Assembly (NCBI GenBank): GCA_965204535.1
Contig: CBDBEV010000001.1
Span: 576,001 to 640,000 of the forward strand
Direction of reading: 5' to 3'
DNA: 64,000 bases
Source of the DNA: a bacterium
GTDB taxonomy: Bacteria; UBA8248
Part shown: piece after piece, positions 1 through 64,000 of the stretch
Position numbering within the stretch: the first letter of the stretch is position 1
How the letters are laid out: the number at the start of each line of letters is the position of its first letter
The notes under the pieces: generated by a model
Told to the model about the DNA's origin: nothing
The model's input: the letters and a program-made list of their open reading frames with translations, nothing else
Database searches by the model: none
Made by a program: the position numbers and the translations under genes

Positions 1-521
1 TGGCCACCCAGCGCATGTATCACGGCCCGAGGACGCGGCCCAAGGCTATTGTGATCGACGAGGCATGGGACCTGCTCTCGGGCGAGGACAGCAAGGCGTT
101 CCTGGAGGGCGCCGCAAGGCGCGCGAGAAAATACCGGGGCGCGCTCGTAACCGGCACGCAGAGCGTGAACGACTACTACGCCAACCCGGCGGCCCGGGCG
201 GCCTGGGACAACTCCGACTGGGTGATATTCCTGGCGCAAAAGGACGAGTCCGTCGAACTCCTGAAACAGGAGAAGCGCATCCACTGCGACCCCGGGATGG
301 AGCGCGCGTTAAAAAGCCTCGCCACCGTGGACGGGCGCCACGCCGAAATCGTGCTGCACGGCCCCGACGGCTGGCGGGTGGCGCGCTTGGCGCTCGACCG
401 CTGGTCGCAGGCGCTCTACTCCTCGCGCGGTCCCGCCTTCGCCGCCATCGAGAAGCTGAAGGAAGAGGGTCTCACCACGGAAGAGGCCGTCGCGCGGGTC
501 GCCGAAGAGGGCGCGCCGTGA
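1..521 (+). CDS. traC: C-terminal part of F-type T4SS ATPase TraC (VirB4 family), 5' truncated by window edge
   Basis: IVIDEAWDLL Walker B, ARRARKYRGALVTGTQS and W(D)NSDW motifs typical of the TraC C-terminus; lies upstream of trbI/traW. Confidence 0.9.
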   Translation, partial: ATQRMYHGPRTRPKAIVIDEAWDLLSGEDSKAFLEGAARRARKYRGALVTGTQSVNDYYANPAARAAWDNSDWVIFLAQKDESVELLKQEKRIHCDPGMERALKSLATVDGRHAEIVLHGPDGWRVARLALDRWSQALYSSRGPAFAAIEKLKEEGLTTEEAVARVAEEGAP

Positions 522-574
522 CGTTTCATCGTCCCTGACACCTGAATACGAACGACAACGCGAAAGGAAACCAC

Positions 575-1297
575 ATGAACGCGAGAAGAAGAGCGCCCGC
601 AAACGGCGCGGGCGGGACGGAGGAGAGGGTTCTCGACTGGCCGGGGGACCCCGAATCGCTGACGGCCGAAGCCGTCGACTTCGAGGCGCTGGCGCACGTC
701 CTGGCCAATACCTGCCGCCGGGACGGGCGGCTTGCGCGCTTCCACTCCCTGGCCGCCCATGCGGTAACGATGAGCGAGGCGATAGAGGACCTGGGCGGCG
801 ACGTCCGCGAGGCGGCGCTCCACGCGCTGCTCTTAGAAGCCAGCGTCGCGTGGCTCGGTCCAGAAGCCGCCCCCGCGCGGCGCAAGACGGACAAACTGAA
901 ACGCCTGGGCGCCCGCGTCGACCGCGTCCTGCGCGAGGCGGCGGGTATCGAGACGGAACCGGCACCTGAGCAGGCCGAGCTTCTGCGCTTCATCGCCCGG
1001 ATGGCCGATGCGGCGGAGGCGCGCGACGTCCCGGGCGCCGGCGGGAACGCGGCGGCCGTCCTCTTCCCGCCGCTCGATCGGAAGATCAGGCTCCTCGATC
1101 CCGCGCGCGCGGCGAAGCTCTGGATCGAGCGCTTGAACGATCTCAAGAGACCGCCCGTTTCGGGCGGGAGCGTATCCGCTCCACACCCCGAGGCATCCGG
1201 CGAAGATAGAGAGGAGAATCCCCATGACATTGACGCACGAAGGGCGGAAGAGCGCGCCGGGACGCAGGCGGAAAGAGGCTCACGCGATGCGGCCTAG
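575..1297 (+). CDS. HD-domain (YfbR/YfdR-like) protein with degenerate metal-binding motif
   Basis: ALAHVLANTCR..G...FHSLAAH and ALLLEASVAWLG align by eye to the family pattern AHALS..CRF.GH..YSVAQH / ALLHDA.EAY.GD. Confidence 0.6.
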   Translation: MNARRRAPANGAGGTEERVLDWPGDPESLTAEAVDFEALAHVLANTCRRDGRLARFHSLAAHAVTMSEAIEDLGGDVREAALHALLLEASVAWLGPEAAPARRKTDKLKRLGARVDRVLREAAGIETEPAPEQAELLRFIARMADAAEARDVPGAGGNAAAVLFPPLDRKIRLLDPARAAKLWIERLNDLKRPPVSGGSVSAPHPEASGEDREENPHDIDARRAEERAGTQAERGSRDAA

Positions 1298-1538
1298 GCG
1301 CAGGCGGCGGTCTGCTCAAAGGGAGCGCTGCACCCGGGTGTACGAGGACACGGAGGGCGTGTTCCGCGCCGCGGTCGCAGCCGGCGTGCTCTCCGCCGAT
1401 CCCGGGGACCGGCTCTACGCGGGCCGCTACCGCTACATGTTCCACGACGAGGAGGGAACGGCCTGGTTCAGGCGATACGACCGGAAGGACTGGGTCTCGA
1501 TGCGCGCGGAGCGGCGCGCGGCGGGGGAGGGGTCATGA
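1224..1538 (+). CDS. hypothetical protein (about 100 aa)
   Basis: GAGGAG RBS upstream; stop overlaps the trbI start (ATGA); protein-like composition (YMFHD..G.AWF). Confidence 0.55.
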   Translation: MTLTHEGRKSAPGRRRKEAHAMRPRRRRRSAQRERCTRVYEDTEGVFRAAVAAGVLSADPGDRLYAGRYRYMFHDEEGTAWFRRYDRKDWVSMRAERRAAGEGS

Positions 1539-1921
1539 GAGGTCTCCCGGCGTTCGCGGCCGCTCTTCTGCTCGCGGCAGGCGTCTCCGCCGCCGTCTCG
1601 GCCGTGACGGTGCGCCTGGCGCTTGAGCGTGTCCCCCGTATCGCGAGCGTGCGCCTGTCGAGCCTCACGGCGGACTACGTGACGAGGTCGCTGCGCGAGG
1701 GCGGAGATTCGAAGAAGGCCCTGGACGAGGCGCGCGAGTGGGCTAGACGGCTGGAGGAGGCGCTCAGAAAAGTCTCGACAAGCCGGCGCGCGGTGCTGTT
1801 CACGTCGGGCGCCGTCGCCGCCGGCGCAGAGGATCTGACGCGCGAGGTCGAGGCGGCGATGGCGGCGCTCGCGTCCCGGAAGCATCCCCCGAAAAAAAAT
1901 AAGGAGGAAAACACCAAATGA
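1535..1921 (+). CDS. trbI: F-type conjugation protein TrbI
   Basis: N-terminal TM helix, P.IASV.L, AV.AGA.DLT C-terminal motif, position between traC and traW. Confidence 0.75.
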   Translation: MRGLPAFAAALLLAAGVSAAVSAVTVRLALERVPRIASVRLSSLTADYVTRSLREGGDSKKALDEAREWARRLEEALRKVSTSRRAVLFTSGAVAAGAEDLTREVEAAMAALASRKHPPKKNKEENTK

Positions 1922-2472
1922 TGATGACAGACGACAAAAGGCCGGGCCGTACCAACCCACGTGGCTTCAGGCTGCTGGTGTGCATGGCCGTGCTTTCGGG
2001 CCTGTGGCTCGCGGCGGCATCGCGCGTCCACGTGAACGCGAGTTGGTCGGACGGCGCATGGGGGTATTTCTCGCTGCCGGTGATGGGCGCGCCCGGCCGC
2101 GGCGACCTCATCCTCTTCGACCCGCCCGAGGCGGCCGGATCGTCCATTCCCTACATGAAGCGCGTTATCGGCCTGCCGGGAGACAGCGTGGCGGTGGACG
2201 CGGAGCGCCGCGTCTTCGTGAGGGGAGAATTCGCCGGCATCGCCAAGAGGCATGCGCTCGACGGACGCGCGCTCGAAGCGATCAGGCCCGGCGTCATCCC
2301 GCCCGGCCGCTACTACGTCCACGCCGATCACGCGGACAGCCACGACAGCCGCTACGCGGAGATCGGCCTGGTGCCGCGCGGGCGCATCCGGGGCCGCGCC
2401 GTGGCGCTTCCCGCCATCCCCTGGCTGAGCCTCGAAGGCCCCCTCGCGAAACCGAAGGGGGCGCGGCCATGA
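1918..2472 (+). CDS. S26 conjugal signal peptidase (TrhF-type pilin-processing enzyme)
   Basis: VNASWS, YMKRVIGLPGD and DSHDSRY motifs. Confidence 0.85.
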   Translation: MMMTDDKRPGRTNPRGFRLLVCMAVLSGLWLAAASRVHVNASWSDGAWGYFSLPVMGAPGRGDLILFDPPEAAGSSIPYMKRVIGLPGDSVAVDAERRVFVRGEFAGIAKRHALDGRALEAIRPGVIPPGRYYVHADHADSHDSRYAEIGLVPRGRIRGRAVALPAIPWLSLEGPLAKPKGARP

Positions 2473-3140
2473 GGCGGCGTCTTCTTTTCTGTCTGTTCAC
2501 CGCGGCCACCATCTGCTGCGCGCTATTGCTCGCCGCGCCGCCGGGGGCGCCGAAGGACCTGGGCGTCCGCGGAGCGGTATGGCCCATCGAGGAGCCCGAC
2601 CTTTTGCGCGAGATCGAAGCCAGGCTCCGGGAAATGGAGAACACGGGCGAAGCGGACCGCATGAGGCGTGAAGCCGTGGAACGCGCCCGGGAGCGGGTCG
2701 AGGCGCCCGCCCGCGTCGCGGGCGTCAAGCCTGCGCGCTTTTTCAGGATCAGGCGGTTCGACCCCACCGTCACGGTCGAACAGGACATCCTTGCGCCGGA
2801 CGGAGCGCTGCTTGCGTCCCGGGGGAGCCGGATCAATCCGCTCGAAAGACGTCCCCTCACGCGAGAGCTGCTCTTCATCGACGCGACGCGTCCGGTCGAG
2901 GTCGACTGGGCGCTTGCCCGTGAAAAACCCTCCGTGATCGTACTGCTCGCGGGCCGTCCGCTGGACCTCGCGCGGGCCCACGGGCGGGCGTTTTTCTTCG
3001 ACCAGGGCGGCAGGCTCGCGAGGCGTTTGGGCATCGTCGCCACGCCATCTCTGGTGTCGGCTGCGGGAGTTTCTCTGCGCATCACGGAAATCCCTCTGGA
3101 AGGCGAAGAGAGTCTAGAAAGTAAAGGGGATCGGCCATGA
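2469..3140 (+). CDS. traW: F-type pilus assembly protein TraW
   Basis: Signal peptide, DLG..G.VWPIEEPDLL, FDPT, INPL, FFDQGG.L motifs; ATG at 2469 overlaps the upstream stop. Confidence 0.9.
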   Translation: MRRRLLFCLFTAATICCALLLAAPPGAPKDLGVRGAVWPIEEPDLLREIEARLREMENTGEADRMRREAVERARERVEAPARVAGVKPARFFRIRRFDPTVTVEQDILAPDGALLASRGSRINPLERRPLTRELLFIDATRPVEVDWALAREKPSVIVLLAGRPLDLARAHGRAFFFDQGGRLARRLGIVATPSLVSAAGVSLRITEIPLEGEESLESKGDRP

Positions 3141-4138
3141 GGCGCCGGATTTTTCTCATTCCAGTCATTTTCCTCTCCTTCGTTTTCTGGGCCGGGAAGG
3201 CGTCGGCGCAATCGTGCACGGGCCGTTTCGTGAACCCCGTGACTGACGTGTGCTGGGAGTGCCTGTTTCCGATATCGATAGGGCCGATACGTATCGGGAG
3301 CGCAACGGGCGCGCCCGACACGCCCAACCCGGGGTCCCCGATCTGTTACTGCGGGAGCCCCATCCCCCGGATCGGCCTCTCGCTCGGGGTGTGGGAACCG
3401 GCGCGCCTGATCGACGCGAGCCGCGCGCCCTGGTGTTTCCCGAATCTCGGTGGGTTGACCATCGACGGGGGTTTGCCGGCGGGACGCGGCCGGACGGGCG
3501 CCTCGGGCGGGGACGGCGCGCAAGGCTCCACCTGGCACGTCCACTACTACGTCTATCCGCTGCTCTCGTGGATCGGGGCGCTGCTCGATCTCGGCTGCCT
3601 GGAAGGCGGCGGACTCGACATCGCCTGGGTCTCCGAACTCGATCCGACCTGGCGGGACGATGAGCTCTCGTTCCTGCTGAGTCCCGAAGCCGCGCTCTTC
3701 GCCGACCTGCCCGCCCAGGCGGCCTGCGCCGCGGACTGTGCGGCGGCCTCAGCGGGCCTGCCGCTCGACGCGCTCTACTGGTGCGCGGGCTGTCAGGGCG
3801 CGATGTACCCCCTGACCGGCAACGTGGGCGCCCACGTGGGCGGCGTGCAGGCATCGCTGCTCGCAGCACAAAGGCTCGTCTTCCGCCTGCACCGCACCCT
3901 GCTCGCCTGGGGCACGTCGGGATCGGCCGCGCTGTGCGGCCGCTACCCCATGCCCATCATGAAGAAATCACAGTACCGCTGGCAGATGACGCAGCCGGTG
4001 CCCGCCACCTCGGCGCTGACCGGCTGCAACCCGACGGGCCGCTCCACGGTTCTCTGGGAGACGCTCCGCGAGCTCCCGGTCGCGGGGGAGAATTTCGGGT
4101 ACCTGCTCTGGCGCAAGCGCAACTGCTGTCTTCTCTGA
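3137..4138 (+). CDS. traU: TraU
   Basis: CTGRFVNPVTDVCWECLFP, WEPARLID, SELDPTW, WRKRNCC motifs. Confidence 0.95.
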   Translation: MRRRIFLIPVIFLSFVFWAGKASAQSCTGRFVNPVTDVCWECLFPISIGPIRIGSATGAPDTPNPGSPICYCGSPIPRIGLSLGVWEPARLIDASRAPWCFPNLGGLTIDGGLPAGRGRTGASGGDGAQGSTWHVHYYVYPLLSWIGALLDLGCLEGGGLDIAWVSELDPTWRDDELSFLLSPEAALFADLPAQAACAADCAAASAGLPLDALYWCAGCQGAMYPLTGNVGAHVGGVQASLLAAQRLVFRLHRTLLAWGTSGSAALCGRYPMPIMKKSQYRWQMTQPVPATSALTGCNPTGRSTVLWETLRELPVAGENFGYLLWRKRNCCLL

Positions 4139-4153
4139 TCCGGGGAAAGCGAA

Positions 4154-4852
4154 TTGAACCACGTATTGATTCTCAAAGTTCTTGTCCTGACCTTCCTGCT
4201 CTGGCCCGGAACAGCTCTCGCGCAGGAAACGGCCGAAGAGACCGCCCGGGATATGGTGGAAAGGGCATTACGGAACAAGAAAAAAACTCCACCCGCCGAC
4301 TTGGGCGCCTGGTCGCGTTCCGTGCTGGAGCGCGCCCTCGAACGCGCCGCCAAAAACGCCCCTGAGACCCCCGCCCCCCTGCCGGCGGAAAGCCGCGCCG
4401 GGAGCCTCGCGGAGAATCTGTCAAAGCCTGCGCGAGGCCCGGAAATCATCGTTTTCATGAGCCTCTCCGTCCCTGCCGAGGCCTGGCGGCAGTGGAGTTT
4501 CGAGGCGGCCAGGATCGGCGCGCCGCTGGTGCTGCGCGGCGTCGCGCAGGGAGGACTCAGGGCTACCGTGAAGCAAATAGGTGGACAACTTGCAGAAGGT
4601 GGAGGCGCCGCGATCGACCCGCGCCTCTTCCGGCTGTTCGAGGTGAAGGCGGTCCCCGCCGTCGCCGTCGTCCCGGGCGGCGTCCCGCCTTGTACGAGCC
4701 GGGGCTGCGCCGAAGACCCGGCCCCGCCCCATGACGTTATCGGGGGGAACATCGGCCTCGACGCTGCGCTCGCTGCGATCGCCAAAGAAGGCGGGCCGGG
4801 ACGCGAGACGGCGCGTCGTCATCTCGGGAAACTCAGGGGAGATTACCGGTGA
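4154..4852 (+). CDS. trbC: F-type pilin assembly protein TrbC
   Basis: VFMSLSVP, LVLRG, IDPRLFRLF.V.AVP, GN..L..AL motifs; TTG start. Confidence 0.88.
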   Translation: MNHVLILKVLVLTFLLWPGTALAQETAEETARDMVERALRNKKKTPPADLGAWSRSVLERALERAAKNAPETPAPLPAESRAGSLAENLSKPARGPEIIVFMSLSVPAEAWRQWSFEAARIGAPLVLRGVAQGGLRATVKQIGGQLAEGGGAAIDPRLFRLFEVKAVPAVAVVPGGVPPCTSRGCAEDPAPPHDVIGGNIGLDAALAAIAKEGGPGRETARRHLGKLRGDYR

Positions 4853-5925
4853 GGCGCAACGACAAAATAAAGGTCGTCATCCTGATCCTGCTCATCCTGG
4901 CGCACCTGTCAGCGGGCGACTCGCGCGCCGAAGACCCCAAGGCAGCCGCCCGCGCGATGGGGGATGCGGGACGGGCGACTGCCGCCGCGTTCGCGCGGGA
5001 CCCTGCCTCGACGTCAAAAGTGCCCGGCTATGCGGGAACGAACCGGCCCGAACGGAACCTGAATGCGGCCGATCTGGAAGACGCCGCTGCCCGTGCGCTC
5101 GCCGATCCCGATGACCAGGGCGGCCGGGCCGGGCGCGCCGTGATCGAGGGGACGACCGCGCGCCCTGAAGCGTCGGTCGGGACGGGCGATCCGATATCTG
5201 TGCGCGGCGATGAGATACAGGGCGAGCCGGGCGCTTCGCGCTTCGGCGCCGCGGGCCTGGCGTCGGGGTCCGTGACGGACTGCGGGAAGGGACTCGCGCA
5301 GGCCGAATCGGGCGGCGCCTGCGGCTCCGTCGCCTGGTGCGTGGGAGCGGACTGCGAGACCAGGACCTCTCAGGCGGGCACCGGGTTCGTGGGCGCGGCG
5401 GCGAAACTCAACATGGTGCTCGAACTGGGCGGCGAGGAATTCGACCGGGGGAACCTGCTCTTCTTCCGGGGCGAGCGCAGATCGTGCCGGATCCGCTGGG
5501 GCGGACTGGCGAACTGCTGCAAGGATTCAGGGCTCCTCATCGGCCTCGGCGACTGCACCGAGGCGGAGCGCCTCCTGGCGCAGGAGCGCCACGCCGGGAA
5601 CACGCATTACCTGGGCACGCGGTGCGCGAAGCGCATCTTGGGGGTCTGTGTGCGCAGGGAGCGGGTCTGGTGCGTCTTCGGCTCCAAGCTCGGCCGCATC
5701 CTCCAGGAGGCGGCGCGGTCGCAGCTCGGAATCGGCTGGGGCAGCTGCCGCGGCTTCACCGTCTCGGAGATGGAGCGGATCGACTTCGAGGCCGTGGACC
5801 TGTCGGAGTTCACGGAAAACCTCATGGACGGCGCGAGCGAGCCTTCCGTCACGCTCCCCGACTCGGGAGATACCGGCTCCTTGATGAGAGGGCGCATACG
5901 CGATTTCTATGACAGGAACAAGTGA
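4849..5925 (+). CDS. traN: mating-pair stabilisation protein TraN (short, 358 aa)
   Basis: Cys-rich C-terminus NCC, CVFGSKLGRILQE..R.QLG, CRGFT..E..RIDF..VDLSEF. Confidence 0.85.
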   Translation: MRRNDKIKVVILILLILAHLSAGDSRAEDPKAAARAMGDAGRATAAAFARDPASTSKVPGYAGTNRPERNLNAADLEDAAARALADPDDQGGRAGRAVIEGTTARPEASVGTGDPISVRGDEIQGEPGASRFGAAGLASGSVTDCGKGLAQAESGGACGSVAWCVGADCETRTSQAGTGFVGAAAKLNMVLELGGEEFDRGNLLFFRGERRSCRIRWGGLANCCKDSGLLIGLGDCTEAERLLAQERHAGNTHYLGTRCAKRILGVCVRRERVWCVFGSKLGRILQEAARSQLGIGWGSCRGFTVSEMERIDFEAVDLSEFTENLMDGASEPSVTLPDSGDTGSLMRGRIRDFYDRNK

Positions 5926-5934
5926 GGAACGAGC

Positions 5935-6729
5935 ATGACGAAAATCTGCGCATTGGCCTTCGCCTGCCTTTTCGTGCTGATTACAGCCTTGCCTGTCGAG
6001 GCGCGGGAGTGGCGCCGCTGGTGCGGCGCGGAGGCGTCGCCGCTCGGCTGGCACTTCTATTGCGACCGGAGCGGGGAGGAAACGGAAGATGAGGCGCAGG
6101 CGACGAAGGCGCCGCCGGCTAGGAGCGCCAAAGAGCGGATCCTCGCGACACGCAGGGCGCTGGAGGAGGCCCGCGCGCGGGCTGTCCTCGAACCCACTGC
6201 AAAGAACGTCACGGCCTACCTGCGCCTCCAGCAGGAGGCCCTGCAGAGCGCCGCCGCGTTCTCGGACGCCTTCAGGCGCGCCGTATGGTCGAACCCGGAC
6301 CTCGACTACACGCTGAGACGCCCGGTGGGCGCGCTCGCCAAGAGGCTCTGGACGGAAGAGCGAAGAGCCGAGCGCGAGGGCGCCCTGCAAGGGCTCGGCG
6401 AGCGCTACGGCCTCATCTACCTGGGTTCTGAGAAATGTCCGGGATGCCGCGTCTTCGGGCCGCTCCTTCGCGCCTTCGCGCTCCGGCACGGGATCGAGGT
6501 GCTCGCGGTCTCGATGACGGGAGGAGCGCTCGCGGGCTGGCCGGAGGCGGTCCCGGACAACGGCCGCGCCGCGCGTCTCGGCATTGAAGTCCCGGTACTG
6601 CCCGCCGTGGTCCTCTACGATACGAAGGCCAGGCGAGCGATCCCGGTCTCGTTCGGCGTCGTCGCCGAGGACCAGCTGGCGGAGCGCATCTTCGCCCTCA
6701 CCGCCAGGGAGGTCGGAAGTGACTACTAG
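5935..6729 (+). CDS. traF: thioredoxin-like TraF
   Basis: GWHFYCD, AVLEPT..NV..Y, NPDLDY and CPGC motifs. Confidence 0.9.
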   Translation: MTKICALAFACLFVLITALPVEAREWRRWCGAEASPLGWHFYCDRSGEETEDEAQATKAPPARSAKERILATRRALEEARARAVLEPTAKNVTAYLRLQQEALQSAAAFSDAFRRAVWSNPDLDYTLRRPVGALAKRLWTEERRAEREGALQGLGERYGLIYLGSEKCPGCRVFGPLLRAFALRHGIEVLAVSMTGGALAGWPEAVPDNGRAARLGIEVPVLPAVVLYDTKARRAIPVSFGVVAEDQLAERIFALTAREVGSDY

Positions 6730-8131
6730 CCGAATTTTCATATTGCTCATCCTGGGCGCCGCGTTCCTTTTTGCCTCCCCTGCACGCGCGGACGTGCTGT
6801 CGGAGATGGAGAACTTCTGGCGGGGCGCCGCCGTGAACACCACCGGGCCCACCGCCTTCGACGGCCAGGCGTCCGGCCACTGGACGCTCGGCAATTTGTA
6901 TCTACGCGCGCCGGTGAGGTCCGAATCGGTCGCAACTGTGAGCCTGCCCTCATACCGCGCCGGCTGCGGCGGCATCGACGCGTTCGCGGGTGCTTTTTCC
7001 TTCATCGACTCCGACCAGATGATCGCCTTCGCGCGCGCCGTCGCGCAAAACGCCGCGGGCTTCGCCTTCGAACTGGCGCTCGAGACCATATCGCCCGTGA
7101 TCGCCGAGACCATGTCGAAACTCCGCGCCCTGGCCCAGTGGGTGAACAACCAGAACCTGAACTCCTGCGAGACCGCCCAGGCGCTCGTCGGCGCCGTGTG
7201 GTCGAAGAACGACCGGGCGAGCGCCGCCATCTGCGCCGCGGTCGGGACGCGGCAGGGGATTTTTTCGGACTACGCCGCCGCGCGCCACGGCTGCGGCGCG
7301 GACGGGAAACGCAATTCGACTTTGGCGGCGGCCACGGGTCCGCTCAGGGAACAGACGCCCGTCAACGTGAACTACGCCTGGCGCGCCGTTCAGGCCTCGG
7401 GCTTCCTGGCGTCCGACCGGGACCTGGGCGAATTCGCGATGTCGGTATCGGGCAGCGTGATCGTGACCGCGCCGGTCACCGACGCCGATTCTTCCGGTCC
7501 CCGCGTGCGCGTGCTCGAACCCCTGGCGCTCGACAGGAGGGTGACGGAGGTCCTTATGGAAGGCGCCGGCGACCTGCCGGTCTACCGCTGCGACACTCCC
7601 GTGGAATGCCTGAACCCCACGCTCGGACGCCTCACGGTGCCCGCTGCGCGGGGGTTCCGGAACCGGGTGGCGGAGCTACTCCGCCGCCTCGTCGACGCGG
7701 TGCGGACGGACACGGCGCCTCCGGCGGACGCCCTGGGACTCGTGAACCTCACGACGCTGCCCGTCTACCGGCTCGTGAACGCGGCCGCCGCCTACCGCGG
7801 CGCCGTGGTGGAACAGGAATTGGACGTCCTGGCGGAGGCCGTGGCGCTCGACGTGCTCCAGGTCTGGATATCCGATCTCCACCGCACGATCGAGGAGCGC
7901 GCGGGGTCCATGGACGTCGCCGACGGCGAGCGTCTCACGCGCTGGCGCGAGGGACTGCGCAGGAACCGCGCCGCCCTCGCGCGCCACCGGAACGAGGGCC
8001 TCGAACGCTTCAACACCGCCCTGGCCGTGGTCGAGAAACTCCGCCTCATCGAGACCGAACTCGCGGGTGCGCTCTCGGCGGATCTCCGCGCGGCGCTCGC
8101 CTTCTCGCGCGGCGCGGGGGCCTCACGATAG
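6719..8131 (+). CDS. traH: TraH
   Basis: AGCGGIDAFAGAFSFI, FELALETISP, NSCE.AQ motifs; probable GTG start at 6719 before a signal peptide. Confidence 0.9.
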   Translation: MTTSRIFILLILGAAFLFASPARADVLSEMENFWRGAAVNTTGPTAFDGQASGHWTLGNLYLRAPVRSESVATVSLPSYRAGCGGIDAFAGAFSFIDSDQMIAFARAVAQNAAGFAFELALETISPVIAETMSKLRALAQWVNNQNLNSCETAQALVGAVWSKNDRASAAICAAVGTRQGIFSDYAAARHGCGADGKRNSTLAAATGPLREQTPVNVNYAWRAVQASGFLASDRDLGEFAMSVSGSVIVTAPVTDADSSGPRVRVLEPLALDRRVTEVLMEGAGDLPVYRCDTPVECLNPTLGRLTVPAARGFRNRVAELLRRLVDAVRTDTAPPADALGLVNLTTLPVYRLVNAAAAYRGAVVEQELDVLAEAVALDVLQVWISDLHRTIEERAGSMDVADGERLTRWREGLRRNRAALARHRNEGLERFNTALAVVEKLRLIETELAGALSADLRAALAFSRGAGASR

Positions 8132-8152
8132 CGACGGCGAGAGAGACAAACC

Positions 8153-11080
8153 ATGTATGAAATATTCACGCTGGGCGGCGGGATCTACCTGGTCGATCTC
8201 CTGAACGCCGTGGCCGCGATCACCGGCGGGGGCGCCTTCGTGACGCTCGCCCAGATCGCGGGCGCCTGTGGACTCGCCTGGGCGCTCTTCCGAACCGCCT
8301 TCGGGGGGTCGTGGAAGGACAACGCCAAGTGGCTCCTGCTCTTCGTCTGCGTCTGGGGCGCGCTGGTGGTTCCCAGGGCGACGGTGCGAGTAGTGGATCG
8401 GTTGGACCCCGCGCTCGCGCCGGCCGTGGTGGCGAACGTGCCGCTGGGACTGGCGCTGTTCGCCTCGCTGACGAGCCGGGTGGGGGACGGGCTCACGCGC
8501 CTGAGCGAGCAGGCCTTCTCCCTCCCGAACGACCTCGCCTACCGCCGCCACGGGCTCATCTTCGGTTCCAGGCTCGCGGCCGCCGCGACCCGGATGGAAG
8601 TCACCGACGCCGTCTTCGCCCGGAACCTGAGGGCCTACGCGAGACAGTGCGTGTTCCATGCCCTGCTGCTCGGCCATATTTCCGCCGACGACTTGCGCGA
8701 AAGCACGGACCTCTGGGCGCTCGTCACCGCTTCGGGTTCGCCGTCTGCGGGCGCATCGCCCGCGCGCATGGTGGAATACGTCACCCGTGGTGCGCCTTCC
8801 GGCACGGGCGCCACGACACTGGACCGGGAGATCGTGACGTGCGCGGCGGCCGCCTCTCGCCTCGACGCCCTCTGGGCGGCGGAAGTCACGAGGGCGACCG
8901 GCGTATTCGGGATGAGGCTCTTTCCGGGGGCCGCGAGCGAGGCGCTGGCGCGGGCCGAACTGGTGGCCGCGCTCCCCGCCGCGCACGACTACCTGATCGG
9001 GGCGTCGAGGAGTGCAGCCGAGGTGCTGCGCCAGCAGATGGTGCTGAATGCCGTGCACGACGCGGGCGAGCAGTGGAGCGCCGAGGCCGGGAACGCCGCG
9101 GCGCTGAGGGCATACACCGAGGCCAGGGCCGAAGCCCAGACCGTATCGGCCTACCGGGCCATCGGCAGGCAGGCGGAGACCTGGGTGCCCATGCTGCGGA
9201 TCGTCTTCGAGTGCCTCTACGTGGGCGCTTTCCCGATGGCGGTCCTGCTGATGCTGACGCCGGCGGGCGGCGCGATATTCCGCTCCTACTTCTCGGGCCT
9301 CGTCTGGCTGCAGAGCTGGGGTCCGCTCTACGCGATCCTGCACCGGGTCGCCATGGGAGAAGCCGCGGAGCGCATGAGCGCCGCGGCGCTCATGCCGGGC
9401 GGCGACGTCGGCGTATCGCTCATCGCCCAGGCGGGGATACGGGCGGTGGCCGCCGACGTGGCGGTGATGTCGGGCTACCTCTCGATGTCGGTGCCCTTCC
9501 TCGCCGCCGCCCTCGCCTACGGTGTGGGCCGTGCGACCTCTCTCGCCACCTCGGTCCTCTCGGTCGGACAGGAGGCCGCCTCCTCCGCCGCGCAGGAGGG
9601 CACCACGGGCAACATTTCATTGGGAAACACGAGCGCGGACACGCACCGCTTCGCGACGATGGAAGGACACCAGCTCAGGACTTCGGCGCACGTCGATACG
9701 GGCCGCTACACGGGCTTCGCCCCGGGCGGCGCGGCCTACACCGTGACGGCAGAGGGCGCCGCCGTGATGGACGCAGGTCAAGCCACGAGCCGGGTGCCCG
9801 CCGCGGGCGTCAGGCTCTCCGAGTCCCTGGCGGAGAGCCACGAGGTCAGGGCCGGCGAAGCCGTCGAGCAGGCACATCACTGGTCGGCGGAAGCCGCCGC
9901 CGCGCGCACGGCCGCCGCGACGGACTCCGCGGCCATGGTCGAGCGCTTCTCACGCGACGTGCGAAGCGGCCTCACCCACGCGCGGGGGGTGACGGAGAGC
10001 GAGAACCAGGGCGCCCAGCGCCTCGAATCCCATATCGAGAAACTCTCGCAGGCCGGCGGCATCACGAAGGAGCAGGCGGCAACCCTCACGAGCGCGGCCA
10101 GGGTGGGAGGCGGTTTCGACTTCATCGTCAAGGTAGGCGCCGACGGGTCGGCGAGCTGGCGGGGACAGACCTTCTCGCGCGAGGCCTGGAACCGGATGAC
10201 GGACTACGCGGGACAGCACGGGTTGCTCGATCTCTGGTCGCGCGTGGCGGACGCTTCGAGACGCTACGCGTCGGCCTCGGGCGAGAGCGAACTCACAAGC
10301 CTCGAAGAAAGCCTGGGCGCCAATCTCACGAAGATGCGCCGCTTCTCCGAGCAGGAGGCCGTGAGCCGCAGGGAGGCCGAGAGCTGGTCGAGCCAGGCGG
10401 CGGAAGTGCGCGCTGACTCGCGTGCGATCGAGAGCGAACTCGGCCAGCCCTTCTTCTCGTGGCTCGCTACGCGCGAGGGGGCGGACGGACGCGAGATAGG
10501 CGTAGCGGGCGCGATGCGCCTGGCCTCGCCGCAGACGGCGGAAGACGCGGAAGTGCTGCGCGCCCACGCCGCCGCCTTCATCGCCGAGCGTTATCCGGCG
10601 GGCGGGGGGCCGGAGGCGGCTCCCGGCCGGGCGGAATACGAACAGGCAAGAGAGAGGCTGCGCGAGACGGGGGGAACCGGCGCGGCGTGGGATGCGTGGT
10701 CCGGGTCGGTGCGCGAAAGCGCGGGCGGCAAGGGCGCTCCCCGGCCGGGCGGTGCGGGTGAGCGGGCAAAGCGCGGGCGTTTGGAGATCGAGACCGAACT
10801 CGACATCCGCGAAGCCGGACGTGCGGCCCGCAGGGGAGTGACGGGGGAGCGAATCGGGGAGGGGCGTCCTGAAATCGCCGCGGAGACAGAGAAACCTCTC
10901 GCCGAGCACGTCGTCAGGGACCTGCCCGCCGTGGGCGAATGGCTGGGCGGGAAACTCTACGGCACCGCGCGGAACGCGGCGCCCGGAGGGGATGAGAAAA
11001 AAGCCGTGTCCGAACCGGAGAGGAAGAAAGAAAGCGGAGGCGGGAGCGGGTTTTCGGGCGATCAGGTGATGGGGCCGTGA
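8153..11080 (+). CDS. traG: TraG (VirB6-like inner-membrane mating-pair protein)
   Basis: N-terminal YEIFT.GGG, VANVPLGLA, WLQSW.PLYAIL TM motifs; 975 aa; follows traH. Confidence 0.92.
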   Translation: MYEIFTLGGGIYLVDLLNAVAAITGGGAFVTLAQIAGACGLAWALFRTAFGGSWKDNAKWLLLFVCVWGALVVPRATVRVVDRLDPALAPAVVANVPLGLALFASLTSRVGDGLTRLSEQAFSLPNDLAYRRHGLIFGSRLAAAATRMEVTDAVFARNLRAYARQCVFHALLLGHISADDLRESTDLWALVTASGSPSAGASPARMVEYVTRGAPSGTGATTLDREIVTCAAAASRLDALWAAEVTRATGVFGMRLFPGAASEALARAELVAALPAAHDYLIGASRSAAEVLRQQMVLNAVHDAGEQWSAEAGNAAALRAYTEARAEAQTVSAYRAIGRQAETWVPMLRIVFECLYVGAFPMAVLLMLTPAGGAIFRSYFSGLVWLQSWGPLYAILHRVAMGEAAERMSAAALMPGGDVGVSLIAQAGIRAVAADVAVMSGYLSMSVPFLAAALAYGVGRATSLATSVLSVGQEAASSAAQEGTTGNISLGNTSADTHRFATMEGHQLRTSAHVDTGRYTGFAPGGAAYTVTAEGAAVMDAGQATSRVPAAGVRLSESLAESHEVRAGEAVEQAHHWSAEAAAARTAAATDSAAMVERFSRDVRSGLTHARGVTESENQGAQRLESHIEKLSQAGGITKEQAATLTSAARVGGGFDFIVKVGADGSASWRGQTFSREAWNRMTDYAGQHGLLDLWSRVADASRRYASASGESELTSLEESLGANLTKMRRFSEQEAVSRREAESWSSQAAEVRADSRAIESELGQPFFSWLATREGADGREIGVAGAMRLASPQTAEDAEVLRAHAAAFIAERYPAGGGPEAAPGRAEYEQARERLRETGGTGAAWDAWSGSVRESAGGKGAPRPGGAGERAKRGRLEIETELDIREAGRAARRGVTGERIGEGRPEIAAETEKPLAEHVVRDLPAVGEWLGGKLYGTARNAAPGGDEKKAVSEPERKKESGGGSGFSGDQVMGP

Positions 11081-11409
11081 TCGAAGGGATCGTCATCGTA
11101 AAGTCCCCCCTCCTCGTAGTCACGGCGCCAGGCGTAACGCCCCGTGCGGGTCGTCCACTCGAAGCTGTCGGCGTCTTGTTCGGGGAGGCTGTAGCCGGTG
11201 AAGGCGGACCAGTCGCGGCGGCGGATTCCGCGCCACAGGGCGCCCGCGAGCGCCGCGAGGAACGTCCAGAGCGCGGCCCAGAACCAGGCGGCGAACAGCA
11301 GGCTTGCGCCGCTCCCGCTCACGAAGACGTGGAGGGTGAAGAGGAGCGCCAGGGCGGGTCCGCCGAGGACGATTGCCCGCGCCGCACTGGATGGTTTTTC
11401 TTTCGTCAT
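11062..11409 (-). CDS. small two-TM membrane protein convergent with traG; candidate entry-exclusion protein
   Basis: Two hydrophobic helices, GGAG RBS before ATG 11409, position like eex of SXT/IncC elements. Confidence 0.55.
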   Translation of the reverse strand: MTKEKPSSAARAIVLGGPALALLFTLHVFVSGSGASLLFAAWFWAALWTFLAALAGALWRGIRRRDWSAFTGYSLPEQDADSFEWTTRTGRYAWRRDYEEGGLYDDDPFDHGPIT

Positions 11410-11558
11410 GGGTGGCTCCTTATGAGTTGTCATTCAATCGTTGACGGGCGCTACGGCCTCTCCCGGGGTCCTGCTCTTTCACCTCCCGGCCGCCCTCCTC
11501 GACCTCCGCGCAGTGCATCGCGAGGCCAGGACGCCCGCGGCGCCACCATGCAGACAGT

Positions 11559-13505
11559 ATGAAAAAGGAGAATCGGATGACCATCGGAAACGCCACCCTG
11601 CGCGGCGGCCAGACGCTGCTCCACGACGCCAGGATGTGGGGCCAGCTCGCGCGCTGGGGGATTTTTGGACTCGTCCTGACTGTCGTCCTGACGCCCGCGG
11701 TCAGCGTCTTCACGGCGACGAGCGCGCACGAGTGGCGCGTCGTGGGCCTGGGCACGCTGGCCGAGGCCAAGCTCGCCATCGGGTATTCCCCCGATTCGGG
11801 CCAGGTGTACGAGTGGGGCGCGGGTGAGCGGACGATCGAGCGGATCGAGCTCATCGCAAGCGATCCCAGGATAGAGCGGATCAGGAGGCGCATGCTCGAT
11901 ACCATCCATGCCAGGGCGTGGATGGGCCTCTGGATCGGCTTGGGCGGCGTGGCCCTGTTCGCGTTCTTCTTCTGGCTCCTGGGCCGGCGCATGGCCCGCG
12001 CGCACCGGGTGCGGGGCGCGGAGATGACCTCGGACCAGGCGCTCGGGAGGCGCGTGCAGCCCGTTTTTTCCCGCCTGGGGGAAAAATTCTTTCCGGCCTC
12101 GCGCAAGTCCAGACCCCGCATCGCGGGCGTCCCCTGGCCCGAGCGCGCCGAGACCCAGCACACCATCGTCTCGGGCACCACGGGCTCGGGCAAGACCGTC
12201 CTGATCTCGGACCTGGTCGCGCAGATCAGGGAACGCGGCGAGCGCTGCATCCTCTACGACAAGATGGGGAGCTACACGCGGGCCTTCTTCGACCCCGCCC
12301 GCGACGTCCTGATGAATCCCCTCGACGCCCGGGCGCCGCGCTGGTCCCCCTTCCTGGAAGCCAGGACGCCCAGGGACTTCGACACGATGGCCGCCGCCCT
12401 CATCCCGCAGCAGAAGGACACGGTGGACCCCTTCTGGGTCACGGCCGCGCGGCAGCTGTTCGCGAACGGCGCGGGCGTACTCTGGAAGCGCGGCGTGACG
12501 GAGAACCGGATACTCGTCGAGCACCTGCTCAAGACAGAGCTGACCTCCCTGGCCGAGGCCATGGAGGGCACGGTGGCGCAGTCCATCGTGGACCCCGAGA
12601 ACCCCAAGACGGCGCTCTCGGTGCGCGCCATGTTGACCGCGCACCTGGGCGCGCTCGAATGCCTGCCCGACTCAGGAAAGCCCTTCTCGATAAGGGAGTG
12701 GGTGGAGCGCGAGGACGAGACCGGCTTCCTGTTCCTGACCTCGCGCGGCGACCAGCACGCGAGCCTCCGGGGTCTCATCTCGACCTGGCTCGAAATCGCC
12801 GTGAACGCGCTCCTCTCCCTCGGCCGGGACGACGCGCGCAGGATATGGATTGTGCTCGACGAGCTTCCCACCCTGCACCAGGTGCCGAGCCTGCAGCCCG
12901 GACTCGCGGAATCGCGCCAATTCGGGGGGTGCTTCGTGCTCGGGATACAGGTGATCTCCGCCCTGCGCGATCTCTATGGGCGAAACGGCGCCGAGACCGT
13001 ATCGGGTCTCTGCGGCACCCGGGTGGTGCTGGCCGCGCCCGACCAGGAGACGGCGCGCTGGTCGGCCGAGAGCCTGGGGCGCGGCGAGGTCACCGAGTAC
13101 GCGGAGGGGCTCAGCTACGGCGCGAGCGCCATGCGCGACGGCGTCTCGCTCACGCAGCGCCGCGAGATGCGGCCCCTGGCGCTGCCTTCGGAGATCATGC
13201 GCCTCGAGAATCTGCACGGCTACCTCAAGTTCCCCGGCCCCTGGCCCGTGGCGCGGGTCGAGCTCGACTACGTGAAGAGGCCCGAGGCGGCCGAGAGTTT
13301 CATACCGAGAGAGGGCGCGATGCTTCCCGAGGCGAATGAGAGCGCGGGAACCGAAGAGCCCGGGACCGTGGACGCTCCCGCCGATGAAGAGACTGCTCCG
13401 GCCGCTGATCACGAAAGCGACCCTGCTCCTCCCCTGCCGGAAAAGAGCGGAAACGACACGCCCGGCTCCGGGGAACCGCAGCCGGAAAACCTGAGGAATT
13501 TCTGA
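11559..13505 (+). CDS. traD: type IV coupling protein TraD
   Basis: Two N-terminal TMs, Walker A GTTGSGKT, DPFW, VLDELPTL, ESRQFGGC, acidic C-terminal tail. Confidence 0.95.
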   Translation: MKKENRMTIGNATLRGGQTLLHDARMWGQLARWGIFGLVLTVVLTPAVSVFTATSAHEWRVVGLGTLAEAKLAIGYSPDSGQVYEWGAGERTIERIELIASDPRIERIRRRMLDTIHARAWMGLWIGLGGVALFAFFFWLLGRRMARAHRVRGAEMTSDQALGRRVQPVFSRLGEKFFPASRKSRPRIAGVPWPERAETQHTIVSGTTGSGKTVLISDLVAQIRERGERCILYDKMGSYTRAFFDPARDVLMNPLDARAPRWSPFLEARTPRDFDTMAAALIPQQKDTVDPFWVTAARQLFANGAGVLWKRGVTENRILVEHLLKTELTSLAEAMEGTVAQSIVDPENPKTALSVRAMLTAHLGALECLPDSGKPFSIREWVEREDETGFLFLTSRGDQHASLRGLISTWLEIAVNALLSLGRDDARRIWIVLDELPTLHQVPSLQPGLAESRQFGGCFVLGIQVISALRDLYGRNGAETVSGLCGTRVVLAAPDQETARWSAESLGRGEVTEYAEGLSYGASAMRDGVSLTQRREMRPLALPSEIMRLENLHGYLKFPGPWPVARVELDYVKRPEAAESFIPREGAMLPEANESAGTEEPGTVDAPADEETAPAADHESDPAPPLPEKSGNDTPGSGEPQPENLRNF

Positions 13506-13506
13506 A

Positions 13507-16314
13507 ATGGTGGCATCCATCGGCGCCGTCGCCGCCTCCGCGCAGGGGGCGTCCTACTACGAGCGCGACGGCTACTACGCGAAGGACGACCCGGCGCACC
13601 GCGAAGCGAGCGCCTGGCAAGGCAGGGGCGCGGAGGATTTGGGACTCTCGGGTCCGGTCGACCCCGATACCTTCCGCGCGGTGCTCGAAGGCATGGTGCC
13701 CGACGGTTCGGGGCGCAGGCTCGGACGCTTGGGCAAGGACGGGTCGTTCCACCACCGTCCCGGCCGCGACCTCACCCTCTCGGCGCCCAAGTCCGTCTCC
13801 CTCCTGGCTCTCGTCGGCGGCGACGCGCGCGCGATTAGGGCCCACGATGCGGCCGTCGCGCGCACCCTGGACTGGGTCGAGCGAAACGTCGCAGAGACCA
13901 GGATGAGCGACCCCAAGACCGGGCGCATGGTCCGGGCGGGGGAACAGAAGAGCGTCGTCGCGACCTTCCGGCACGACACGTCGCGCAACCTCGACCCCCT
14001 GCTCCACACGCACTCAGTTCTAGCCAACATGGTCCGGGGGACAGACGGCAAATGGCGCACGATGTCGAACGAGAAGCTCTATGCGAATAAGATGCTGATA
14101 GGTGCCATGTACCGCACGGAACTCGCAAGTGAACTTGAAAGAATCGGCTACCGTATCGAGAAGACCCACGCCGACGGGCGCTTCGAGGTCGCGGGCGTGC
14201 CCAGGGACGTGATCGAGGCGTTCTCGACCCGGCGGGCGGAGATAGAGGCCGCGATGGCCGAGCGCGGTCTGGGCGCTACGGCGGAGAACCAGCGCGCAGC
14301 CCAGCGGGCCGCGCTCATGACCCGCGCGCGCAAGCGCGACGTCGACAAGACCGTCCTCGCGGCCGTATGGGAGAAACAGGCGAAGGAGCTGGGCTTCGAC
14401 GCCGGTACCCTCGCGGCGGAAGCGATGGCGAGGAGCGTGGCGACCAGGGAACCGGAACCCGCACGCGAGGCCGTGGAATGGGCCGTGGCGCACCTCTCGG
14501 AGCGGGAAGCGGTTTTCGACCGCGCCGCTCTGCTCGCGGGCGCGCTCGCCTGGCGGCCGGGCGCGGTGTCGATGACGGGCGCCGAACGCGAGGTGGCGAG
14601 GCTGGAGGAGACCGGCGTCCTGCACGCGGCGGACCTGCCGGGAACCAGGGACATGATCACTACGGAGAAGGCAGCGGCGGCTGAGCGTGAGACCATCGCC
14701 CTCCTGAATTCCGGACGCGGGCGGGGGGCGCCCGCCATGCGCGCCCGCGCCGTGGACAAGGCCTTGAGAAACGGCCCGCTGACACATGGCCAGCGCGAGG
14801 CCGTGAAACTCATCCTCACCGACTCCGACCGCGTCGTCGGCGTACAGGGCTACGCGGGCACGGGCAAGACCGCGATGCTCAAGCGCGCCCGCGCTCTATT
14901 CGAGAAGCGCGGCTACGAGGTCATGGGCCTGGCGCCCTCGGCTTCGGCAGCGCGGACCCTCGAAACCGAGGCCGGGATCGCGAGCGAGACGCTCCAGCGC
15001 TTCCTCGCGCGAAACGCCGGGGTCGCCGATGGCCGCCTCACGAGAACGACCGAGAAAAAGATGCGCGCGGGCTACGCGAAGACCGCCCTCGTCGTGGACG
15101 AGGGCTCCCTGGCTTCCACGCGCGAGGTGCGTGAACTCCTGCGGATCGCGGGGACCTTGCGCCTGCCCCGGGTCGTTCTGGTGGGCGACGCGAAACAGCT
15201 CGACGCCGTGGACGCCGGCAAACCCTTCGCGCAGCTGCAGGCCGCGGGCATGAAGACGGCGGTGATGCAGGAGATCATGCGCCAGCGCGACCAGGACCTG
15301 AAAGCCGCCGTCGAGTCCACGCTCACAGGCGACGTGAAGCGCGCCTTCGAGAAGCTGGGTTCCAACGTAGCCGAAGTGAAACCTGACAACCTCGCGGGCG
15401 CCGCCGCCGCGCGCTGGCTTGCGCTCCCGCCCGAGGCGCGTGCAAACGCCGGGCTCATGGCGCCGAGCCATGCGATCCGCGAGAAGATCAACGCCATCGT
15501 GCGCGAGCGCCTGATCCGGGACGGCGTCGTCCACGGTCCGGCTTTCCTCACGGAACGCCTTGTCTCGCGCGGCTACACGAACCCCGAGAAATCGCTCGCC
15601 GCGAACTATTCTCCCGGCGACGTGGTGGCCTTCCACCGGCCCTACAAGCGAATCGGCGTCGAGAAGGGGGATGAGTTGCGCGTGGCGGGTGTCGATCACG
15701 CGAACAGCGCCGTCATCCTCGAAGGTGGGCACGGGCGGGAAATCCGCTGGGAGCCCCGCCGTCTCGCGGCGCGCACCGGCGGTGTCGAGGTATACCGCGT
15801 CGAGCATATGGAACTGCGCCAGGGCGACAAGGTCCGCTGGACCCGGAACGACAAGGACCTCGGTCTCATGAACAGCCAGGCCGCCGAGGTGACGGGCGTC
15901 AGGGGCGGGTGCGTCACCTTCCGGGTCGAGGACGGGCGCGTCCTCGACATGACGAGCGCCGATCCCCAGCTTCGACACGTCGACCGCGCATGGGCCTCGA
16001 CCGTCCACGCCTTCCAGGGCCGGACGGTCGATACCGTCATCGCGGCGATGGAGGCGAACCACCCCGAGCTCACCAACCAGAAGACGCTCTACGTCGAGAT
16101 CAGCCGCGCCCGGGACCGGGCGGAACTCGTGACGGACGACGCGAAGGCCCTGTGCGAACGGCTCGAAACCGCCACCGGGGAGCGCATCGCGGCTCTGGAA
16201 GCGCTCGGTGACAGGATCAGGGATACAGGGAGAACGAAGGAAGCGGCGCAATCGATGGAGCAACGGACGCCGGGGAGGGAGAAGGTTCGCTCAGCGCATG
16301 AGTTGGGAATGTAG
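13507..16314 (+). CDS. traI: MOB-F relaxase-helicase (TrwC/TraI)
   Basis: YYERDGYY catalytic tyrosines, DLTLSAPKSVS, HDTSRNLDPLLHTH HUH motif, helicase GYAGTGKT, VDE, QGRT, YVEISR. Confidence 0.96.
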   Translation: MVASIGAVAASAQGASYYERDGYYAKDDPAHREASAWQGRGAEDLGLSGPVDPDTFRAVLEGMVPDGSGRRLGRLGKDGSFHHRPGRDLTLSAPKSVSLLALVGGDARAIRAHDAAVARTLDWVERNVAETRMSDPKTGRMVRAGEQKSVVATFRHDTSRNLDPLLHTHSVLANMVRGTDGKWRTMSNEKLYANKMLIGAMYRTELASELERIGYRIEKTHADGRFEVAGVPRDVIEAFSTRRAEIEAAMAERGLGATAENQRAAQRAALMTRARKRDVDKTVLAAVWEKQAKELGFDAGTLAAEAMARSVATREPEPAREAVEWAVAHLSEREAVFDRAALLAGALAWRPGAVSMTGAEREVARLEETGVLHAADLPGTRDMITTEKAAAAERETIALLNSGRGRGAPAMRARAVDKALRNGPLTHGQREAVKLILTDSDRVVGVQGYAGTGKTAMLKRARALFEKRGYEVMGLAPSASAARTLETEAGIASETLQRFLARNAGVADGRLTRTTEKKMRAGYAKTALVVDEGSLASTREVRELLRIAGTLRLPRVVLVGDAKQLDAVDAGKPFAQLQAAGMKTAVMQEIMRQRDQDLKAAVESTLTGDVKRAFEKLGSNVAEVKPDNLAGAAAARWLALPPEARANAGLMAPSHAIREKINAIVRERLIRDGVVHGPAFLTERLVSRGYTNPEKSLAANYSPGDVVAFHRPYKRIGVEKGDELRVAGVDHANSAVILEGGHGREIRWEPRRLAARTGGVEVYRVEHMELRQGDKVRWTRNDKDLGLMNSQAAEVTGVRGGCVTFRVEDGRVLDMTSADPQLRHVDRAWASTVHAFQGRTVDTVIAAMEANHPELTNQKTLYVEISRARDRAELVTDDAKALCERLETATGERIAALEALGDRIRDTGRTKEAAQSMEQRTPGREKVRSAHELGM

Positions 16315-16848
16315 GATATACGCTATCGAATTTTATCGTATAAAATCGCTAAATGGTATTTTGCCCGTTTAGAGACAGTGGGGGATTTTCAGCGGTGATG
16401 ATATCCTGTATTCTATGTTATAAAAGCTGTGTCGAACATGTTGCGTAAAGGAGGTGGACATGCTTGAAATATTTTCCGTCCAGCCCTCTCCCACATGATT
16501 CCCCAAGCTCATTTGGGGCGCCGGGAGAGGGTTACCTCCCCCTCCCCTTAACTACCTAGCCATGTAAGCAGTTCCCAAAAATTCGATAAATTCACGACGT
16601 CTTTCGCGTGGTTTCAGACAGCGGGGGATTGCCGACGGTCGTGAATTCCTTTTAGTTTGTTGAAAGTATTGTGGGTATTGGTTTTTTCGAACTTCGTTCA
16701 GTATTTGCCTTCTGGAAGAAGTAATCAAATCGGAAGCGGATGGATTACAACTCCTGCGCATATCAGCGAGTTCGTGTCGGTAAGCGTTCGGGCGGGCCGT
16801 GATGGTAGTGCCTTGAAGCAGTAGTTCGGGCCGGAATGGGGGATGATT

Positions 16849-17721
16849 TTACCGGTTGAGGACTTGCTTCCAGTTTCTGCGCAACGGTCGTAGCCAGATG
16901 TCCTTTTTCGGTTGGTCTCGTTTCGTGTATCTGTCGTAGCGTCCACGCCCCTGGGTCATACCGACGTGAATCCACCCCGATGCCCTGTAGACGGCGCCGG
17001 TGTAGCGCGGCGTCTCGACGAAGGTCTCGACGAGGACGGGTGTCGTGCCATAGCGCTCGGTCCAGTCCTCGGGCAGGCGCCTGCGGATGATGGCGAGGAG
17101 GTGTGAGCCGAGGTTGAGGATCCTGATCCATGGCAGGATGAGGAACCTCGGGTTGTCGACCACGAGGGGGAGGTTCTTCTCGCGCAGCTGCGGCGTCCAG
17201 CCGATGAAGCTGTCGCGCGGGGCGAGCTTCCACGCGGCGGTGGAGAAGCCGAGCATGGCGAGGGGCCTGCCGCCCCGGTCGTGGACGGCGTAGCGCATCT
17301 GCGCGCCGACGAGGGTCTTGTAGCCGAGGTAGTGGTAGCGGGCGACGAACTCGTTCCAGAGCCTGCCCTCGCGGGTTCCGCGCACGGCGACGCGCATATC
17401 GAGGGGGCGGACTTCGTCGAGGGTCTCAGGCGCCGGGATGAGGGGAGGTTCGGTGTCGGGTCCGAAGACGATCGGCCCGGGCCGGTTCTGGCGCCACTTC
17501 GGTGGGGGCAGCGTGATCAGGCCGTCCTTGTGCATGGCCAGCATAGTCACCCGGGCCATCATGTCCTTGAGTCCGCCGTCGGGCTTGTACCAGCCGATTC
17601 GGCGGCAGAACTCCTTCGATAGCGCATGGCGGTTGAGCGCAGGTGGACCTGCGATCAGTTCGCGCAGCAGCGCCATCTCTTCCGTCGTGAAGTCGCGTCC
17701 GTGGTAGCGGCACTCGGTCAC
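16849..17721 (-). CDS. DUF4338 domain protein (DruA-related, Mom/GNAT-like) carried inside IS66 copy 1
   Basis: YHYLGY, RDSFIGW, NPRFLILPW, ETFV, G.VYRASGW..VG.T.GRG motifs. Confidence 0.8.
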   Translation of the reverse strand: MTECRYHGRDFTTEEMALLRELIAGPPALNRHALSKEFCRRIGWYKPDGGLKDMMARVTMLAMHKDGLITLPPPKWRQNRPGPIVFGPDTEPPLIPAPETLDEVRPLDMRVAVRGTREGRLWNEFVARYHYLGYKTLVGAQMRYAVHDRGGRPLAMLGFSTAAWKLAPRDSFIGWTPQLREKNLPLVVDNPRFLILPWIRILNLGSHLLAIIRRRLPEDWTERYGTTPVLVETFVETPRYTGAVYRASGWIHVGMTQGRGRYDRYTKRDQPKKDIWLRPLRRNWKQVLNR

Positions 17722-17725
17722 GGCG

Positions 17726-20080
17726 TCATCCCGGCGCCGTGAGGGCGCGCCTGCGCTCCGTGCTCATCGACCAGGGCAGCCACGCGGAGAGGTCCCCGGG
17801 CGCCCGGCCGCCGTTCTCCGCGCAGGCCGTGAGCCATGCCTCCAGCCAGCGGAGCGGGTCGACCCCGTTCGACGCGAGGGTTCCGAGGACCGAGTACATC
17901 ATCGCCGTAAACCTGGCGCCGGCCTCGCTGTCGGAGCCGAACGAGAGCCGCCTGCCGATCACAGGGCCCCGAAGCGCACGTTCGCTGGCGTTGTTATCCA
18001 TCGGCACCGAGGGGCGTTCGATGAAGACGCTCAGCCCCTCGCGGTGGTTCAGCAGCGAGCGAAGCGCCTTGCCCTCGCGCGCCTGCGCGGGCAGAGCGGC
18101 CATCTCCCGTCGGGCCTGCGCGAACAGGTCCTTGAGCGCCTTCTTCAATTCGTCGTGCGCCGCGTCGAACGCCGCATCCTGGCGTTCGACGCCCGGGTCG
18201 TAACTGGCCAGGCGCGCCTCGTTCAGGCGGTAAAGCAAGGCAATCCGCTCGATCCATCTCTCGCACCACGGCGTCAGCCGCTCATCGCCGGCGGCGCAGT
18301 GGATATAATCGCGCCGGACGTGACTCCAGCACCATGCGAGAGTCACCAGACCCCCGGGAATGCGCGCCAGCTTCTTGTAGGCGCTGTAGCGGTCGCAGAC
18401 GATGACCGTATGGGAGCCGGCCGCGCCGAACAGCTTCATCGCGACCTCAGCACTCCGCGAGGGGTCGACGTGGAAGTAGACGGAGTCTGCGCTGACCGAG
18501 GTCCACAGCCAGGCGCGGCTCGAGCGTCCTTGTTCGCGAAGCGACTGAACGCGCCACGTCGTCTCGTCCCCGTGACGCACCGCCGCTTCGTTCTGGCGGT
18601 CGAGGATCGCCGCAGCCAGCGGCTCGAAGAGCGGCGTGAAGCGGTGCGTGCTGTCGCCCAGTGTGCCTGCAGAGACCGGAAGCCCCTGGTCGGAGAGCCA
18701 CGCGGCGACCCGGCGCAGCGGGCGGAAGCAGGCGTAGCGCTCGAACAGGAAGCGCGCCCACACGCTCGTCCCGTAAGGCGTGCCCGCGAACAGGCGCGGC
18801 GCGGCGGGCGCCGACACTTCCACCGGAGACGACGCGCACGCGCATCTCCTGCGCCATCTCGGACGGCGGATGACGCGCTTGTGGGCCGAGACTTCGATCT
18901 CGAAGATGGAGGAGACCTCGGCGCCATTGGCCACGTAGGGCTTCCCGCAACCGGCGCAGACGCGCGCACCGGCCGGCGGGTTGCGAACTTCGGTCCTCTC
19001 ATCGAGCGCGGGCCGCGGGGTGCGGCCATGACCGGCGGCGCCGGGTTGCCGGCCGCGCCTGCGCTCCGAGCGCGGCCTCTCCTGCCGTTCGCTCTTGCGC
19101 CCGAACAGTCTTCTCGCCAGCACCGCTCCGGTGGCGCGAAGCTTCGCGAGATCGGCCTCCAGCCGCGCCCGGATGGTCTCTGACTTGCGGAGCGCCCTGC
19201 GAAGACGCCCGTTCTCCCTCGACAGCGACCTGAGCGCCGTCTTCTGGCGCCGCGACCTCCCCAGGGCCTTGCGCAGTTCCTCATCTGCACGAGACGGCGA
19301 CTTCGAGCGCGCCGCCTCGAGAGCGCGCAGCAACCGCGCCTTCAGCCGTTCGGTCGCAATGCCTACGGCCCCCAGGGAGACTTCAAGACGGTAGACCTCC
19401 GCAGACAGCGACTCGACCACCTCCGCCTGGTCGCGCAATCGCCTCAACTTCCTGTAGAGCCCGATGGCCTCCTCGTCCAGGCTCCGAATGGTCTCCTTGT
19501 CGGTCGCCGACTTCTGCTTCTCCAGGGCCAGACGATCTTCGAGCCGGGCAACTTCCTTCTCCCGCCGGCCGACCTCCTTGCGCAGGGCATGAATCGTCTC
19601 CTTGCGCTCCTCCAGGGCCTTGCGCAGCCGCCCCGCCTCCCCCGGCGACGGCACGCCCGAGAGCTCCTTGCGAAGCCGGACGACCTCCATGCGCAGCGAC
19701 ATGAGCGGGCTGCGCTTGCGCGGATCGACCCCCGCCTCCGCAAGCAGCTTCTCCAGCCGCGCCACTTCCGCCTTGAGCGACAGCGCGTCCTTCGCCGCGC
19801 GGCGGGCTTCCTTCGCCTCCCCGGCGGCCGCCTCGAGCTTCTTCCGGCTGGCGTCGAGATGCCGCTTCAGCTTGCCCGCACGGGAGCGGGAATCCACTTC
19901 CGCCCAACGCAACTCCTCGCAGCGCGCCTCCGCCGCCTCCGCGCGCGCACGCTCGCGCTCGTACAGCGAACGCCAGTACGCCTCTGCGGTTGTGGACAAC
20001 CCGGGGGAATGAGGCCATGGCTCATCCGGCCTCTCGGCCAACGCCAACTCCGTCTCGACAGCTTCTGCGCGAATCTTCAT
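17726..20080 (-). CDS. tnpC: IS66 DDE transposase TnpC with long N-terminal coiled coil
   Basis: LFGRKSE, zinc finger CAGCG...CAC, HGDET, VCDRY, CWSHVRR, DNNASERALR. Confidence 0.92.
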   Translation of the reverse strand: MKIRAEAVETELALAERPDEPWPHSPGLSTTAEAYWRSLYERERARAEAAEARCEELRWAEVDSRSRAGKLKRHLDASRKKLEAAAGEAKEARRAAKDALSLKAEVARLEKLLAEAGVDPRKRSPLMSLRMEVVRLRKELSGVPSPGEAGRLRKALEERKETIHALRKEVGRREKEVARLEDRLALEKQKSATDKETIRSLDEEAIGLYRKLRRLRDQAEVVESLSAEVYRLEVSLGAVGIATERLKARLLRALEAARSKSPSRADEELRKALGRSRRQKTALRSLSRENGRLRRALRKSETIRARLEADLAKLRATGAVLARRLFGRKSERQERPRSERRRGRQPGAAGHGRTPRPALDERTEVRNPPAGARVCAGCGKPYVANGAEVSSIFEIEVSAHKRVIRRPRWRRRCACASSPVEVSAPAAPRLFAGTPYGTSVWARFLFERYACFRPLRRVAAWLSDQGLPVSAGTLGDSTHRFTPLFEPLAAAILDRQNEAAVRHGDETTWRVQSLREQGRSSRAWLWTSVSADSVYFHVDPSRSAEVAMKLFGAAGSHTVIVCDRYSAYKKLARIPGGLVTLAWCWSHVRRDYIHCAAGDERLTPWCERWIERIALLYRLNEARLASYDPGVERQDAAFDAAHDELKKALKDLFAQARREMAALPAQAREGKALRSLLNHREGLSVFIERPSVPMDNNASERALRGPVIGRRLSFGSDSEAGARFTAMMYSVLGTLASNGVDPLRWLEAWLTACAENGGRAPGDLSAWLPWSMSTERRRALTAPG

Positions 20081-20270
20081 GCCGACATCATTAGCACATG
20101 TCGAATCGCGTTACCAGTCGCCCGGGAAAATTCTATCCGATGGAGGCGATGCGCCCGGCGCCGGGTCCATCACGGCCCGCCCGAACGCTTACTCGTGTCG
20201 AGTAAGCGTTCGGGCGGGCCGTGATGGTAGTGCCTTGAAGCAGTAGTTCGGGCCGGAATGGGGGATGATT

Positions 20271-21143
20271 TTACCGGTTGAGGACTTGCTTCCAGTTTCT
20301 GCGCAACGGTCGTAGCCAGATGTCCTTTTTCGGTTGGTCTCGTTTCGTGTATCTGTCGTAGCGTCCACGCCCCTGGGTCATACCGACGTGAATCCACCCC
20401 GATGCCCTGTAGACGGCGCCGGTGTAGCGCGGCGTCTCGACGAAGGTCTCGACGAGGACGGGTGTCGTGCCATAGCGCTCGGTCCAGTCCTCGGGCAGGC
20501 GCCTGCGGATGATGGCGAGGAGGTGTGAGCCGAGGTTGAGGATCCTGATCCATGGCAGGATGAGGAACCTCGGGTTGTCGACCACGAGGGGGAGGTTCTT
20601 CTCGCGCAGCTGCGGCGTCCAGCCGATGAAGCTGTCGCGCGGGGCGAGCTTCCACGCGGCGGTGGAGAAGCCGAGCATGGCGAGGGGCCTGCCGCCCCGG
20701 TCGTGGACGGCGTAGCGCATCTGCGCGCCGACGAGGGTCTTGTAGCCGAGGTAGTGGTAGCGGGCGACGAACTCGTTCCAGAGCCTGCCCTCGCGGGTTC
20801 CGCGCACGGCGACGCGCATATCGAGGGGGCGGACTTCGTCGAGGGTCTCAGGCGCCGGGATGAGGGGAGGTTCGGTGTCGGGTCCGAAGACGATCGGCCC
20901 GGGCCGGTTCTGGCGCCACTTCGGTGGGGGCAGCGTGATCAGGCCGTCCTTGTGCATGGCCAGCATAGTCACCCGGGCCATCATGTCCTTGAGTCCGCCG
21001 TCGGGCTTGTACCAGCCGATTCGGCGGCAGAACTCCTTCGATAGCGCATGGCGGTTGAGCGCAGGTGGACCTGCGATCAGTTCGCGCAGCAGCGCCATCT
21101 CTTCCGTCGTGAAGTCGCGTCCGTGGTAGCGGCACTCGGTCAC
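20271..21143 (-). CDS. DUF4338 domain protein, copy 2
   Basis: Identical translation to 16849-17721. Confidence 0.8.
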   Translation of the reverse strand: MTECRYHGRDFTTEEMALLRELIAGPPALNRHALSKEFCRRIGWYKPDGGLKDMMARVTMLAMHKDGLITLPPPKWRQNRPGPIVFGPDTEPPLIPAPETLDEVRPLDMRVAVRGTREGRLWNEFVARYHYLGYKTLVGAQMRYAVHDRGGRPLAMLGFSTAAWKLAPRDSFIGWTPQLREKNLPLVVDNPRFLILPWIRILNLGSHLLAIIRRRLPEDWTERYGTTPVLVETFVETPRYTGAVYRASGWIHVGMTQGRGRYDRYTKRDQPKKDIWLRPLRRNWKQVLNR

Positions 21144-21147
21144 GGCG

Positions 21148-23502
21148 TCATCCCGGCGCCGTGAGGGCGCGCCTGCGCTCCGTGCTCATCGACCAGGGCA
21201 GCCACGCGGAGAGGTCCCCGGGCGCCCGGCCGCCGTTCTCCGCGCAGGCCGTGAGCCATGCCTCCAGCCAGCGGAGCGGGTCGACCCCGTTCGACGCGAG
21301 GGTTCCGAGGACCGAGTACATCATCGCCGTAAACCTGGCGCCGGCCTCGCTGTCGGAGCCGAACGAGAGCCGCCTGCCGATCACAGGGCCCCGAAGCGCA
21401 CGTTCGCTGGCGTTGTTATCCATCGGCACCGAGGGGCGTTCGATGAAGACGCTCAGCCCCTCGCGGTGGTTCAGCAGCGAGCGAAGCGCCTTGCCCTCGC
21501 GCGCCTGCGCGGGCAGAGCGGCCATCTCCCGTCGGGCCTGCGCGAACAGGTCCTTGAGCGCCTTCTTCAATTCGTCGTGCGCCGCGTCGAACGCCGCATC
21601 CTGGCGTTCGACGCCCGGGTCGTAACTGGCCAGGCGCGCCTCGTTCAGGCGGTAAAGCAAGGCAATCCGCTCGATCCATCTCTCGCACCACGGCGTCAGC
21701 CGCTCATCGCCGGCGGCGCAGTGGATATAATCGCGCCGGACGTGACTCCAGCACCATGCGAGAGTCACCAGACCCCCGGGAATGCGCGCCAGCTTCTTGT
21801 AGGCGCTGTAGCGGTCGCAGACGATGACCGTATGGGAGCCGGCCGCGCCGAACAGCTTCATCGCGACCTCAGCACTCCGCGAGGGGTCGACGTGGAAGTA
21901 GACGGAGTCTGCGCTGACCGAGGTCCACAGCCAGGCGCGGCTCGAGCGTCCTTGTTCGCGAAGCGACTGAACGCGCCACGTCGTCTCGTCCCCGTGACGC
22001 ACCGCCGCTTCGTTCTGGCGGTCGAGGATCGCCGCAGCCAGCGGCTCGAAGAGCGGCGTGAAGCGGTGCGTGCTGTCGCCCAGTGTGCCTGCAGAGACCG
22101 GAAGCCCCTGGTCGGAGAGCCACGCGGCGACCCGGCGCAGCGGGCGGAAGCAGGCGTAGCGCTCGAACAGGAAGCGCGCCCACACGCTCGTCCCGTAAGG
22201 CGTGCCCGCGAACAGGCGCGGCGCGGCGGGCGCCGACACTTCCACCGGAGACGACGCGCACGCGCATCTCCTGCGCCATCTCGGACGGCGGATGACGCGC
22301 TTGTGGGCCGAGACTTCGATCTCGAAGATGGAGGAGACCTCGGCGCCATTGGCCACGTAGGGCTTCCCGCAACCGGCGCAGACGCGCGCACCGGCCGGCG
22401 GGTTGCGAACTTCGGTCCTCTCATCGAGCGCGGGCCGCGGGGTGCGGCCATGACCGGCGGCGCCGGGTTGCCGGCCGCGCCTGCGCTCCGAGCGCGGCCT
22501 CTCCTGCCGTTCGCTCTTGCGCCCGAACAGTCTTCTCGCCAGCACCGCTCCGGTGGCGCGAAGCTTCGCGAGATCGGCCTCCAGCCGCGCCCGGATGGTC
22601 TCTGACTTGCGGAGCGCCCTGCGAAGACGCCCGTTCTCCCTCGACAGCGACCTGAGCGCCGTCTTCTGGCGCCGCGACCTCCCCAGGGCCTTGCGCAGTT
22701 CCTCATCTGCACGAGACGGCGACTTCGAGCGCGCCGCCTCGAGAGCGCGCAGCAACCGCGCCTTCAGCCGTTCGGTCGCAATGCCTACGGCCCCCAGGGA
22801 GACTTCAAGACGGTAGACCTCCGCAGACAGCGACTCGACCACCTCCGCCTGGTCGCGCAATCGCCTCAACTTCCTGTAGAGCCCGATGGCCTCCTCGTCC
22901 AGGCTCCGAATGGTCTCCTTGTCGGTCGCCGACTTCTGCTTCTCCAGGGCCAGACGATCTTCGAGCCGGGCAACTTCCTTCTCCCGCCGGCCGACCTCCT
23001 TGCGCAGGGCATGAATCGTCTCCTTGCGCTCCTCCAGGGCCTTGCGCAGCCGCCCCGCCTCCCCCGGCGACGGCACGCCCGAGAGCTCCTTGCGAAGCCG
23101 GACGACCTCCATGCGCAGCGACATGAGCGGGCTGCGCTTGCGCGGATCGACCCCCGCCTCCGCAAGCAGCTTCTCCAGCCGCGCCACTTCCGCCTTGAGC
23201 GACAGCGCGTCCTTCGCCGCGCGGCGGGCTTCCTTCGCCTCCCCGGCGGCCGCCTCGAGCTTCTTCCGGCTGGCGTCGAGATGCCGCTTCAGCTTGCCCG
23301 CACGGGAGCGGGAATCCACTTCCGCCCAACGCAACTCCTCGCAGCGCGCCTCCGCCGCCTCCGCGCGCGCACGCTCGCGCTCGTACAGCGAACGCCAGTA
23401 CGCCTCTGCGGTTGTGGACAACCCGGGGGAATGAGGCCATGGCTCATCCGGCCTCTCGGCCAACGCCAACTCCGTCTCGACAGCTTCTGCGCGAATCTTC
23501 AT
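21148..23502 (-). CDS. tnpC: IS66 transposase TnpC, copy 2
   Basis: Identical translation to 17726-20080. Confidence 0.92.
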   Translation of the reverse strand: MKIRAEAVETELALAERPDEPWPHSPGLSTTAEAYWRSLYERERARAEAAEARCEELRWAEVDSRSRAGKLKRHLDASRKKLEAAAGEAKEARRAAKDALSLKAEVARLEKLLAEAGVDPRKRSPLMSLRMEVVRLRKELSGVPSPGEAGRLRKALEERKETIHALRKEVGRREKEVARLEDRLALEKQKSATDKETIRSLDEEAIGLYRKLRRLRDQAEVVESLSAEVYRLEVSLGAVGIATERLKARLLRALEAARSKSPSRADEELRKALGRSRRQKTALRSLSRENGRLRRALRKSETIRARLEADLAKLRATGAVLARRLFGRKSERQERPRSERRRGRQPGAAGHGRTPRPALDERTEVRNPPAGARVCAGCGKPYVANGAEVSSIFEIEVSAHKRVIRRPRWRRRCACASSPVEVSAPAAPRLFAGTPYGTSVWARFLFERYACFRPLRRVAAWLSDQGLPVSAGTLGDSTHRFTPLFEPLAAAILDRQNEAAVRHGDETTWRVQSLREQGRSSRAWLWTSVSADSVYFHVDPSRSAEVAMKLFGAAGSHTVIVCDRYSAYKKLARIPGGLVTLAWCWSHVRRDYIHCAAGDERLTPWCERWIERIALLYRLNEARLASYDPGVERQDAAFDAAHDELKKALKDLFAQARREMAALPAQAREGKALRSLLNHREGLSVFIERPSVPMDNNASERALRGPVIGRRLSFGSDSEAGARFTAMMYSVLGTLASNGVDPLRWLEAWLTACAENGGRAPGDLSAWLPWSMSTERRRALTAPG

Positions 23503-24368
23503 GCCGACATCATTAGCACATGTCGAATCGCGTTACCAGTCGCCCGGGAAAATTCTATCCGATGGAGGCGATGCGCCCGGCGCCGGGTCCATCACGGCCC
23601 GCCCGAACGCTTACCGTGTCGATCGTTGCGTAGTCCTCCTCCAAAATACGACCTCGCAATGTTCATTCAGAAACCACTAGTCCGCGCCCCATGCAGATGC
23701 ATGATTCGCGTTGTGGAGTAGTCAATCACAACGATGATGATCTTTTGAAGGGAGCGCTCCGCCCGCGGCGTAATCGAACAACTTCCGGCTTTTTTGTTCA
23801 TGCGCGTCTCTTCTTTCGTCCCGTTCGCTCATCCTGCATGCAGATGGGAGTCTGCACCGCTTGCACCCAGGACGGAATAAATCAATAACCGCCCGTTTGC
23901 AAGGGTTTTCGATATTCAGTTTCCAACGCTTTTTGCGTATTCGCGCCCGACCCTGCGAGCGGCTGCTCGGAAGTGCGGCGAAAAAGTTCTTTTGTCGCGC
24001 GCCTCACTTGGCCCGAACGTCGCAGGGCCCGGGCGGGCGTTCATCGCGCACGGCCCCCGAGCCCCGCCTTGCACGACGGGTTCCGGGAGCCTCGGTTGCT
24101 CGATCTTACCGAAACGCAGGGCAAGCTCAGGAGCCAAAGGCTCCGGCTTTCGCTGCGCTACGCATTCTAAGCTTGAGGCCGGGGATTTGGGAGCTTTCGA
24201 TCTAAGGATGTTCATGTGAGCCTTCGGCCGTGAAGCCGACTTCCATGACGTGTATCCTCAATCGACTTATCTAGAACTCCAAAAGCCGCTGTTCGCTATT
24301 CGCGCTTGGCAAGGGGCAGTACTTGCTTATAATTGGCTTGCCAAAAGAAAAATGGATAGAGGACGAAA

Positions 24369-25211
24369 ATGTATAACTTGCTTGTTCAGTATATGCCTTG
24401 GGAAGGTGGGAGGGGCACTATATTAACAAGTCGTCTATTTGAACACACCGACGATATACTTCAAGAACAATTCAAAGATGGCGATTTGGTTCTATTGGAC
24501 AAGCTGATTCAATTCCCGTGTTTGTTTATGCAGGAAGGCACGGAAGATGAGCTTGCGCATGTAGGAACAATCACACGTGCACGACGTTCTGGCACCGATA
24601 TTTTGATCGATTATCTCTTCGATCCAGATGTCGACCCAGTTCCTAACAAGGTCATTTTCGCGAATAAAGACGAGTTTGATATGCGAGAACGGTTTGAGTT
24701 CAGCAGAACACATTGGGCACTCAAGGATGTCGACTTGTTCCGCGTGCTCCTCCGACTTTCCCAACCTCTTCGCCAAAGCCCAAAGGTATTCTCGATATCC
24801 GAGAGTGAGATAATTGAGCGCACACTAGTATCCGTAATGATGCCGTTTGATTCGGGGTTTTCCGACGTCTACGAGGCGTTACAAGAAGCGGCGACAGCAG
24901 TTGGACTTCGGTGTCGTAGGGCAGATGAAATCTGGGAAAATCCTGCAATCATTCAAGATATAGTGACGCTAATAGACAAATCTTTTCTGGTGGTATGTGA
25001 CTGTACAAAGAGAAACCCAAACGTATTCTACGAAATCGGTATTGCCCACACTCTTGGGCGTGAGGTGGTTTTGATTACTCAAGCTCATGAAGACATCCCC
25101 TTTGATCTCCGCCATCTGCGCTATATCCATTATCTTAATAATGGTGAGGGGCGTCAGGCGCTCAAAGCGGCGCTCTGTGAACGTTTTAGCTTCCTTCAAG
25201 AAAACCTGTAA
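24369..25211 (+). CDS. protein with C-terminal nucleoside 2-deoxyribosyltransferase-like (TIR-like) domain; putative defence protein
   Basis: VMMPF, RADE, II.DI..LI, CDCT.RNPNVFYEIGIAH, IPFDLRH motifs; unknown 140-aa N-terminal domain. Confidence 0.75.
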   Translation: MYNLLVQYMPWEGGRGTILTSRLFEHTDDILQEQFKDGDLVLLDKLIQFPCLFMQEGTEDELAHVGTITRARRSGTDILIDYLFDPDVDPVPNKVIFANKDEFDMRERFEFSRTHWALKDVDLFRVLLRLSQPLRQSPKVFSISESEIIERTLVSVMMPFDSGFSDVYEALQEAATAVGLRCRRADEIWENPAIIQDIVTLIDKSFLVVCDCTKRNPNVFYEIGIAHTLGREVVLITQAHEDIPFDLRHLRYIHYLNNGEGRQALKAALCERFSFLQENL

Positions 25212-25633
25212 TCGTAGTCATTGCCCATAGTTGAGAAAATCGTTCGTCAGCGGGGTGATACTGCCAGATTTGGTGTATGTGCTGAATTGAAGAAGGCGGC
25301 GCATTCCTGCTGAAATGTAGTTTTGAAGAATTTTATTTCAGCGAGAGAGGAGACGCGCCATCATGGGCAAAGATACGATGGTTTGTTTTTCGAATTCAGT
25401 CTTTCGGGACAAACTCAGCGGACTGGTGCGCAACGGCACTCGGCGGGTCCAGATCGCCTCACAAGCGGTCATAGCGCGTCAACACCTAGGGGTAACACCG
25501 TCTTCGTATCGATCCAGATCGAGAATCTGAACCGTGGTATCGTCCAGCAAAAAGGACCTCCTTATCCTCTGACGCGTGCCGATTGGATCACACACATGAA
25601 TATTCAAGCAGATCAGTTGGTTGGCGACAAAAC

Positions 25634-26545
25634 TCAATCGCATAACCCCATCTGGATATTGAACCATTCCTGGTTTGTCATTCGACCAGCGCGGTAGAGG
25701 TAAGTTGCCTCCATCTTCTTTTTAACCTCCTCTTCTGATTTGCCGTGCACCGCTTCCAGCCTGACTTTTCGGGCCATCTCTGTCTTTGGGCGTGCATGGC
25801 AGTGCCAATCCTTCCCAGATATTTCCTCAGTATGGTCAATCATGAGCTCGTAGTCATCAAACTTGGGAAAGTTCTGGTCCGACGGACAGGGGTGCTTGAT
25901 CATTCCGGCAAAGGTCTGGAACCCACATTCGTAAGTCTCGACGCGGTCCCAATCCTTATCCGCGTCATCGACCGGGGCATCTATCTGCGTCGAAAGCATC
26001 GCTCCACAGTACGTACACTGATATTCTGCCACCTGCTCCCGAAGTTCTTCGATCTCGGCCTGGAGATCTTGTATCGCCTCACCACTCGTGATCCGTTCCA
26101 GTTCAGCACGTGGGTGTGCACGATAGATATCTGGTCGGACTGTCCTCAGGAGCATGATAGCGGCCTCTTGGGCACTGACCCGGCGGGTGTCAATCGCGAA
26201 TTTGTCCGAGAGTGAAGAGCTCAGCTGGACTACCTCGTGCTTGGTGACGCCATGCCAGATTGGCAAGATTTTGAGATCCTCCTCGACGTCACGATTAACC
26301 AGACCTCGGAGTTCATAATCGGGCCAAGCCTTGCCGATGAAAGCTCTGCTTATCACGACAATGCCGAATCTAGCGCCAGTTATTCCTTTGTCGATCTCGC
26401 GGGTGATGCTGTCGCCAACGTCCAAGGAGAATTCGTCATACCAGACCGACATCCCAAAATTTCGCAGCGCAGTCGCCAGTGAGCGGACAAACCCGTCCTT
26501 ATCTTCTGATGCGTGGCAAACGAATACATCGTAGTCTTGTGGCAT
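25634..26545 (-). CDS. TIR domain protein (TcpC-like) with Cys-rich C-terminal domain
   Basis: YDVFVCHASEDK, VWYDEFSL.VGDSI, W..YEL catalytic Glu, ILPIWH; CTYC, ECG and HPCP in the C-terminus. Confidence 0.88.
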   Translation of the reverse strand: MPQDYDVFVCHASEDKDGFVRSLATALRNFGMSVWYDEFSLDVGDSITREIDKGITGARFGIVVISRAFIGKAWPDYELRGLVNRDVEEDLKILPIWHGVTKHEVVQLSSSLSDKFAIDTRRVSAQEAAIMLLRTVRPDIYRAHPRAELERITSGEAIQDLQAEIEELREQVAEYQCTYCGAMLSTQIDAPVDDADKDWDRVETYECGFQTFAGMIKHPCPSDQNFPKFDDYELMIDHTEEISGKDWHCHARPKTEMARKVRLEAVHGKSEEEVKKKMEATYLYRAGRMTNQEWFNIQMGLCD

Positions 26546-26742
26546 CAGGTCGCTCCCTTCGACGTACCTATAGGCTTCCGAGGATGGTTTTAGCAGGTTT
26601 AGTACTTTGGGTCATTTCCGTTTCGGCGATGACCGGCTTGCAATGTGCTCTTACATGGCCGCGGATTTCGGGAGGGTATTCGATTCAATAGTTATGGGGA
26701 TGTCATACCGACAGGCCAGCCGAAAACCTACGAATCAAAGCA

Positions 26743-26955
26743 TCAACGGAATTTCACCTCGGTGCCATTCACCGCTTCCTTGGATTGTTTTCCTGCCTTG
26801 AAGCTTACGACCTTGCGAGCGCTGATGAGCGCTTCCTGACCCGTCTTCGGGTTGCGCCCCACGCGAGCGTTCTTCTTCCTCATCTGGAAGGAGCCGAAGC
26901 GCCTCAAGATGACGGACTCGCCACCCTTAAGTGATTCCTTGATGGTGTCGATGAT
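26743..26955 (-). pseudogene. 5'-truncated IHF/HU family DNA-binding protein
   Basis: Manual translation IIDTIKESLKGGESVILRRFGSFQMRKKNARVGRNPKTGQEALISARKVVSFKAGKQSKEAVN...; an in-frame stop lies just upstream with no start. Confidence 0.85.
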
Positions 26956-27060
26956 ACAGGGGGTTCAGGCGACCCCGCCGCGTGCAGTTCAGACGCAATC
27001 AGGCATCCTGTCCTACATTCGGCGGTAACTCCCAAACATTTGGAACACCTGAAATTCGTT

Positions 27061-27141
27061 TTGAATTTATTCAATTTACATGGTTTTCGACCATGCAAAT
27101 CATATATTGATGAAAACACCTTGAAAATATTTTGAAAATAT
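27061..27141 (+). promoter_or_regulatory. AT-rich promoter region with inverted repeats upstream of abiEi (possible autoregulatory operator)
   Basis: TTGAAT-TT-ATTCAA, CATGGT-N5-ACCATG and tandem TTGAAAATAT; AbiEi proteins are known to bind promoter IRs. Confidence 0.4.
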
Positions 27142-27150
27142 GAAATTTTA

Positions 27151-27999
27151 ATGGTTATGAGCCATCAAAGAACTCACAGACTGAAACCACTCCTGGACAA
27201 GGTCCCACCGGGCTTTATGGTCGATACGCCGTGGCTCAGGGCGCAGGGCATCGATCCCAAGTCCATCCACAACTACGTGGCTCGTGGATGGCTGGAGCGG
27301 ATCATCCGAGGGGTTTATCGCCGTCCTCTGCCCCAGGGCGTGCAGAGCTCTGCAGGGACATCCTGGGAGATATTCCTGCTCTCGCTGCAATGGGTCATGA
27401 AGCATGACGTTCATCTCGGAGGCGAGAGCGCGCTCGACCTCGCGGGCCATGCCCATTACGTCGGCCTCGGCGGTTTGCCGCGCGTTCATTTCTACGGCCA
27501 TGCGCCGCCATGGCTGAAACGATTGCCGACGCAGGCGAAGATCGTCATGCATCGCTCCGCGCTCTTCGGCGATGACCTAACCGGTGTCATCGACGCCGCT
27601 CATGATACCGAAGAGCCCGCCCGGGCAGTGAATGTCTGGCGGTGGCCCATAAAGGCCTCCTCGCCGGAGCGCGCCGTCCTCGAGGCGCTCGACGAACTGC
27701 CGAACCACGCGAGCTTCGACAACCTGGACAAAATCTTCGAAGGACTGACGACATTGCGGCCGCGGCAATTGATGACACTGCTCACGCTCTGCCGAAGCGT
27801 TAAAGTCCGGCGGCTGTTTTTCGTCTTCGCGGACAGGCACCGACATCCATGGCGCAAGCACCTGAACACCTCGAGGGTTGGCTTCGGTTCGGGGCCGCGA
27901 GCCTTGGTCAAGGGCGGCCGACTTCATCCGACCCATCGGATCTATGTACCCGAGGACTTTGCTTCTGTGAACAGGGACGAGGCAGGCACCGATGCATGA
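27151..27999 (+). CDS. abiEi: type IV TA antitoxin AbiEi
   Basis: GWLERI.RGVY, SAL.L.GHAHY, SSPERAVLE.L, C.SVKVRRLF motifs; overlaps the toxin gene. Confidence 0.9.
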   Translation: MVMSHQRTHRLKPLLDKVPPGFMVDTPWLRAQGIDPKSIHNYVARGWLERIIRGVYRRPLPQGVQSSAGTSWEIFLLSLQWVMKHDVHLGGESALDLAGHAHYVGLGGLPRVHFYGHAPPWLKRLPTQAKIVMHRSALFGDDLTGVIDAAHDTEEPARAVNVWRWPIKASSPERAVLEALDELPNHASFDNLDKIFEGLTTLRPRQLMTLLTLCRSVKVRRLFFVFADRHRHPWRKHLNTSRVGFGSGPRALVKGGRLHPTHRIYVPEDFASVNRDEAGTDA

Positions 28000-28906
28000 G
28001 CGCTATGTACATCGGGTTCGGCTGCTGCTGAGCGTCCTGCCGCATATCGCGCGGGAGAACGTGTTCGCGCTCAAGGGCGGTACTGCCATCAACCTGTTCT
28101 ACCGGGACATGCCGCGGCTCTCCGTCGATATTGACCTCACCTACTTGCCGGTGGATAACCGCGAGAAATCGCTCAAGGATATCGACGAGACGCTTGAGCG
28201 GATTATGGCGTCGGTCACTGCTCGCAACCCAAGCCTGGAGGTGAGGCGCATCCCAGGCGGTGGCAACATCGATACACGGATCATGGTCGGTGACGGCCAG
28301 GCGCAGACAAAAATCGAAACCTCACCTGTAACGCGCGGGTCGGTGCATCCGCCATTGCTGATGACGGCATCGGACACCGTGACGGAGCGATTCGGCTTCG
28401 TCGAGGTGAATGTCCTCGCATTTGAGGACCTCTACGGCGGCAAGCTGCATGCGGCGCTCGACCGCCAGCACCCGCGCGACCTCTTCGATGTCAAACTTCT
28501 TTACGAGAACGAAGGCCTCACCGACGAATTGTTCCGCGCGTTCATGGTCTATGTGGCGAGTTCAAGTCGACCGGTGCATGAACTGCTGGCGCCGGGCGCT
28601 CCCTTCCAGGACGAGTTGTACGACGAAGAGTTCGTGGGAATGACGCGAGAAGCCGTGACCAAAGAGGCGCTCATCGAAACGCGCGCGCGCCTGCACACCG
28701 ACATCAGAGAACGGTTGACGGGAGACATTGCGGCCTTCCTGCTTTCGCTCCAGGATGCAGAACCCGACTTCGACCTGATAAACCTTTCCACAGCGGTGGA
28801 CCTTCCTGCGGTTCGCTGGAAGTTGCTCAACCTCGAGAAGCTCAAAGATGAGAACCCTGAAAAGCATGCGGCGCAAAGGGGCATGCTCGAAGACCTGTTT
28901 CACTAA
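27992..28906 (+). CDS. abiEii: type IV TA nucleotidyltransferase toxin AbiEii
   Basis: FALKGGTAINLF, RLSVDIDL, KL.AALDRQHPRDLFD. Confidence 0.93.
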   Translation: MHERYVHRVRLLLSVLPHIARENVFALKGGTAINLFYRDMPRLSVDIDLTYLPVDNREKSLKDIDETLERIMASVTARNPSLEVRRIPGGGNIDTRIMVGDGQAQTKIETSPVTRGSVHPPLLMTASDTVTERFGFVEVNVLAFEDLYGGKLHAALDRQHPRDLFDVKLLYENEGLTDELFRAFMVYVASSSRPVHELLAPGAPFQDELYDEEFVGMTREAVTKEALIETRARLHTDIRERLTGDIAAFLLSLQDAEPDFDLINLSTAVDLPAVRWKLLNLEKLKDENPEKHAAQRGMLEDLFH

Positions 28907-29522
28907 TGACGAGGCGTTCAAGCCGGGGTTTCTTGCAGAATGTTCAGTTCCCGGGATTTGGATGACCGATTGTCGTTTTCAGGCAATGGGCAGCGGATAA
29001 TGTATCAAGGGAGGTTTAGCAAACTCGTTGAGGATGGTTTGCTCAGTCTTACACTCGTTTATGGGCGCTAGGGGATTTCCAACGGCTGTGAAGTCTTTGT
29101 TGTTTGTTGGAACTATTGCAGATATTTGTTTTTTGAATTTCGAACCAGGTTCACTATTTGAAATTTGTTATCAAAACGCAAGCGGATGAATTGCAATTTT
29201 TGCGCACTCCTACGAATGTTTGTCGCACCGTCTTCAAAATCCAGTTCAAGGTAGTTTGCTTGTAGTCTTACTCCGGCGTTTCACAAGAAGTCTGAGTCGA
29301 TGATGCGTTGCGACTATATTAGGAACACACCGCTAAAATAGGTTTCTTAGTTGGCCGAAAATATCTGAGTCGCAAGTCTAGTCGCGATTATCTTTCTTCC
29401 ATTCTGAAAAACCGTAGGCAGTTTCGTGTCGTAGTCATGATGCCCATTAGGCTGAAGTGGACAAGCGAGGCGGACTTCTGATAGCGCACCGCGACTTGCT
29501 CAGCAACTCTCAATCGTCTCTG

Positions 29523-29569
29523 GTCAAAGTCTTTGACAGGTTCCGAACTCAAAAACTATAGACTATAAT
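29523..29569 (+). promoter_or_regulatory. promoter with palindromic operator upstream of the ParB-SNF2-rSAM operon
   Basis: Perfect palindrome GTCAAAG-T-CTTTGAC (29523-29537) overlapping TTGACA (29533-29538); TATAGA at 29557 and TATAAT at 29564. Confidence 0.5.
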
Positions 29570-29595
29570 GTCAGATATTCGGGAGAAGAGAACTA

Positions 29596-30630
29596 ATGAT
29601 AGAAAATCATAAAATGCTGAATGTCGAAGCGATCTCTTTCGACACCGAAAACCCCAGAATAAAGATGGCACTGGAGAAGTATGGAGATCAGCTAAATGCT
29701 GAGCGCATACATTTTGCTTTGCGTTCGGCTACAGATGGTACAAGAGGGACTTCCTCTTATGCTTCTCTTAGAGATTCAATACTCACAAGTCGTGGGGTGA
29801 TATCTCCGATTACGGTCATTATTCAAAACGGCGAATATGTTTGTATCGACGGAAACACTCGTCTTGCTATCTACAAACAATTTCTCAGAGAAAATGTAGA
29901 GGGGACTTGGGCCGAGATCAAAGCAATTGTATTGGACCGTGCGGACCAACGGGACATTGAGACAATACGCGTATCAGCACATCTGGTTGGCTCCAGAGAA
30001 TGGCCCGCCTACGAAAAGGCGAGGTATCTTCATTATCTACGCAATAGTAGATTTATGGATTACAATGAAATGATAGCACTTTGTGGCGGCAACAAACTCC
30101 ACATAGAACGCGAGATTGATGCTTATCATGACATGAACGAATATTATCGTGATGTAGTTGACGACACGGCATTTCATATTGATAGGTTTAGCGGATTTCG
30201 TGAATTGCAAAAACCGAGGATCAAGGAAGCCATTTTCGAAGCCGGCCTGGAATTGAAGGATTTTGGGGAATGGATTCGCGACGGAAAAATATACAGGTTG
30301 GAAGATGTACGAGACTTACCAACTGTTCTTCGTGACGATGAAGCAAAAGAAATATTTCTTACTGGCGGTCCTCACTCCATAGAAGCGGCGGTCAAATTAC
30401 TTGATCAAAAGGCAGAAAAAGAATCCGGTCAAACAGACGCTGAGATTACACTGGAATCTGCATCTATATTTCAACTAGCGGAGATTCTTTCGCGTCGTAT
30501 CTATGATTTGCCTTATTCTGAAGTGCGGGCGCTAAAAAATAGGGAGCATGACGACGTTGCAGAACAGATAGACACTTTAGAGGGTTTGTCAGCACGTTTA
30601 CAAAGTTTGCTTGAAGATGTCTCAGAGTGA
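29596..30630 (+). CDS. ParB/Srx-like N-terminal domain protein 1
   Basis: FDTENPRI, PI.V, CIDGNTRLA, W.AYEKA motifs. Confidence 0.8.
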   Translation: MIENHKMLNVEAISFDTENPRIKMALEKYGDQLNAERIHFALRSATDGTRGTSSYASLRDSILTSRGVISPITVIIQNGEYVCIDGNTRLAIYKQFLRENVEGTWAEIKAIVLDRADQRDIETIRVSAHLVGSREWPAYEKARYLHYLRNSRFMDYNEMIALCGGNKLHIEREIDAYHDMNEYYRDVVDDTAFHIDRFSGFRELQKPRIKEAIFEAGLELKDFGEWIRDGKIYRLEDVRDLPTVLRDDEAKEIFLTGGPHSIEAAVKLLDQKAEKESGQTDAEITLESASIFQLAEILSRRIYDLPYSEVRALKNREHDDVAEQIDTLEGLSARLQSLLEDVSE

Positions 30631-31060
30631 GCAACACAGAAATTTGGTAATTGAGGTAGTGAAAGCGCTTGAGGCCCGGTGTCCGTTAATGTCGATTATT
30701 GTTGACGTGCAACAGAAGCCTGGCGACGAAGTGCCTCCGCTAATTAATGGCTTCCGCCCGGATGTGTATGCTCGGAAAGATACCGATAATTCTGTCGTTA
30801 TTGCTGAAGCCAAGACCGATAACGACCTCAAGAATAAACATACCGATAACCAAGTAGAGTCTTTTATTTACTATCTTGAGCGAAGAAGAGATGGTTTTTT
30901 CATCCTGTCTGTAACAGGCTGCGGAGCTGATCGCGCCAAGACCTTATTACGGTTTGTGCGTCAGGAAATGCATATAACCAGAACAACCATTGCTGTATTC
31001 GACGGCTGTGACTTTTGGTTGCTGGATTCAAGCGACGGTGTGACATGGCATTTAAGCTAA
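30617..31060 (+). CDS. small PD-(D/E)xK nuclease-fold protein
   Basis: GFRPDVYA...VIAEAKT motif; overlaps both neighbours. Confidence 0.65.
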   Translation: MSQSEQHRNLVIEVVKALEARCPLMSIIVDVQQKPGDEVPPLINGFRPDVYARKDTDNSVVIAEAKTDNDLKNKHTDNQVESFIYYLERRRDGFFILSVTGCGADRAKTLLRFVRQEMHITRTTIAVFDGCDFWLLDSSDGVTWHLS

Positions 31061-32511
31061 GAAAACCCCCAAAACTAAGCTCTAGACATGACGCTTACCC
31101 ATATCAGCTCGATGCGGTCAGGGCGGTGGAATCTCTGCCCTACGCCGCGATATTTCATGAACAGGGGCTGGGCAAGACAAAGATCGCAATTGATCTCATG
31201 TTAGGGTGGCTAACTGAAGATGTCGTCGATACAGTGTTTGTCATTACGAAAAAGACATTGGTTCAAAATTGGGTCGATGAACTGGCGTCTCATTCGCATC
31301 TTACGCCGAGAATTCTGTCGGGTAACCGCCGAGAAAACAGCATTGCTCTGAACTCACCTGTATTGGTCTACATCATGAACTACGAGGTTATATCAACAAA
31401 CCTTGATCTCATTCGCGAGTTCCTTGGCACCTGCCGAGTGGGAGCAATCCTGGACGAAAGCCAGAAGATCAAGAATCCAGAATCAAACCTATCGGCCTGT
31501 TTTCATTCCATAGCCGACAAATTTGAGCGCCGCATCATCATGACTGGTACTCCTGTAGCTAATCGTCCTTATGACATTTGGTCACAGATCAAGTTTCTGG
31601 ATGATGGCAAATCACTTGGGGCCTCGTTTCCCGAATTTAAGACTGCGCTCGATTTGCCGCTCAAATCTTCCTCGGTGTCAGGGTATGGACCGCGGCTAGC
31701 TGATGTTATGGGCAAAATCAAGCATTTCTCAATACGCGATACGAAACGAACAGCAGGGATCGAACTTCCTGACAAAACCATTCTGACTCATTTAGTCGAA
31801 TTGGCGCCTCGCCAGTCAGCAATTTATGCTTTGTACAGAAACGAACTGAGATACGAGTTTCAAGGCGATAGCGGTCTAGTCATTGATGACGCTGAAGACA
31901 TTTTGAAACGCCTTTTGCGCTTGGTTCAGTGCGCCTCGAATCCGGCCCTCCTTGATGAAGCCTACAATGAACTTCCTACGAAATTTTCGAAACTAGTTGA
32001 GTTATTCCACGATATTGAGGTTCAATCGAACAAAGCAATTATCTGGACCGGATTTATTAAAAATGTCGAATGGTTGAGCGGTAAACTAGCTCATCTCATG
32101 CCACAAAAAGTGCATGGGAACATGTCTGTTGCCGACCGAAACGAGTCAATTAAAATATTCAAGATAGACAGCGACTGCAGAATTTTAGTGGCTACACCCG
32201 GGTCGGCAAAAGAAGGGTTGACCTTGACGGTTGCCAACCACGCGATATTTTATGATCGTGGATTCAGCCTTGATGATTACCTACAAGCACAGGACCGTAT
32301 ACACAGAATTTCTCAAACGGAAAACTGCTTCATACACAATCTAATTGCCAAGGACACAATTGATGAGTGGGTGGATGCGCTACTAAATGCCAAGTACCAA
32401 GCTGCTCAATTGGCACAGGGAGATATATCACATGAAGAGTTTGATGCGATATTTACATGTGACCTCTCAGAAGCATTGAAACAAATATTATCTCCCGAAG
32501 GGCATTTGTAA
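31045..32511 (+). CDS. minimal SNF2/SWI2-family SF2 helicase-translocase
   Basis: YQ, EQGLGKT, LDESQKIKN, MTGTP..N, EGLTL, QAQDRIHRISQ. Confidence 0.92.
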   Translation: MAFKLRKPPKLSSRHDAYPYQLDAVRAVESLPYAAIFHEQGLGKTKIAIDLMLGWLTEDVVDTVFVITKKTLVQNWVDELASHSHLTPRILSGNRRENSIALNSPVLVYIMNYEVISTNLDLIREFLGTCRVGAILDESQKIKNPESNLSACFHSIADKFERRIIMTGTPVANRPYDIWSQIKFLDDGKSLGASFPEFKTALDLPLKSSSVSGYGPRLADVMGKIKHFSIRDTKRTAGIELPDKTILTHLVELAPRQSAIYALYRNELRYEFQGDSGLVIDDAEDILKRLLRLVQCASNPALLDEAYNELPTKFSKLVELFHDIEVQSNKAIIWTGFIKNVEWLSGKLAHLMPQKVHGNMSVADRNESIKIFKIDSDCRILVATPGSAKEGLTLTVANHAIFYDRGFSLDDYLQAQDRIHRISQTENCFIHNLIAKDTIDEWVDALLNAKYQAAQLAQGDISHEEFDAIFTCDLSEALKQILSPEGHL

Positions 32512-32530
32512 TGTGTAAAGGAGAAATTAT

Positions 32531-33541
32531 ATGGAAAAAAGAAAGATAAAGCTGCTGCGTGAAGAAATTCCTCTAAGCAGCGATTTTGAGGATATACATA
32601 GTCTCAAATTCCTGAAAGACAATCCTAGGGTATACGCTTGTACACATGGGCATCCTAACTTTGAAAACCTGATGGAGGAAGAGCAACAAGACATTATTTT
32701 AGAAAAACTCCTTCAGGAACCCAGCGTCAAAAATCTGATTCCTGACGTCAAGCGGCACGGTGGGCTTATGGAGTCGATATTGATCCGCAAGGATACAATG
32801 GAAGTCATAGAAGGCAATTCCCGATTAGCCGTTTATCGAAAATTATATGATGATGAGGTGGCAGGTGATTGGGAACTTATTCCTTGTGACATAGTAAGCA
32901 ACCTCACAGAAGACCAACAGGCAGCCTTCTTAAATCAGATTCATGTCAAAGGCAAAACACAGTGGTCACCCTATGAACAGGCCAATTTCGCCTATGTGCG
33001 TAAGGCTCAAGGATGGCGCTTCGACAAGATCGCAGATCTGTTTGGGGAGTCGGAGGTAACAATACGCACTAGAGTTAGAATTATTCAGATGATGAAGGAC
33101 AACGAAGATAGCCAACAGCCTCATTTCAGTTTTTATGACGTTATAGTTCGTAAACCGGAAATTTCAAAGGCAATAAATGACGATGCAAATCTCCGCGGCT
33201 GCCTCATGGTAAAAATTAAAAATTTTGATACAGGGGAGGAGGGCAACGAGTTTACGGCACAAGACCTGAGAAATAAGCTCCCGGCACTTCTGAAGAAACC
33301 CAAAGTGCTAAAAAAGTTTATTGTCGGCGAGATTGATCTGGATGAGGGATATCAACGTGCCAAGATCAGCCAAGTAGAAGAGAGAGTAAGAAAGGCGGTG
33401 GCTCTTCTTGATGATGTCGAGCACAATGATATTTCACAACTGGAGCAAGTCCGTTTTAACGCGTTCAAGCAAGATGTCCGGAAACTGGCGCAGAGAGTTG
33501 ACAGAATAAATCGGATGATAACAGGTATTGGTGCAAAATGA
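32531..33541 (+). CDS. ParB/Srx-like N-terminal domain protein 2
   Basis: LKDNPRV, GGL.ESI, VIEGNSRLA, H..GK..WSPYEQA, following HTH-like segment. Confidence 0.8.
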   Translation: MEKRKIKLLREEIPLSSDFEDIHSLKFLKDNPRVYACTHGHPNFENLMEEEQQDIILEKLLQEPSVKNLIPDVKRHGGLMESILIRKDTMEVIEGNSRLAVYRKLYDDEVAGDWELIPCDIVSNLTEDQQAAFLNQIHVKGKTQWSPYEQANFAYVRKAQGWRFDKIADLFGESEVTIRTRVRIIQMMKDNEDSQQPHFSFYDVIVRKPEISKAINDDANLRGCLMVKIKNFDTGEEGNEFTAQDLRNKLPALLKKPKVLKKFIVGEIDLDEGYQRAKISQVEERVRKAVALLDDVEHNDISQLEQVRFNAFKQDVRKLAQRVDRINRMITGIGAK

Positions 33542-35193
33542 CTGCAAGAAACGTCCTACTGATCGAGCCGGGCTACCCCAATAAGTACCCGCCTCTCGGC
33601 TTAATGAAGCTGGCCGCATACCACGGCCCCCAAGGACGTGGAGACCGTGTTTGTTTCATCAAGGGCGAAGTAAAGGATGTGCTGGATGAACCATGGGACC
33701 GTGTCTATGTCACAACCTTGTTCAGCTTCGAATGGGCGCGTACGGCGCGGGCCATAGACTTCGCGCTTAAGGCGTCAGGCAACCAGCCTGAGCGAGTGTT
33801 CGTCGGTGGCATCGCGGCCTCGCTCATGCGCGACGAATTTGTGAAGGAGCCGCGCTGGGCGGGCGTCCGGTTCATCCAGGGTTTGCTCGACGGAGCGCCG
33901 GCCCAAGCGCTTGAATTATCACTAGATAATTGTGACTTCGGCGCCGATGACTTGACCGGAACACCGATTGAAGAATTAGTCCCTGACTACGGCATCCTCG
34001 ACCAGACAGACTATACATACCCTGTCCATGATGCGTATTTTGGTTACGCCTCTCGCGGTTGCGTACGCAAGTGCGCCTTCTGTGGAGTGCCCAAACTGGA
34101 AGGCGACCAGCGCGAAATGCCACCGCTTACGAATCTCGTCAACGGAATCGATAAGGCGTATGGGCCGAAAAAAGATCTCGTATTGATGGATAACAACATC
34201 ACGGCGTCCGCGCGCTACAAGGAGGTGATCGCCGAAATCCGCGACCTCGGTTTCACGCCTGGGGCGAAGTTTGAGCGAGACGGACTTCAATCGCTGAAGC
34301 GCCGCGTCGATTTCAATCAAGGGGTCGATGCCCGCATTCTAGTCAAATCACCAATGTTTCTGCGGGAGATGTCCACAATTTGCATCAGTCCTCTTCGTAT
34401 CGCCTTCGACCACATCGGTGTGCGCAAGGTCTATGAAGCCTCGGTCCGCATGGCCGTGGACAACAGAATCACTTCAATGTCCAACTACATGCTCTACAAC
34501 TTCATGGACACGCCGGAGGACCTGTACGAGAGGATGCGGCTTAATATCGCTCTCAACGAAGAGTTGGGAATCCGTCTTTGGTCATTTCCGATGCGTTACC
34601 AGCCCGTTACGCTTAAAGACCGCTCTCACGTGGGAATAAACTGGAATCGATACTATCTGCGCTCGTTCCAGATCATGCTGCAGGCGACTCGTGGAATCAT
34701 CAGCGGCAACCCCCCCTTCTTCATGCGAGCCTATGGTCAGGACAAGCGGGCTTTCAAACAGTTGTTGAGCCTTCCGCATGTGTTCATTTTCCATCGTGAT
34801 TATTACGAGAACGGGCCTGGGCGTGCGGTACGAGATGAATACGAGGGATTGCGCCGTCGACTCTCCGAAAGCCAGGAACAAGAACTAATCCATTATCTTT
34901 CCGGTCCGGTCGAAGCGAAAGGGCTGCGACGGGAACATTATCGGCGGCTGGTCACAGATCGGAGTGTTGATCCTCTTATTCGAAAAATTGTCCCCTTCCA
35001 TATTTTGGACACTAAAGACACTCCAGGTATGGAAACCAGTAAACTTCTGCCGCTTTTCCCGGAGTTGAACCCTAACCCCGTCATGCCTGAAAAGGACGAG
35101 GTCGTTGAAGACGCCGGTTTGTTCGACCATGAACATATTCTGAATGGGAAGGAAAAAGTCGTTCTGCCTGTCATGGACCAGCAGACAGGTTGA
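33538..35193 (+). CDS. radical SAM enzyme with B12-binding-like N-terminal domain
   Basis: LLIEP...YPPLGLMKLAAY, VFVGG..AS, SRGCVRKCAFC (CxxxCxxC), MDNN, VDFNQGVDAR; ATGA overlap with the upstream gene. Confidence 0.9.
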   Translation: MTARNVLLIEPGYPNKYPPLGLMKLAAYHGPQGRGDRVCFIKGEVKDVLDEPWDRVYVTTLFSFEWARTARAIDFALKASGNQPERVFVGGIAASLMRDEFVKEPRWAGVRFIQGLLDGAPAQALELSLDNCDFGADDLTGTPIEELVPDYGILDQTDYTYPVHDAYFGYASRGCVRKCAFCGVPKLEGDQREMPPLTNLVNGIDKAYGPKKDLVLMDNNITASARYKEVIAEIRDLGFTPGAKFERDGLQSLKRRVDFNQGVDARILVKSPMFLREMSTICISPLRIAFDHIGVRKVYEASVRMAVDNRITSMSNYMLYNFMDTPEDLYERMRLNIALNEELGIRLWSFPMRYQPVTLKDRSHVGINWNRYYLRSFQIMLQATRGIISGNPPFFMRAYGQDKRAFKQLLSLPHVFIFHRDYYENGPGRAVRDEYEGLRRRLSESQEQELIHYLSGPVEAKGLRREHYRRLVTDRSVDPLIRKIVPFHILDTKDTPGMETSKLLPLFPELNPNPVMPEKDEVVEDAGLFDHEHILNGKEKVVLPVMDQQTG

Positions 35194-35234
35194 GAGCGGT
35201 GAATTGAGAATTGAATTGCTTGGGGAGAAAAGAC

Positions 35235-36713
35235 ATGCTAGACGCGAACGCGCCGGAAGCATTGATCGGCGGCGATATTTTGAACCTCATCACCGTCGGC
35301 ATGTACGACAATCCACTGGCCATTTACCGGGAATACATCCAAAACGCGGCAGACGCCATCTCGAACGCTGAAAGTCTTAGGGACGGTAAAGTCGAAATCA
35401 ACATCGACCCATCTGGGTTGAGCGTAAGGATTCGTGATAACGGCCCGGGACTTTCTCACGAAGCGGCGCTTCGAGCGCTGTTACCTATTGCCAGAAGCCA
35501 GAAACAGCGGGGAACCGACAGCGGATTTCGGGGTATAGGTCGGTTGTCGGGATTGGCCTTCGCGGAGTCGGTTACCTTTAGAACACGAGATCAAGACGAT
35601 AAACCAGTTACTTGTATCATATGGGATGGACCCAAACTCCGTAACGCTATCGCCAAGGCCACAAAAACAGAGAGTGCGATCCGGGAATGTATTACCTTAG
35701 AAACTTTGTCTGCAGAGAAATATCCCGCTCATTTTTTCGAGGTCGAAGTTGGCGGGATTGGACGACACGCAGCAGGACTTTTACTCAATACGGAAGCCGT
35801 ACAGGCTTACATAGGCGAAGTCTGCCCAGTACCTATCGGTCCATCTTTCCCTTTCACTTCGGAGATCAATAATTTATTTAGAAAAGATAAAGCGACTCTA
35901 GATCTGGAAGTCACACTTAACGACGAACTCACTCCTGTGACACGACGATACGGAGAGGTAATTCGATTCTCTAAAGACAGAGAGGATCGATTTATTGAAT
36001 TTGAAGAAGTAGACATCTCCTCCGCAGATGGAAACGATATGGCCGCTGTAGGCTGGGTTGCGCATTCCTCCTATCTCGGCGCAATCCCGAAAGAACTCGG
36101 CATTCGAGGCATCCGGGCTCGTGCGGGAAACATTCAGATTGGTGATGAGAACGTGTTTGAGCATCTATTTCCTGAGGAGCGGTTTAACCGCTGGTGCGTC
36201 GGTGAGATTCACATAATGGACTCTCGTATTGTTCCGAACGGGCGACGTGACTACTTTGAGCTGGGACCACACACCAGAAACCTAGAAAATCAAATGGCTG
36301 CTGTCGCCCGTCGAATTTCGGCAAGATGTCGAACAGCGTCTACGGCACGCAATAAAGAGTACAAATTTCAGACTGAACTAGCTCAAATGGAAGAAACTTA
36401 TGATCTCGCAGTTTCAGGGTATCTATCCGCCGAAAACGCGAAGGCACTGATCGGGCAAGCATTGGATCGTATTCAGGGCATTCGGGAAAGCCTCGACACG
36501 ATGAACAGTCACGTGAGAGAAAACCTTGAGAAATTGTATGTCCTGGAGAGGAAGTTGAGCAGCTTCCGCGTTCGGCGTGGTCGTCCCCCTATGGGAAGTG
36601 TTTCAGCGTCTGAGGTCGCAACCTACAGAAAAATCTTCCAAACCTTGGCGGAGGCATCACCATCGCCACGCGCCGCAAAGGAAATGATAGAAGCCGTCTT
36701 GGCGAATGCTTAG
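35235..36713 (+). CDS. GHKL (HSP90/MORC-like) ATPase
   Basis: REYIQNAAD, DNGPG, GFRGIGRLSG, GNIQIG, VGEIH, PNGRRD. Confidence 0.88.
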   Translation: MLDANAPEALIGGDILNLITVGMYDNPLAIYREYIQNAADAISNAESLRDGKVEINIDPSGLSVRIRDNGPGLSHEAALRALLPIARSQKQRGTDSGFRGIGRLSGLAFAESVTFRTRDQDDKPVTCIIWDGPKLRNAIAKATKTESAIRECITLETLSAEKYPAHFFEVEVGGIGRHAAGLLLNTEAVQAYIGEVCPVPIGPSFPFTSEINNLFRKDKATLDLEVTLNDELTPVTRRYGEVIRFSKDREDRFIEFEEVDISSADGNDMAAVGWVAHSSYLGAIPKELGIRGIRARAGNIQIGDENVFEHLFPEERFNRWCVGEIHIMDSRIVPNGRRDYFELGPHTRNLENQMAAVARRISARCRTASTARNKEYKFQTELAQMEETYDLAVSGYLSAENAKALIGQALDRIQGIRESLDTMNSHVRENLEKLYVLERKLSSFRVRRGRPPMGSVSASEVATYRKIFQTLAEASPSPRAAKEMIEAVLANA

Positions 36714-37110
36714 CTCAGGCGGAGTGCAATCCATCGAAGAATATTGCGACAGGGGCTTGGAGGAAACTAAATTGAACAAAACATCCCGCTTGAGATTATC
36801 AAGGCAGTGCCGTTCAGGGGCGGGAGTAAACAAATCTAACTCGCCGCCTGACACTACCATCATAAACTTTTGGGCATAGCTCGCCCTTGTTCTAACAAAA
36901 TCTCTACCTAACACAAATAGCCGATGACCTCCTCTGGTTTGCAGCGCTTCATCTCTATCGGTAGTTCTTGTCTCCCCCCATAACCTGAAGATAACCTAAT
37001 CCACTAGGAATGAGTCGAGATTAGCATTTACGCTCTGTCAATTCCTAACTACCCTCCGTTACTTTATCTCCAAACTATTTACGGGTTTTTGCTTCGACAT
37101 TCTGTGTATC

Positions 37111-38694
37111 CTAAGTTCCCCTCTCAAAGCGATGTACTAGACTTGCCTTGATCTTCTGGTATGCGTCGGGGTCTACAAAGGCATTAATAACATCCAGAAC
37201 CTCCTTGAGAAGCTGCTCTCTCAATCGTGCCTTGAGGCCTTCTAGAAGTTCACTTTCATCAAGCACCTGACCCATCATCAACCGTGCCTTTTCTTCAACT
37301 GTTTTTATATCATCCGCCGCCTCCAGCAAAGAGGCGGCTCTCTGTTTTATACTTTCTCCTTCCTCTATCGTTGCTTCATCCAAATCACCAACAACTTTCT
37401 GAAGTCGTGCTATCTTTCTTCGATGCCGCTTAGCATTGTTCATCAAATCAACAATTTGGTCGTAATTCGTGCGAGGGCCTTTTCCCAGAGTATCCGCCCT
37501 TAACAGCACCTTCCTTACATCTTCGATTACCTTATCGATATCCTGACCACCTTGTTTTGATGCTTCGTACGCATCAGCGGAAAGCGGTTTGCAAACGTTG
37601 ACACACAAACTTTCCTGAATTCCAACCCAGTCTTCAAGCTCTTCAAACCCATCGCGACGAGCATTTGGAATAACCCTTTTCGGGTCAATATAGATTTCGC
37701 CAACATAATAGCTGCTAAAGCGGCTATATGATGGTTTCAGATCCGAAAACAACCTTTCAACAATTTGTGTACCGTCAACTTGAATATTGCGAACACGAAT
37801 TCGTAGTCCTCTTGTATTTCTATCGGTAACTGCTGCCGACTCGCTGAGCCGTCCCACCCAAGCCCAATACCACCCCTCTTCTCCAAGAAAATAGTCTATC
37901 TCTTGCAGGTTCATCGTTCCTTTTGCGTGCTCATATTCTTCGCCATAAGGCTTCACCACTTCCTTTTTTTGGGCATCATGCTCGATCCACACGTCAACTG
38001 TCTCCAAGGCTCTTCCGAAATACTGTTCGTAATTTTTCTGGATATCAGCACTTCTGACCCAGCTTGGATCAAGCTTCACGGGAACCGTTTGGCATAGATA
38101 AGAATATATCTCTTTTGGTCTTCTCAGCGAATCGGGGGCATTCGACAATCCTTCCAAAGTGACCTCGAAGAAATGATCGTCTAAACAACTTTCAACTTCT
38201 TGCTTCTGGAAATCTAATGCATTCATTAGCAACTTTGCCAATTCGAACTCACCACCTCTATCTGGATCCATTGCTCGCAATAAATTCTTACAGTCAAATT
38301 GAATTGTACTTATGGAAGTTTCACCTGGAAAAGTTGTTCGAAATGTAAGCTTGTCACAATACGCCATTCCCGCGAGGCGTCCAATTCCACGAAAGCCTGC
38401 ATCCCGCTCTCGGTCCTTTTTAGAAGCGCCAATCGAAGTAAGCGTTCTCCACGCTTGATTTACCGAAATGCCAAGACCGTTGTCCTTTATAATAAGCGCG
38501 TCTTCTTTCACTTTTACGGCGACACAACCTCTCTCTTCCAGAATTCCCATTCGTTGCGCAGCTCTAATGGAGTCGAATGAGTTTTGAATATATTCTCTAA
38601 GAGTGTGTCGCGGTTCACCATACATGCCTAGCGTTAGAGTTTCTAGAACAAAGGCTCCTATATGAGGCGCAGGATTAGTCGCAGCAGTTTTCAT
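37111..38694 (-). CDS. GHKL (HSP90/MORC-like) ATPase, paralogue of 35235-36713, with coiled-coil tail
   Basis: REYIQNSFD, DNGLG, GFRGIGRLAG, RNIQV, VGEIY, PNARRD. Confidence 0.88.
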   Translation of the reverse strand: MKTAATNPAPHIGAFVLETLTLGMYGEPRHTLREYIQNSFDSIRAAQRMGILEERGCVAVKVKEDALIIKDNGLGISVNQAWRTLTSIGASKKDRERDAGFRGIGRLAGMAYCDKLTFRTTFPGETSISTIQFDCKNLLRAMDPDRGGEFELAKLLMNALDFQKQEVESCLDDHFFEVTLEGLSNAPDSLRRPKEIYSYLCQTVPVKLDPSWVRSADIQKNYEQYFGRALETVDVWIEHDAQKKEVVKPYGEEYEHAKGTMNLQEIDYFLGEEGWYWAWVGRLSESAAVTDRNTRGLRIRVRNIQVDGTQIVERLFSDLKPSYSRFSSYYVGEIYIDPKRVIPNARRDGFEELEDWVGIQESLCVNVCKPLSADAYEASKQGGQDIDKVIEDVRKVLLRADTLGKGPRTNYDQIVDLMNNAKRHRRKIARLQKVVGDLDEATIEEGESIKQRAASLLEAADDIKTVEEKARLMMGQVLDESELLEGLKARLREQLLKEVLDVINAFVDPDAYQKIKASLVHRFERGT

Positions 38695-38716
38695 ATTTTA
38701 GGTCACCTCCTTCTTT

Positions 38717-40588
38717 TTAGCCACAATCATCCTCCTCAAAGTCTGTATCGGAACTTAACCCGCCCGTAGAAAATGCATCCAACCGGACCAAACCAGTGTC
38801 CGCAGACCACTTGTACATTCCTTCGTCATATTCTTCAGTTAGAAGATCGACCGGAATGGCGAATTCATCTCCAATAAGACTGCGAAGTGTTGTTCCAGAA
38901 CATTCATTTCGGACTACGTTACTAAGTAGTGACCTCAATCTCCTGGGATTTGTCTCATGCAAATTCTCGGCTAATGCTTGATGGCCTCCAATGCGAATTT
39001 CAGTAAGTAATAGTGGCTTGCCCTTCTGTCCTTTAAGTGTGTTTAAGGTATAAGGTACCTTCGCACGCTCGCCGCTAGGCAAATATGGTAGCATTGCCCC
39101 TTCATCCATCAGATATTGATTTAGTGCTTGAAACGCTTCGTCTAACCAAGACTCTTTTTCGAGGGCAAACACTGTAGGCAGGAGAGACCTCTTAGGCATG
39201 GTTAGCAACTCTCCCTGCCTAGAAAAATAGGCGGATGTGATCAGACCCAAAACTACTCTGTTTACTCCAAGGGGGTCACTATCCTGTCGTAATCGTTCAA
39301 AAATATCCGGGCTATCTATCAACCACTGGTCTGATCTGTTTAGTATCAGTTCGGCGAGTAGCCTTCCTAGTTGAAATGGATCAAGAATACCCGACTTGAC
39401 TTTGGACAACCAGGTATCCATTTGGTGCGACTTTTCATCAACACTTCCTCTCAGATAGGTGTTCAACTCCGTAGAAATTGTCATCAACATTAATTGCGCA
39501 AGCGAGGGAGGGTCCAAACGATTCACTACCGCAGGTTTACCAATTGCTACATCTTCACTAGGGCTATCCCCATTGGAGTCGCTATCTGAATGTTCAGTGA
39601 CCGGATGTTCGAGAGTCTGATCTTCCACTTTGTCTGCAACGTGGCTGTGCACGTATAAGGCCGTTCGCAATGTAGAGAAAATGCTCTTTTCCCCTGCCAC
39701 ACTTGCTACGTGCTCGTCCGCTAGGACCAAAAAGCGGGGGTGAAGTACCAATATATTGCCTTGCTCTCGCTGAGCAGTTAGCTCATGCACCAGCAGTGGG
39801 TGCGGGCGAACAACATCATACCCGCTATCTTTGTTTGGTTTTTCTTTTACTGACCTTTTTCCTTTTACAAAAGAAGCGGTTGAAACCCAATCCGTTTTTT
39901 CATCACAAGATAGCAGAACAAAATTCATATTGTCGCATGTTCCATGCTTGGAAGGGAGGTCTGCAATAATTTCTTCCCAGATCACCACGTCACCGTAACG
40001 ATTGATTTCTTTCTTGTCCTTATAGCCTGGTGGAACTAGGTGGCTGTATCGGAATTCCCCAGTTTCTTGAAGACGTGCGATGATAGGGTTAAGATTGCTT
40101 CTGAGCACATTTTCGTTAACAAAGGAAATAATTTCTTCAATTGCGTCACTAAGGTATCTATCATCTCTAGTCACATTGATTAAATTTCGCACCCTCGAAA
40201 ATGAGTGTCTAATCTCAGTGACATAACTATCTCGATTAGAGTAACCACGTTCTTTGCAAATTTCATCATCAGCTCTTTCGAGTGCGAGAACCATGAAATC
40301 ATGGATTTTCTTTTCTAAATCCGAGGAAATTTTCCGAATGTCATTTCTAGTGCTCTCCTGAACAATATGACGATGAAATTCATGAGCCGCCCAAACCGGA
40401 ACACGAATAGAACCTTCCGTCCTAGTATTACACCAACCTATAAATTCCTTCCGAGCAGTCACACCTAGCCGGACCAGAAGCATCAGCAATGAAGTATCCA
40501 AGTAATAGATTGTATTGTTTGACTGAAACGTTTCGGCTACCTCATCCATGAACTCATCATAGTCCCGAATGAATGGATCTAATTTCAT
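38717..40588 (-). CDS. PIN-like (DUF4935-type) nuclease domain protein with large unknown C-terminal region
   Basis: YLDTS, VP.W..HEF, PPGYKD, YGD.VIW.EI, SCDEK.DW. Confidence 0.8.
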   Translation of the reverse strand: MKLDPFIRDYDEFMDEVAETFQSNNTIYYLDTSLLMLLVRLGVTARKEFIGWCNTRTEGSIRVPVWAAHEFHRHIVQESTRNDIRKISSDLEKKIHDFMVLALERADDEICKERGYSNRDSYVTEIRHSFSRVRNLINVTRDDRYLSDAIEEIISFVNENVLRSNLNPIIARLQETGEFRYSHLVPPGYKDKKEINRYGDVVIWEEIIADLPSKHGTCDNMNFVLLSCDEKTDWVSTASFVKGKRSVKEKPNKDSGYDVVRPHPLLVHELTAQREQGNILVLHPRFLVLADEHVASVAGEKSIFSTLRTALYVHSHVADKVEDQTLEHPVTEHSDSDSNGDSPSEDVAIGKPAVVNRLDPPSLAQLMLMTISTELNTYLRGSVDEKSHQMDTWLSKVKSGILDPFQLGRLLAELILNRSDQWLIDSPDIFERLRQDSDPLGVNRVVLGLITSAYFSRQGELLTMPKRSLLPTVFALEKESWLDEAFQALNQYLMDEGAMLPYLPSGERAKVPYTLNTLKGQKGKPLLLTEIRIGGHQALAENLHETNPRRLRSLLSNVVRNECSGTTLRSLIGDEFAIPVDLLTEEYDEGMYKWSADTGLVRLDAFSTGGLSSDTDFEEDDCG

Positions 40589-41709
40589 CTAACACTCCAG
40601 CATTTAGTCACACTTAGTAATATTTGATAAGGAGAATTGTTGCGCACTAGAAACGGTAGATGAGGGAAAAAGAGCATAACCTCTCAACACAACTCGCAAA
40701 TGCGAAAACGAAAAACATAAACTTATCATGCCGCTTTTATGTAATATTCATTTTGATTGTGCTTGGTCTAATTATTCCCGTTCTGCAACTTGTGGTCATT
40801 GTGCACACTCGACAACCACGCAACCCCTTGATGTTTTATCCATTCCAGCGGCCACAAGCCAGCAGTCGAGAAAGAGTCCATTATCACTTGTAAGCGATTA
40901 ACTTTAATATACTGGCCTCCGAGAGGCGTATTTGGATTTTGACAACCCCATTTCAGCAGGATGCGCCGCCTTCTTCAATTCAGCCCATACACAAGACCTG
41001 AGTGTAACTCCGTATTTGTCACATTCTATCACAGTACTGGTCAAGGAACTGCCAACCTGCTCACCGCATCACTAAGTGTCCTGCCGAGTTATAGAGTAGG
41101 CATCTTTGACGCAGTGACCGAGACGGAATCACCCGTGTAGAAGTGTCGACCGGCATGGGTTTGCCTACTTATCAACCGGAACGCCCCGAAGCAAGCGAGT
41201 GAACCATGCTAGCTACCACATGCCATGCGAGCACATCATGGTTGGTTCGCCCTATTCCTAGTATCGGGCAGGCGTTAATAAAGGCAAACTGTGGAATGTG
41301 CCGCCAAACTGTGTGCGCGGTCTGTCCGGCATATGACGCATCAAGACAGGCACAGCTTAGGAGGTGGCGTCGGCGATGTGTGCGGCGACCAGTTTATGGC
41401 TGTGAGATTGAATGACAAGTTTATCCAGCACCTCGGAGGCGGACTGAGCGGCGAATATGGTTTCTAATACTGCGCGAAAAACGTGCACGGTGGCATAGCG
41501 AAGCGCCCAGACGGTTTTTATTGTAGGCTTCGACAGTGCTTGGAAAAGAGTTCTTTAAGATGATCAACGACGGCGTAAAGCGAGTCGAGCAACTCTGGAA
41601 CTTCGCTAAATTGGTCGCGGCTAACGGCGGTTCGCGCTTCCTTAGTGGACCTATTGCGTCAGAGCCGTGCACGAATTCAAAGTTCGTCGCCGACGCAACG
41701 CGAGTGAAT

Positions 41710-42018
41710 TTATCCAGTATATCCGAGTTTACCTGACAATTCCGGCGCGACCTCGGAGATATTCCTGCTGATTTGATCTATCTCTTCATCTCGTCCGTCC
41801 CTTTCCATGTCGCGGATGATGGCCTGCGCGGTGAACATCGCCGACCGCAACAGGTGGATTTCCGTCTCCGTGCGGGGCCATTCGCGGCGCTCCAGAGCTT
41901 CCATCACACACTCTACCACCAGTCGGTTGGGCGACATTTCGCGCTTTTCGGCCTCACTTTCAATTCGTTTCCACTGTTCCGGCGTGACTCTGATGTTCTT
42001 CTGTATCGTCTGAACCAT
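41710..42018 (-). CDS. ribbon-helix-helix protein, probable relaxosome accessory factor
   Basis: QKNIRVTPEQWKRIE.EA....SPNRLV RHH pattern; AGGAG RBS; adjacent to the oriT candidate. Confidence 0.65.
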   Translation of the reverse strand: MVQTIQKNIRVTPEQWKRIESEAEKREMSPNRLVVECVMEALERREWPRTETEIHLLRSAMFTAQAIIRDMERDGRDEEIDQISRNISEVAPELSGKLGYTG

Positions 42019-42148
42019 CCGTTTCGCCGCTCCTGTCGTGAAGATTTTCATCCGTTCCGGTCGCAAAACGACCGCAAAATTCTCATTTTCTGCACCAAAC
42101 ACACCCGCCTCGGGCCCAAGAATCATACCCGTTACGCTGTTTCATGAA

Positions 42149-42268
42149 CTACCAAAATGGTAGCCATCATAGCGCAGCGCACCTCCGAGCACTACCAATC
42201 TGGTATCTGACAGGAACTCCCCGTATTACACCGTATGCCATGAGCATACGCCTCTTGTGAGTCACAAG
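42149..42268. repeat. cluster of four short inverted repeats between the RHH gene and nic
   Basis: CTACCA-AAA-TGGTAG (42149), TACCA-ATC-TGGTA (42193), CGTATGC-N5-GCATACG (42232), CTTGTGA-G-TCACAAG (42254). Confidence 0.7.
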
Positions 42269-42385
42269 GAATTCAATGAGATACGGGCGTGTTACGTCGT
42301 AATACGCTCTCCCAGCGAAAGCGGGACGGTATTTGGCGTCGTTTGCGCAAGGGATGGCATGCCTGGCGCACGATTGACTTGCACC

Positions 42386-42410
42386 CGCAGCCCGCTGCGT
42401 GGGGTGTGAA
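42386..42410 (+). other. oriT / nic site, F-like
   Basis: Hairpin CGCAGC-CC-GCTGCG running into TGCGTGGGGTGT^G, matching the F nic core; predicted nick 42407/42408. Confidence 0.75.
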
Positions 42411-42665
42411 ACCCGAAGCGCCGAATGGCGTCAGATTGCCGGATTCGTGAGAACGAGAGATGGGGGAACGTGTGCCGGAGAGAATGGCGAGCGGGAGCCG
42501 CCGCGGCGCTTGAGCGGACAGAGCGAGGGGTAAGAGGGGTGAGAGTGCTGAACCTTGCGCCTGGATTCACAAGCGGCAGGCGAACAGGGCGCTGCAGCTC
42601 GCGCTTTTAATCACAAGCAGTCGAACGACACGGGAAGCGATGGGCCGCGCCGCCGCCGGGCGACG

Positions 42666-44447
42666 GAGACTGTGAAAGTATTCCCACGATTCTGGTGGGT
42701 GACGCTGGCGAGCGATGCCCGGGTTGTCTGTACATGCTATCTTTACCGGTGAGTGAGATAACCACATAAAGGGTCACCACCATGTCCGAGAGACGTTATC
42801 AGGAGGTGCAGTCCCGAAGCCAGATGATGCTGCTTCCGCCGTGTCTGGACGACTACGTGTCCGAGCACAATGCGGTGCGCGCGATCGATGCGTTCGTCGG
42901 CACGCTGGACCTGGAGGCGCTGGGGTTCGCGCATGCCGAAGCGAACTGCGGCGCCGGTCAGCCGGCTTTCGACCCGGCGCTGCTGCTGAAGCTGTATCTG
43001 TACGGCTACCAGCACCGGGTACGGAGTTCGCGCCGTCTCGAAGCGGAGACGCGGCGCAATCTGGAAGTGATCTGGCTGTGCCAGGGTGCGACGCCGAGCT
43101 ACAAGACGATTGCGGATTTTCGCAAGAACAATGTGGCTGCGCTGCAGGAGGCCAACCGGGAGTTCGTGCTGCTGTGCCGCGAACTCTCGCTGCTGGGCGG
43201 CAGCCGGGTGGCGGTCGACGGGACTTTTTTGAAGGCCGATGCGAACCTGGACAGCTTCCAAACCAAGCGGTCCCTGGCAAGGGACCTGAGGCGTTTGGAG
43301 AAGAGGATTGCGGCGTATCACCGGCAGTTGGACGAGGCGGATGCGCGCGGGGAGGAGTGTGGGGACGGTTCGGAGGATCCGGACCTGCCGGTGAAGCTCA
43401 AGGCCTTGATCGAGAGGCAACAAAAGAAGAAGGCACTGCAAGAGCATTTGCAGGAAAGCGGAGAGCGTCAGGTATCGGGGGTCGATGCAGATGCTCGACT
43501 TCTGAGGAACGGCGATATAATGGTGGGCGGATACAACTGCCAGATCGCGGTGGACGACAAGCACAAGCTGATTGTCGCGGAGGATGTGGTGCAGGACGGC
43601 AATGACTCCGCTCAGTTGGAGCCGATGATGACGAAAGCCGGCGAAGCCATGGGCAGCGAACGCCTGGTCGGCCTGGCGGATTCGGGCTACTTCAACGGCG
43701 CACAGTTGAAGAGTTGCGAAGACAAGGGAATGGAGGTGTATGTTCCGATACCGAACCAGACGGCCCGCAAGGGCAAGGACGGACGATTCGGCAGCGATGA
43801 ATTCCGTTACGATGCGCAGGATGACACGTATGTCTGTCCGGCCGGAGAGCGTCTGGTTCGAGGCGGCACGACCACCGTCAGGGGCAGGCTGTATTACTTT
43901 TATCGCGGGACGGCGGCGGTTTGCCGGGACTGTTCGTTGTCGGGCCGATGCCTGACAAAGTCGAGATCGACGCGCAGGATACAACGCTGGGAGCATGAGG
44001 ACGTGGTGGACCGGCATCGCAAGAAGATGAACGCCCGTGTGCCATTGATGCGCGGGCGAAGCACACTCGTCGAACATCCATTCGGTACGATCAAGCGCTG
44101 GGCGGGGATGGATCATTTTGTGATGCGCGGACTCGGCAAATGCCGCGGCGAATTCAGCCTGATGACGCTGGGTTACAACTTCAAGCGGGTCATGCGTGTG
44201 CTGGGCGGAGCTGCATTTGTGGAGCATTGTCTGCAAAAACAGCGGTTGGGGACGAATGGCGTGTGAACTTGAAGCCGATTCTTCGAGGACTTGACCGCGA
44301 CCCCGAGCTGACCGGCCGCCGAGACGTTTCTCTCCCGGCTCTGCGGTGTTGTTGCTCCCGAAGTTGAAGACAGTGTCCGGCCATCGGGCTGCAAGCGTAA
44401 GCGAGCCCTGTTCCGGAGACTGTGAAATCCAATACTCTCACAGTCTC
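42666..44447 (+). mobile_element. IS1182-family element
   Basis: 17-bp IRs GAGACTGTGAAAGTATT / AATACTCTCACAGTCTC (1 mismatch); 12-bp direct repeat CGCCGGGCGACG at 42654-42665 and 44448-44459. Confidence 0.92.
42782..44266 (+). CDS. IS1182 DDE transposase
   Basis: LLKLYLYGY, SSRRLE, TIADFR, VDGT, ADSGY, VEHPFGTIK. Confidence 0.93.
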   Translation: MSERRYQEVQSRSQMMLLPPCLDDYVSEHNAVRAIDAFVGTLDLEALGFAHAEANCGAGQPAFDPALLLKLYLYGYQHRVRSSRRLEAETRRNLEVIWLCQGATPSYKTIADFRKNNVAALQEANREFVLLCRELSLLGGSRVAVDGTFLKADANLDSFQTKRSLARDLRRLEKRIAAYHRQLDEADARGEECGDGSEDPDLPVKLKALIERQQKKKALQEHLQESGERQVSGVDADARLLRNGDIMVGGYNCQIAVDDKHKLIVAEDVVQDGNDSAQLEPMMTKAGEAMGSERLVGLADSGYFNGAQLKSCEDKGMEVYVPIPNQTARKGKDGRFGSDEFRYDAQDDTYVCPAGERLVRGGTTTVRGRLYYFYRGTAAVCRDCSLSGRCLTKSRSTRRIQRWEHEDVVDRHRKKMNARVPLMRGRSTLVEHPFGTIKRWAGMDHFVMRGLGKCRGEFSLMTLGYNFKRVMRVLGGAAFVEHCLQKQRLGTNGV

Positions 44448-44485
44448 CGCCGGGCGACGACGACGCGACCCGAGGAGTGTTCACA

Positions 44486-45439
44486 TCAGGCGGCCACGCG
44501 TTGCACGGGGATACCGAGGGTGCGGGCCTTGTCGACGAGGTTGTCGGTGATGCCCGAACCGGGGAACGCGATCACGCCCTTGGGGAGGAGGGAGAGCAGC
44601 TCGTCGTTGCGCCGGAAGGGAGCGGCCCGACCGTGTGCGTCCCAGTCGGGCTTGCAGACGATCTGGTGGACGCCGTTCCGCTCGGCCCATCCTGCCGCGA
44701 CCTTCTCGGCGCCGGGGCCGCCGCCGTGGACGAGGACGACGTCGGCGTACTTGGCTTTCAGCTTGTCGAGCTGGCCGATGATTTTACCCGCGTCGGTGGC
44801 TTCCTTGCCGCCCGCGACGGCGACGAGGGTTCCCTGGGGGAGGTGGGCCGTGTTCTCGCGGTCCTTTCTCGCGCGCTGGAAATCGCGCGCCTCGATCACC
44901 GCAGAGGTCAGCTTGCCGGTCTGCGAGACGTGCGATCCTCGCCTGGGCCGCCATACCTCGCCGGTCTCGACGCGGTAGGCCTCGGCGGCCGTGTCGCGCA
45001 GTCCTTCGAAGGCGTCGCGGCGGGCGGTGAGATTCCCGGCGCGGTCGGTGGCGAGTTCGAGTTCGCGAGACCTGATCTCGGAGCCGTCCTGCTCGCGCTG
45101 CATTTCACGGATGCCGGGGATGAGCTTGTCGGCGGCGCGGTCGAGCCGCTGTGTCTGGGCGTCGAGGGTGTTGACGAAGCCCCACAGGAGACTCGCCCGC
45201 TCGTCGGCGAGTTGCGTTCCGTCGGGTGCGGCTTCAGCGAGTGCGGCGAATGCCTTGAGGACGGCGGCGGTGGACTCCGCCTCGCCCCAGACGGGCCGGT
45301 TGTCGAACTCGTCCGGTCCGGGGGTGGCGCCGAAGAGTGCTGCCTGTTCGCAGACCATGGCGGTGAAGGATTCGTTCTGCGCTTCGATGTTGTCGACCTC
45401 GTGCATGATCATCTCCTTGTGTGTCTCGGTGGCGTTCAT
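44486..45439 (-). CDS. DUF2493 / SLOG-family protein
   Basis: LLWGFVN, W.PR.GS, VAGG, LVHGG..GAE, AAPFRRND, FPGSGIT.NL. Confidence 0.8.
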   Translation of the reverse strand: MNATETHKEMIMHEVDNIEAQNESFTAMVCEQAALFGATPGPDEFDNRPVWGEAESTAAVLKAFAALAEAAPDGTQLADERASLLWGFVNTLDAQTQRLDRAADKLIPGIREMQREQDGSEIRSRELELATDRAGNLTARRDAFEGLRDTAAEAYRVETGEVWRPRRGSHVSQTGKLTSAVIEARDFQRARKDRENTAHLPQGTLVAVAGGKEATDAGKIIGQLDKLKAKYADVVLVHGGGPGAEKVAAGWAERNGVHQIVCKPDWDAHGRAAPFRRNDELLSLLPKGVIAFPGSGITDNLVDKARTLGIPVQRVAA

Positions 45440-45460
45440 CGTTCACTCCTTTCGTTGTCC

Positions 45461-45835
45461 TCAAGCGAGGGGATGGTTGAATTCGGGAAGAGCGTAGCCA
45501 CGCTCGTTGCGCCCCACTTCTTTCGGCATCTCGTCGAGATACCTGGCGGCCCACTCGGCGGCGCGCGCGAGTACGTCGCCGTGGCACGGGAGGGGATGGC
45601 AGTGGCAGCCGAGCTCGCAGCCATGGAGGTCGGCGAGTTCGTAGAGGTCCTGCTCCTGACGCCGGATTCTTTCCCACAGCCATTGCCGGTACTTCTCGAT
45701 GACGTCGTCGCGCTCGCCGTCCTTGCCGACCCGGAAGGGGTTTCCCCACTTCGTCCTGCGGTCGATCCTGACCAGCAATCCGCCGCCGAATTGAGGCGCA
45801 ACGTAGTCGTTCAGGTTCACCACGGTGGTTTCCAT
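45461..45835 (-). CDS. DUF4326 domain protein
   Basis: IDR.TKWGNPF, L.G..LGCHC.PLPCHGDVL. Confidence 0.85.
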   Translation of the reverse strand: METTVVNLNDYVAPQFGGGLLVRIDRRTKWGNPFRVGKDGERDDVIEKYRQWLWERIRRQEQDLYELADLHGCELGCHCHPLPCHGDVLARAAEWAARYLDEMPKEVGRNERGYALPEFNHPLA

Positions 45836-45870
45836 GCCTTTCTCCTTCGTAGAGAGTTAACGGATGCGCT

Positions 45871-46061
45871 TCTTAGCGCCCCATTTTCAGCACGTGCTAG
45901 GCGTGGGCGTCAGGGGCGGTTTTCAGTCTTTTTTCACCCGGAGGGCGCGCAGCGGAAAAAATCCACGCTTCACCGATTTTTTCTGAAAAAAGATGCTTTT
46001 GCGTTTTTTGCAAAAGCACCCTTGACCCCGCGCCGTGCGTGCTAAAATGGGGACGCTAAGA
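45871..46061 (-). promoter_or_regulatory. Frpo-like single-stranded promoter (long imperfect hairpin)
   Basis: Arms 45871-45923 and 46012-46061 pair; the right arm carries TTGACC-N15-TAAAAT with an extended TG. Confidence 0.65.
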
Positions 46062-46344
46062 GAGAGAGGGTAGTACCGCCACCGGGACACAAGAGCCTCT
46101 GGTGTTTCACGATGAAGGCGAAGCTCATCGGGAAACAATCTCTTATGCTGCGGAAAGGGTCATTTCGGGCCGTTTTTCCGGCCCGAAATTCCCGCAGCGG
46201 GGGGTGGACTGAGCCACTATTCAGAATATGGGATGATTGCAGGTCCAAGCCGATCTTCCGGGAACATGGTTCATCGTTCACGGAACCGGAGATTTACCAG
46301 GTGTTCCCGGTAGACGAGAGAGCAGGCACCTCTGGATCACGATC

Positions 46345-46378
46345 AAAAAAAGGGGCCGACGCCGAAGCGCCGACCCCT
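46345..46378 (-). terminator. intrinsic terminator downstream of ssb
   Basis: GC stem-loop followed by a T7 run on the minus strand. Confidence 0.65.
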
Positions 46379-46385
46379 AGTGAGC

Positions 46386-46823
46386 CTAGAACGGGATGTC
46401 GTCCCCGGCTACGCCTGCGGGCACCGTCGCCTCGGCGTGCGCGCCGTTACCGTTGCCATTGCCGTTCCCGTTCACCTTGTCCAGGAACTGGACACGCCCG
46501 CCCGGGGCGATCAGGATCTCGGTCGAGAACCGATCGGAGTCCTCCTCGTCCTTCTTCCAGCGGCGGGTCTGGAGCTTGCCCGCGACGTAGACCAGGCGGC
46601 CCTTCTTCGCGTGCTTCTCGAACATATCGACCAGCCCGGGCTGGAAGGTGACGACCCGGTGCCACTCGGTCTTGTCCACCCGCTCGCCGGACTGCTTATC
46701 GATGTAGCCCTCGTCCGTCGCGATGGACAGGTTGGCGACGCGGCCGCCGCTCGTGAGGTGGTTGATGTCGGCGTCGGCGCCGAGACGCCCGATCAGTTCC
46801 GCTCTGTTGAGTCCGAATGCCAT
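46386..46823 (-). CDS. ssb: single-stranded DNA-binding protein
   Basis: LNRAELIGRLG.D, TEWHRVV, G.LQTRRW, C-terminal DDIPF. Confidence 0.96.
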   Translation of the reverse strand: MAFGLNRAELIGRLGADADINHLTSGGRVANLSIATDEGYIDKQSGERVDKTEWHRVVTFQPGLVDMFEKHAKKGRLVYVAGKLQTRRWKKDEEDSDRFSTEILIAPGGRVQFLDKVNGNGNGNGNGAHAEATVPAGVAGDDIPF

Positions 46824-46900
46824 GATGATTCTCCTTCGTGGTGTGAGTGTGAAAAAGTGATGAGAGGGAGAGAGCCTTTCTCTCCACCCCCCGGTTCGCC

Positions 46901-47032
46901 CTACACGCTACAAAACTCCTCCTCGCCCCCCGCCTCGTCGCGCAGCTTGCGGATCGTGTAGGCGTCGAGTCCGAGCTCTGCGAGCAGTTCGTCCGTAGTG
47001 GGAACATCGACGTCGAAGTCGTTCTCGTACAT
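46901..47032 (-). CDS. 43-aa highly acidic protein
   Basis: AGGAG RBS; MYENDFDVDVPTTDELLAELGLDAYTIRKLRDEAGGEEEFCSV. Confidence 0.55.
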   Translation of the reverse strand: MYENDFDVDVPTTDELLAELGLDAYTIRKLRDEAGGEEEFCSV

Positions 47033-47669
47033 GGCCAAGCCTCCTATCGGTTGTCGCACCCGGCAGCAGGAGTTGGAGACCGTCTCCCTCTCCCTACCGG
47101 GCATTTGCCCGGCTCCCCGCTTCGCTCTTCCTCTTGGGAGGAGGGGTTCCACCGGTGTCGGAACTTTCGTGGGCCGTGAGCGGCCTCCGTCCCGACCGGG
47201 TAGTCCCGGAGACAGACGCAAGCGGAAGCCCACCCGGGCCGGCGCGCGGTTAGGGATTCGGATGGATGAGGGGTGGGTGAACGGAGGCGTATCGAGGGGT
47301 GGGGGTTTCCGGGAGGCGCCGTTCTTGTCATCGCCAATGAGGTTAATCGTCGGTGCTCTCGCGCCGCAGGCCGGTTTGTCGGCGACCGCGGCGGCAGGGA
47401 CGGCGGTGTCACGGTGGCGGCGTTACCGGTGGCGGGACTGCTCTGCCGGGTTGCGGCCGCCCCGTGTGGTCGTATCCGGTCTCGTGGCTCGGCGGGGTAG
47501 ACTTCCCCCCGCCCCCGGCGAGAATGAAACCGGACGGCTTCGGGACGGCGATAAGTATCCGCCGAGCGGCGGAGGCGAGGCCGGCGTCAAGCACTCCCTC
47601 GCCGGTCGGATAATACCCCCACCGGCGGCAGGCCGGCTGCACGTGCAGGCGCGGCCGCCTGACTCCCGG

Positions 47670-47897
47670 TTACGACCACAGCGGGTGTGTATCGACGAGG
47701 TGCTGCGCGACCTCGCGGATGCGGCGGCGTTCGTGCACGCGCCGGGGACCCCGGGGATCCTCGTCGAGGTGCACGACGTAGAAGACTTGGCCGGGGGCGA
47801 GGATATCGTCGCGGCGGTAGACGTTGCCGACATACTCGTCCCCGGCGTAGATGCGGGACTCGTGCGGGGCGATCTGCTTGAAGGTGATGCTGTCCAT
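47670..47897 (-). CDS. hypothetical protein (75 aa)
   Basis: Purine-rich RBS, globular-looking sequence MDSITFKQIAPHESRIY... Confidence 0.6.
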   Translation of the reverse strand: MDSITFKQIAPHESRIYAGDEYVGNVYRRDDILAPGQVFYVVHLDEDPRGPRRVHERRRIREVAQHLVDTHPLWS

Positions 47898-47930
47898 TCT
47901 CTCTCTCCTCTCACCGGGGCTTCGCCCCAC

Positions 47931-48926
47931 TCAGACCCCCTCCTCTCCGACTCCCGCGAGGCGGAAGAGCGGAGCGAGCCGTGAGGCGAGGACAGGGGCG
48001 CCGAGCGAAGCGAGGTCGTCGTTGAAGTCTCCGCGTTCGGAGACGATGACGCGGGCGGCGACCCCGGCTCGTGCGCAGCGCGCGGCGAGGCGTTCCGTCG
48101 CTCTCTCGCCTTCCGGGTCGTTGTCCCTTGCGACGATGAGACAAGAGACCCCCTCGGGCGGGACGAAGGCGCCGAGGCTGCCCGCGGAGAGGGCGGCCGC
48201 GGCGGGGACCCGGGGCGCCGCGGTGACTACCGAGAGAACCGTCTCGATGCCCTCCCCGACCAGGAGGGCGGCGCCGGGGGCGCCGAAGCGAACGGCGTGT
48301 CCGAAGACCCGGCCGAGCGCCTTGCGGGACGGGAGGACGCCGGCCTTGGCGGACGAACCGGGATCGATCCAGGTGCGGTGGACGCCGTGGAGCGCGCCTT
48401 CGGTGTCGGTCACGGCGGCGACCAGGGCGGGCAGGCGTCGGCCGGCTTCACGGTGGTAGAGCGCGGGGTGGAATCGCAGGGAGGGGAAGCGGAACCGCGT
48501 GATCCCCCGGGCGCGGAGGTAGGCCTCCCCCGGGCCGTTGTCGAGCGGACGGCAACCCCGCCAGATGCGCCCCGCCGCTTCCCTGGCGTCGTATGGAGGG
48601 CCCCCGCCCGTGGACGGCGGAGCGGGCAGGGCGAGGAAGGCGCGCGCCTCGTCCATGGCCGCGCGAAGCGTGGGCGCGGCGCTCCGGTGGCGGATCAGGT
48701 CGAGCAGGTCGCCGTGCTCCCCGGTGGCCGCGTCCGTCCACTTGCCCGGCGCGCCCGGAGGCTTCAGGCGGACGAAGAGCGAGCGTCCGGGCGAGCCTTC
48801 GAGGTTGCCCGCGACCCAGTAGCGGCCCTGCTTCTTGCCCCCGGGCAGGTATTGGCGGCAGACGTCCTCTGCGCGCGAGGCGAGTGCTGCGGCGATCCCG
48901 GCCGCGGGAGATGGTGTTCGAAGCAT
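47931..48926 (-). CDS. toprim domain / primase-like protein
   Basis: GKWTD.ATGEHGDLLDLI, YL.ARGI, G.HRTW, VGEGIET, ARDND, GDFNDDL. Confidence 0.85.
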   Translation of the reverse strand: MLRTPSPAAGIAAALASRAEDVCRQYLPGGKKQGRYWVAGNLEGSPGRSLFVRLKPPGAPGKWTDAATGEHGDLLDLIRHRSAAPTLRAAMDEARAFLALPAPPSTGGGPPYDAREAAGRIWRGCRPLDNGPGEAYLRARGITRFRFPSLRFHPALYHREAGRRLPALVAAVTDTEGALHGVHRTWIDPGSSAKAGVLPSRKALGRVFGHAVRFGAPGAALLVGEGIETVLSVVTAAPRVPAAAALSAGSLGAFVPPEGVSCLIVARDNDPEGERATERLAARCARAGVAARVIVSERGDFNDDLASLGAPVLASRLAPLFRLAGVGEEGV

Positions 48927-49012
48927 GGCGGACCTCCTCTGGATAATGAACAAAAAAAGAGACGGCGCGTGAACGCTCCCGCCCCGCCTGGCCGGCTGTG
49001 CACAAGGGGGGT

Positions 49013-49273
49013 TCAACCGGCGGGCTCGTCGTCCTGAGCGGGGCCCATCGAGCGCGCGGCCAGGGCGGACCAGGCCTCCCGATCCTTTCCGAGGCGGGCG
49101 TTCAGCCGATCGCAAAAGCGCTCCGCGTCTTCCAGGGTCAGGGCGATGAGGCCGGTGGGTATGCTCCCGCTCATCCCGTCGATGACGAGCCGTATCTCCT
49201 GCGGCGCGTCGGCCGGGCCGTAAGCCGGGCAGAAGGCGAAGTCGGGGTCTTCCGGCAGTATCTGTGAAGTCAC
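49013..49273 (-). CDS. hypothetical protein (about 86 aa)
   Basis: Probable GTG start with GGGAG RBS; co-oriented in the leading-region array. Confidence 0.55.
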   Translation of the reverse strand: MTSQILPEDPDFAFCPAYGPADAPQEIRLVIDGMSGSIPTGLIALTLEDAERFCDRLNARLGKDREAWSALAARSMGPAQDDEPAG

Positions 49274-49370
49274 GGTTAGATCTCCCTTGAATGATGAAGA
49301 CATCGTTATGATCCCCCGCCGGCCGGAGAAGCGCCGGCCATACGTATGGGTGCCGGCCGCACGCGCGGGT

Positions 49371-52300
49371 TCAGTCGGCGAGGGGACGCTCTTCGAGGAC
49401 GCGGCCGAGGACGGCTGCGTCGGGCGCGAAGACCCGCGCTCTCCAGGAGATGATCTCGACTGTACAGCCCGCGCGCTTGAGGGCGGTGAGCCGGCGGTCG
49501 TCGGGGCCTTCGATCTCCAGGCGCTGCGCTCCCATGACGCGGCGGCGCGTGAGGCGCCAGCCGTTCGCGAGGGTCAGGACCTCGCCGCGTCCCATGACGG
49601 CGTCGAAGGCCTCGTCTGGGCCGAGGGACGGCCCCCCGTCCAGACCGAAGGCGGCGCGCACGGCCCGGACGCCGGTTGCGTCGAGGGCGCGTCCGATCAT
49701 CGCCTCGCCCGCGTCGGTGGCGAGGCGCCGCACCCGCATGTTCTCCGCACCCAGGCGGTCCCAGACCGGAAGGAGGAGCCCCGTCACGAGCCAGAAGCGC
49801 GATTCCCGGTGCGAGGGGAGCGAGGCGACCTCTTCCTCCCAGAGGGAGCGCCACTCGGTTTCGCCCGCCTCGCGCCAGTTCGAGGCATCGAGTTCGGCTC
49901 TCGCCACCCCCTCCCGCGCCGCGGGCCTCAGAAGCCTTGCGCGTTCCTGCACGCCTCCGTCGTCGAACAGCATCGAGGGCGCGGGCAGGACGACGGCCGC
50001 ACGCCCCGAGCGGGCGTTCACGACGAGCGCGGTCGCGCCGGACTTACCTGCCGTCTCGAGCGCGGCGGCGGCGGTGACGGGCACGAGCCGGTCGCGGCGG
50101 AGGATCTCGACGAGGCCTGTTTCCGCCCCCGTCCCGGGGTGGGTGTAGAGGGTCTCGCTGCCGGCCGCCGTGAGCGAGTCCGCGCTCAGGGTCTCGACGC
50201 CGACCTCGTAGGTCCCCGCCTCGACGGCCGCCTCGATGTTGGACTCGACGCGGGATTCGAGTTCCGCGAACAGCGCGTTCTGCTCCGCTATGGGAAGCGC
50301 GAGCAGGCGATTCAGGAACCTGGGCATGGGCGGGAGGTCTTCTTTCAGCGATCCCTCGTAGGTGAGCTTGAGTCCCGTCGCCTCCTCGAAGCGCTCGAGG
50401 GACCAGCCGGGGAGACCGCCCCGCCACAAGGCGCCGTAGAACTGGCGCAGCGCCGCCCGGGCGTAGGGGCTTTCGAGGTTGTCGCCCGCGCGGAAGAGAG
50501 TGGCCTCGCTCCCGGCCATGGCGGTCTGGGAGTTGCGCTGTCCCCGCGTGATGGCGCCCAGGGAATCGAGCCGCCGCGCGATGGTGGCGATGAAGCGTTT
50601 CTCGCCCTTCACGTCGGTGGTCACGGGCCGGAAGAGCGGCGCCGAAGCCTGGTGCGTCCGGTGGGTGCGGCCCAGTCCCTGTATCGCCTGGTCCGCCCGC
50701 CAGCCTGGTTCGAGCAGGTAGTGGACCCTCCGCTGCGTATTGGCGGCGGAGAGGTCGGCGTGGTAGCTGCGCCCCGTGCCGCCCGCCATCGAGAAGACCA
50801 GGATCCGCTTGTCTCCGTCCATGAAGGCCGCCGTCTCGGCGAGGGAAGCCGATGCCGGGCGCGGACGGAGCGCGTGCCTGGTACCCTGCGCGTCCTCGAT
50901 CCGGAGCACTCTCCTGGAGCGGCCGGTCACCTCGGCCACGGCGTCGTGGCCGAAGCGGTGCACGATCTGATCCAGTGCTGAGGGCACGGGCGGCAGCGAA
51001 GCCAGCTTTGCTATCAGCGCCTCGCGTTTGGCGAGGGCCTCCTGGGAGAGGACGGGGTTTCCGTCCTCATCGACGGCGGGCCGGCTCATGAGGTTCCCCT
51101 CATCGTCTGTGAAGGGCTCCTGCAGCTGCACCGGGAAGGCGTGGGCGAGGAAGTCGAGCACGTATTCCCGGGGCGTGAGGTCGATCGAGAGGTCGTCCCA
51201 TTCAGACGCCGGGATCTCCGCGATCCGCCGCTCCATCAGGGCTTCTCCGGTGGAGACGAGCTGGATCACGGCCGAGCGGCCGGCGTCCAGGTCCGCCTCC
51301 ACGGCCCGGATGAGCGAGGGACACTTCATCGAGGTCAGGAGGTGGCCGAAGAACCGCTGCTTGGCGCCCTCGAAGGCGGAGAGGGCGGCTGATTTCGCGT
51401 TCTTGTTCAGCGTTTCCTCGCCCTGCATGATCCCGGTGGCCTCCAGCGCGTCCTGGAGGTTGGCGTGGATCACCTTGAAGGCGCCGGCGTAGGCGTCATA
51501 GATGCGGCGCTGTTCGGGACTCAGCGGGTGTTCGAGGATGTCGACCTCGATTCCCTCATAGGAGAGCGCCCGCGCCTGGTACAGCCCCAGGGCCTTGAGA
51601 TCGCGCGCCACCACCTCCATGGCGGCGACGCCCCCCGCCTCCATCGCGGTTACGAATTCCTCGCGGTTTTCGAAGGGGGTCTCTCCCGCGCCCCAGAGAC
51701 CCAGGCGGCCCGCGTAGGCGAGGCCGGTCACGGTGGTGGCGCCGGTGGCAGAGACGTAGAGGACCCGGGCGCCAGGAAGCGCGTTCTGGAGCCTGAGCCC
51801 CGCCCGTCCCTGGGCGGAGGGCTTGACGGCGCCGCGCGAGCCCCTGGAACCCGCCGCATTGGCCATGGCGTGCGACTCGTCGAACACGATCACGCCGCCG
51901 AAGCCGTGGAGGTCTTCCTCTTCGAGACCGCCCGCGAGCCAGGCGACCACCTGTTCGAGCCGCGACGCCTTGCCCTCCCGGGCCGGCGCGCGCAGCGTGG
52001 CGTAGGTCGCGAACAGGACCCCGCTCTCGTGCGGGATGTCGGCTCCCTGGCGGAAGCTGCCCAGCGGGATCACGTCCTCGGCGCTTCCCCCGAGGGCGCA
52101 CCAGTCCCTCCGGGCGTCTTCGAGCAGGTTGGCGGAGGCCGATAGCCAGAGCGCGCGCTTCCTGCCGCGGAGCATGTTGTCGAGGATGACCGCGGCCACC
52201 TGCCGGCCCTTGCCGCACCCCGTGCCGTCACCCAGCATCCAGCCCCGGCGGAACCGCACCGGCGCCGAGAGGACTTCGCCGTCTTCCGTTACGGCTTCCT

Positions 52301-53786
52301 CGTCCGTGGATCCGCCTTCCTCATCGAAGCGGCGGACCGTCTCCCAGCCCGATCCGATACGGTAGCGTGCGGAGAGGTGGCGCTCGTGCGCCTCGCCGGC
52401 CAGGACGACGCTCTCAAGCTGCGCGTCGGACAACAAACCCTCGGTGACGACGCCCTCGGGCAGCAGCGGGCGGTGCGCGGGCCTTGGATGCGCGACGGCG
52501 GCCATGGCGGCCGACTGGACGAGCGGCGTGGGATGCGCCACGGCGCCCGGGAGATGGACGACGCCCGGCTTCCAGGGCGCGTAGGGGCCTGCCGTCTCGT
52601 CCTCGCCGCACGGCGGGGCCGCCTCGTATGCGAGCTCCGAGACGGGGCCCGGATCGCGGGCCGCCCCGGAGGTCGGCCGCGCGTCTCGCTTGCGTTTCCT
52701 CTCCTGCCTTGCGGGCCGCGGCGAGGTCGTATTGCCAAATAGATCGGCGGCGGGCTCGGGCGCCATGCGCGGCGGAACACGCGCCGTGACCGCATCGAGC
52801 AGTTCGGCTGCGTCCGCCGCGCGGTCTCCCGGGTCGACGGCGACGCCGGGTTCCCCGCTTTTCTCGATCACGGTGAGCCGGGTGTCGAACGTCGTGCCGC
52901 GCCTCGCGTAGGCGCGCCCGTCGACGCCCATCGTGAAGACGACGCGGGCGGGCGTCTCCAGGGATGAGAAGGCCGCCTTCCAGGCCGCATCGCCCGGGAC
53001 GCAGCCCGCCGACGTGACGGCGACAAGCCGTCCTCCCGGCGCCTGCGCGCAAAAGGCCGAGCGCAGGTGGCGCAGGTCCGCGTCATGACGGACCCGGGCG
53101 ACCCCCGGCGTCGCCGAGAACGGCGGGTTCATGAGGACGACGTTCGGCCGGACCCCCGGGAGGCGGTCGGCGATGGCCTCGGCGTCGTGGCGGGTGACGC
53201 CGGCATTCGGGAAGAGATGAGCGAGGAGGCCGGCGCGGACGTTCGCGATCTCGTTCAGGTGCAGCGTGTCCTCGCGTCCGAGCGCGCACTGCGCCATCAC
53301 GGCGAGCATCCCGGTCCCGGCGCTTGGTTCCAGAACGACGTCGCCTGCCCGGAGCGCCGCCGCCCGCACCGCGGCGTAGGCCAGGCCGAGCGGGGTCGAG
53401 AACTGCTGCAGGCGCACCTGGTCTTCCGAGCGCCTGGTGTGGGAGGGTTCCAGCGCGGACAGTTTTTCCAGCATGGCCAGCATGGCGGCGGGACCCTCCG
53501 CTCCGCCACCGGCCCGGCGGCGCATGGCCCGCCCGTAGCGTTTCAGGAAGAGCACGACGGCGGCTTCCGCCGCCTCGTAGGCGTCCTTCCAGACCCAGGC
53601 GCCCCCGGCGTCGGTGGCGCCGTGTGCGCCCGTCATGGCCTCGCGCAGCGCATTCGCGTCCAGCGGGCGTCCCGCCGCCAGGACGGGCAGCAGGGTCCGG
53701 GCGGCTTCATAGAGCGCATCGGCTTCGGTGGGTTGTGCGGAGCGGGCGGTGCGCGGACGCACCTCCGCCGTCAGGGCTTGCGGCAT
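49371..53786 (-). CDS. N6-adenine methyltransferase-like domain fused to strawberry-notch SF2 helicase
   Basis: QQFSTP, LEPSAGTG, NPPF; GDGTGCGKGRQ, FDESH, SATGAT, QGLGRTHR. Confidence 0.9.
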   Translation of the reverse strand: MPQALTAEVRPRTARSAQPTEADALYEAARTLLPVLAAGRPLDANALREAMTGAHGATDAGGAWVWKDAYEAAEAAVVLFLKRYGRAMRRRAGGGAEGPAAMLAMLEKLSALEPSHTRRSEDQVRLQQFSTPLGLAYAAVRAAALRAGDVVLEPSAGTGMLAVMAQCALGREDTLHLNEIANVRAGLLAHLFPNAGVTRHDAEAIADRLPGVRPNVVLMNPPFSATPGVARVRHDADLRHLRSAFCAQAPGGRLVAVTSAGCVPGDAAWKAAFSSLETPARVVFTMGVDGRAYARRGTTFDTRLTVIEKSGEPGVAVDPGDRAADAAELLDAVTARVPPRMAPEPAADLFGNTTSPRPARQERKRKRDARPTSGAARDPGPVSELAYEAAPPCGEDETAGPYAPWKPGVVHLPGAVAHPTPLVQSAAMAAVAHPRPAHRPLLPEGVVTEGLLSDAQLESVVLAGEAHERHLSARYRIGSGWETVRRFDEEGGSTDEEAVTEDGEVLSAPVRFRRGWMLGDGTGCGKGRQVAAVILDNMLRGRKRALWLSASANLLEDARRDWCALGGSAEDVIPLGSFRQGADIPHESGVLFATYATLRAPAREGKASRLEQVVAWLAGGLEEEDLHGFGGVIVFDESHAMANAAGSRGSRGAVKPSAQGRAGLRLQNALPGARVLYVSATGATTVTGLAYAGRLGLWGAGETPFENREEFVTAMEAGGVAAMEVVARDLKALGLYQARALSYEGIEVDILEHPLSPEQRRIYDAYAGAFKVIHANLQDALEATGIMQGEETLNKNAKSAALSAFEGAKQRFFGHLLTSMKCPSLIRAVEADLDAGRSAVIQLVSTGEALMERRIAEIPASEWDDLSIDLTPREYVLDFLAHAFPVQLQEPFTDDEGNLMSRPAVDEDGNPVLSQEALAKREALIAKLASLPPVPSALDQIVHRFGHDAVAEVTGRSRRVLRIEDAQGTRHALRPRPASASLAETAAFMDGDKRILVFSMAGGTGRSYHADLSAANTQRRVHYLLEPGWRADQAIQGLGRTHRTHQASAPLFRPVTTDVKGEKRFIATIARRLDSLGAITRGQRNSQTAMAGSEATLFRAGDNLESPYARAALRQFYGALWRGGLPGWSLERFEEATGLKLTYEGSLKEDLPPMPRFLNRLLALPIAEQNALFAELESRVESNIEAAVEAGTYEVGVETLSADSLTAAGSETLYTHPGTGAETGLVEILRRDRLVPVTAAAALETAGKSGATALVVNARSGRAAVVLPAPSMLFDDGGVQERARLLRPAAREGVARAELDASNWREAGETEWRSLWEEEVASLPSHRESRFWLVTGLLLPVWDRLGAENMRVRRLATDAGEAMIGRALDATGVRAVRAAFGLDGGPSLGPDEAFDAVMGRGEVLTLANGWRLTRRRVMGAQRLEIEGPDDRRLTALKRAGCTVEIISWRARVFAPDAAVLGRVLEERPLAD

Positions 53787-53904
53787 GGCTCTCTCCTCGG
53801 TTGTCGTGGGAATGAGGGAGGGCGCCCCCGGGGGATCGCTCCCCCGGGACCTCCCGGAACGCCCCGGCCGGCCTCTCTCGGCCTCTACCTGGTGTGAATG
53901 GAGG

Positions 53905-54222
53905 TCAGGTCCGGCCGGCGTTCCTGAGCTTCGTGACGAGGCCTTCGATCATGGCGGCGTCTGCGCCGCAGGCCTCGCCCCAGCCTCTCAGGTTGCGCTC
54001 GAATTCCGCGAGGCTGCCGAGATGGGCGTTGAAGAAGGGATCGGCGTCCGTGGCCGCGAGGACGCTGTCCCCCGCGATCGCGACGCCCGTGATGGCGGGC
54101 TCCGTCACGGGCGGCAGCTCCAGCAGCCAGCAGAGAAATGCCGCGAACATCGGCGAGAGGCCTTCCCCGCGCCGGGGGTCCATGGGGTGTGTGGTCGCAG
54201 TCCGGGATTCGGTGTCGGGCAT
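53905..54222 (-). CDS. hypothetical protein (105 aa)
   Basis: GGAGAG RBS; co-oriented; protein-like composition. Confidence 0.6.
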   Translation of the reverse strand: MPDTESRTATTHPMDPRRGEGLSPMFAAFLCWLLELPPVTEPAITGVAIAGDSVLAATDADPFFNAHLGSLAEFERNLRGWGEACGADAAMIEGLVTKLRNAGRT

Positions 54223-54283
54223 GGTTCTCTCCTGTGTGGATAAGGAAATGCGCCCCGCCGGAGCCGGGCATCGCAGAGGCTAG

Positions 54284-54664
54284 TCAGCCGGCGACGGCCT
54301 TCCCGCGTCCGGCGGTGTCGAGCTCGGGGCCGTATTCGACGATCCGGCCCGCGGCGCGGGCGGCCTCGGCGTAGGCGGAGAGGGTGAATTTCGCCTCGAA
54401 GTACAGGTCGCGCTCGATACCCAGGCCGAACGGCCCCTTGAAGGCTTCGAGCTCACTGAGAGAAAAACTCCCGACTTCCGGTGTGCCGAAGCCGAGATCG
54501 GCGAGCCCGAAGGCTATGGACTCATCCTCGGGATCGAGTTCGGTCACGAGCCAGGTCCCTGCGCCGCAGGGATTGAACAGCTTGACCACGGGGACGTGAT
54601 CGGCGCCGCGCCTGGCGCCGTTTGCGAGCAATTGCTCGCGTTGTTCCGGTGTGACGAGTTCCAT
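54284..54664 (-). CDS. DUF2958 domain protein
   Basis: PVVKLFNP.G..TWL.TE, FGLADLGFG.PE.G, IERDLYF. Confidence 0.88.
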   Translation of the reverse strand: MELVTPEQREQLLANGARRGADHVPVVKLFNPCGAGTWLVTELDPEDESIAFGLADLGFGTPEVGSFSLSELEAFKGPFGLGIERDLYFEAKFTLSAYAEAARAAGRIVEYGPELDTAGRGKAVAG

Positions 54665-54718
54665 CGGTGTTCTCCTTTACTTGCAGGATGGATGTGGGAA
54701 GACCTGATTGCGTGATGC

Positions 54719-55192
54719 TCAGAAACCGAGAAACCGGACCCGCGCCCGGCCCCCGGTAACGGTGCAGTCGGGCGCGCCGTCCGGGCGGCGGCGGATCGTC
54801 ACGAGCGGCTTGTTGCGGGGCGGGTGGGGCGGATCGGATAGCTCGCTCGTGATCGTGGCGCCGGGTGTCTCGAAGCGGAGCAGGACCCGCCCCCGGGACA
54901 CCTCGACGGCGCCGCCGCCCGGCCGGCCGGGGTCGGTCAGGGTGATGACCGGCGGCTCGCCCCGCTCGGTGAACCGGTCGGGGACCGGCCATTCCGCGTC
55001 CGGGTCCCGGGAATCGGCGCCCTCCCGGACGTCGTCCACGAACACCCTGCGGCAACGTACGTCCGCCCCCCGGTCCGCATGGGCTTTCTCGACGGCCTTT
55101 TCCAGCGCCTCCTCCAGGGTCTCCGCCTCCACGGTGAACGGATCGGTGAAGCGGGCCGCGTATCCGCACCGGACGGTCCAGGTCTTTTTCAT
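54719..55192 (-). CDS. hypothetical protein
   Basis: ATGA overlap with the upstream gene; VEAETLEEALEKA motif. Confidence 0.55.
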   Translation of the reverse strand: MKKTWTVRCGYAARFTDPFTVEAETLEEALEKAVEKAHADRGADVRCRRVFVDDVREGADSRDPDAEWPVPDRFTERGEPPVITLTDPGRPGGGAVEVSRGRVLLRFETPGATITSELSDPPHPPRNKPLVTIRRRPDGAPDCTVTGGRARVRFLGF

Positions 55193-56913
55193 GGGGATAC
55201 CTCCTCTTCGGCCAGGTCGACCCCGACGGCGCCGCCTCGCACGGTGATGGTGACGGCGCGCTCATTGGGAATGAGCCAGAACAGTTCGCGCCGCACCGCG
55301 CAGGCGATCGTGCGCCTGAGCGCCTCCTCTTCCGAGCACAAAAGGCCGATGGCCAGGTGCAGGGCTTCCTCCTCGAAGCGCGCGCGCTGGGTTTCCCAGC
55401 TGTCCGCGTCCGACTCGTCCGACGGCGAGAACCAGGCGTCGCGCAGGACGTCGGCGAGTTCGGCGGGCTCGATGGCGCTGTCGGCCGTGACCAGCGGCTC
55501 CACGTCCGCGAGCCAGGCCCAGGCCTCGCCCGCGAAGACGAGGTCGGCGTCGAGCGCGATGGTGTCGCTCGTCCCGTCCGGGTCCTCGACGTCGAGACTC
55601 ATGCGGATCGCATCGGGGCGCGGCAGCGGCTCACCGGAGGGACTCGACCGGTCGGAGATGGTCTGAAAATCCTCGAGGGGACGGGCCTCGCCGCCGAGCG
55701 CGACATCGGTCCGGACGTCCTTGACGCGCGGGAGGGCGTCGTACCAGGGGTAGCCCTCGAACCTGCGGTCGCTCTCGAACAGACGCGGCGCCGTCCCGCC
55801 GCGTTCCGCCGCGCGCCAGAGCGCCTGCGCTTCGGGGGGTCCGAGTTCCGCATCCATCAGGAGCGCGTCTGCGGGCAGGGGTGCGGGCGAGGGTCCCGCG
55901 AGCCAGTTGTCGATATCGGCGACGGGAGGCCGCCAGGGGCGCAGCGCGGGCGAAGGCGCCGGCAGTTCGACCCCTGCCGTACGCGCGCGCCGCCATTCCT
56001 CGAATGCGATGACCGGCGCGGTCTCCGCCATGGCCATCGCCCGGTAGATCGCGACCCGCGCCGCTTCGCGCATGTCTTGCAGGAAGGGCGTCTCGACCGC
56101 CTCCTTCCGCGCCGGCAGGACGAGTTCGAGTTCCGGGCAGTTCGCGACCTCGGCGCGTACCGACCAGGCCGGGCCGTCGACGGGGTGCACCGTGGGCAGG
56201 CGCACGGGCAGGACCAGGCCGTGGAAATTCAAGTCCGGTTCATCCCGGTAGCGGCTTCTGTTCGCGAAGACGCCGAAGGCGAGCCCGCGCCAGGATTCGG
56301 TGTGAACGGCGTTTTCGAGAAAATCCCGGCGCGGGAGGGATCCGCCGTCAAGCATGACCGGGAGCGGGTAGTGCCGGGCCGCGTTTTCGAGCGCGCGCCG
56401 GATTACCTCGCGGTTCTCTTCCGTACGGAAACGGACCGTCGTCCCGTGGGGTTCCGGTGTATCGGCGCCTGAGAGGACTTCCGCCTCCGCCTCTCCACGG
56501 AAGTGGGCGGGCGTGAGTTCGACGCGCCAGCCGGGGGCCGTCTCTCCACTGGCGGCGCGAGGACGCGACGCGACCGTGCAGCCGCGGCGCGCCAGGCTCA
56601 AAAACCCCATCCCCGCCGCGTCCTCGCGCCTCACCAGTTCTTCGCTCCAGCCGTTCTCGCCGAAGGAGAGCAACACGGCGGGGTCGGCGATCCCGCCCCC
56701 GTCGTCGGTGATGGTGACGGCCTGCGAACCGGAGGCCTCCTCGATGGTGACGCGGAGGCGCGACGCCCCCGCACGGCGGCTGTTCTGCAGCGCCTCGGTA
56801 AAGACGTCGGCGAGCCGCGCCGTGTACATCCTCGTGACGCGATGAAGGGCGCCCTCGTGGATCCGGGCGCAGACCCGCTTGGGCAGCGGTGAAACATTCG
56901 GTGTGTCGTTCAT
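55189..56913 (-). CDS. GHKL-type ATP-binding protein
   Basis: E.LQNSRRAGA, DDGGGI, AGMGFLSL, GTTV, LPARKE. Confidence 0.75.
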   Translation of the reverse strand: MNDTPNVSPLPKRVCARIHEGALHRVTRMYTARLADVFTEALQNSRRAGASRLRVTIEEASGSQAVTITDDGGGIADPAVLLSFGENGWSEELVRREDAAGMGFLSLARRGCTVASRPRAASGETAPGWRVELTPAHFRGEAEAEVLSGADTPEPHGTTVRFRTEENREVIRRALENAARHYPLPVMLDGGSLPRRDFLENAVHTESWRGLAFGVFANRSRYRDEPDLNFHGLVLPVRLPTVHPVDGPAWSVRAEVANCPELELVLPARKEAVETPFLQDMREAARVAIYRAMAMAETAPVIAFEEWRRARTAGVELPAPSPALRPWRPPVADIDNWLAGPSPAPLPADALLMDAELGPPEAQALWRAAERGGTAPRLFESDRRFEGYPWYDALPRVKDVRTDVALGGEARPLEDFQTISDRSSPSGEPLPRPDAIRMSLDVEDPDGTSDTIALDADLVFAGEAWAWLADVEPLVTADSAIEPAELADVLRDAWFSPSDESDADSWETQRARFEEEALHLAIGLLCSEEEALRRTIACAVRRELFWLIPNERAVTITVRGGAVGVDLAEEEVSP

Positions 56914-56941
56914 GTCATGGACTCCTTTAGACGTGAAAACG

Positions 56942-56975
56942 AAAAAAGCGCCCCGCAGCAAATGCCGCGGGGCGC
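56942..56975 (-). terminator. intrinsic terminator downstream of parB
   Basis: GCGCCCCGC / GCGGGGCGC stem plus T6 on the minus strand. Confidence 0.7.
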
Positions 56976-56997
56976 CGTGATGGAACGGGGATGCGAC

Positions 56998-59286
56998 TCA
57001 GCGCAGGAATTCGGGGACGTCGTTCTCCTCGCCGCCCTGGCCGTTTGCGAGATCGATCCCGTGCACGATCACCCTCGGGCTACCGTCCGCGGTGGGGATC
57101 GCGTTCATCGCGTCGACCGCCCGGGCGATTTCCCCGCCCGAGGGGGCGTCGCCGCCGGTGGCATCGTCTGCGGCGGGGCCTGATTCCGCGCCGGCGGGAG
57201 CGTCGCCGACGTCTGCGCCGGAGGCCTCTTCATCAACGGCTTGAGGTTCTGCTTCTTCGGCCGGCGGGTCTTCCTCGACGGCCTCCCCCACCAAACCCGC
57301 ATCGAAGGGCGCGAACCCCGGCGGCGTCCACGCCAGGACGGCCCGGACCCTCGGGGTCAGATTCTCGGGCGGGTCGGCGGTGAAGGCTTCTTCCATCGCC
57401 AGGGCGAGGTCGGCTTTCTTGTACTTCGCGCGGGCGGAGGTCCAGACGGGCCCCAGCGTCGCGCGCGCGATGGCGAGGATGCGGGCCTTGGTGATGCGAG
57501 ACCAGAACATCGCGGCGGAAGGACGCACGTGCTTCGCGAAGTCGACGTCGAGGCGGGCTATCGTGGCCTCGAGTACGGGCCGGGCGTCGGGCTCGAAAGC
57601 GAGCTGTCCCTTGAGCGAGCGCGCGACCGCCGCCGCGTAGATGGCTTCTTTCTCTACTTTAGGCAGCGCCCGCATCTCCGCGAAGGCGGCGTCTTCGTCC
57701 TCGTTCTCCAACCAGCCCAGGGAGAGGCCCGGACGTTCCGCGAGCATGGCCTCGCCGGGACTCCAGGCGGCGAAGTCCTCGTCGTTCGCCCGCGACGGCG
57801 GCCTGTCGGCGGTCTCCTTGAAGACGATGTCGAGGGCCCCCGCCATGTGGTCATCGGCGAACGCGGCCCGGGCGAACTGGAAGAGCGTCAGGTCGAAGGC
57901 CGCCTCGAAGTCCCCCGACAGGTGCGCCTTGACGAGCGTCGTGCGGACGGCGCGCAAATCGTCGGCGAGTCCGATCCCGACCCCCGTCTCCTTGCGGACC
58001 TTCGCGCGCGGGTCGGGCGGCGCCGCGAGCGGCGCGTCCACGCGGCCCGGACCGGCGCCGTTCGCCTCGCCCGCGTCCGTGCGCTCGGGCATGTCCTCGG
58101 GCCTCACGAGGCCCTCGACTATCTTGAGCTCGCCGTCATGGCCGACCGTGGCGATGCAGCCCGCCAACTCGTAATCGCCCGGCTGGAACGCGGCCCGCGC
58201 GTTCACGGCTTCGTCGATCGCCCGCAGACGCGCCTCGATCGCTTCGGCCTCCTGGCCGAGTTCTTCGGTCCAGTCGTCCTCATACAATTCGACGAGTTCG
58301 CCGTGGCGGGCCCACAGCCTCTCCCGCTCGGCCTTCTCCTCATCGGTGGGAGCGCCCGGCTCGGGGCTGATTCGCCCGAAGCCCGAGATTGCGCTCCAGT
58401 CGGCTTCTACCACCGCCTCGGCCCACTTCCAGCGCTTCTTCAGTTCATCCGCCGCTACGCGGAGCTTCTCTGTAGCGAGTTCGTTCAGGAGGGCGGGGTC
58501 GTCGAACCACATTCCCCGGGCGTCCTCTTCGGCGAACAGGTCCCGCGTGAGCGTCCCGCCCGCCGCCTCGTAGGCCTCGGTCCCGACGAAACGCGCCACG
58601 GCCGATACGGCGGGGACGTTCTCCTCGGTCAGCATGCGCCTCACCTGCCAGCCGCTGAGACGGTAGCCCTGGTCCTTCACCTGCTCCCAGACCGCCATCT
58701 GCCGGACGTGGTCGGTCGTGACCGTGAAGGCTTTCAGGGTGTCCAGGTCCATCTCTTCGGCCCGGTAGGCGTCGAGCAGTTCGGGCGCGGCGCCGCCGAG
58801 ACTCAGGCGCTGCTCGACCATGCGCTCCGTCATGCCGAAGCGCGCCGCGATCGCGGATACGGATATCCCCGCGTTCGCGAGCTTCCCGAACGCGACCACC
58901 TGGTCGGCGGGGTGCATGGCGATACGCACCACGTTCTCGGCGAGGGAGAACTCTTCCGCGTTCTCCGACGCGCCGATCACACGGCAGGGAACGGGGTGGT
59001 CCGTGTCGAGGACACCCTCTTCGGCCAGGGCATTCATGGCGGCGAGGCGGCATCCGCCTGCGACCACGGCGCAGCGCTCGATAGAAGCCTGCCCCGGATT
59101 CGATCCGGGGTCTTCTCCGGGGTGCTCAATTCTTACGATCAGGTTCTCCAGCAGGTCGTGGGCCGCGATGGAGGCCTTGAGCTCCGCGAAGAAGACGGGG
59201 TCGGGCGGGGTCTTGCGGACGTTCTCCGGCGCGAGTTCCAGCCGGTTGAGCGGAATGGAACGGATAAGCGGTTCAGCCTGAGCCAT
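56998..59286 (-). CDS. large ParB/RepB/Spo0J-family protein of the leading region
   Basis: NVRK, ASI.AH.LL.NL, VVAGG.R, SLAENV.R..MHPADQ, GG....DLF; start at 59286 with GGAGG RBS. Confidence 0.88.
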   Translation of the reverse strand: MAQAEPLIRSIPLNRLELAPENVRKTPPDPVFFAELKASIAAHDLLENLIVRIEHPGEDPGSNPGQASIERCAVVAGGCRLAAMNALAEEGVLDTDHPVPCRVIGASENAEEFSLAENVVRIAMHPADQVVAFGKLANAGISVSAIAARFGMTERMVEQRLSLGGAAPELLDAYRAEEMDLDTLKAFTVTTDHVRQMAVWEQVKDQGYRLSGWQVRRMLTEENVPAVSAVARFVGTEAYEAAGGTLTRDLFAEEDARGMWFDDPALLNELATEKLRVAADELKKRWKWAEAVVEADWSAISGFGRISPEPGAPTDEEKAERERLWARHGELVELYEDDWTEELGQEAEAIEARLRAIDEAVNARAAFQPGDYELAGCIATVGHDGELKIVEGLVRPEDMPERTDAGEANGAGPGRVDAPLAAPPDPRAKVRKETGVGIGLADDLRAVRTTLVKAHLSGDFEAAFDLTLFQFARAAFADDHMAGALDIVFKETADRPPSRANDEDFAAWSPGEAMLAERPGLSLGWLENEDEDAAFAEMRALPKVEKEAIYAAAVARSLKGQLAFEPDARPVLEATIARLDVDFAKHVRPSAAMFWSRITKARILAIARATLGPVWTSARAKYKKADLALAMEEAFTADPPENLTPRVRAVLAWTPPGFAPFDAGLVGEAVEEDPPAEEAEPQAVDEEASGADVGDAPAGAESGPAADDATGGDAPSGGEIARAVDAMNAIPTADGSPRVIVHGIDLANGQGGEENDVPEFLR

Positions 59287-60026
59287 ACGAATTTCCTCCT
59301 GTGGATGGGATGGGAACGTACGCCGGGAACCCCCTCGGACTCCCGGATTACGCCCCCACTCCACCTGCCACTCTACCTCCTGGCGGGGTGCGGCGGGGCC
59401 TTTAGGTGGATTGCGGGAGATATGGGGCCAGGCGGCAAGTCGGTTCAGCAGGGAATGTGTGGTGGCGCTAGTGTGCCGTGAAAGACGTGGCCCAAGGGAT
59501 GGCACCCTCGACGCTGGGGTCGACGATATTCGAGAATACGAACTCTGTTATACAGCCCTCGGAGCCTAGCATAGCATCGATTACGGAGGTTGATGGATGG
59601 AAACTGGGCTCGAGGGAGCTGGAAAAATGCTACGCTTGCCCGGATTGTTTCCTGGTATTAAGGCATGCAATCGATGCAGCGTAAAAGGTACAAAGTACAG
59701 AATTGATCACTTCCACAGAGATTGTGGACGACTGTACGCTTGACCGAGCTAGAGTTTGATGGAATACGGTTTCGGAACGATTACTGGTTACGAGAGCGTT
59801 ATTCAGGGTGTTTGAGGAAATTCACTGAAGCTGCTCATCCGTGGCGAAAGTCATGAGTCCACACATCGTTGAGTCGGGCCCGGATGTGCCGCTGAGTTAG
59901 GTGACAGGAGAACCCTGGTGTCATAACACGTGCGATACTTCTTTCCAATACACGGACGCTACGGCGCTCCAATCCGAAAGTCATTCATTGAGTAGAGTGT
60001 TCCTAGAATCTTAGCATCCTTTACTG

Positions 60027-61007
60027 CTATTCTTGGAGAGGTCGGATTAGGGCGTCCCACAAGAATTCAGCGCATCCCTGCATGGACAGCTTCGGATCTC
60101 CATGGTTGCCAAACGCCATCAATCCCATGGGCTTTAGGAAAAGTACCTGGTCATCATGATCGACCGATATACTCTCGTTCCAGCTATTAGAGTCACCTTG
60201 CTCGCCATGAGAAAAGCGGATATCACCGTTTCCGAAATCTTGGCCAATATAGACTGTGCAAGCAGCAATCTTGCTTCCACCTTGATAGATTGCAGCAGTA
60301 AAACGATTTTTGCCTAAGCAGCGTAGACGACTTTCAATCCCTGGATTTCTTTCTGAAAGTTCATCTAGAGAGTTTTTGAAGAAATTGACTAGATATGCGA
60401 AGGCTTCGTGTAGAAAATCATCCCGATCCTGCTCTGTGAAGGACTTCGCGATACGAAGGTTGGAAGAGCGGGGGCTAGAGTGTGTTTCCGACGAACCGGG
60501 CGTATACGGTATCGCTAGTCTTGTCTCACTATGTTGGTCCGCCCTAGTCGTTTCCAGGTCAGCCAAAGTTTTCTTGATTCCCTGAACAACGCTCAGGAAG
60601 GCTTCGTCAATGTTTGCCCAAAGCGTTATCGGTTTGCCGTCGGTAGGTAGGGCCAGTAGATTTCCGAAAGGTAAGTCATGCCAATCGCAAGGCCGAAGGA
60701 CGACCGGAATCACCCGCACCTCATTCGCTGTGTGACGTTCGAGTGCTCGTTCAGTCTCGATTCCGTAACAATAGCGCGAAGCGATATAATCGGAGCTGAT
60801 CAACAACAAGATAACCTTGGCGTCTTCAAGTTCTGTTGAGATCGCGTTTTCGAAGTCATCGCCTGGGGCAATACGACGGTCATGCCATGTATTAATCTGA
60901 CCCTGATGCTTGAGGGCAGCGAGATGAACCTCAAGTTGATCACGCAACCCTTCGTCGGCGTGGCTGTAGGAGAAGAAAAGTTTAACTGACATCACTTTGG
61001 CCAACAT
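60027..61007 (-). CDS. TIR domain protein
   Basis: LFFSYSHADE, WHDRRI.PG, LISSDYIAS.YC...E, VIPVVLRPCDW, LP.DGKP. Confidence 0.9.
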   Translation of the reverse strand: MLAKVMSVKLFFSYSHADEGLRDQLEVHLAALKHQGQINTWHDRRIAPGDDFENAISTELEDAKVILLLISSDYIASRYCYGIETERALERHTANEVRVIPVVLRPCDWHDLPFGNLLALPTDGKPITLWANIDEAFLSVVQGIKKTLADLETTRADQHSETRLAIPYTPGSSETHSSPRSSNLRIAKSFTEQDRDDFLHEAFAYLVNFFKNSLDELSERNPGIESRLRCLGKNRFTAAIYQGGSKIAACTVYIGQDFGNGDIRFSHGEQGDSNSWNESISVDHDDQVLFLKPMGLMAFGNHGDPKLSMQGCAEFLWDALIRPLQE

Positions 61008-61741
61008 TAGCGAACAATTTGTAAAATCTAGTGGACACCATATTATTTATGCTTATGCACTTTGTTTCCTCCTGGTTTCTGTCTTTTCAGGAGACTGCCC
61101 AATCCCTGTTCAAGCTTTCCAACCAAACCCTCATCTCCCAAGGGCCTGTCTGTTATCTAATGAAGTCGTATATTCCGGAGCAACTTTTCGGACATCTTAG
61201 CCAGAAGAAAGACCCTCCAATTCTTGAATATTACAGGTAGGGTTTGATCTTCACCCGCTCGTTTCCCCTACCTGAGATATGCGTCCCTAGATCATGTGAT
61301 GGGGAAACCTTGGCGCCACGATCAGTGCGCCCCTTTCTATGCAAGGACGCTACAGCGCACCGATCCGAATGTCAATAATAAAGAATGATGTCCCAAGAAT
61401 CCTGAGATACCAAGCAACTTTGTCAAGCACTTAGAACGGAATACAGAAATCTCGTAGTCAGTGGTACAACTATTTGGGGGAGATCAAAGTTGAGTACCGA
61501 TGAATACAGGGAGAGAGTCCATTACTTGGATGGTGATGGGCGCTCCGGCTTTGACGCCACGAACGAAGGGCAATGGAAAAAGCGCATATCGGCCAGAAGG
61601 TGGCCTGGGTCCGCTTAGGCAGCAATCGACATGGGTCGCCAATTGGTCATGTCTGTGGTTAAGACCATTGAGATCGTTAGGTATCCAATTCGCAAAATCA
61701 ATTTTGCCACTACATTTGCCGCAAGAAGCTGGAGTTAGAAA

Positions 61742-62383
61742 ATGCGTGAGCACGAGATCGTCGACATCGAAGACCATCCTAGAACATTGCGTGGTCCCGA
61801 GTCGCGCTTGCTTCGCATTAGCATGCTGGACGCGCCGCATATGGCGCCTTTGACCGAATATACATCGAATTTGCGAAAGATGGGGTATGGCGAAGTCCCC
61901 GAATTTGACCCTCTTGACGGCGGCATCGAGGCTCTCGTCCTGTTTCTCTTTGAGAAGCCAGGGCCGATGACGGCCAACAGCAGTTCGGGTAGACGTAACG
62001 GATCAGGCTTCATCAGTAGAAACAATGATGACCCTACGGCGGAGGCCACGTTCAACTTCATGCGTACTGCTGGGATACTTCGTAGTCAGACGATCATCTG
62101 GAACGTAATTCCTTGGTGGAATAAAACGCGAAAAGTAACTAGTTCTGAACTCGGCGAGGGGGTGAGATACGTCAAGGAACTGATCGAACTCCTACCGAAG
62201 TTGCGCGCAGTTGTTTTTGTTGGCCAGAAGGCTGTCAAGGCGCGCCGTCATTTTACGGACACTGGATTGTATTTATTCTCGTCGGATCACCCATCGCCCC
62301 TCGTAAGGGCCAACTTCCCAGAGCGATGGAGTGCAATTCCGTCTGATTGGGCCAAGATCATACCTGTCCTTGAGCAACAGTAA
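61742..62383 (+). CDS. uracil-DNA glycosylase superfamily protein
   Basis: LFEKPGP, GFIS.NNDDPTA, WNVIPW, V.VG..A, HPSP. Confidence 0.8.
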   Translation: MREHEIVDIEDHPRTLRGPESRLLRISMLDAPHMAPLTEYTSNLRKMGYGEVPEFDPLDGGIEALVLFLFEKPGPMTANSSSGRRNGSGFISRNNDDPTAEATFNFMRTAGILRSQTIIWNVIPWWNKTRKVTSSELGEGVRYVKELIELLPKLRAVVFVGQKAVKARRHFTDTGLYLFSSDHPSPLVRANFPERWSAIPSDWAKIIPVLEQQ

Positions 62384-62912
62384 CAGGTTACTATAGTAGG
62401 CGTTCATGTCGTCATTTAGAGCACTTCCAGTCATGTGCTCGGACAACCTCGTGTGTCCTTTTGCCGGATCAACCGCCAAACCCCCGGCTCAGCACCACTT
62501 GCCAGCGGCGAACAACTGGAAGTATCTAGACTGTGACGCGGGCGGTCTATTTTCTGAGCATGTTTTGCACTCTAACCGGCGGGAGAAGACCTCCATGCAG
62601 TGTCGCTCGCTCCTGGTATTGCGCGGCGGCCGAACCGGACGACGGGGCAAAACGGAGGAGAGGAACAAAACGCAGTCTGGGAAGTCTCACGCAATGTCGG
62701 GACATTATTTTGGGAACCCTCTCTCCGAAGAGCACGACAAGGAATATCCATGATCGTCGCCGAAGACTCCCAAGACGTTTTCTGGAAACCTCTTGGTCTT
62801 GTTATTCAGCATTTTGTATAATTACGCTACTCAAGCAATTAAACAGGCATTGGTAAATATGGGGCCTCCCACTTTTCTTTCGAAATATTGAAATGCAATC
62901 AAGGTGAAAAGG

Positions 62913-64000
62913 TCAAGTCCGAGAATTGCTGGAAACTTTTTTGGTGCGCATATCGGCAGAGAGCTTGCGATTGAGTCCGTTCACCTCTTCGTAGTTCTGA
63001 TCCAGTTCCCGTCTGAGGGCTTCCATCTGGCGTCTCTCGAAGCCTGTTACTTTGAGGCCGCGCCACCTTTCGGCGGCCCGGATCATGGCGCTGAACATGA
63101 GCTTGAGCACCGGCTTCTCACCGAAGGCGTTGGGAATGATTTTGAGCCTTCGGCGCTCCTCGACGAATAGGCGCTCGAGCTGATTCGTGGTGCGTACGGA
63201 CCGTCGATGGTTGACCGGCGCCCGCAGGTGCGCGATGCAGGCTTCGAAGTCGTCGTAAAAACACGTCACGGCGCTCGGCAGTTCGGACTCGTAGTCCCTG
63301 GCAAGTCCCTCGGCCAGTTCCCGGGCGATGGCGCGCGAGGGGGCCTGGTAGGCCGCCGCTGCCCGCGCCTTGAACTCGGGCCAGAGGTCCTCGGGCGCCT
63401 TCGCCGCGAGGTTCCGCATGCGGTTCGCCAGGCAGCGCTGACGCTCCGAGCGCGGGAAGCACGTCTCGATCGCCTTGATGATGCCGGGCGCCCCGTCGCT
63501 GACCACAATCAGCGGGTCGCCCAGACCCCGGGCGCGCATGTCCTGGAAGAACGCGCTCACCGTCTCGGCGTCTTCTTTCGAACCCGCCATCAGGTGCAGG
63601 AGAACCTTGGCGCCGTTCGCCGTGAATCCCCAGGCCGCCAGAACCGGCTCGCGCCTGCTCCCCGGGCGGATACGTTCCGCAATCCCGTCGATGAACAGAT
63701 AGACGACCTCGTGCTCGCCCAGGTCCCGCGAAGCGAACTCTTGATAGTCACTCCACAGACGCTCCCCGAGTTCGGAGACCGCCGTGCGCGAGAGCAGCAG
63801 ACGACCGCTCTCGTCTTGAAAGACGTTTTCGATGTCGCGCACCGACAGGCCGCGCGCCAGAAGCTCCACCGCCAACCCCTCGAGGGCCTCCGTGCGCCCC
63901 TTGAGGCCCTCGCGGATCCCGGAGCGGAACCCTTCCTCGCGCCCGGCAATCTGCGGCGCCGCGTACTCGATGAACCCTTCCGCCGTCTTCAGACGACCCG
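62913..64000 (-). mobile_element. IS256-family transposase (runs off the window)
   Basis: GLSVRDI, YLFIDGI, VSDGAPG, QRC..., RTTN.LER...E.RRR. Confidence 0.9.

Follow-up and report, generated by a model that had tools for sequence, protein, structure and literature searches.

We describe here a mobile gene cluster that is built not as a single fixed operon but as two separately inherited blocks: a constant core (genes E and F) that encodes a predicted radical SAM enzyme and an Hsp90-like ATPase, and an accessory ParB/SNF2 block (genes A-D) that depends one way on this core. A convergent PIN-GHKL pair (37111-40588) likely belongs to the system as a second module. Judged from its sequence, the cluster likely defends bacteria by marking their own DNA. 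All positions refer to the window, that is, the whole 64-kb stretch of DNA that was analysed.

Table 1. Genes of the core and of the two accessory modules, with positions in the window.
Gene	Position	Strand	Length (aa)	Description	Block
A	29596..30630	+	344	ParB/Srx-fold protein 1; NPR and DGNTR motifs, HTH-like and helical C-terminal regions	Accessory module 1
B	30611..31060	+	149	Small predicted PD-(D/E)xK nuclease; likely ATG 30617	Accessory module 1
C	31015..32511	+	498	Minimal SNF2-family ATPase/translocase; likely ATG 31045	Accessory module 1
D	32531..33541	+	336	ParB/Srx-fold protein 2, paralogue of A	Accessory module 1
E	33538..35193	+	551	Radical SAM enzyme; predicted cobalamin-binding-type Rossmann N-domain	Constant core
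F	35211..36713	+	500	HtpG/Hsp90-like GHKL ATPase; likely ATG 35235; no fused nuclease detected	Constant core
G	37111..38694	-	527	Second Hsp90-like GHKL ATPase, paralogue of F	Accessory module 2
H	38717..40588	-	623	PIN_8 domain protein, predicted nuclease	Accessory module 2

Six co-oriented ORFs on the plus strand occupy 29596-36713. With the longest starts, the junctions from A to F measure -20, -46, +19, -4, and +17 bp; if B, C, and F begin at the likelier ATGs (Table 1), they become -14, -16, +19, -4, and +41 bp, which fits the overlaps or gaps of ≤41 bp given in an earlier, sequence-only reading of this DNA. The six co-oriented genes of that reading were recovered together with every motif it named: DGNTR (A85), PD50..EAK66 (B), GLGKT51/DESQ147/QAQDRIHRI424 (C), EGNSR (D94), CVRKCAFC (E175), and EYIQNAAD/DNGPG/GFRGIG (F). 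Its bounds hold for these genes, but by stopping at 36713 it left out the convergent PIN and second GHKL pair.

The G+C content of the cluster is 47.6% versus 69% in the flanking transfer region. Pfam and NCBIfam model matches place it in an F-type conjugative element, and PADLOC finds AbiEi/AbiEii and TIR genes in the same island. Contigs from two runs of one study tile 24000-40979, with no differing letters listed for the pieces; they are probably the source data. The operon had been said to lack a conventional DNA methyltransferase, and none was detected in the whole window by phmmer with 13 seed methylases, a search of moderate sensitivity.

In the A-D block, the model of A (pLDDT 82.6) retrieved ParB, Noc, KorB, and the pNOB8-like ParB 5K5A/5K5D with Foldseek (E 4e-6 to 5e-4), and N19-P20-R21 and G86-N-T-R89 are unchanged in 16/16 sequences. 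Its paralogue D (22.6% identity across 195 aa, E 1e-10) conserves N31-P-R33 and G95-N96-S-R98 and matches a PHROG ParB-like entry (E 2e-7). P50, D51, E66, and K68 of B are unchanged in 20/20 sequences; family support is weak (a REase_AHJR-like match in 6/20 members, best E 0.001, under the cut-off), and no relatives were found in the PDB. C has intact SNF2 motifs and matches PF00176 (E 4e-26) and PF00271 (E 3e-15), while its PADLOC matches are partial only, to the helicase domains of ZorD, DpdE, and DrmD.

E carries CxxxCxxC at 175-182, and C175, C179, C182, and C282 are its only conserved cysteines in 91 sequences. The three cysteines of the motif are invariant. This motif and the partial TIM barrel of the predicted structure (pLDDT 76) assign it to the radical SAM superfamily, with PF04055 under its cut-off (E 0.0025). 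Fold matches of the whole chain include MgmA (Z 13.4, rmsd 5.0, 334 aligned), MiaB (13.1), TsrM (11.8), and OxsB (11.3), and E matches phrog_9298 at E 7e-37. The modelled N-terminus is a five-stranded Rossmann fold of the cobalamin-binding kind; residues 1-134 align at rmsd 3.1 with both the cobalamin domain of methionine synthase (Z 9.6 over 119 positions) and AerR (Z 9.3 over 112). It is this fold that suggests B12 binding by E: no B12-binding Pfam match (PF02310) was obtained, and DxHxxG, a cobalamin-binding signature, is found in 0/91 sequences, two points that we count against a DNA mark. The host itself uses B12, because four B12-binding domains score over the cut-off.

A methylthiotransferase (MiaB/RimO) identity for E was rejected. 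Three N-terminal cysteines hold the auxiliary cluster of those enzymes; E has no conserved cysteine before 175, and the RimO model gives 19.6 bits where 357 are required. E, with a pI of 6.5, is not basic and contains no recognizable DNA-binding domain, and across residues 1-435 conservation is even (0.70-0.79), leaving no variable stretch for target recognition there. We count these features against a DNA mark as well, together with the fact that MgmA, the top fold match, methylates a protein and that MiaB, which acts on RNA, lies within 1 Z of it.

F matches PF13589 (E 6e-9), HtpG (E 3e-10), and the HSP90 family model NF010683 (E 5e-11, under the cut-off), and its ATP-binding motifs are conserved. 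The sequence-only reading had called it a GHKL/MORC ATPase. The GHKL boxes are there, but the MORC motif GhXhhpXXRhl of the S5 domain occurs in 0/91 F proteins and is absent from G (F reads GIRARAGNIQI), and the best solved relatives are HtpG/Hsp90; the MORC assignment was dropped. That F is nearest to protein chaperones is another point that we count against a DNA mark.

F adjoins E in 79/80 loci, and the tree distances of the two correlate at 0.83. F co-evolves with E and not with the ParB/SNF2 genes (0.25-0.30), and we therefore place it on the “writer” side rather than among the attackers, where it had earlier been put. Complex prediction for E-F scored 0.45 (best control 0.02), with ≥94% of contacts agreeing between runs and partner pLDDT ≥83. 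The mark used was reached by 116/157 solved and 2/215 mismatched pairs, with only 18 solved and both mismatched pairs at ≤0.60; the prediction thus weakly suggests that E and F may be in contact.

Of the 80 genome loci collected around the radical SAM gene, 38 repeat the order A-B-C-D-E-F, which is therefore not due to chance. Tree-distance correlations (91 sequences) are 0.86-0.88 among A, C, and D and 0.25-0.31 between blocks, from which it follows that A-D blocks have been swapped between E-F lineages and still lie beside one. What had been read as a six-gene unit is indeed a conserved, mobile cluster, but trees and partner swaps make it modular rather than fixed at six genes. Among 87 loci examined, E and F are present in 26/26 with complete A-D and ≥3 kb on both sides, and E in 44/48 A-D loci with 3 kb on one side, most misses being short contigs; the 12 plasmid records with E include all 7 that have A. 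Three loci depart from this pattern: L166 (A-D and 5.9 kb downstream with no E, upstream sequence only 0.3 kb), L127 (A-D-E, on a contig that ends before any F), and L034 (E without F), and we count them against a DNA mark. Locus counts are not independent, because the loci share ancestry, include some duplicates, and were drawn through two anchors.

At the 80 E-anchored loci, the partners of E are A-D (52), HerA-NurA-GHKL (13), GHKL plus a PP_RS20740/methyltransferase-like protein (12), DGQHR-HEPN (10), and none (2). The DGQHR partner matches the DpdB and DndB models, and a 771-aa partner protein matches DpdB at E 7e-20. The system is found on 12 plasmid records and ≥7 viral contigs, and is absent from 22/22 other genomes of the host's genus that were searched. 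Methylases lie within the fetched flank of 4/180 system loci, one of them adjacent (13-seed phmmer, moderate sensitivity), versus 6/9 loci of short viral or plasmid homologues of E; we count this contrast for a DNA mark, although the latter figure is weakened because phage replication regions often hold methylases.

In the second module, G is 31% identical to F across 358 aa, and H matches PF18476 (E 1e-23) with its acidic motifs present. A G-type gene occurs on 11/12 plasmid records carrying full-length E, in the same convergent layout on Rhizobium pR132505, and a relative of H on 12/12 E-bearing plasmid records, with weaker relatives on 6 records without E. On a Roseomonas plasmid the PIN-GHKL pair lies ~88 kb from E-F.

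No model in PADLOC, NCBIfam, or Pfam names the system, in line with the PADLOC check proposed earlier, and no description was found in the literature searched. AbiR-like loci had been thought to share components, but an AbiR identity, judged from AbiR descriptions, was rejected by gene content, there being no AbiRa-like gene and an unfused nuclease here. In the portion of the account available (PMC13064643), AbiR of Lactococcus plasmid pKR223 has three genes, including an 820-aa sigma70-like AbiRa and one ParB; its nuclease is fused N-terminally to SNF2, whereas here it is a separate gene and C (498 aa) has its Walker A at residue 51; and it relies on a conventional methylase, M.LlaKR2I. That portion mentions no radical SAM or GHKL protein. 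AbiR resembles the cluster in its ParB-like and nuclease-SNF2 components; AbiR itself is toxic without its DNA-modifying enzyme. The eight genes here include nothing like AbiRa, the nearest being a sub-threshold Sigma70_r4_2 match (E 0.02) covering 26 aa of D, and no AbiR model is among the PADLOC matches listed. The ParB-like AbiRb is overlaid on PDB 5K5D in the available part of the review, and the A model matches 5K5D at TM 0.51 by target length, a fold-level likeness (5K5A/5K5D).

As far as the available text of PMC10853773 goes, Dnd and Dpd likewise have a multi-protein writer with an ATPase, an optional DGQHR/ParB-superfamily gene, and decoupled nuclease modules. They differ in that here a B12-type radical SAM enzyme and a GHKL ATPase together form the putative writer; DpdE matches only the SNF2 domain of C, and none of the eight genes gave a PADLOC match to DndA/C/D/E or DpdA/C models. 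Prokaryotic MORC/paraMORC restriction-modification loci (Iyer 2008; PMC2292703, from the passages available) have a GHKL+S5 ATPase whose neighbours are, as here, an SF2/SNF2 helicase and an RE-fold nuclease, but use DNA methylases and have the MORC motif that is absent here; “ParB” and “radical SAM” were counted zero times in the full text.

Cobalamin radical SAM enzymes (MgmA, TsrM, TokK, OxsB, CysS) and MiaB/RimO, like E, join a Rossmann N-domain to a radical SAM barrel downstream of it (Z 11-13), but identity is 11-17% and the methylthiotransferase N-terminal cysteines are not conserved in E. We know of none that acts on chromosomal DNA or needs a GHKL partner. Ophion, viperins, and phage M6 gp53 bring radical SAM chemistry into phage conflict, as proposed for E, and gp53 modifies DNA; according to the parts of these sources available, Ophion combines rSAM, PHP, and PRTase and is related to viperin, gp53 is an isomerase of a phage and is similar to spore photoproduct lyase, and both lack the partners and N-domain found here. 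A PAACC neighbourhood (10.64898/2026.10.19.760177, in the part available) sets HSP90 and radical SAM genes beside a predicted effector, in that case a cyclase, interpreted as toxin-antitoxin-like; it may be the same E-F core with another module, a likeness resting on one sentence.

We propose that the E-F core marks self DNA and that interchangeable modules attack unmarked DNA or cells, a reading that we hold to be evenly poised between right and wrong. F would be an ATP-driven clamp whose closing positions E, which, with SAM, [4Fe-4S], and probably cobalamin, would methylate an unactivated C or P atom of DNA or rearrange it. The ParB paralogues A and D would be nucleotide-gated clamps loading on DNA, C would translocate, and B would cut where the mark is missing, with PIN-GHKL as an effector working in parallel or in reserve; both the host and its integrative conjugative element would thereby be guarded against phages or plasmids. 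The nuclease/helicase block depends one way on E-F, much as restriction genes do on a methylase. The module partners are DNA-handling folds, which we count for a DNA mark. Gene content, the inheritance in two blocks, the one-way reliance of A-D on the core, and mobility are what the sequences show; we infer the mark itself, methyl transfer, B12 binding, and the defence role. Precedents, each from the part of its source available, are AbiR, whose ParB and nuclease-SNF2 are toxic without its methylase (PMC13064643), phage M6 gp53, a radical SAM enzyme with DNA as its substrate (PMC8989533), and DGQHR genes, which also occur with Dnd modification (PMC10853773).

It is unlikely, in our judgment, that E-F instead produces or modifies a small nucleotide, serving as a signal, a licence molecule, or an antiviral analogue, which ParB and DGQHR proteins would read, holding or releasing the nucleases. 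A diffusible common product would account equally well for module swapping and would also explain the distant PIN-GHKL pair of the Roseomonas plasmid; the even conservation of E suggests an invariant substrate, ParB and DGQHR domains are nucleotide-binding folds, and OxsB, among the fold matches of E, acts on a free nucleotide. Ophion and viperins, defences whose radical SAM enzymes act, or are believed to act, on nucleotides (10.1101/2025.09.30.679545, in its available part), offer a precedent, as does the neighbourhood of cyclase, HSP90, and radical SAM genes (10.64898/2026.10.19.760177, likewise). Yet an enzyme with a soluble substrate has no obvious need of a dedicated GHKL clamp such as F, almost always beside E; no kinase, PRTase, or cyclase recurs among neighbour clusters, most small ones being unannotated; and E, a B12-type two-domain enzyme, differs from viperin.

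We give a similarly low chance to a toxin-antitoxin or abortive infection system, in which F would be an Hsp90-like chaperone or switch, E would methylate a protein (F or the effectors), and the nucleases would stay off until infection. The kinship of F with HtpG/Hsp90, the match of E to MgmA (a protein glutamine C-methylase), the weakly supported E-F contact, and the AbiEi/AbiEii and TIR genes of the island agree with this; Hsp90-like domains have been proposed as switches elsewhere in immunity, and the modules include PIN and HEPN, typical suicide RNases. Still, the dependent modules are unrelated, have no evident shared substrate, and are exchanged between E-F lineages, which cognate protein-protein control tolerates poorly, and the ParB + SNF2 + REase and HerA-NurA modules indicate DNA processing. 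Because A-D blocks are swapped yet stay adjacent to the core, a shared chemical product fits better than cognate antitoxin contact.

Improbable, even with the chemistry real, is a system for element maintenance (addiction) or exclusion of rival plasmids or ICEs, or one in which E directly damages incoming DNA: the F-type conjugative setting, the plasmid and viral records, and the absence from other genomes of the genus suit it, but the neighbours are TIR and AbiE genes, the one-way dependence is more in keeping with a core that protects than with one that attacks, and addiction and defence can coexist. A chance cluster is hardly credible, for although defence islands gather unrelated genes and gene order varies, it is largely refuted by 26/26 co-occurrence over ≥four arrangements, overlapping reading frames, and congruent within-block trees.

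Even under the rival readings, this is a widespread immune platform without a name (7055 of 7997 candidates scored match, distant homologues included), and it lends itself to direct testing in cultured, non-pathogenic strains in which it is plasmid-borne (Novosphingobium, pNL1; Rhizobium WSM1325, pR132505). Our widest proposal is tentative, and we lean somewhat against it: beside base methylation, phosphorothioation, and 7-deazaguanine, there may be a further class of epigenetic DNA mark, made by cobalamin-dependent radical chemistry on unactivated C or P by a radical SAM enzyme loaded through an Hsp90-type clamp, serving as a common self signal for ≥5 unrelated plug-in effector modules, and spread across ~ten phyla of sponge symbionts and onto rhizobial plasmids. 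If E-F does write a DNA mark, it would be a new modification chemistry in cellular genomes, unnamed by standard methylome calling, and a B12-type radical SAM enzyme with an Hsp90-like ATPase would be the writer of a restriction system, of which we know no earlier case.

The gene system at this locus is real, conserved, mobile, and unnamed. Six co-oriented genes with tight junctions and intact motifs had been described in the sequence-only reading, and both points were borne out: plus-strand open reading frames occupy 29596-36713, either overlapping or separated by short gaps, and every motif that had been named is found. Genes A and D encode ParB/Srx-fold proteins, B a small predicted PD-(D/E)xK nuclease, C an SNF2-family ATPase, E a radical SAM enzyme, and F an HtpG/Hsp90-like GHKL ATPase. 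The constant core, E-F, tolerates any of several unrelated modules, while A-D are essentially never seen without it.

Anchoring on E, we used the best 80 of 99 confirmed genome loci (identity 65-80%), which span about ten phyla as grouped from record titles; many bear names that we take to be typical of sponge symbionts. F directly follows E in 79 of these 80. Around this pair we find complete A-D in 52 (38 upstream, 12 downstream, and 2 convergent), a NurA-HerA-GHKL partner in 13, with profile matches to phage HerA (E 5e-82) and a NurA-like exonuclease (8e-36), GHKL plus a PP_RS20740/putative methyltransferase-like protein in 12, and DGQHR-HEPN in 10; the remainder are partial A-D (3), PIN-GHKL (1), and module-free (2). 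The PP_RS20740/Methyltransf_35-like protein, carried among others by loci L056, L022, L029, L033, L030, and L040, has a methyltransferase-like fold and could act as a reader or as a second writer. Another convergent module, of two genes (about 340 and 280 aa), faces F in several metagenome loci of soil and freshwater type (L112:12328-14192, L118, L121, L125, L148, and L161).

The reverse set, anchored on A, comprises 87 loci (7 viral and the best 80 of 482 metagenomic). E is present in 50, the misses being mostly short contigs; where 3 kb is available on one side of A-D, E is found in 44 of 48 loci. Co-occurrence of all six genes, for which a neighborhood search had been proposed, holds in one direction: complete A-D with at least 3 kb on both sides come with E and F in 26/26 loci, but the six genes are not a fixed set, as the 52 of 80 above make plain. 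The exceptions to the pairing are L166 (A-D without E, with 5.9 kb downstream and 0.3 kb upstream available), L127 (A-D-E without F before the contig ends), and L034 (E without F). Locus L102:1-11035 has an orphan A gene, then a probable transposase, beside genes whose N-termini look Dnd-like by eye.

Trees of five genes (B omitted) were built from 91 sequences per gene, that is, 90 five-gene loci after removal of 9 duplicates, plus the window. Tree distances correlate at 0.86-0.88 among A, C, and D, and at 0.83 between E and F, versus 0.25-0.31 across the blocks, a contrast that the two-anchor sampling could inflate. It is also seen inside the E-anchored set, where L004 is 76% identical in E and 78% in A, and L006 is 76% identical in E and 38% in A.

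The system had been taken to end with these six genes; they are there, but that extent is two genes short, since the PIN_8 gene (H) and the second GHKL gene (G) likely belong to it. Their convergent layout against F is the same as on the Rhizobium plasmid pR132505. Among 72,556 plasmid records, full-length E occurs on 12, representing about 8 independent elements. Every one of these also has F plus a PIN relative, and a G-type gene is present on 11; on a Roseomonas plasmid, about 88 kb separates the PIN-G pair from E-F. PIN alone is unspecific, because weaker relatives lie on 6 plasmid records without E. The inspected plasmid versions have a small DGQHR gene immediately 5' of E, which sequence comparison and an open reading frame map show to be absent from the window.

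Features flanking the six-gene block, with positions in the window
Feature	Position	Strand	Remarks
Second GHKL gene (G)	37111-38694	-	31% identical to F; converges on F
PIN_8 gene (H)	38717-40588	-	converges on F
TIR, AbiEi, and AbiEii genes			directly upstream of block; itemized in the TIR_2 and AbiEi/AbiEii rows
280-aa protein	24369-25211		weak TIR-effector match
TIR_2 protein	25634-26545		PDC-S66/ThsB-like
AbiEi/AbiEii pair	27151-28906		type IV toxin-antitoxin, intact
Conjugation genes			F-type traW/U/N/F/G, TraD, TrwC relaxase; left of block
Transposases and Strawberry-notch helicase			right of block
Second low-G+C patch	60027-62383		ThsB-like TIR gene (PADLOC E 2e-120) and uracil-DNA-glycosylase-family gene

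The six-gene block has a G+C content of 47.6% in a region of 69%. E gave a match in 0/22 other genomes of the genus and 0/50 others of the phylum at a cut-off of E 1e-20, and is thus a recent arrival. Two runs of a single study, which are probably the source data, yield contigs that cover 24000-40979 with no differences. A third run holds a variant of E with 26 listed differing sites, and the placement of 22 of these at third codon positions indicates purifying selection. There is no tRNA in the window, and none of the listed data sets with this sequence is from RNA. A promoter/terminator scan was uninformative: it gave 8 and 7 sites where 17.5 and 12.0 would be expected, and A has none in front of it.

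An inverted repeat (51-70 nt, 82% complementary) at 25254-25317 and 40940-41011 encloses 15.7 kb containing TIR, AbiE, the six genes, GHKL2 (G), and PIN; the pair is possibly the ends of a non-autonomous mobile element. Several further copies of this repeat family lie elsewhere in the genome, and two pairs among them, in the opposite orientation to their cargo, bound a duplicated 3.9-kb cargo with no evident transposase. At 16780-23616 an element with terminal inverted repeats of 26-29 nt is duplicated exactly and in tandem (period 3422 bp). It codes for a Druantia DruA-like (DUF4338) protein alongside a transposase of the IS66 family, and the duplication may be either a genuine tandem IS or an artefact of the assembly.

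A and D are paralogs with 22.6% identity, and the structure model of A resembles ParB, Noc, KorB, and pNOB8-like ParB. In B, the PD and ExK residues are invariant in 20/20 homologs; family support is weak, and a PDB sequence search gave no significant match. C is a minimal SNF2 ATPase. E has the CxxxCxxC motif, and its model (pLDDT 76) resembles both cobalamin-dependent radical SAM enzymes and MiaB/RimO (Z 11-13), with residues 1-134 alone resembling cobalamin-binding domains (Z 9.3-9.6); the Pfam B12-binding model does not match E, nor did a PDB sequence search significantly. A methylthiotransferase is ruled out by the missing N-terminal cysteines of that class, so E is better read as a predicted B12-type radical SAM enzyme. 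F, a GHKL ATPase, is nearest to HtpG/Hsp90, and the MORC label first given to it must be dropped: the motif, as defined in PMC2292703, occurs in 0/91 homologs. A predicted E-F complex (runs agreeing on at least 94% of contacts, pLDDT of the partners 83 or more) scores 0.45 against 0.02 for the best control, weak support given a calibration in which 116/157 solved and 2/215 mismatched pairs reached the mark, with 18 solved pairs and both mismatched ones at 0.60 or below.

PADLOC and NCBIfam return domain-level matches but no system, and we found no description in full-text literature, where coverage of subscription journals is thin. AbiR is the best functional analog; according to PMC13064643 it combines ParB with a nuclease-SNF2 and is toxic without its methylase. 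That AbiR-like loci share some of the components had been suggested, and ParB and nuclease/SNF2 are indeed shared, but membership fails on gene content. Dnd (PMC10853773) and Dpd share the layout of writer plus variable restriction, and DGQHR genes, but their writer differs from E-F; MORC loci (PMC2292703) share ATPase, helicase, and nuclease, but their MORC motif and methylase are missing here; and Ophion (10.1101/2025.09.30.679545) and phage M6 gp53 (PMC8989533) bring radical SAM enzymes into phage conflict with different partners. Menshen, Tiamat, Ophion, the system of PMC3632139, and Dnd as reappraised were compared, and each is a different system. One sentence in a 2026 preprint (10.64898/2026.10.19.760177) mentions an HSP90, radical SAM, and cyclase neighborhood, which may be the same core.

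Presumably the core would supply something needed by every module, the principle on which modification-restriction systems work. Since A-D blocks pass from one core lineage to another, a shared chemical state is more likely as its common product than cognate protein contact. We give an even chance to the core placing a mark on self DNA: the partners have DNA-handling folds, methylases are rare (4/180 system loci in the seed search, 1 adjacent), and short viral or plasmid homologs of E have a methylase nearby in 6/9 loci, two of them also near PAPS-reductase genes. Counted against such a mark are the lack of an evident DNA-binding or variable recognition domain in E, a best fold match that methylates a protein, and the resemblance of F to chaperones. 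That E-F is instead a protein-modifying switch we consider unlikely, and we would rate a nucleotide product of E-F as similarly improbable.

Only L011:13156-14889, among system loci, has a methylase-like gene (SPPY motif) adjoining F; cytosine methylases are visible in L186 and L187. Viral contigs searched from L127 gave no confirmed short-form relatives of E. In Marinitoga camini virus 1 (L084:5998-9824), a short E homolog stands in convergent orientation to HerA and NurA-like genes, and no GHKL is annotated there; a gut "phage" contig (L193:454-8314) carries NurA-HerA-GHKL-rSAM. The radical SAM/HerA-NurA association reaches distant lineages.

The system is likely a defense platform built round an uncharacterized radical enzyme, and likely belongs, as a variant, to the modification-restriction kind. 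If the core does mark self DNA, it would represent a new class of DNA mark.

Follow-up and report, generated by a model that had tools for sequence, protein, structure and literature searches.

A PIN–GHKL ATPase gene pair as an optional, exchangeable arm of radical-SAM/GHKL cores

A gene pair encoding a predicted PIN_8 nuclease and a GHKL ATPase (GHKL2) forms an optional two-gene arm of cores made of a radical-SAM (rSAM) gene and a second GHKL ATPase (GHKL1). The pair is linked to these cores, is exchanged among them, co-evolves internally, retains its catalytic residues and resides in mobile defence cargo. Because it occurs almost exclusively beside the rSAM gene and the second ATPase and is swapped between cores, it is likely to be a plug-in weapon of a modular anti-virus system, and a role of the family in defence appears highly probable. 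On whether the full picture includes a conserved rSAM product and a GHKL2 switch acting on PIN, our confidence is evenly divided. The locus lies in a window (the whole stretch analysed, 64,000 nucleotides of contig CBDBEV010000001.1) and is laid out as follows.

29596-30630, + strand: ParB-like gene (PHROG matches); part of a second optional arm (29596..33541)
30611-31060, + strand: small protein with a PD-(D/E)xK-like pattern, spotted by eye in the family consensus; second optional arm
31015-32511, + strand: SNF2 helicase (Pfam E 4e-26); second optional arm
32531-33541, + strand: ParB-like gene (PHROG matches); second optional arm
33538..35193, + strand: radical-SAM enzyme, 551 aa, CxxxCxxC; the family's constant core gene
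35235..36713, + strand: GHKL1, 492 aa; core ATPase paralogue that co-travels with the rSAM gene
36714..37110, no strand: intergenic gap of 397 bp between the stop codons of the convergent GHKL1 and GHKL2
37111..38694, - strand: GHKL2, 527 aa; the arm's own ATPase (ORF list, Pfam)
38717..40588, - strand: PIN_8 nuclease, 623 aa (ORF list, Pfam)

Locus, setting and linkage to the core

The likely start of GHKL1 is the ATG at 35235, which has GGAG ahead of it; the automatic ORF call begins at TTG 35211. A previous sequence-only reading of this DNA had placed the second ATPase 22 bp behind a 623-aa PIN-like gene, which the ORF coordinates confirm, and the 22 bp from the PIN stop to the GHKL2 start contain an AGGAGGT ribosome site. 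That reading also noted that the ATPases face each other tail to tail. They do so in the window, but the arrangement varies across 25 loci: 10 are divergent, 5 are convergent, and where the strand is shared rSAM leads in 6 and follows in 4. We therefore reject the layout as meaningful. A promoter and terminator scan of the 397-bp gap stayed at chance level, and a look-up of RNA holders for the stretch listed none. One short-read contig spans 34486-40979 with 0 differences from the assembly, which rules out an assembly artefact; as it probably stems from the source sample, it is a check on the assembly but not an independent one.

The cargo in the window is low in GC (44-54% versus 69%) and sits on an F-type conjugative element, with AbiE and TIR genes as neighbours, and the PIN–GHKL2 arm has a GC content of 44-45% and an orientation of its own. 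A search of 50 class relatives did not find the rSAM gene. Carriers hold the family on conjugative elements and plasmids, often near toxin-antitoxin genes and integrases.

The rSAM gene lies within 11 kb of the pair at 25 of 27 PIN–GHKL2 genome loci, in four layouts, compared with 2 of the 400 genomes sampled as background from one alphaproteobacterial order, and no other family among the recurring neighbours recurs like it. GHKL1 is present in 24 of the 25 visible cores beside PIN arms, and 56 of 61 loci retrieved with a GHKL2 alignment contain the rSAM gene. Among 72,556 plasmids, this rSAM occurs in 12 records, each of which also has the GHKL family, and the sole other GHKL record is a fragment. 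Nine plasmid regions comprise seven with an intact arm beside the core, one with a truncated PIN and one in which the arm lies ~88 kb from the core, between IS66 copies. Of four GHKL2-type loci that lack rSAM, three (L010, L014, L114) are broken, and at locus L003 the pair occupies a contig of 2.2 kb from an incomplete genome in which rSAM was not found. Cores, too, can have broken arms beside them (L016, L107).

Two ways of reading the locus had been offered earlier, and neither fits exactly. A separate two-gene module is unlikely in view of this strong and real link to the rSAM operon. A fixed eight-gene system is rejected as well: cores often lack PIN and bear other nuclease arms instead, PIN being present in 0 of 33 rSAM–GHKL1 metagenome loci (often short-flanked, with 4 kb downstream in only 13 of 28 distinct loci and long flanks on both sides in 5) and in 0 of 2 unbiased genome draws. 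One locus, L118, has the six-gene operon without PIN. The partner in this linkage is the two-gene rSAM–GHKL1 core and not the six-gene operon, since the SNF2/ParB cassette is found in only 11 of 27 PIN loci.

The ATPases and the nuclease

How similar are the two ATPases? BLASTP finds 111 of 358 residues identical (31%, E 2e-44), the alignment stopping near residue 350 and leaving the last ~150 residues unaligned, so that the likeness is limited to the ATPase and S5-type domains; profile comparison of the C-terminal domains yields a probability of 2%. Every motif previously listed as shared along their length is present in both, but confined to these two domains, and GMY and REYIQN are spaced by 7 residues, not 4. 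Both proteins match HATPase_c_3 in Pfam. The GHKL superfamily motifs ExxxNxxD, DxGxG and GxxGxG fall within the ATP-binding fold. In 29 of 29 PIN-linked GHKL2 relatives, a set of four motifs is complete.

GHKL2 comprises an Hsp90-leaning GHKL ATPase, an S5-type domain and a helical bundle. Every listed Foldseek match of its model belongs to the Hsp90 family, and structure comparison shows the N domain and the first subdomain of the middle part arranged as in Hsp90 (GRP94: Z 19.7, rmsd 3.9, 294 aligned, model residues 11-379). SMCHD1, MORC3 and MutL trail closely (Z 17.1, 16.2 and 15.4, over residues 13-380), and beyond residue 354 the model is helices only. The best NCBIfam match is the HSP90 family model PRK14083, at 40-42 bits against a cut-off of 455, and the HtpG model reaches 23 bits against 371, both far below whole-protein Hsp90/HtpG membership. 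An Atlas search with a GHKL2 homologue returned HATPase clusters only.

In an IQ-TREE quick run on 56 sampled rows, GHKL1 forms a separate clade (SH-aLRT 98); the separate clades and the 31% identity rule out a recent local duplication of the ATPase. FastTree joins GHKL2 and the HerA-linked GHKL3 as sisters (support 0.996), which are also alike in mean identity (35% versus 30%) and C-terminal profile (98%). Since the GHKL1 C-terminal profile also matches GHKL3 (96%) and the deep GHKL forks of the quick run on those 56 rows are unsettled, we claim no order of events.

The nuclease matches PIN_8 (PF18476) at residues 29-238 (E 1e-23, 84.9 bits versus a gathering threshold of 26.1), and D31, E70, D200 and D229 are invariant in 83 aligned relatives. 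Its structure model (pLDDT 88) divides into a VapC-like PIN domain (~20-310), a disordered linker (315-354), a helical-repeat segment (~365-510) and a beta-rich end (~510-610); the protein carries a conserved extra region of 260 residues. The top fold match is a VapC (Z 8.5, rmsd 3.8, 133 aligned); Foldseek with the whole model gave no match at E <= 0.001, an Atlas search with the C-terminal part of a homologue no usable match, and a PDB sequence search with the PIN alignment nothing significant. A distant relative on a P. luteola plasmid (23% identity over 95% of the length) stands without an ATPase, and two further, shorter matches count as distant relatives.

Exchange of arms between cores

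The rSAM protein matches phrog_9298 (E 7e-37) and, under the Pfam cut-off, Radical_SAM (E 0.0025); a PDB sequence search with it gave nothing significant. In 25 of 36 PIN loci a DndB/DpdB-like DGQHR gene lies ahead of rSAM; the window itself has no short DGQHR gene. Alternative arms on rSAM–GHKL1 cores are NurA–HerA (HerA matching PDB 7f6d, E 5e-46, and the NurA-like gene beside it a phage gene annotated as exonuclease), a Menshen-like arm with NsnB/NsnC-like genes, SNF2/ParB and DGQHR–HEPN, two of them with a GHKL paralogue of their own. The family suggests one private ATPase for each partner: rSAM–GHKL1, PIN–GHKL2, NurA–HerA–GHKL3 and NsnB/NsnC-like–GHKL4. PIN and NurA–HerA arms were never seen at one locus (none in 36 and 28 loci, respectively), an exclusion that is partly taxonomic. 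Two viral-collection loci read NurA–HerA–GHKL–rSAM, and no PIN arm was found in the viral contigs searched.

Over 28 loci, rho is 0.85 for PIN–GHKL2 and 0.84 for rSAM–GHKL1 versus 0.22-0.33 across pairs; in 23 loci pruned of near-duplicates and of the window, the values are 0.79 and 0.80 versus 0.09-0.21. The GHKL1 and GHKL2 trees have 1 shared split and conflict at 11 of 13, with a rho of 0.22 that drops on pruning to 0.09, a value equalled or exceeded in 171 of 999 permutations. The sister cores L110 and L111 bear different arm lineages. A contig ~93% identical over the core retains rSAM–GHKL1 as far as 36730, beyond which 4,300 different letters take the place of the PIN arm; this delimits an exchangeable slot at ~36731-41725 whose left edge falls within the 397-bp gap between the ATPases. 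Adjacency alone could give rise to co-evolution within a pair.

Possible mechanisms and known systems

How might the arm act? We envision that the rSAM enzyme would make a chemical product that is conserved and most likely marks nucleic acid, that GHKL2 would be a dedicated ATP-driven switch holding the predicted RNase PIN off, and that infection would disturb the product and thereby release PIN. As judged from sequence, an ATPase-gated predicted-RNase arm is plausible. Against this picture, a PIN RNase has no obvious means of reading a DNA mark. Direct PIN–GHKL2 contact with gating seems fairly probable, cutting of RNA that halts growth of the infected cell is slightly favoured, and between a nucleic-acid mark and a soluble signal the balance is level. 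More tentatively, and with appreciable doubt, the family may constitute a new class of immunity, in which the rSAM enzyme writes a novel type of self mark or alarm molecule, writer and weapons each have an Hsp90-like ATPase, and the arms fit any core because they read a shared chemistry and not a cognate protein.

Alternatively, each GHKL protein might be a private, Hsp90-like maturation factor that folds or loads its neighbour, with PIN using its C-terminal domains to sense a core product or phage molecule and perhaps cutting DNA or RNA. The nearest folds (GRP94, TRAP1, HtpG), the HSP90 model as best NCBIfam match, the tracking of one upstream partner by every GHKL clade and the extra region of PIN would suit such a chaperone, which we nevertheless consider unlikely, given that SMCHD1, MORC3 and MutL score nearly as high, that the Hsp90 match ends near residue 380 with a helical bundle after it, and that the NCBIfam score is 40 against 455. 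Still less probable is the earlier proposal that the paralogue guards the first ATPase, with GHKL2 pairing with or watching GHKL1 and freeing PIN once a phage inhibitor strikes. PIN arms do occur only with GHKL1-bearing cores (24 of 25 visible), and backup RNases adjoining modification systems are a known theme in the portions available of two accounts (PMC12839542, PMC10853773). A guard would nonetheless be expected to leave matched GHKL1–GHKL2 pairs, and the incongruent trees, the low rho and the different arms of sister cores indicate that the two pairs barely co-evolve with each other, which argues against cognate-contact guarding. The C-terminal domain is the usual dimerisation site of such ATPases, and here these domains do not align. 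GHKL2 could, in a variant, be an inhibitor decoy that does not contact GHKL1.

It is also conceivable, at a low probability, that the pair is an independent abortive module which sits near the rSAM core merely since defence genes cluster. Its own orientation and GC, its mobility as a unit (the IS66-flanked copy), its free swapping and the distant PIN that stands alone are in keeping with independence; the recurrence of one rare partner at 25 of 27 loci, shared by no other neighbour family, and the mostly broken state of core-less pairs are not. Marginally less probable again is that core and arms stabilise a conjugative element or exclude rival plasmids, not phages. Carriage on conjugative elements and plasmids near toxin-antitoxin genes and integrases would agree with addiction or competition, as would the lack of PIN arms in viral contigs, whereas such large arms, which combine several nucleases with helicases and Menshen-like components, typify defence, AbiE and TIR genes adjoin here, and both roles can coexist.

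Several known systems resemble parts of this family. MORC/paraMORC operons, which are restriction-modification-like, likewise set GHKL and S5 ATPases beside SF2/SNF2 helicases and nucleases, some of them with two different GHKL families, and the available part of that account mentions neither rSAM nor PIN partners (PMC2292703). The present family differs in its constant rSAM gene, a core without DNA methylase and an ATPase without C-terminal nuclease or TIR; neither a methylase nor such a fusion occurs among the recurring neighbour families or the eight window genes, and an SF2-type neighbour (SNF2) is present in the window and, among 27 PIN loci, in 11 only. PARIS (AriA ABC ATPase and AriB TOPRIM nuclease) and the backup effectors of BREX and Dnd similarly place an ATPase–nuclease pair beside a larger system, and ATPase-gated release is proposed for PARIS-type pairs in the accessible parts of these reports (10.64898/2026.09.30.754977, PMC12839542, PMC10853773). 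The arm differs in having a GHKL rather than an ABC ATPase, PIN_8 rather than TOPRIM, a near-obligate link to a single core and a paralogous ATPase in that core, and a PADLOC scan of the pair gave no AriA or AriB match. Dnd and Dpd resemble the family in DndB/DpdB-like DGQHR genes, seen in 25 of 36 PIN loci and missing from the window in their short form, and in a core coupled to exchangeable nuclease modules; duplicated ATPase pairs in opposite orientation appear in the available description (PMC10853773). DndA/C/D/E and DpdA/C are absent from the core here, with no match among the window genes and scanned recurring neighbours, and the mark is only proposed.

Ophion is a validated anti-phage system with an rSAM enzyme, whose partners in the portion of the report available are PHP and PRTase, with no GHKL or PIN (10.1101/2025.09.30.679545); such partners were not found among the window genes and recurring neighbours. 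In a three-gene PAACC, HSP90 and rSAM neighbourhood, described in part, an HSP90-like gene and an rSAM gene adjoin a predicted effector, a cyclase, with no PIN arm or paralogous ATPases in that description (10.64898/2026.10.19.760177); likened by description only, it is possibly the same core with another arm. VapBC shares with PIN_8, a family listed as 'function unknown', the VapC-group PIN fold and a predicted active site, as far as the accessible text of that survey goes (PMC5499597). In the arm, the 623-aa PIN has extra domains and the 527-aa downstream ATPase replaces a small antitoxin, no ORF of at least 80 aa lying directly upstream of PIN on the same strand. Tiamat is one large protein with GHKL, DUF3684 and PD-(D/E)xK nuclease parts, whereas the ATPases here have 492-527 aa, and their weak TmtA matches (E 6e-5 to 2e-4) cover only the ATP-binding part, short of what defines Tiamat. 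No description of the system turned up in the open-licence literature (PMC, bioRxiv) and defence libraries (up to PADLOC 2023) searched; subscription papers, supplements or newer catalogues may list it.

Candidate operons scattered until now can be grouped as a single family, in which the radical-SAM core stays constant and the nuclease arms are exchanged, and PIN_8 is given a specific partner and setting. A nucleic-acid mark as the product would amount to a self/non-self chemistry of a new kind, and ATPases that serve as partner-specific switches or chaperones would put the Hsp90-like fold to a new use in immunity. The way arms are swapped suggests a chemical product common to the cores, which can be searched for directly in cultured, non-pathogenic carriers, among them Novosphingobium aromaticivorans (pNL1), Rhizobium leguminosarum WSM1325 and Mesorhizobium NZP2077.

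Organisation and origin of the cargo block

The window carries an F-type conjugative element (TraW/U/N/G, a coupling protein and a TrwC relaxase) with a GC content of ~69%, whereas its cargo block has 44-54%. The relevant features are:

~24-41 kb: cargo block with a TIR gene, AbiEi/AbiEii, a six-gene run and the opposing PIN_8 and GHKL2 genes
+ strand: six-gene run, in the order ParB-like, small protein, SNF2 helicase, ParB-like, radical-SAM enzyme (rSAM, 33538..35193), GHKL1 ATPase (35235..36713)
38717..40588, - strand: PIN_8 nuclease gene, facing the run
37111..38694, - strand: GHKL2 ATPase gene, 22 bp after PIN_8, facing the run

The block was acquired, because rSAM was not found in any of the 50 further class members searched and the two ATPase genes are the sole matches to their family in the source genome. 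All eight genes (the run, PIN and GHKL2) stay below the curated NCBIfam cut-offs; PADLOC lacks models of rSAM and PIN and gives only weak ATP-site matches for the ATPases.

Inserted behind the relaxase (16849-23502) are a DruA-like gene (290 aa) and a tandem pair of identical IS66-family transposases (784 aa each). Further defence cargo precedes the operon (24369-28906): a 280-aa gene weakly matched by PADLOC as 'Effector', the PDC-S66-like TIR gene (E 8e-57) and AbiEi/AbiEii. The element's far side (55189-56961, - strand, and 60027-62383) holds a third HATPase_c gene (590 aa) that looks unrelated, a ThsB-like TIR gene (PADLOC E 2e-120) and a UDG-superfamily gene. A contig joint with a side of 32 letters connects positions 28000 and 40961 on opposite strands, and other runs contain the stretch 40937-41010 as well; a short repeat may bound the cargo.

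Linkage between the PIN arm and the radical-SAM core

An alignment of 54 of the 120 listed GHKL2 homologues, used as query, returned 61 genome loci, 56 with rSAM and 27 with PIN. rSAM lies within 11 kb of PIN in 25 of these 27, across four different layouts; the other two are L003, a 2.2-kb contig, and L014, where the genome is complete but the pair is broken. Four GHKL2-type loci have no rSAM, and three of them are truncated or frameshifted. As background, among 400 sampled genomes of one alphaproteobacterial order (three candidates per genome scored) and with the seed genome set aside, the GHKL family was found in just two and the PIN profile in none. Across 72,556 plasmids, rSAM occurs in 12 records, and the GHKL family in the identical 12 plus one fragment. 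Nine of these regions were examined, the other three being repeat records of the same strains: an intact arm adjoins the core (rSAM-GHKL1) in seven (two are near-identical cassettes), in one PIN is truncated and GHKL2 missing, and in one the arm sits ~88 kb away between IS66 copies. As counterevidence, a PIN-seeded plasmid search gave 13 records, three outside the rSAM set, and the one examined encodes a full-length PIN relative (23% identical) with no adjoining ATPase. This distribution indicates that the PIN arm needs the core.

The core does not need the PIN arm. In an rSAM-seeded metagenome search (40 loci), GHKL1 adjoins rSAM in 33 (28 distinct), and none of the 33 contains PIN, the 4 kb of downstream flank being present in only 13 distinct loci. 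Both unbiased genome draws are likewise cores without PIN, one with the window's six-gene run. A 14.5-kb contig from a sponge metagenome run is ~93% identical to 33549-36730, continues with 4,300 different letters and is back in register at 41726, where the rejoining side is just 139 letters in a multi-copy region. The eight-gene system considered in the sequence-only reading is thus, as a fixed unit, contradicted by the metagenome loci and the genome draws; the co-occurrence of PIN-GHKL with the operon holds as proximity to rSAM, but not for the six-gene run, which exists without PIN in one genome.

Genes recurring beside rSAM
NurA-like, HerA and a third GHKL clade: arm
Menshen NsnB/NsnC-like pair and a fourth GHKL clade: Bacteroidota arm, frequently placed in tandem with that of HerA (11 loci)
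ParB/small/SNF2/ParB: arm
Long DGQHR-HEPN protein: arm
Short DndB/DpdB-like DGQHR gene: immediately before rSAM

The PIN and NurA-HerA arms (36 and 28 loci, repeats counted) never share a locus, an exclusion that is partly taxonomic. Bacteroidota loci L048-L062 are seven-gene runs in which two tandem effector arms, NurA-HerA-GHKL and NsnB/NsnC-like-GHKL (reversed in L062), each closed by its own GHKL, are followed by a 660-aa rSAM with insertions. In Marinitoga camini virus 1 (L115:5998-9824), a short rSAM relative is convergent with HerA and a NurA-like gene, and GHKL is absent from the stretch examined, suggesting that this link can exist without the ATPase. At two further loci (L070:13467-15113 and L007:13200-15074), GHKL1 has immediately behind it a more distant GHKL gene with weak REase_II/MzaB/TmtA matches, which is possibly another arm.

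Paralogous ATPases and exchange of arms

The reported 22-bp spacing was confirmed, as was the paralogy of the ATPases (358 aligned residues, 31% identical, E 2e-44). All 29 PIN-linked relatives of GHKL2 retain the complete set of four motifs; for GHKL1, each motif is kept by 50-58 of 59, depending on the motif. Residues 11-380 of the GHKL2 model (pLDDT 83) match Hsp90-family structures first, with Z scores of 19.7 for GRP94, 17.1 for SMCHD1, 17.0 for TRAP1, 16.2 for MORC3 and 15.4 for MutL, and the C-terminal end is a helical bundle; on this model GHKL2 leans to Hsp90, yet would not be HtpG. In the 511-aa metagenome protein P0108, a receiver/guanylate-cyclase part is joined to a GHKL2-like part, perhaps as a genuine fusion, perhaps as a chimera. 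The PIN profile finds 337 representatives at E <= 1e-30, and D31, E70, D200 and D229 are invariant across 83 aligned relatives. The PIN model (pLDDT 88) begins with a VapC-like domain (Z 8.5, rmsd 3.8, 133 aligned); a disordered linker connects this to helical repeats, for which matches are weak (Z ~7), and the C-terminal end is beta-rich. Judged by sequence, nuclease and ATPase both look active.

GHKL sequences cluster by upstream partner: 17 of 17 sampled GHKL1 rows form one group (support 98) and 14 of 15 PIN-linked rows another (support 99), the trees being supported at the level of these partner groups. Across the 28 loci in which PIN, GHKL2, rSAM and GHKL1 are all present, the correlation of tree distances is 0.85 between PIN and GHKL2 and 0.84 between rSAM and GHKL1, as against 0.22-0.33 across pairs, and well-supported splits in common number 10 and 8 within pairs versus 1 across; once the window and four near-duplicates are dropped, the remaining 23 loci give 0.79 and 0.80 versus 0.09-0.21. 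Arms have therefore been reshuffled among cores while remaining beside one. The within-pair signal can stem from adjacency alone and does not prove binding. The consensus of GHKL1-followed rSAMs has a conserved acidic, VEDAG-like tail (~35080-35130), missing from HerA-only and Bacteroidota types; it is a candidate GHKL1 contact.

Possible mechanism and relation to known systems

How might an arm depend on interchangeable cores? Since it requires a partner system without being tied to a particular member, the simplest inference is that it relies on something common to all, either the chemical product of rSAM, an enzyme 55-60% identical across Proteobacteria, or a conserved rSAM surface. A nucleic-acid mark is favoured by the prediction of DNases in most of the other arms and by the relation of the DGQHR genes to DndB/DpdB; the rSAM N-terminal segment presumably resembles cobalamin-binding rSAM methylases. 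By default PIN would cleave RNA and arrest growth, since PMC5499597 places PIN_8 in the VapC group. GHKL2 might act as an ATP-driven gate on PIN, as has been described for PARIS.

A bolder reading, less likely than not, is that plug-in arms, every one equipped with an Hsp90-like ATPase of its own, respond to a new chemistry. It is rather unlikely that the GHKLs are simply private chaperones, each serving its own neighbour; the Hsp90-leaning fold and the clustering by upstream partner speak for this. GHKL2 watching GHKL1 as a cognate guard is improbable, as their pairs correlate poorly with each other. An independent two-gene module, also raised by the sequence-only reading, is more doubtful; the solitary plasmid PIN relative speaks for it, and the proximity of rSAM and the broken coreless loci speak against it. 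Least probable is addiction or plasmid exclusion, for which the mobile setting speaks. As a whole, the family would belong to a known kind of modular defence, in which a core is combined with effectors, here including a backup arm of ATPase and nuclease.

Arm and core are real, conserved and unnamed in the literature and databases searched, and by membership tests the family falls outside every named system tried. The literature consulted comprises PMC2292703, 10.1101/2025.09.30.679545, 10.64898/2026.09.30.754977, PMC10853773, PMC12839542, PMC5499597, PMC12065111 and 10.64898/2026.10.19.760177. Searches of open-licence PMC and bioRxiv papers turned up no account of an rSAM-GHKL core combined with a PIN-GHKL arm, although supplements might list such a locus. 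One sentence in 10.64898/2026.10.19.760177 mentions a neighbourhood of cyclase, HSP90 and radical SAM.
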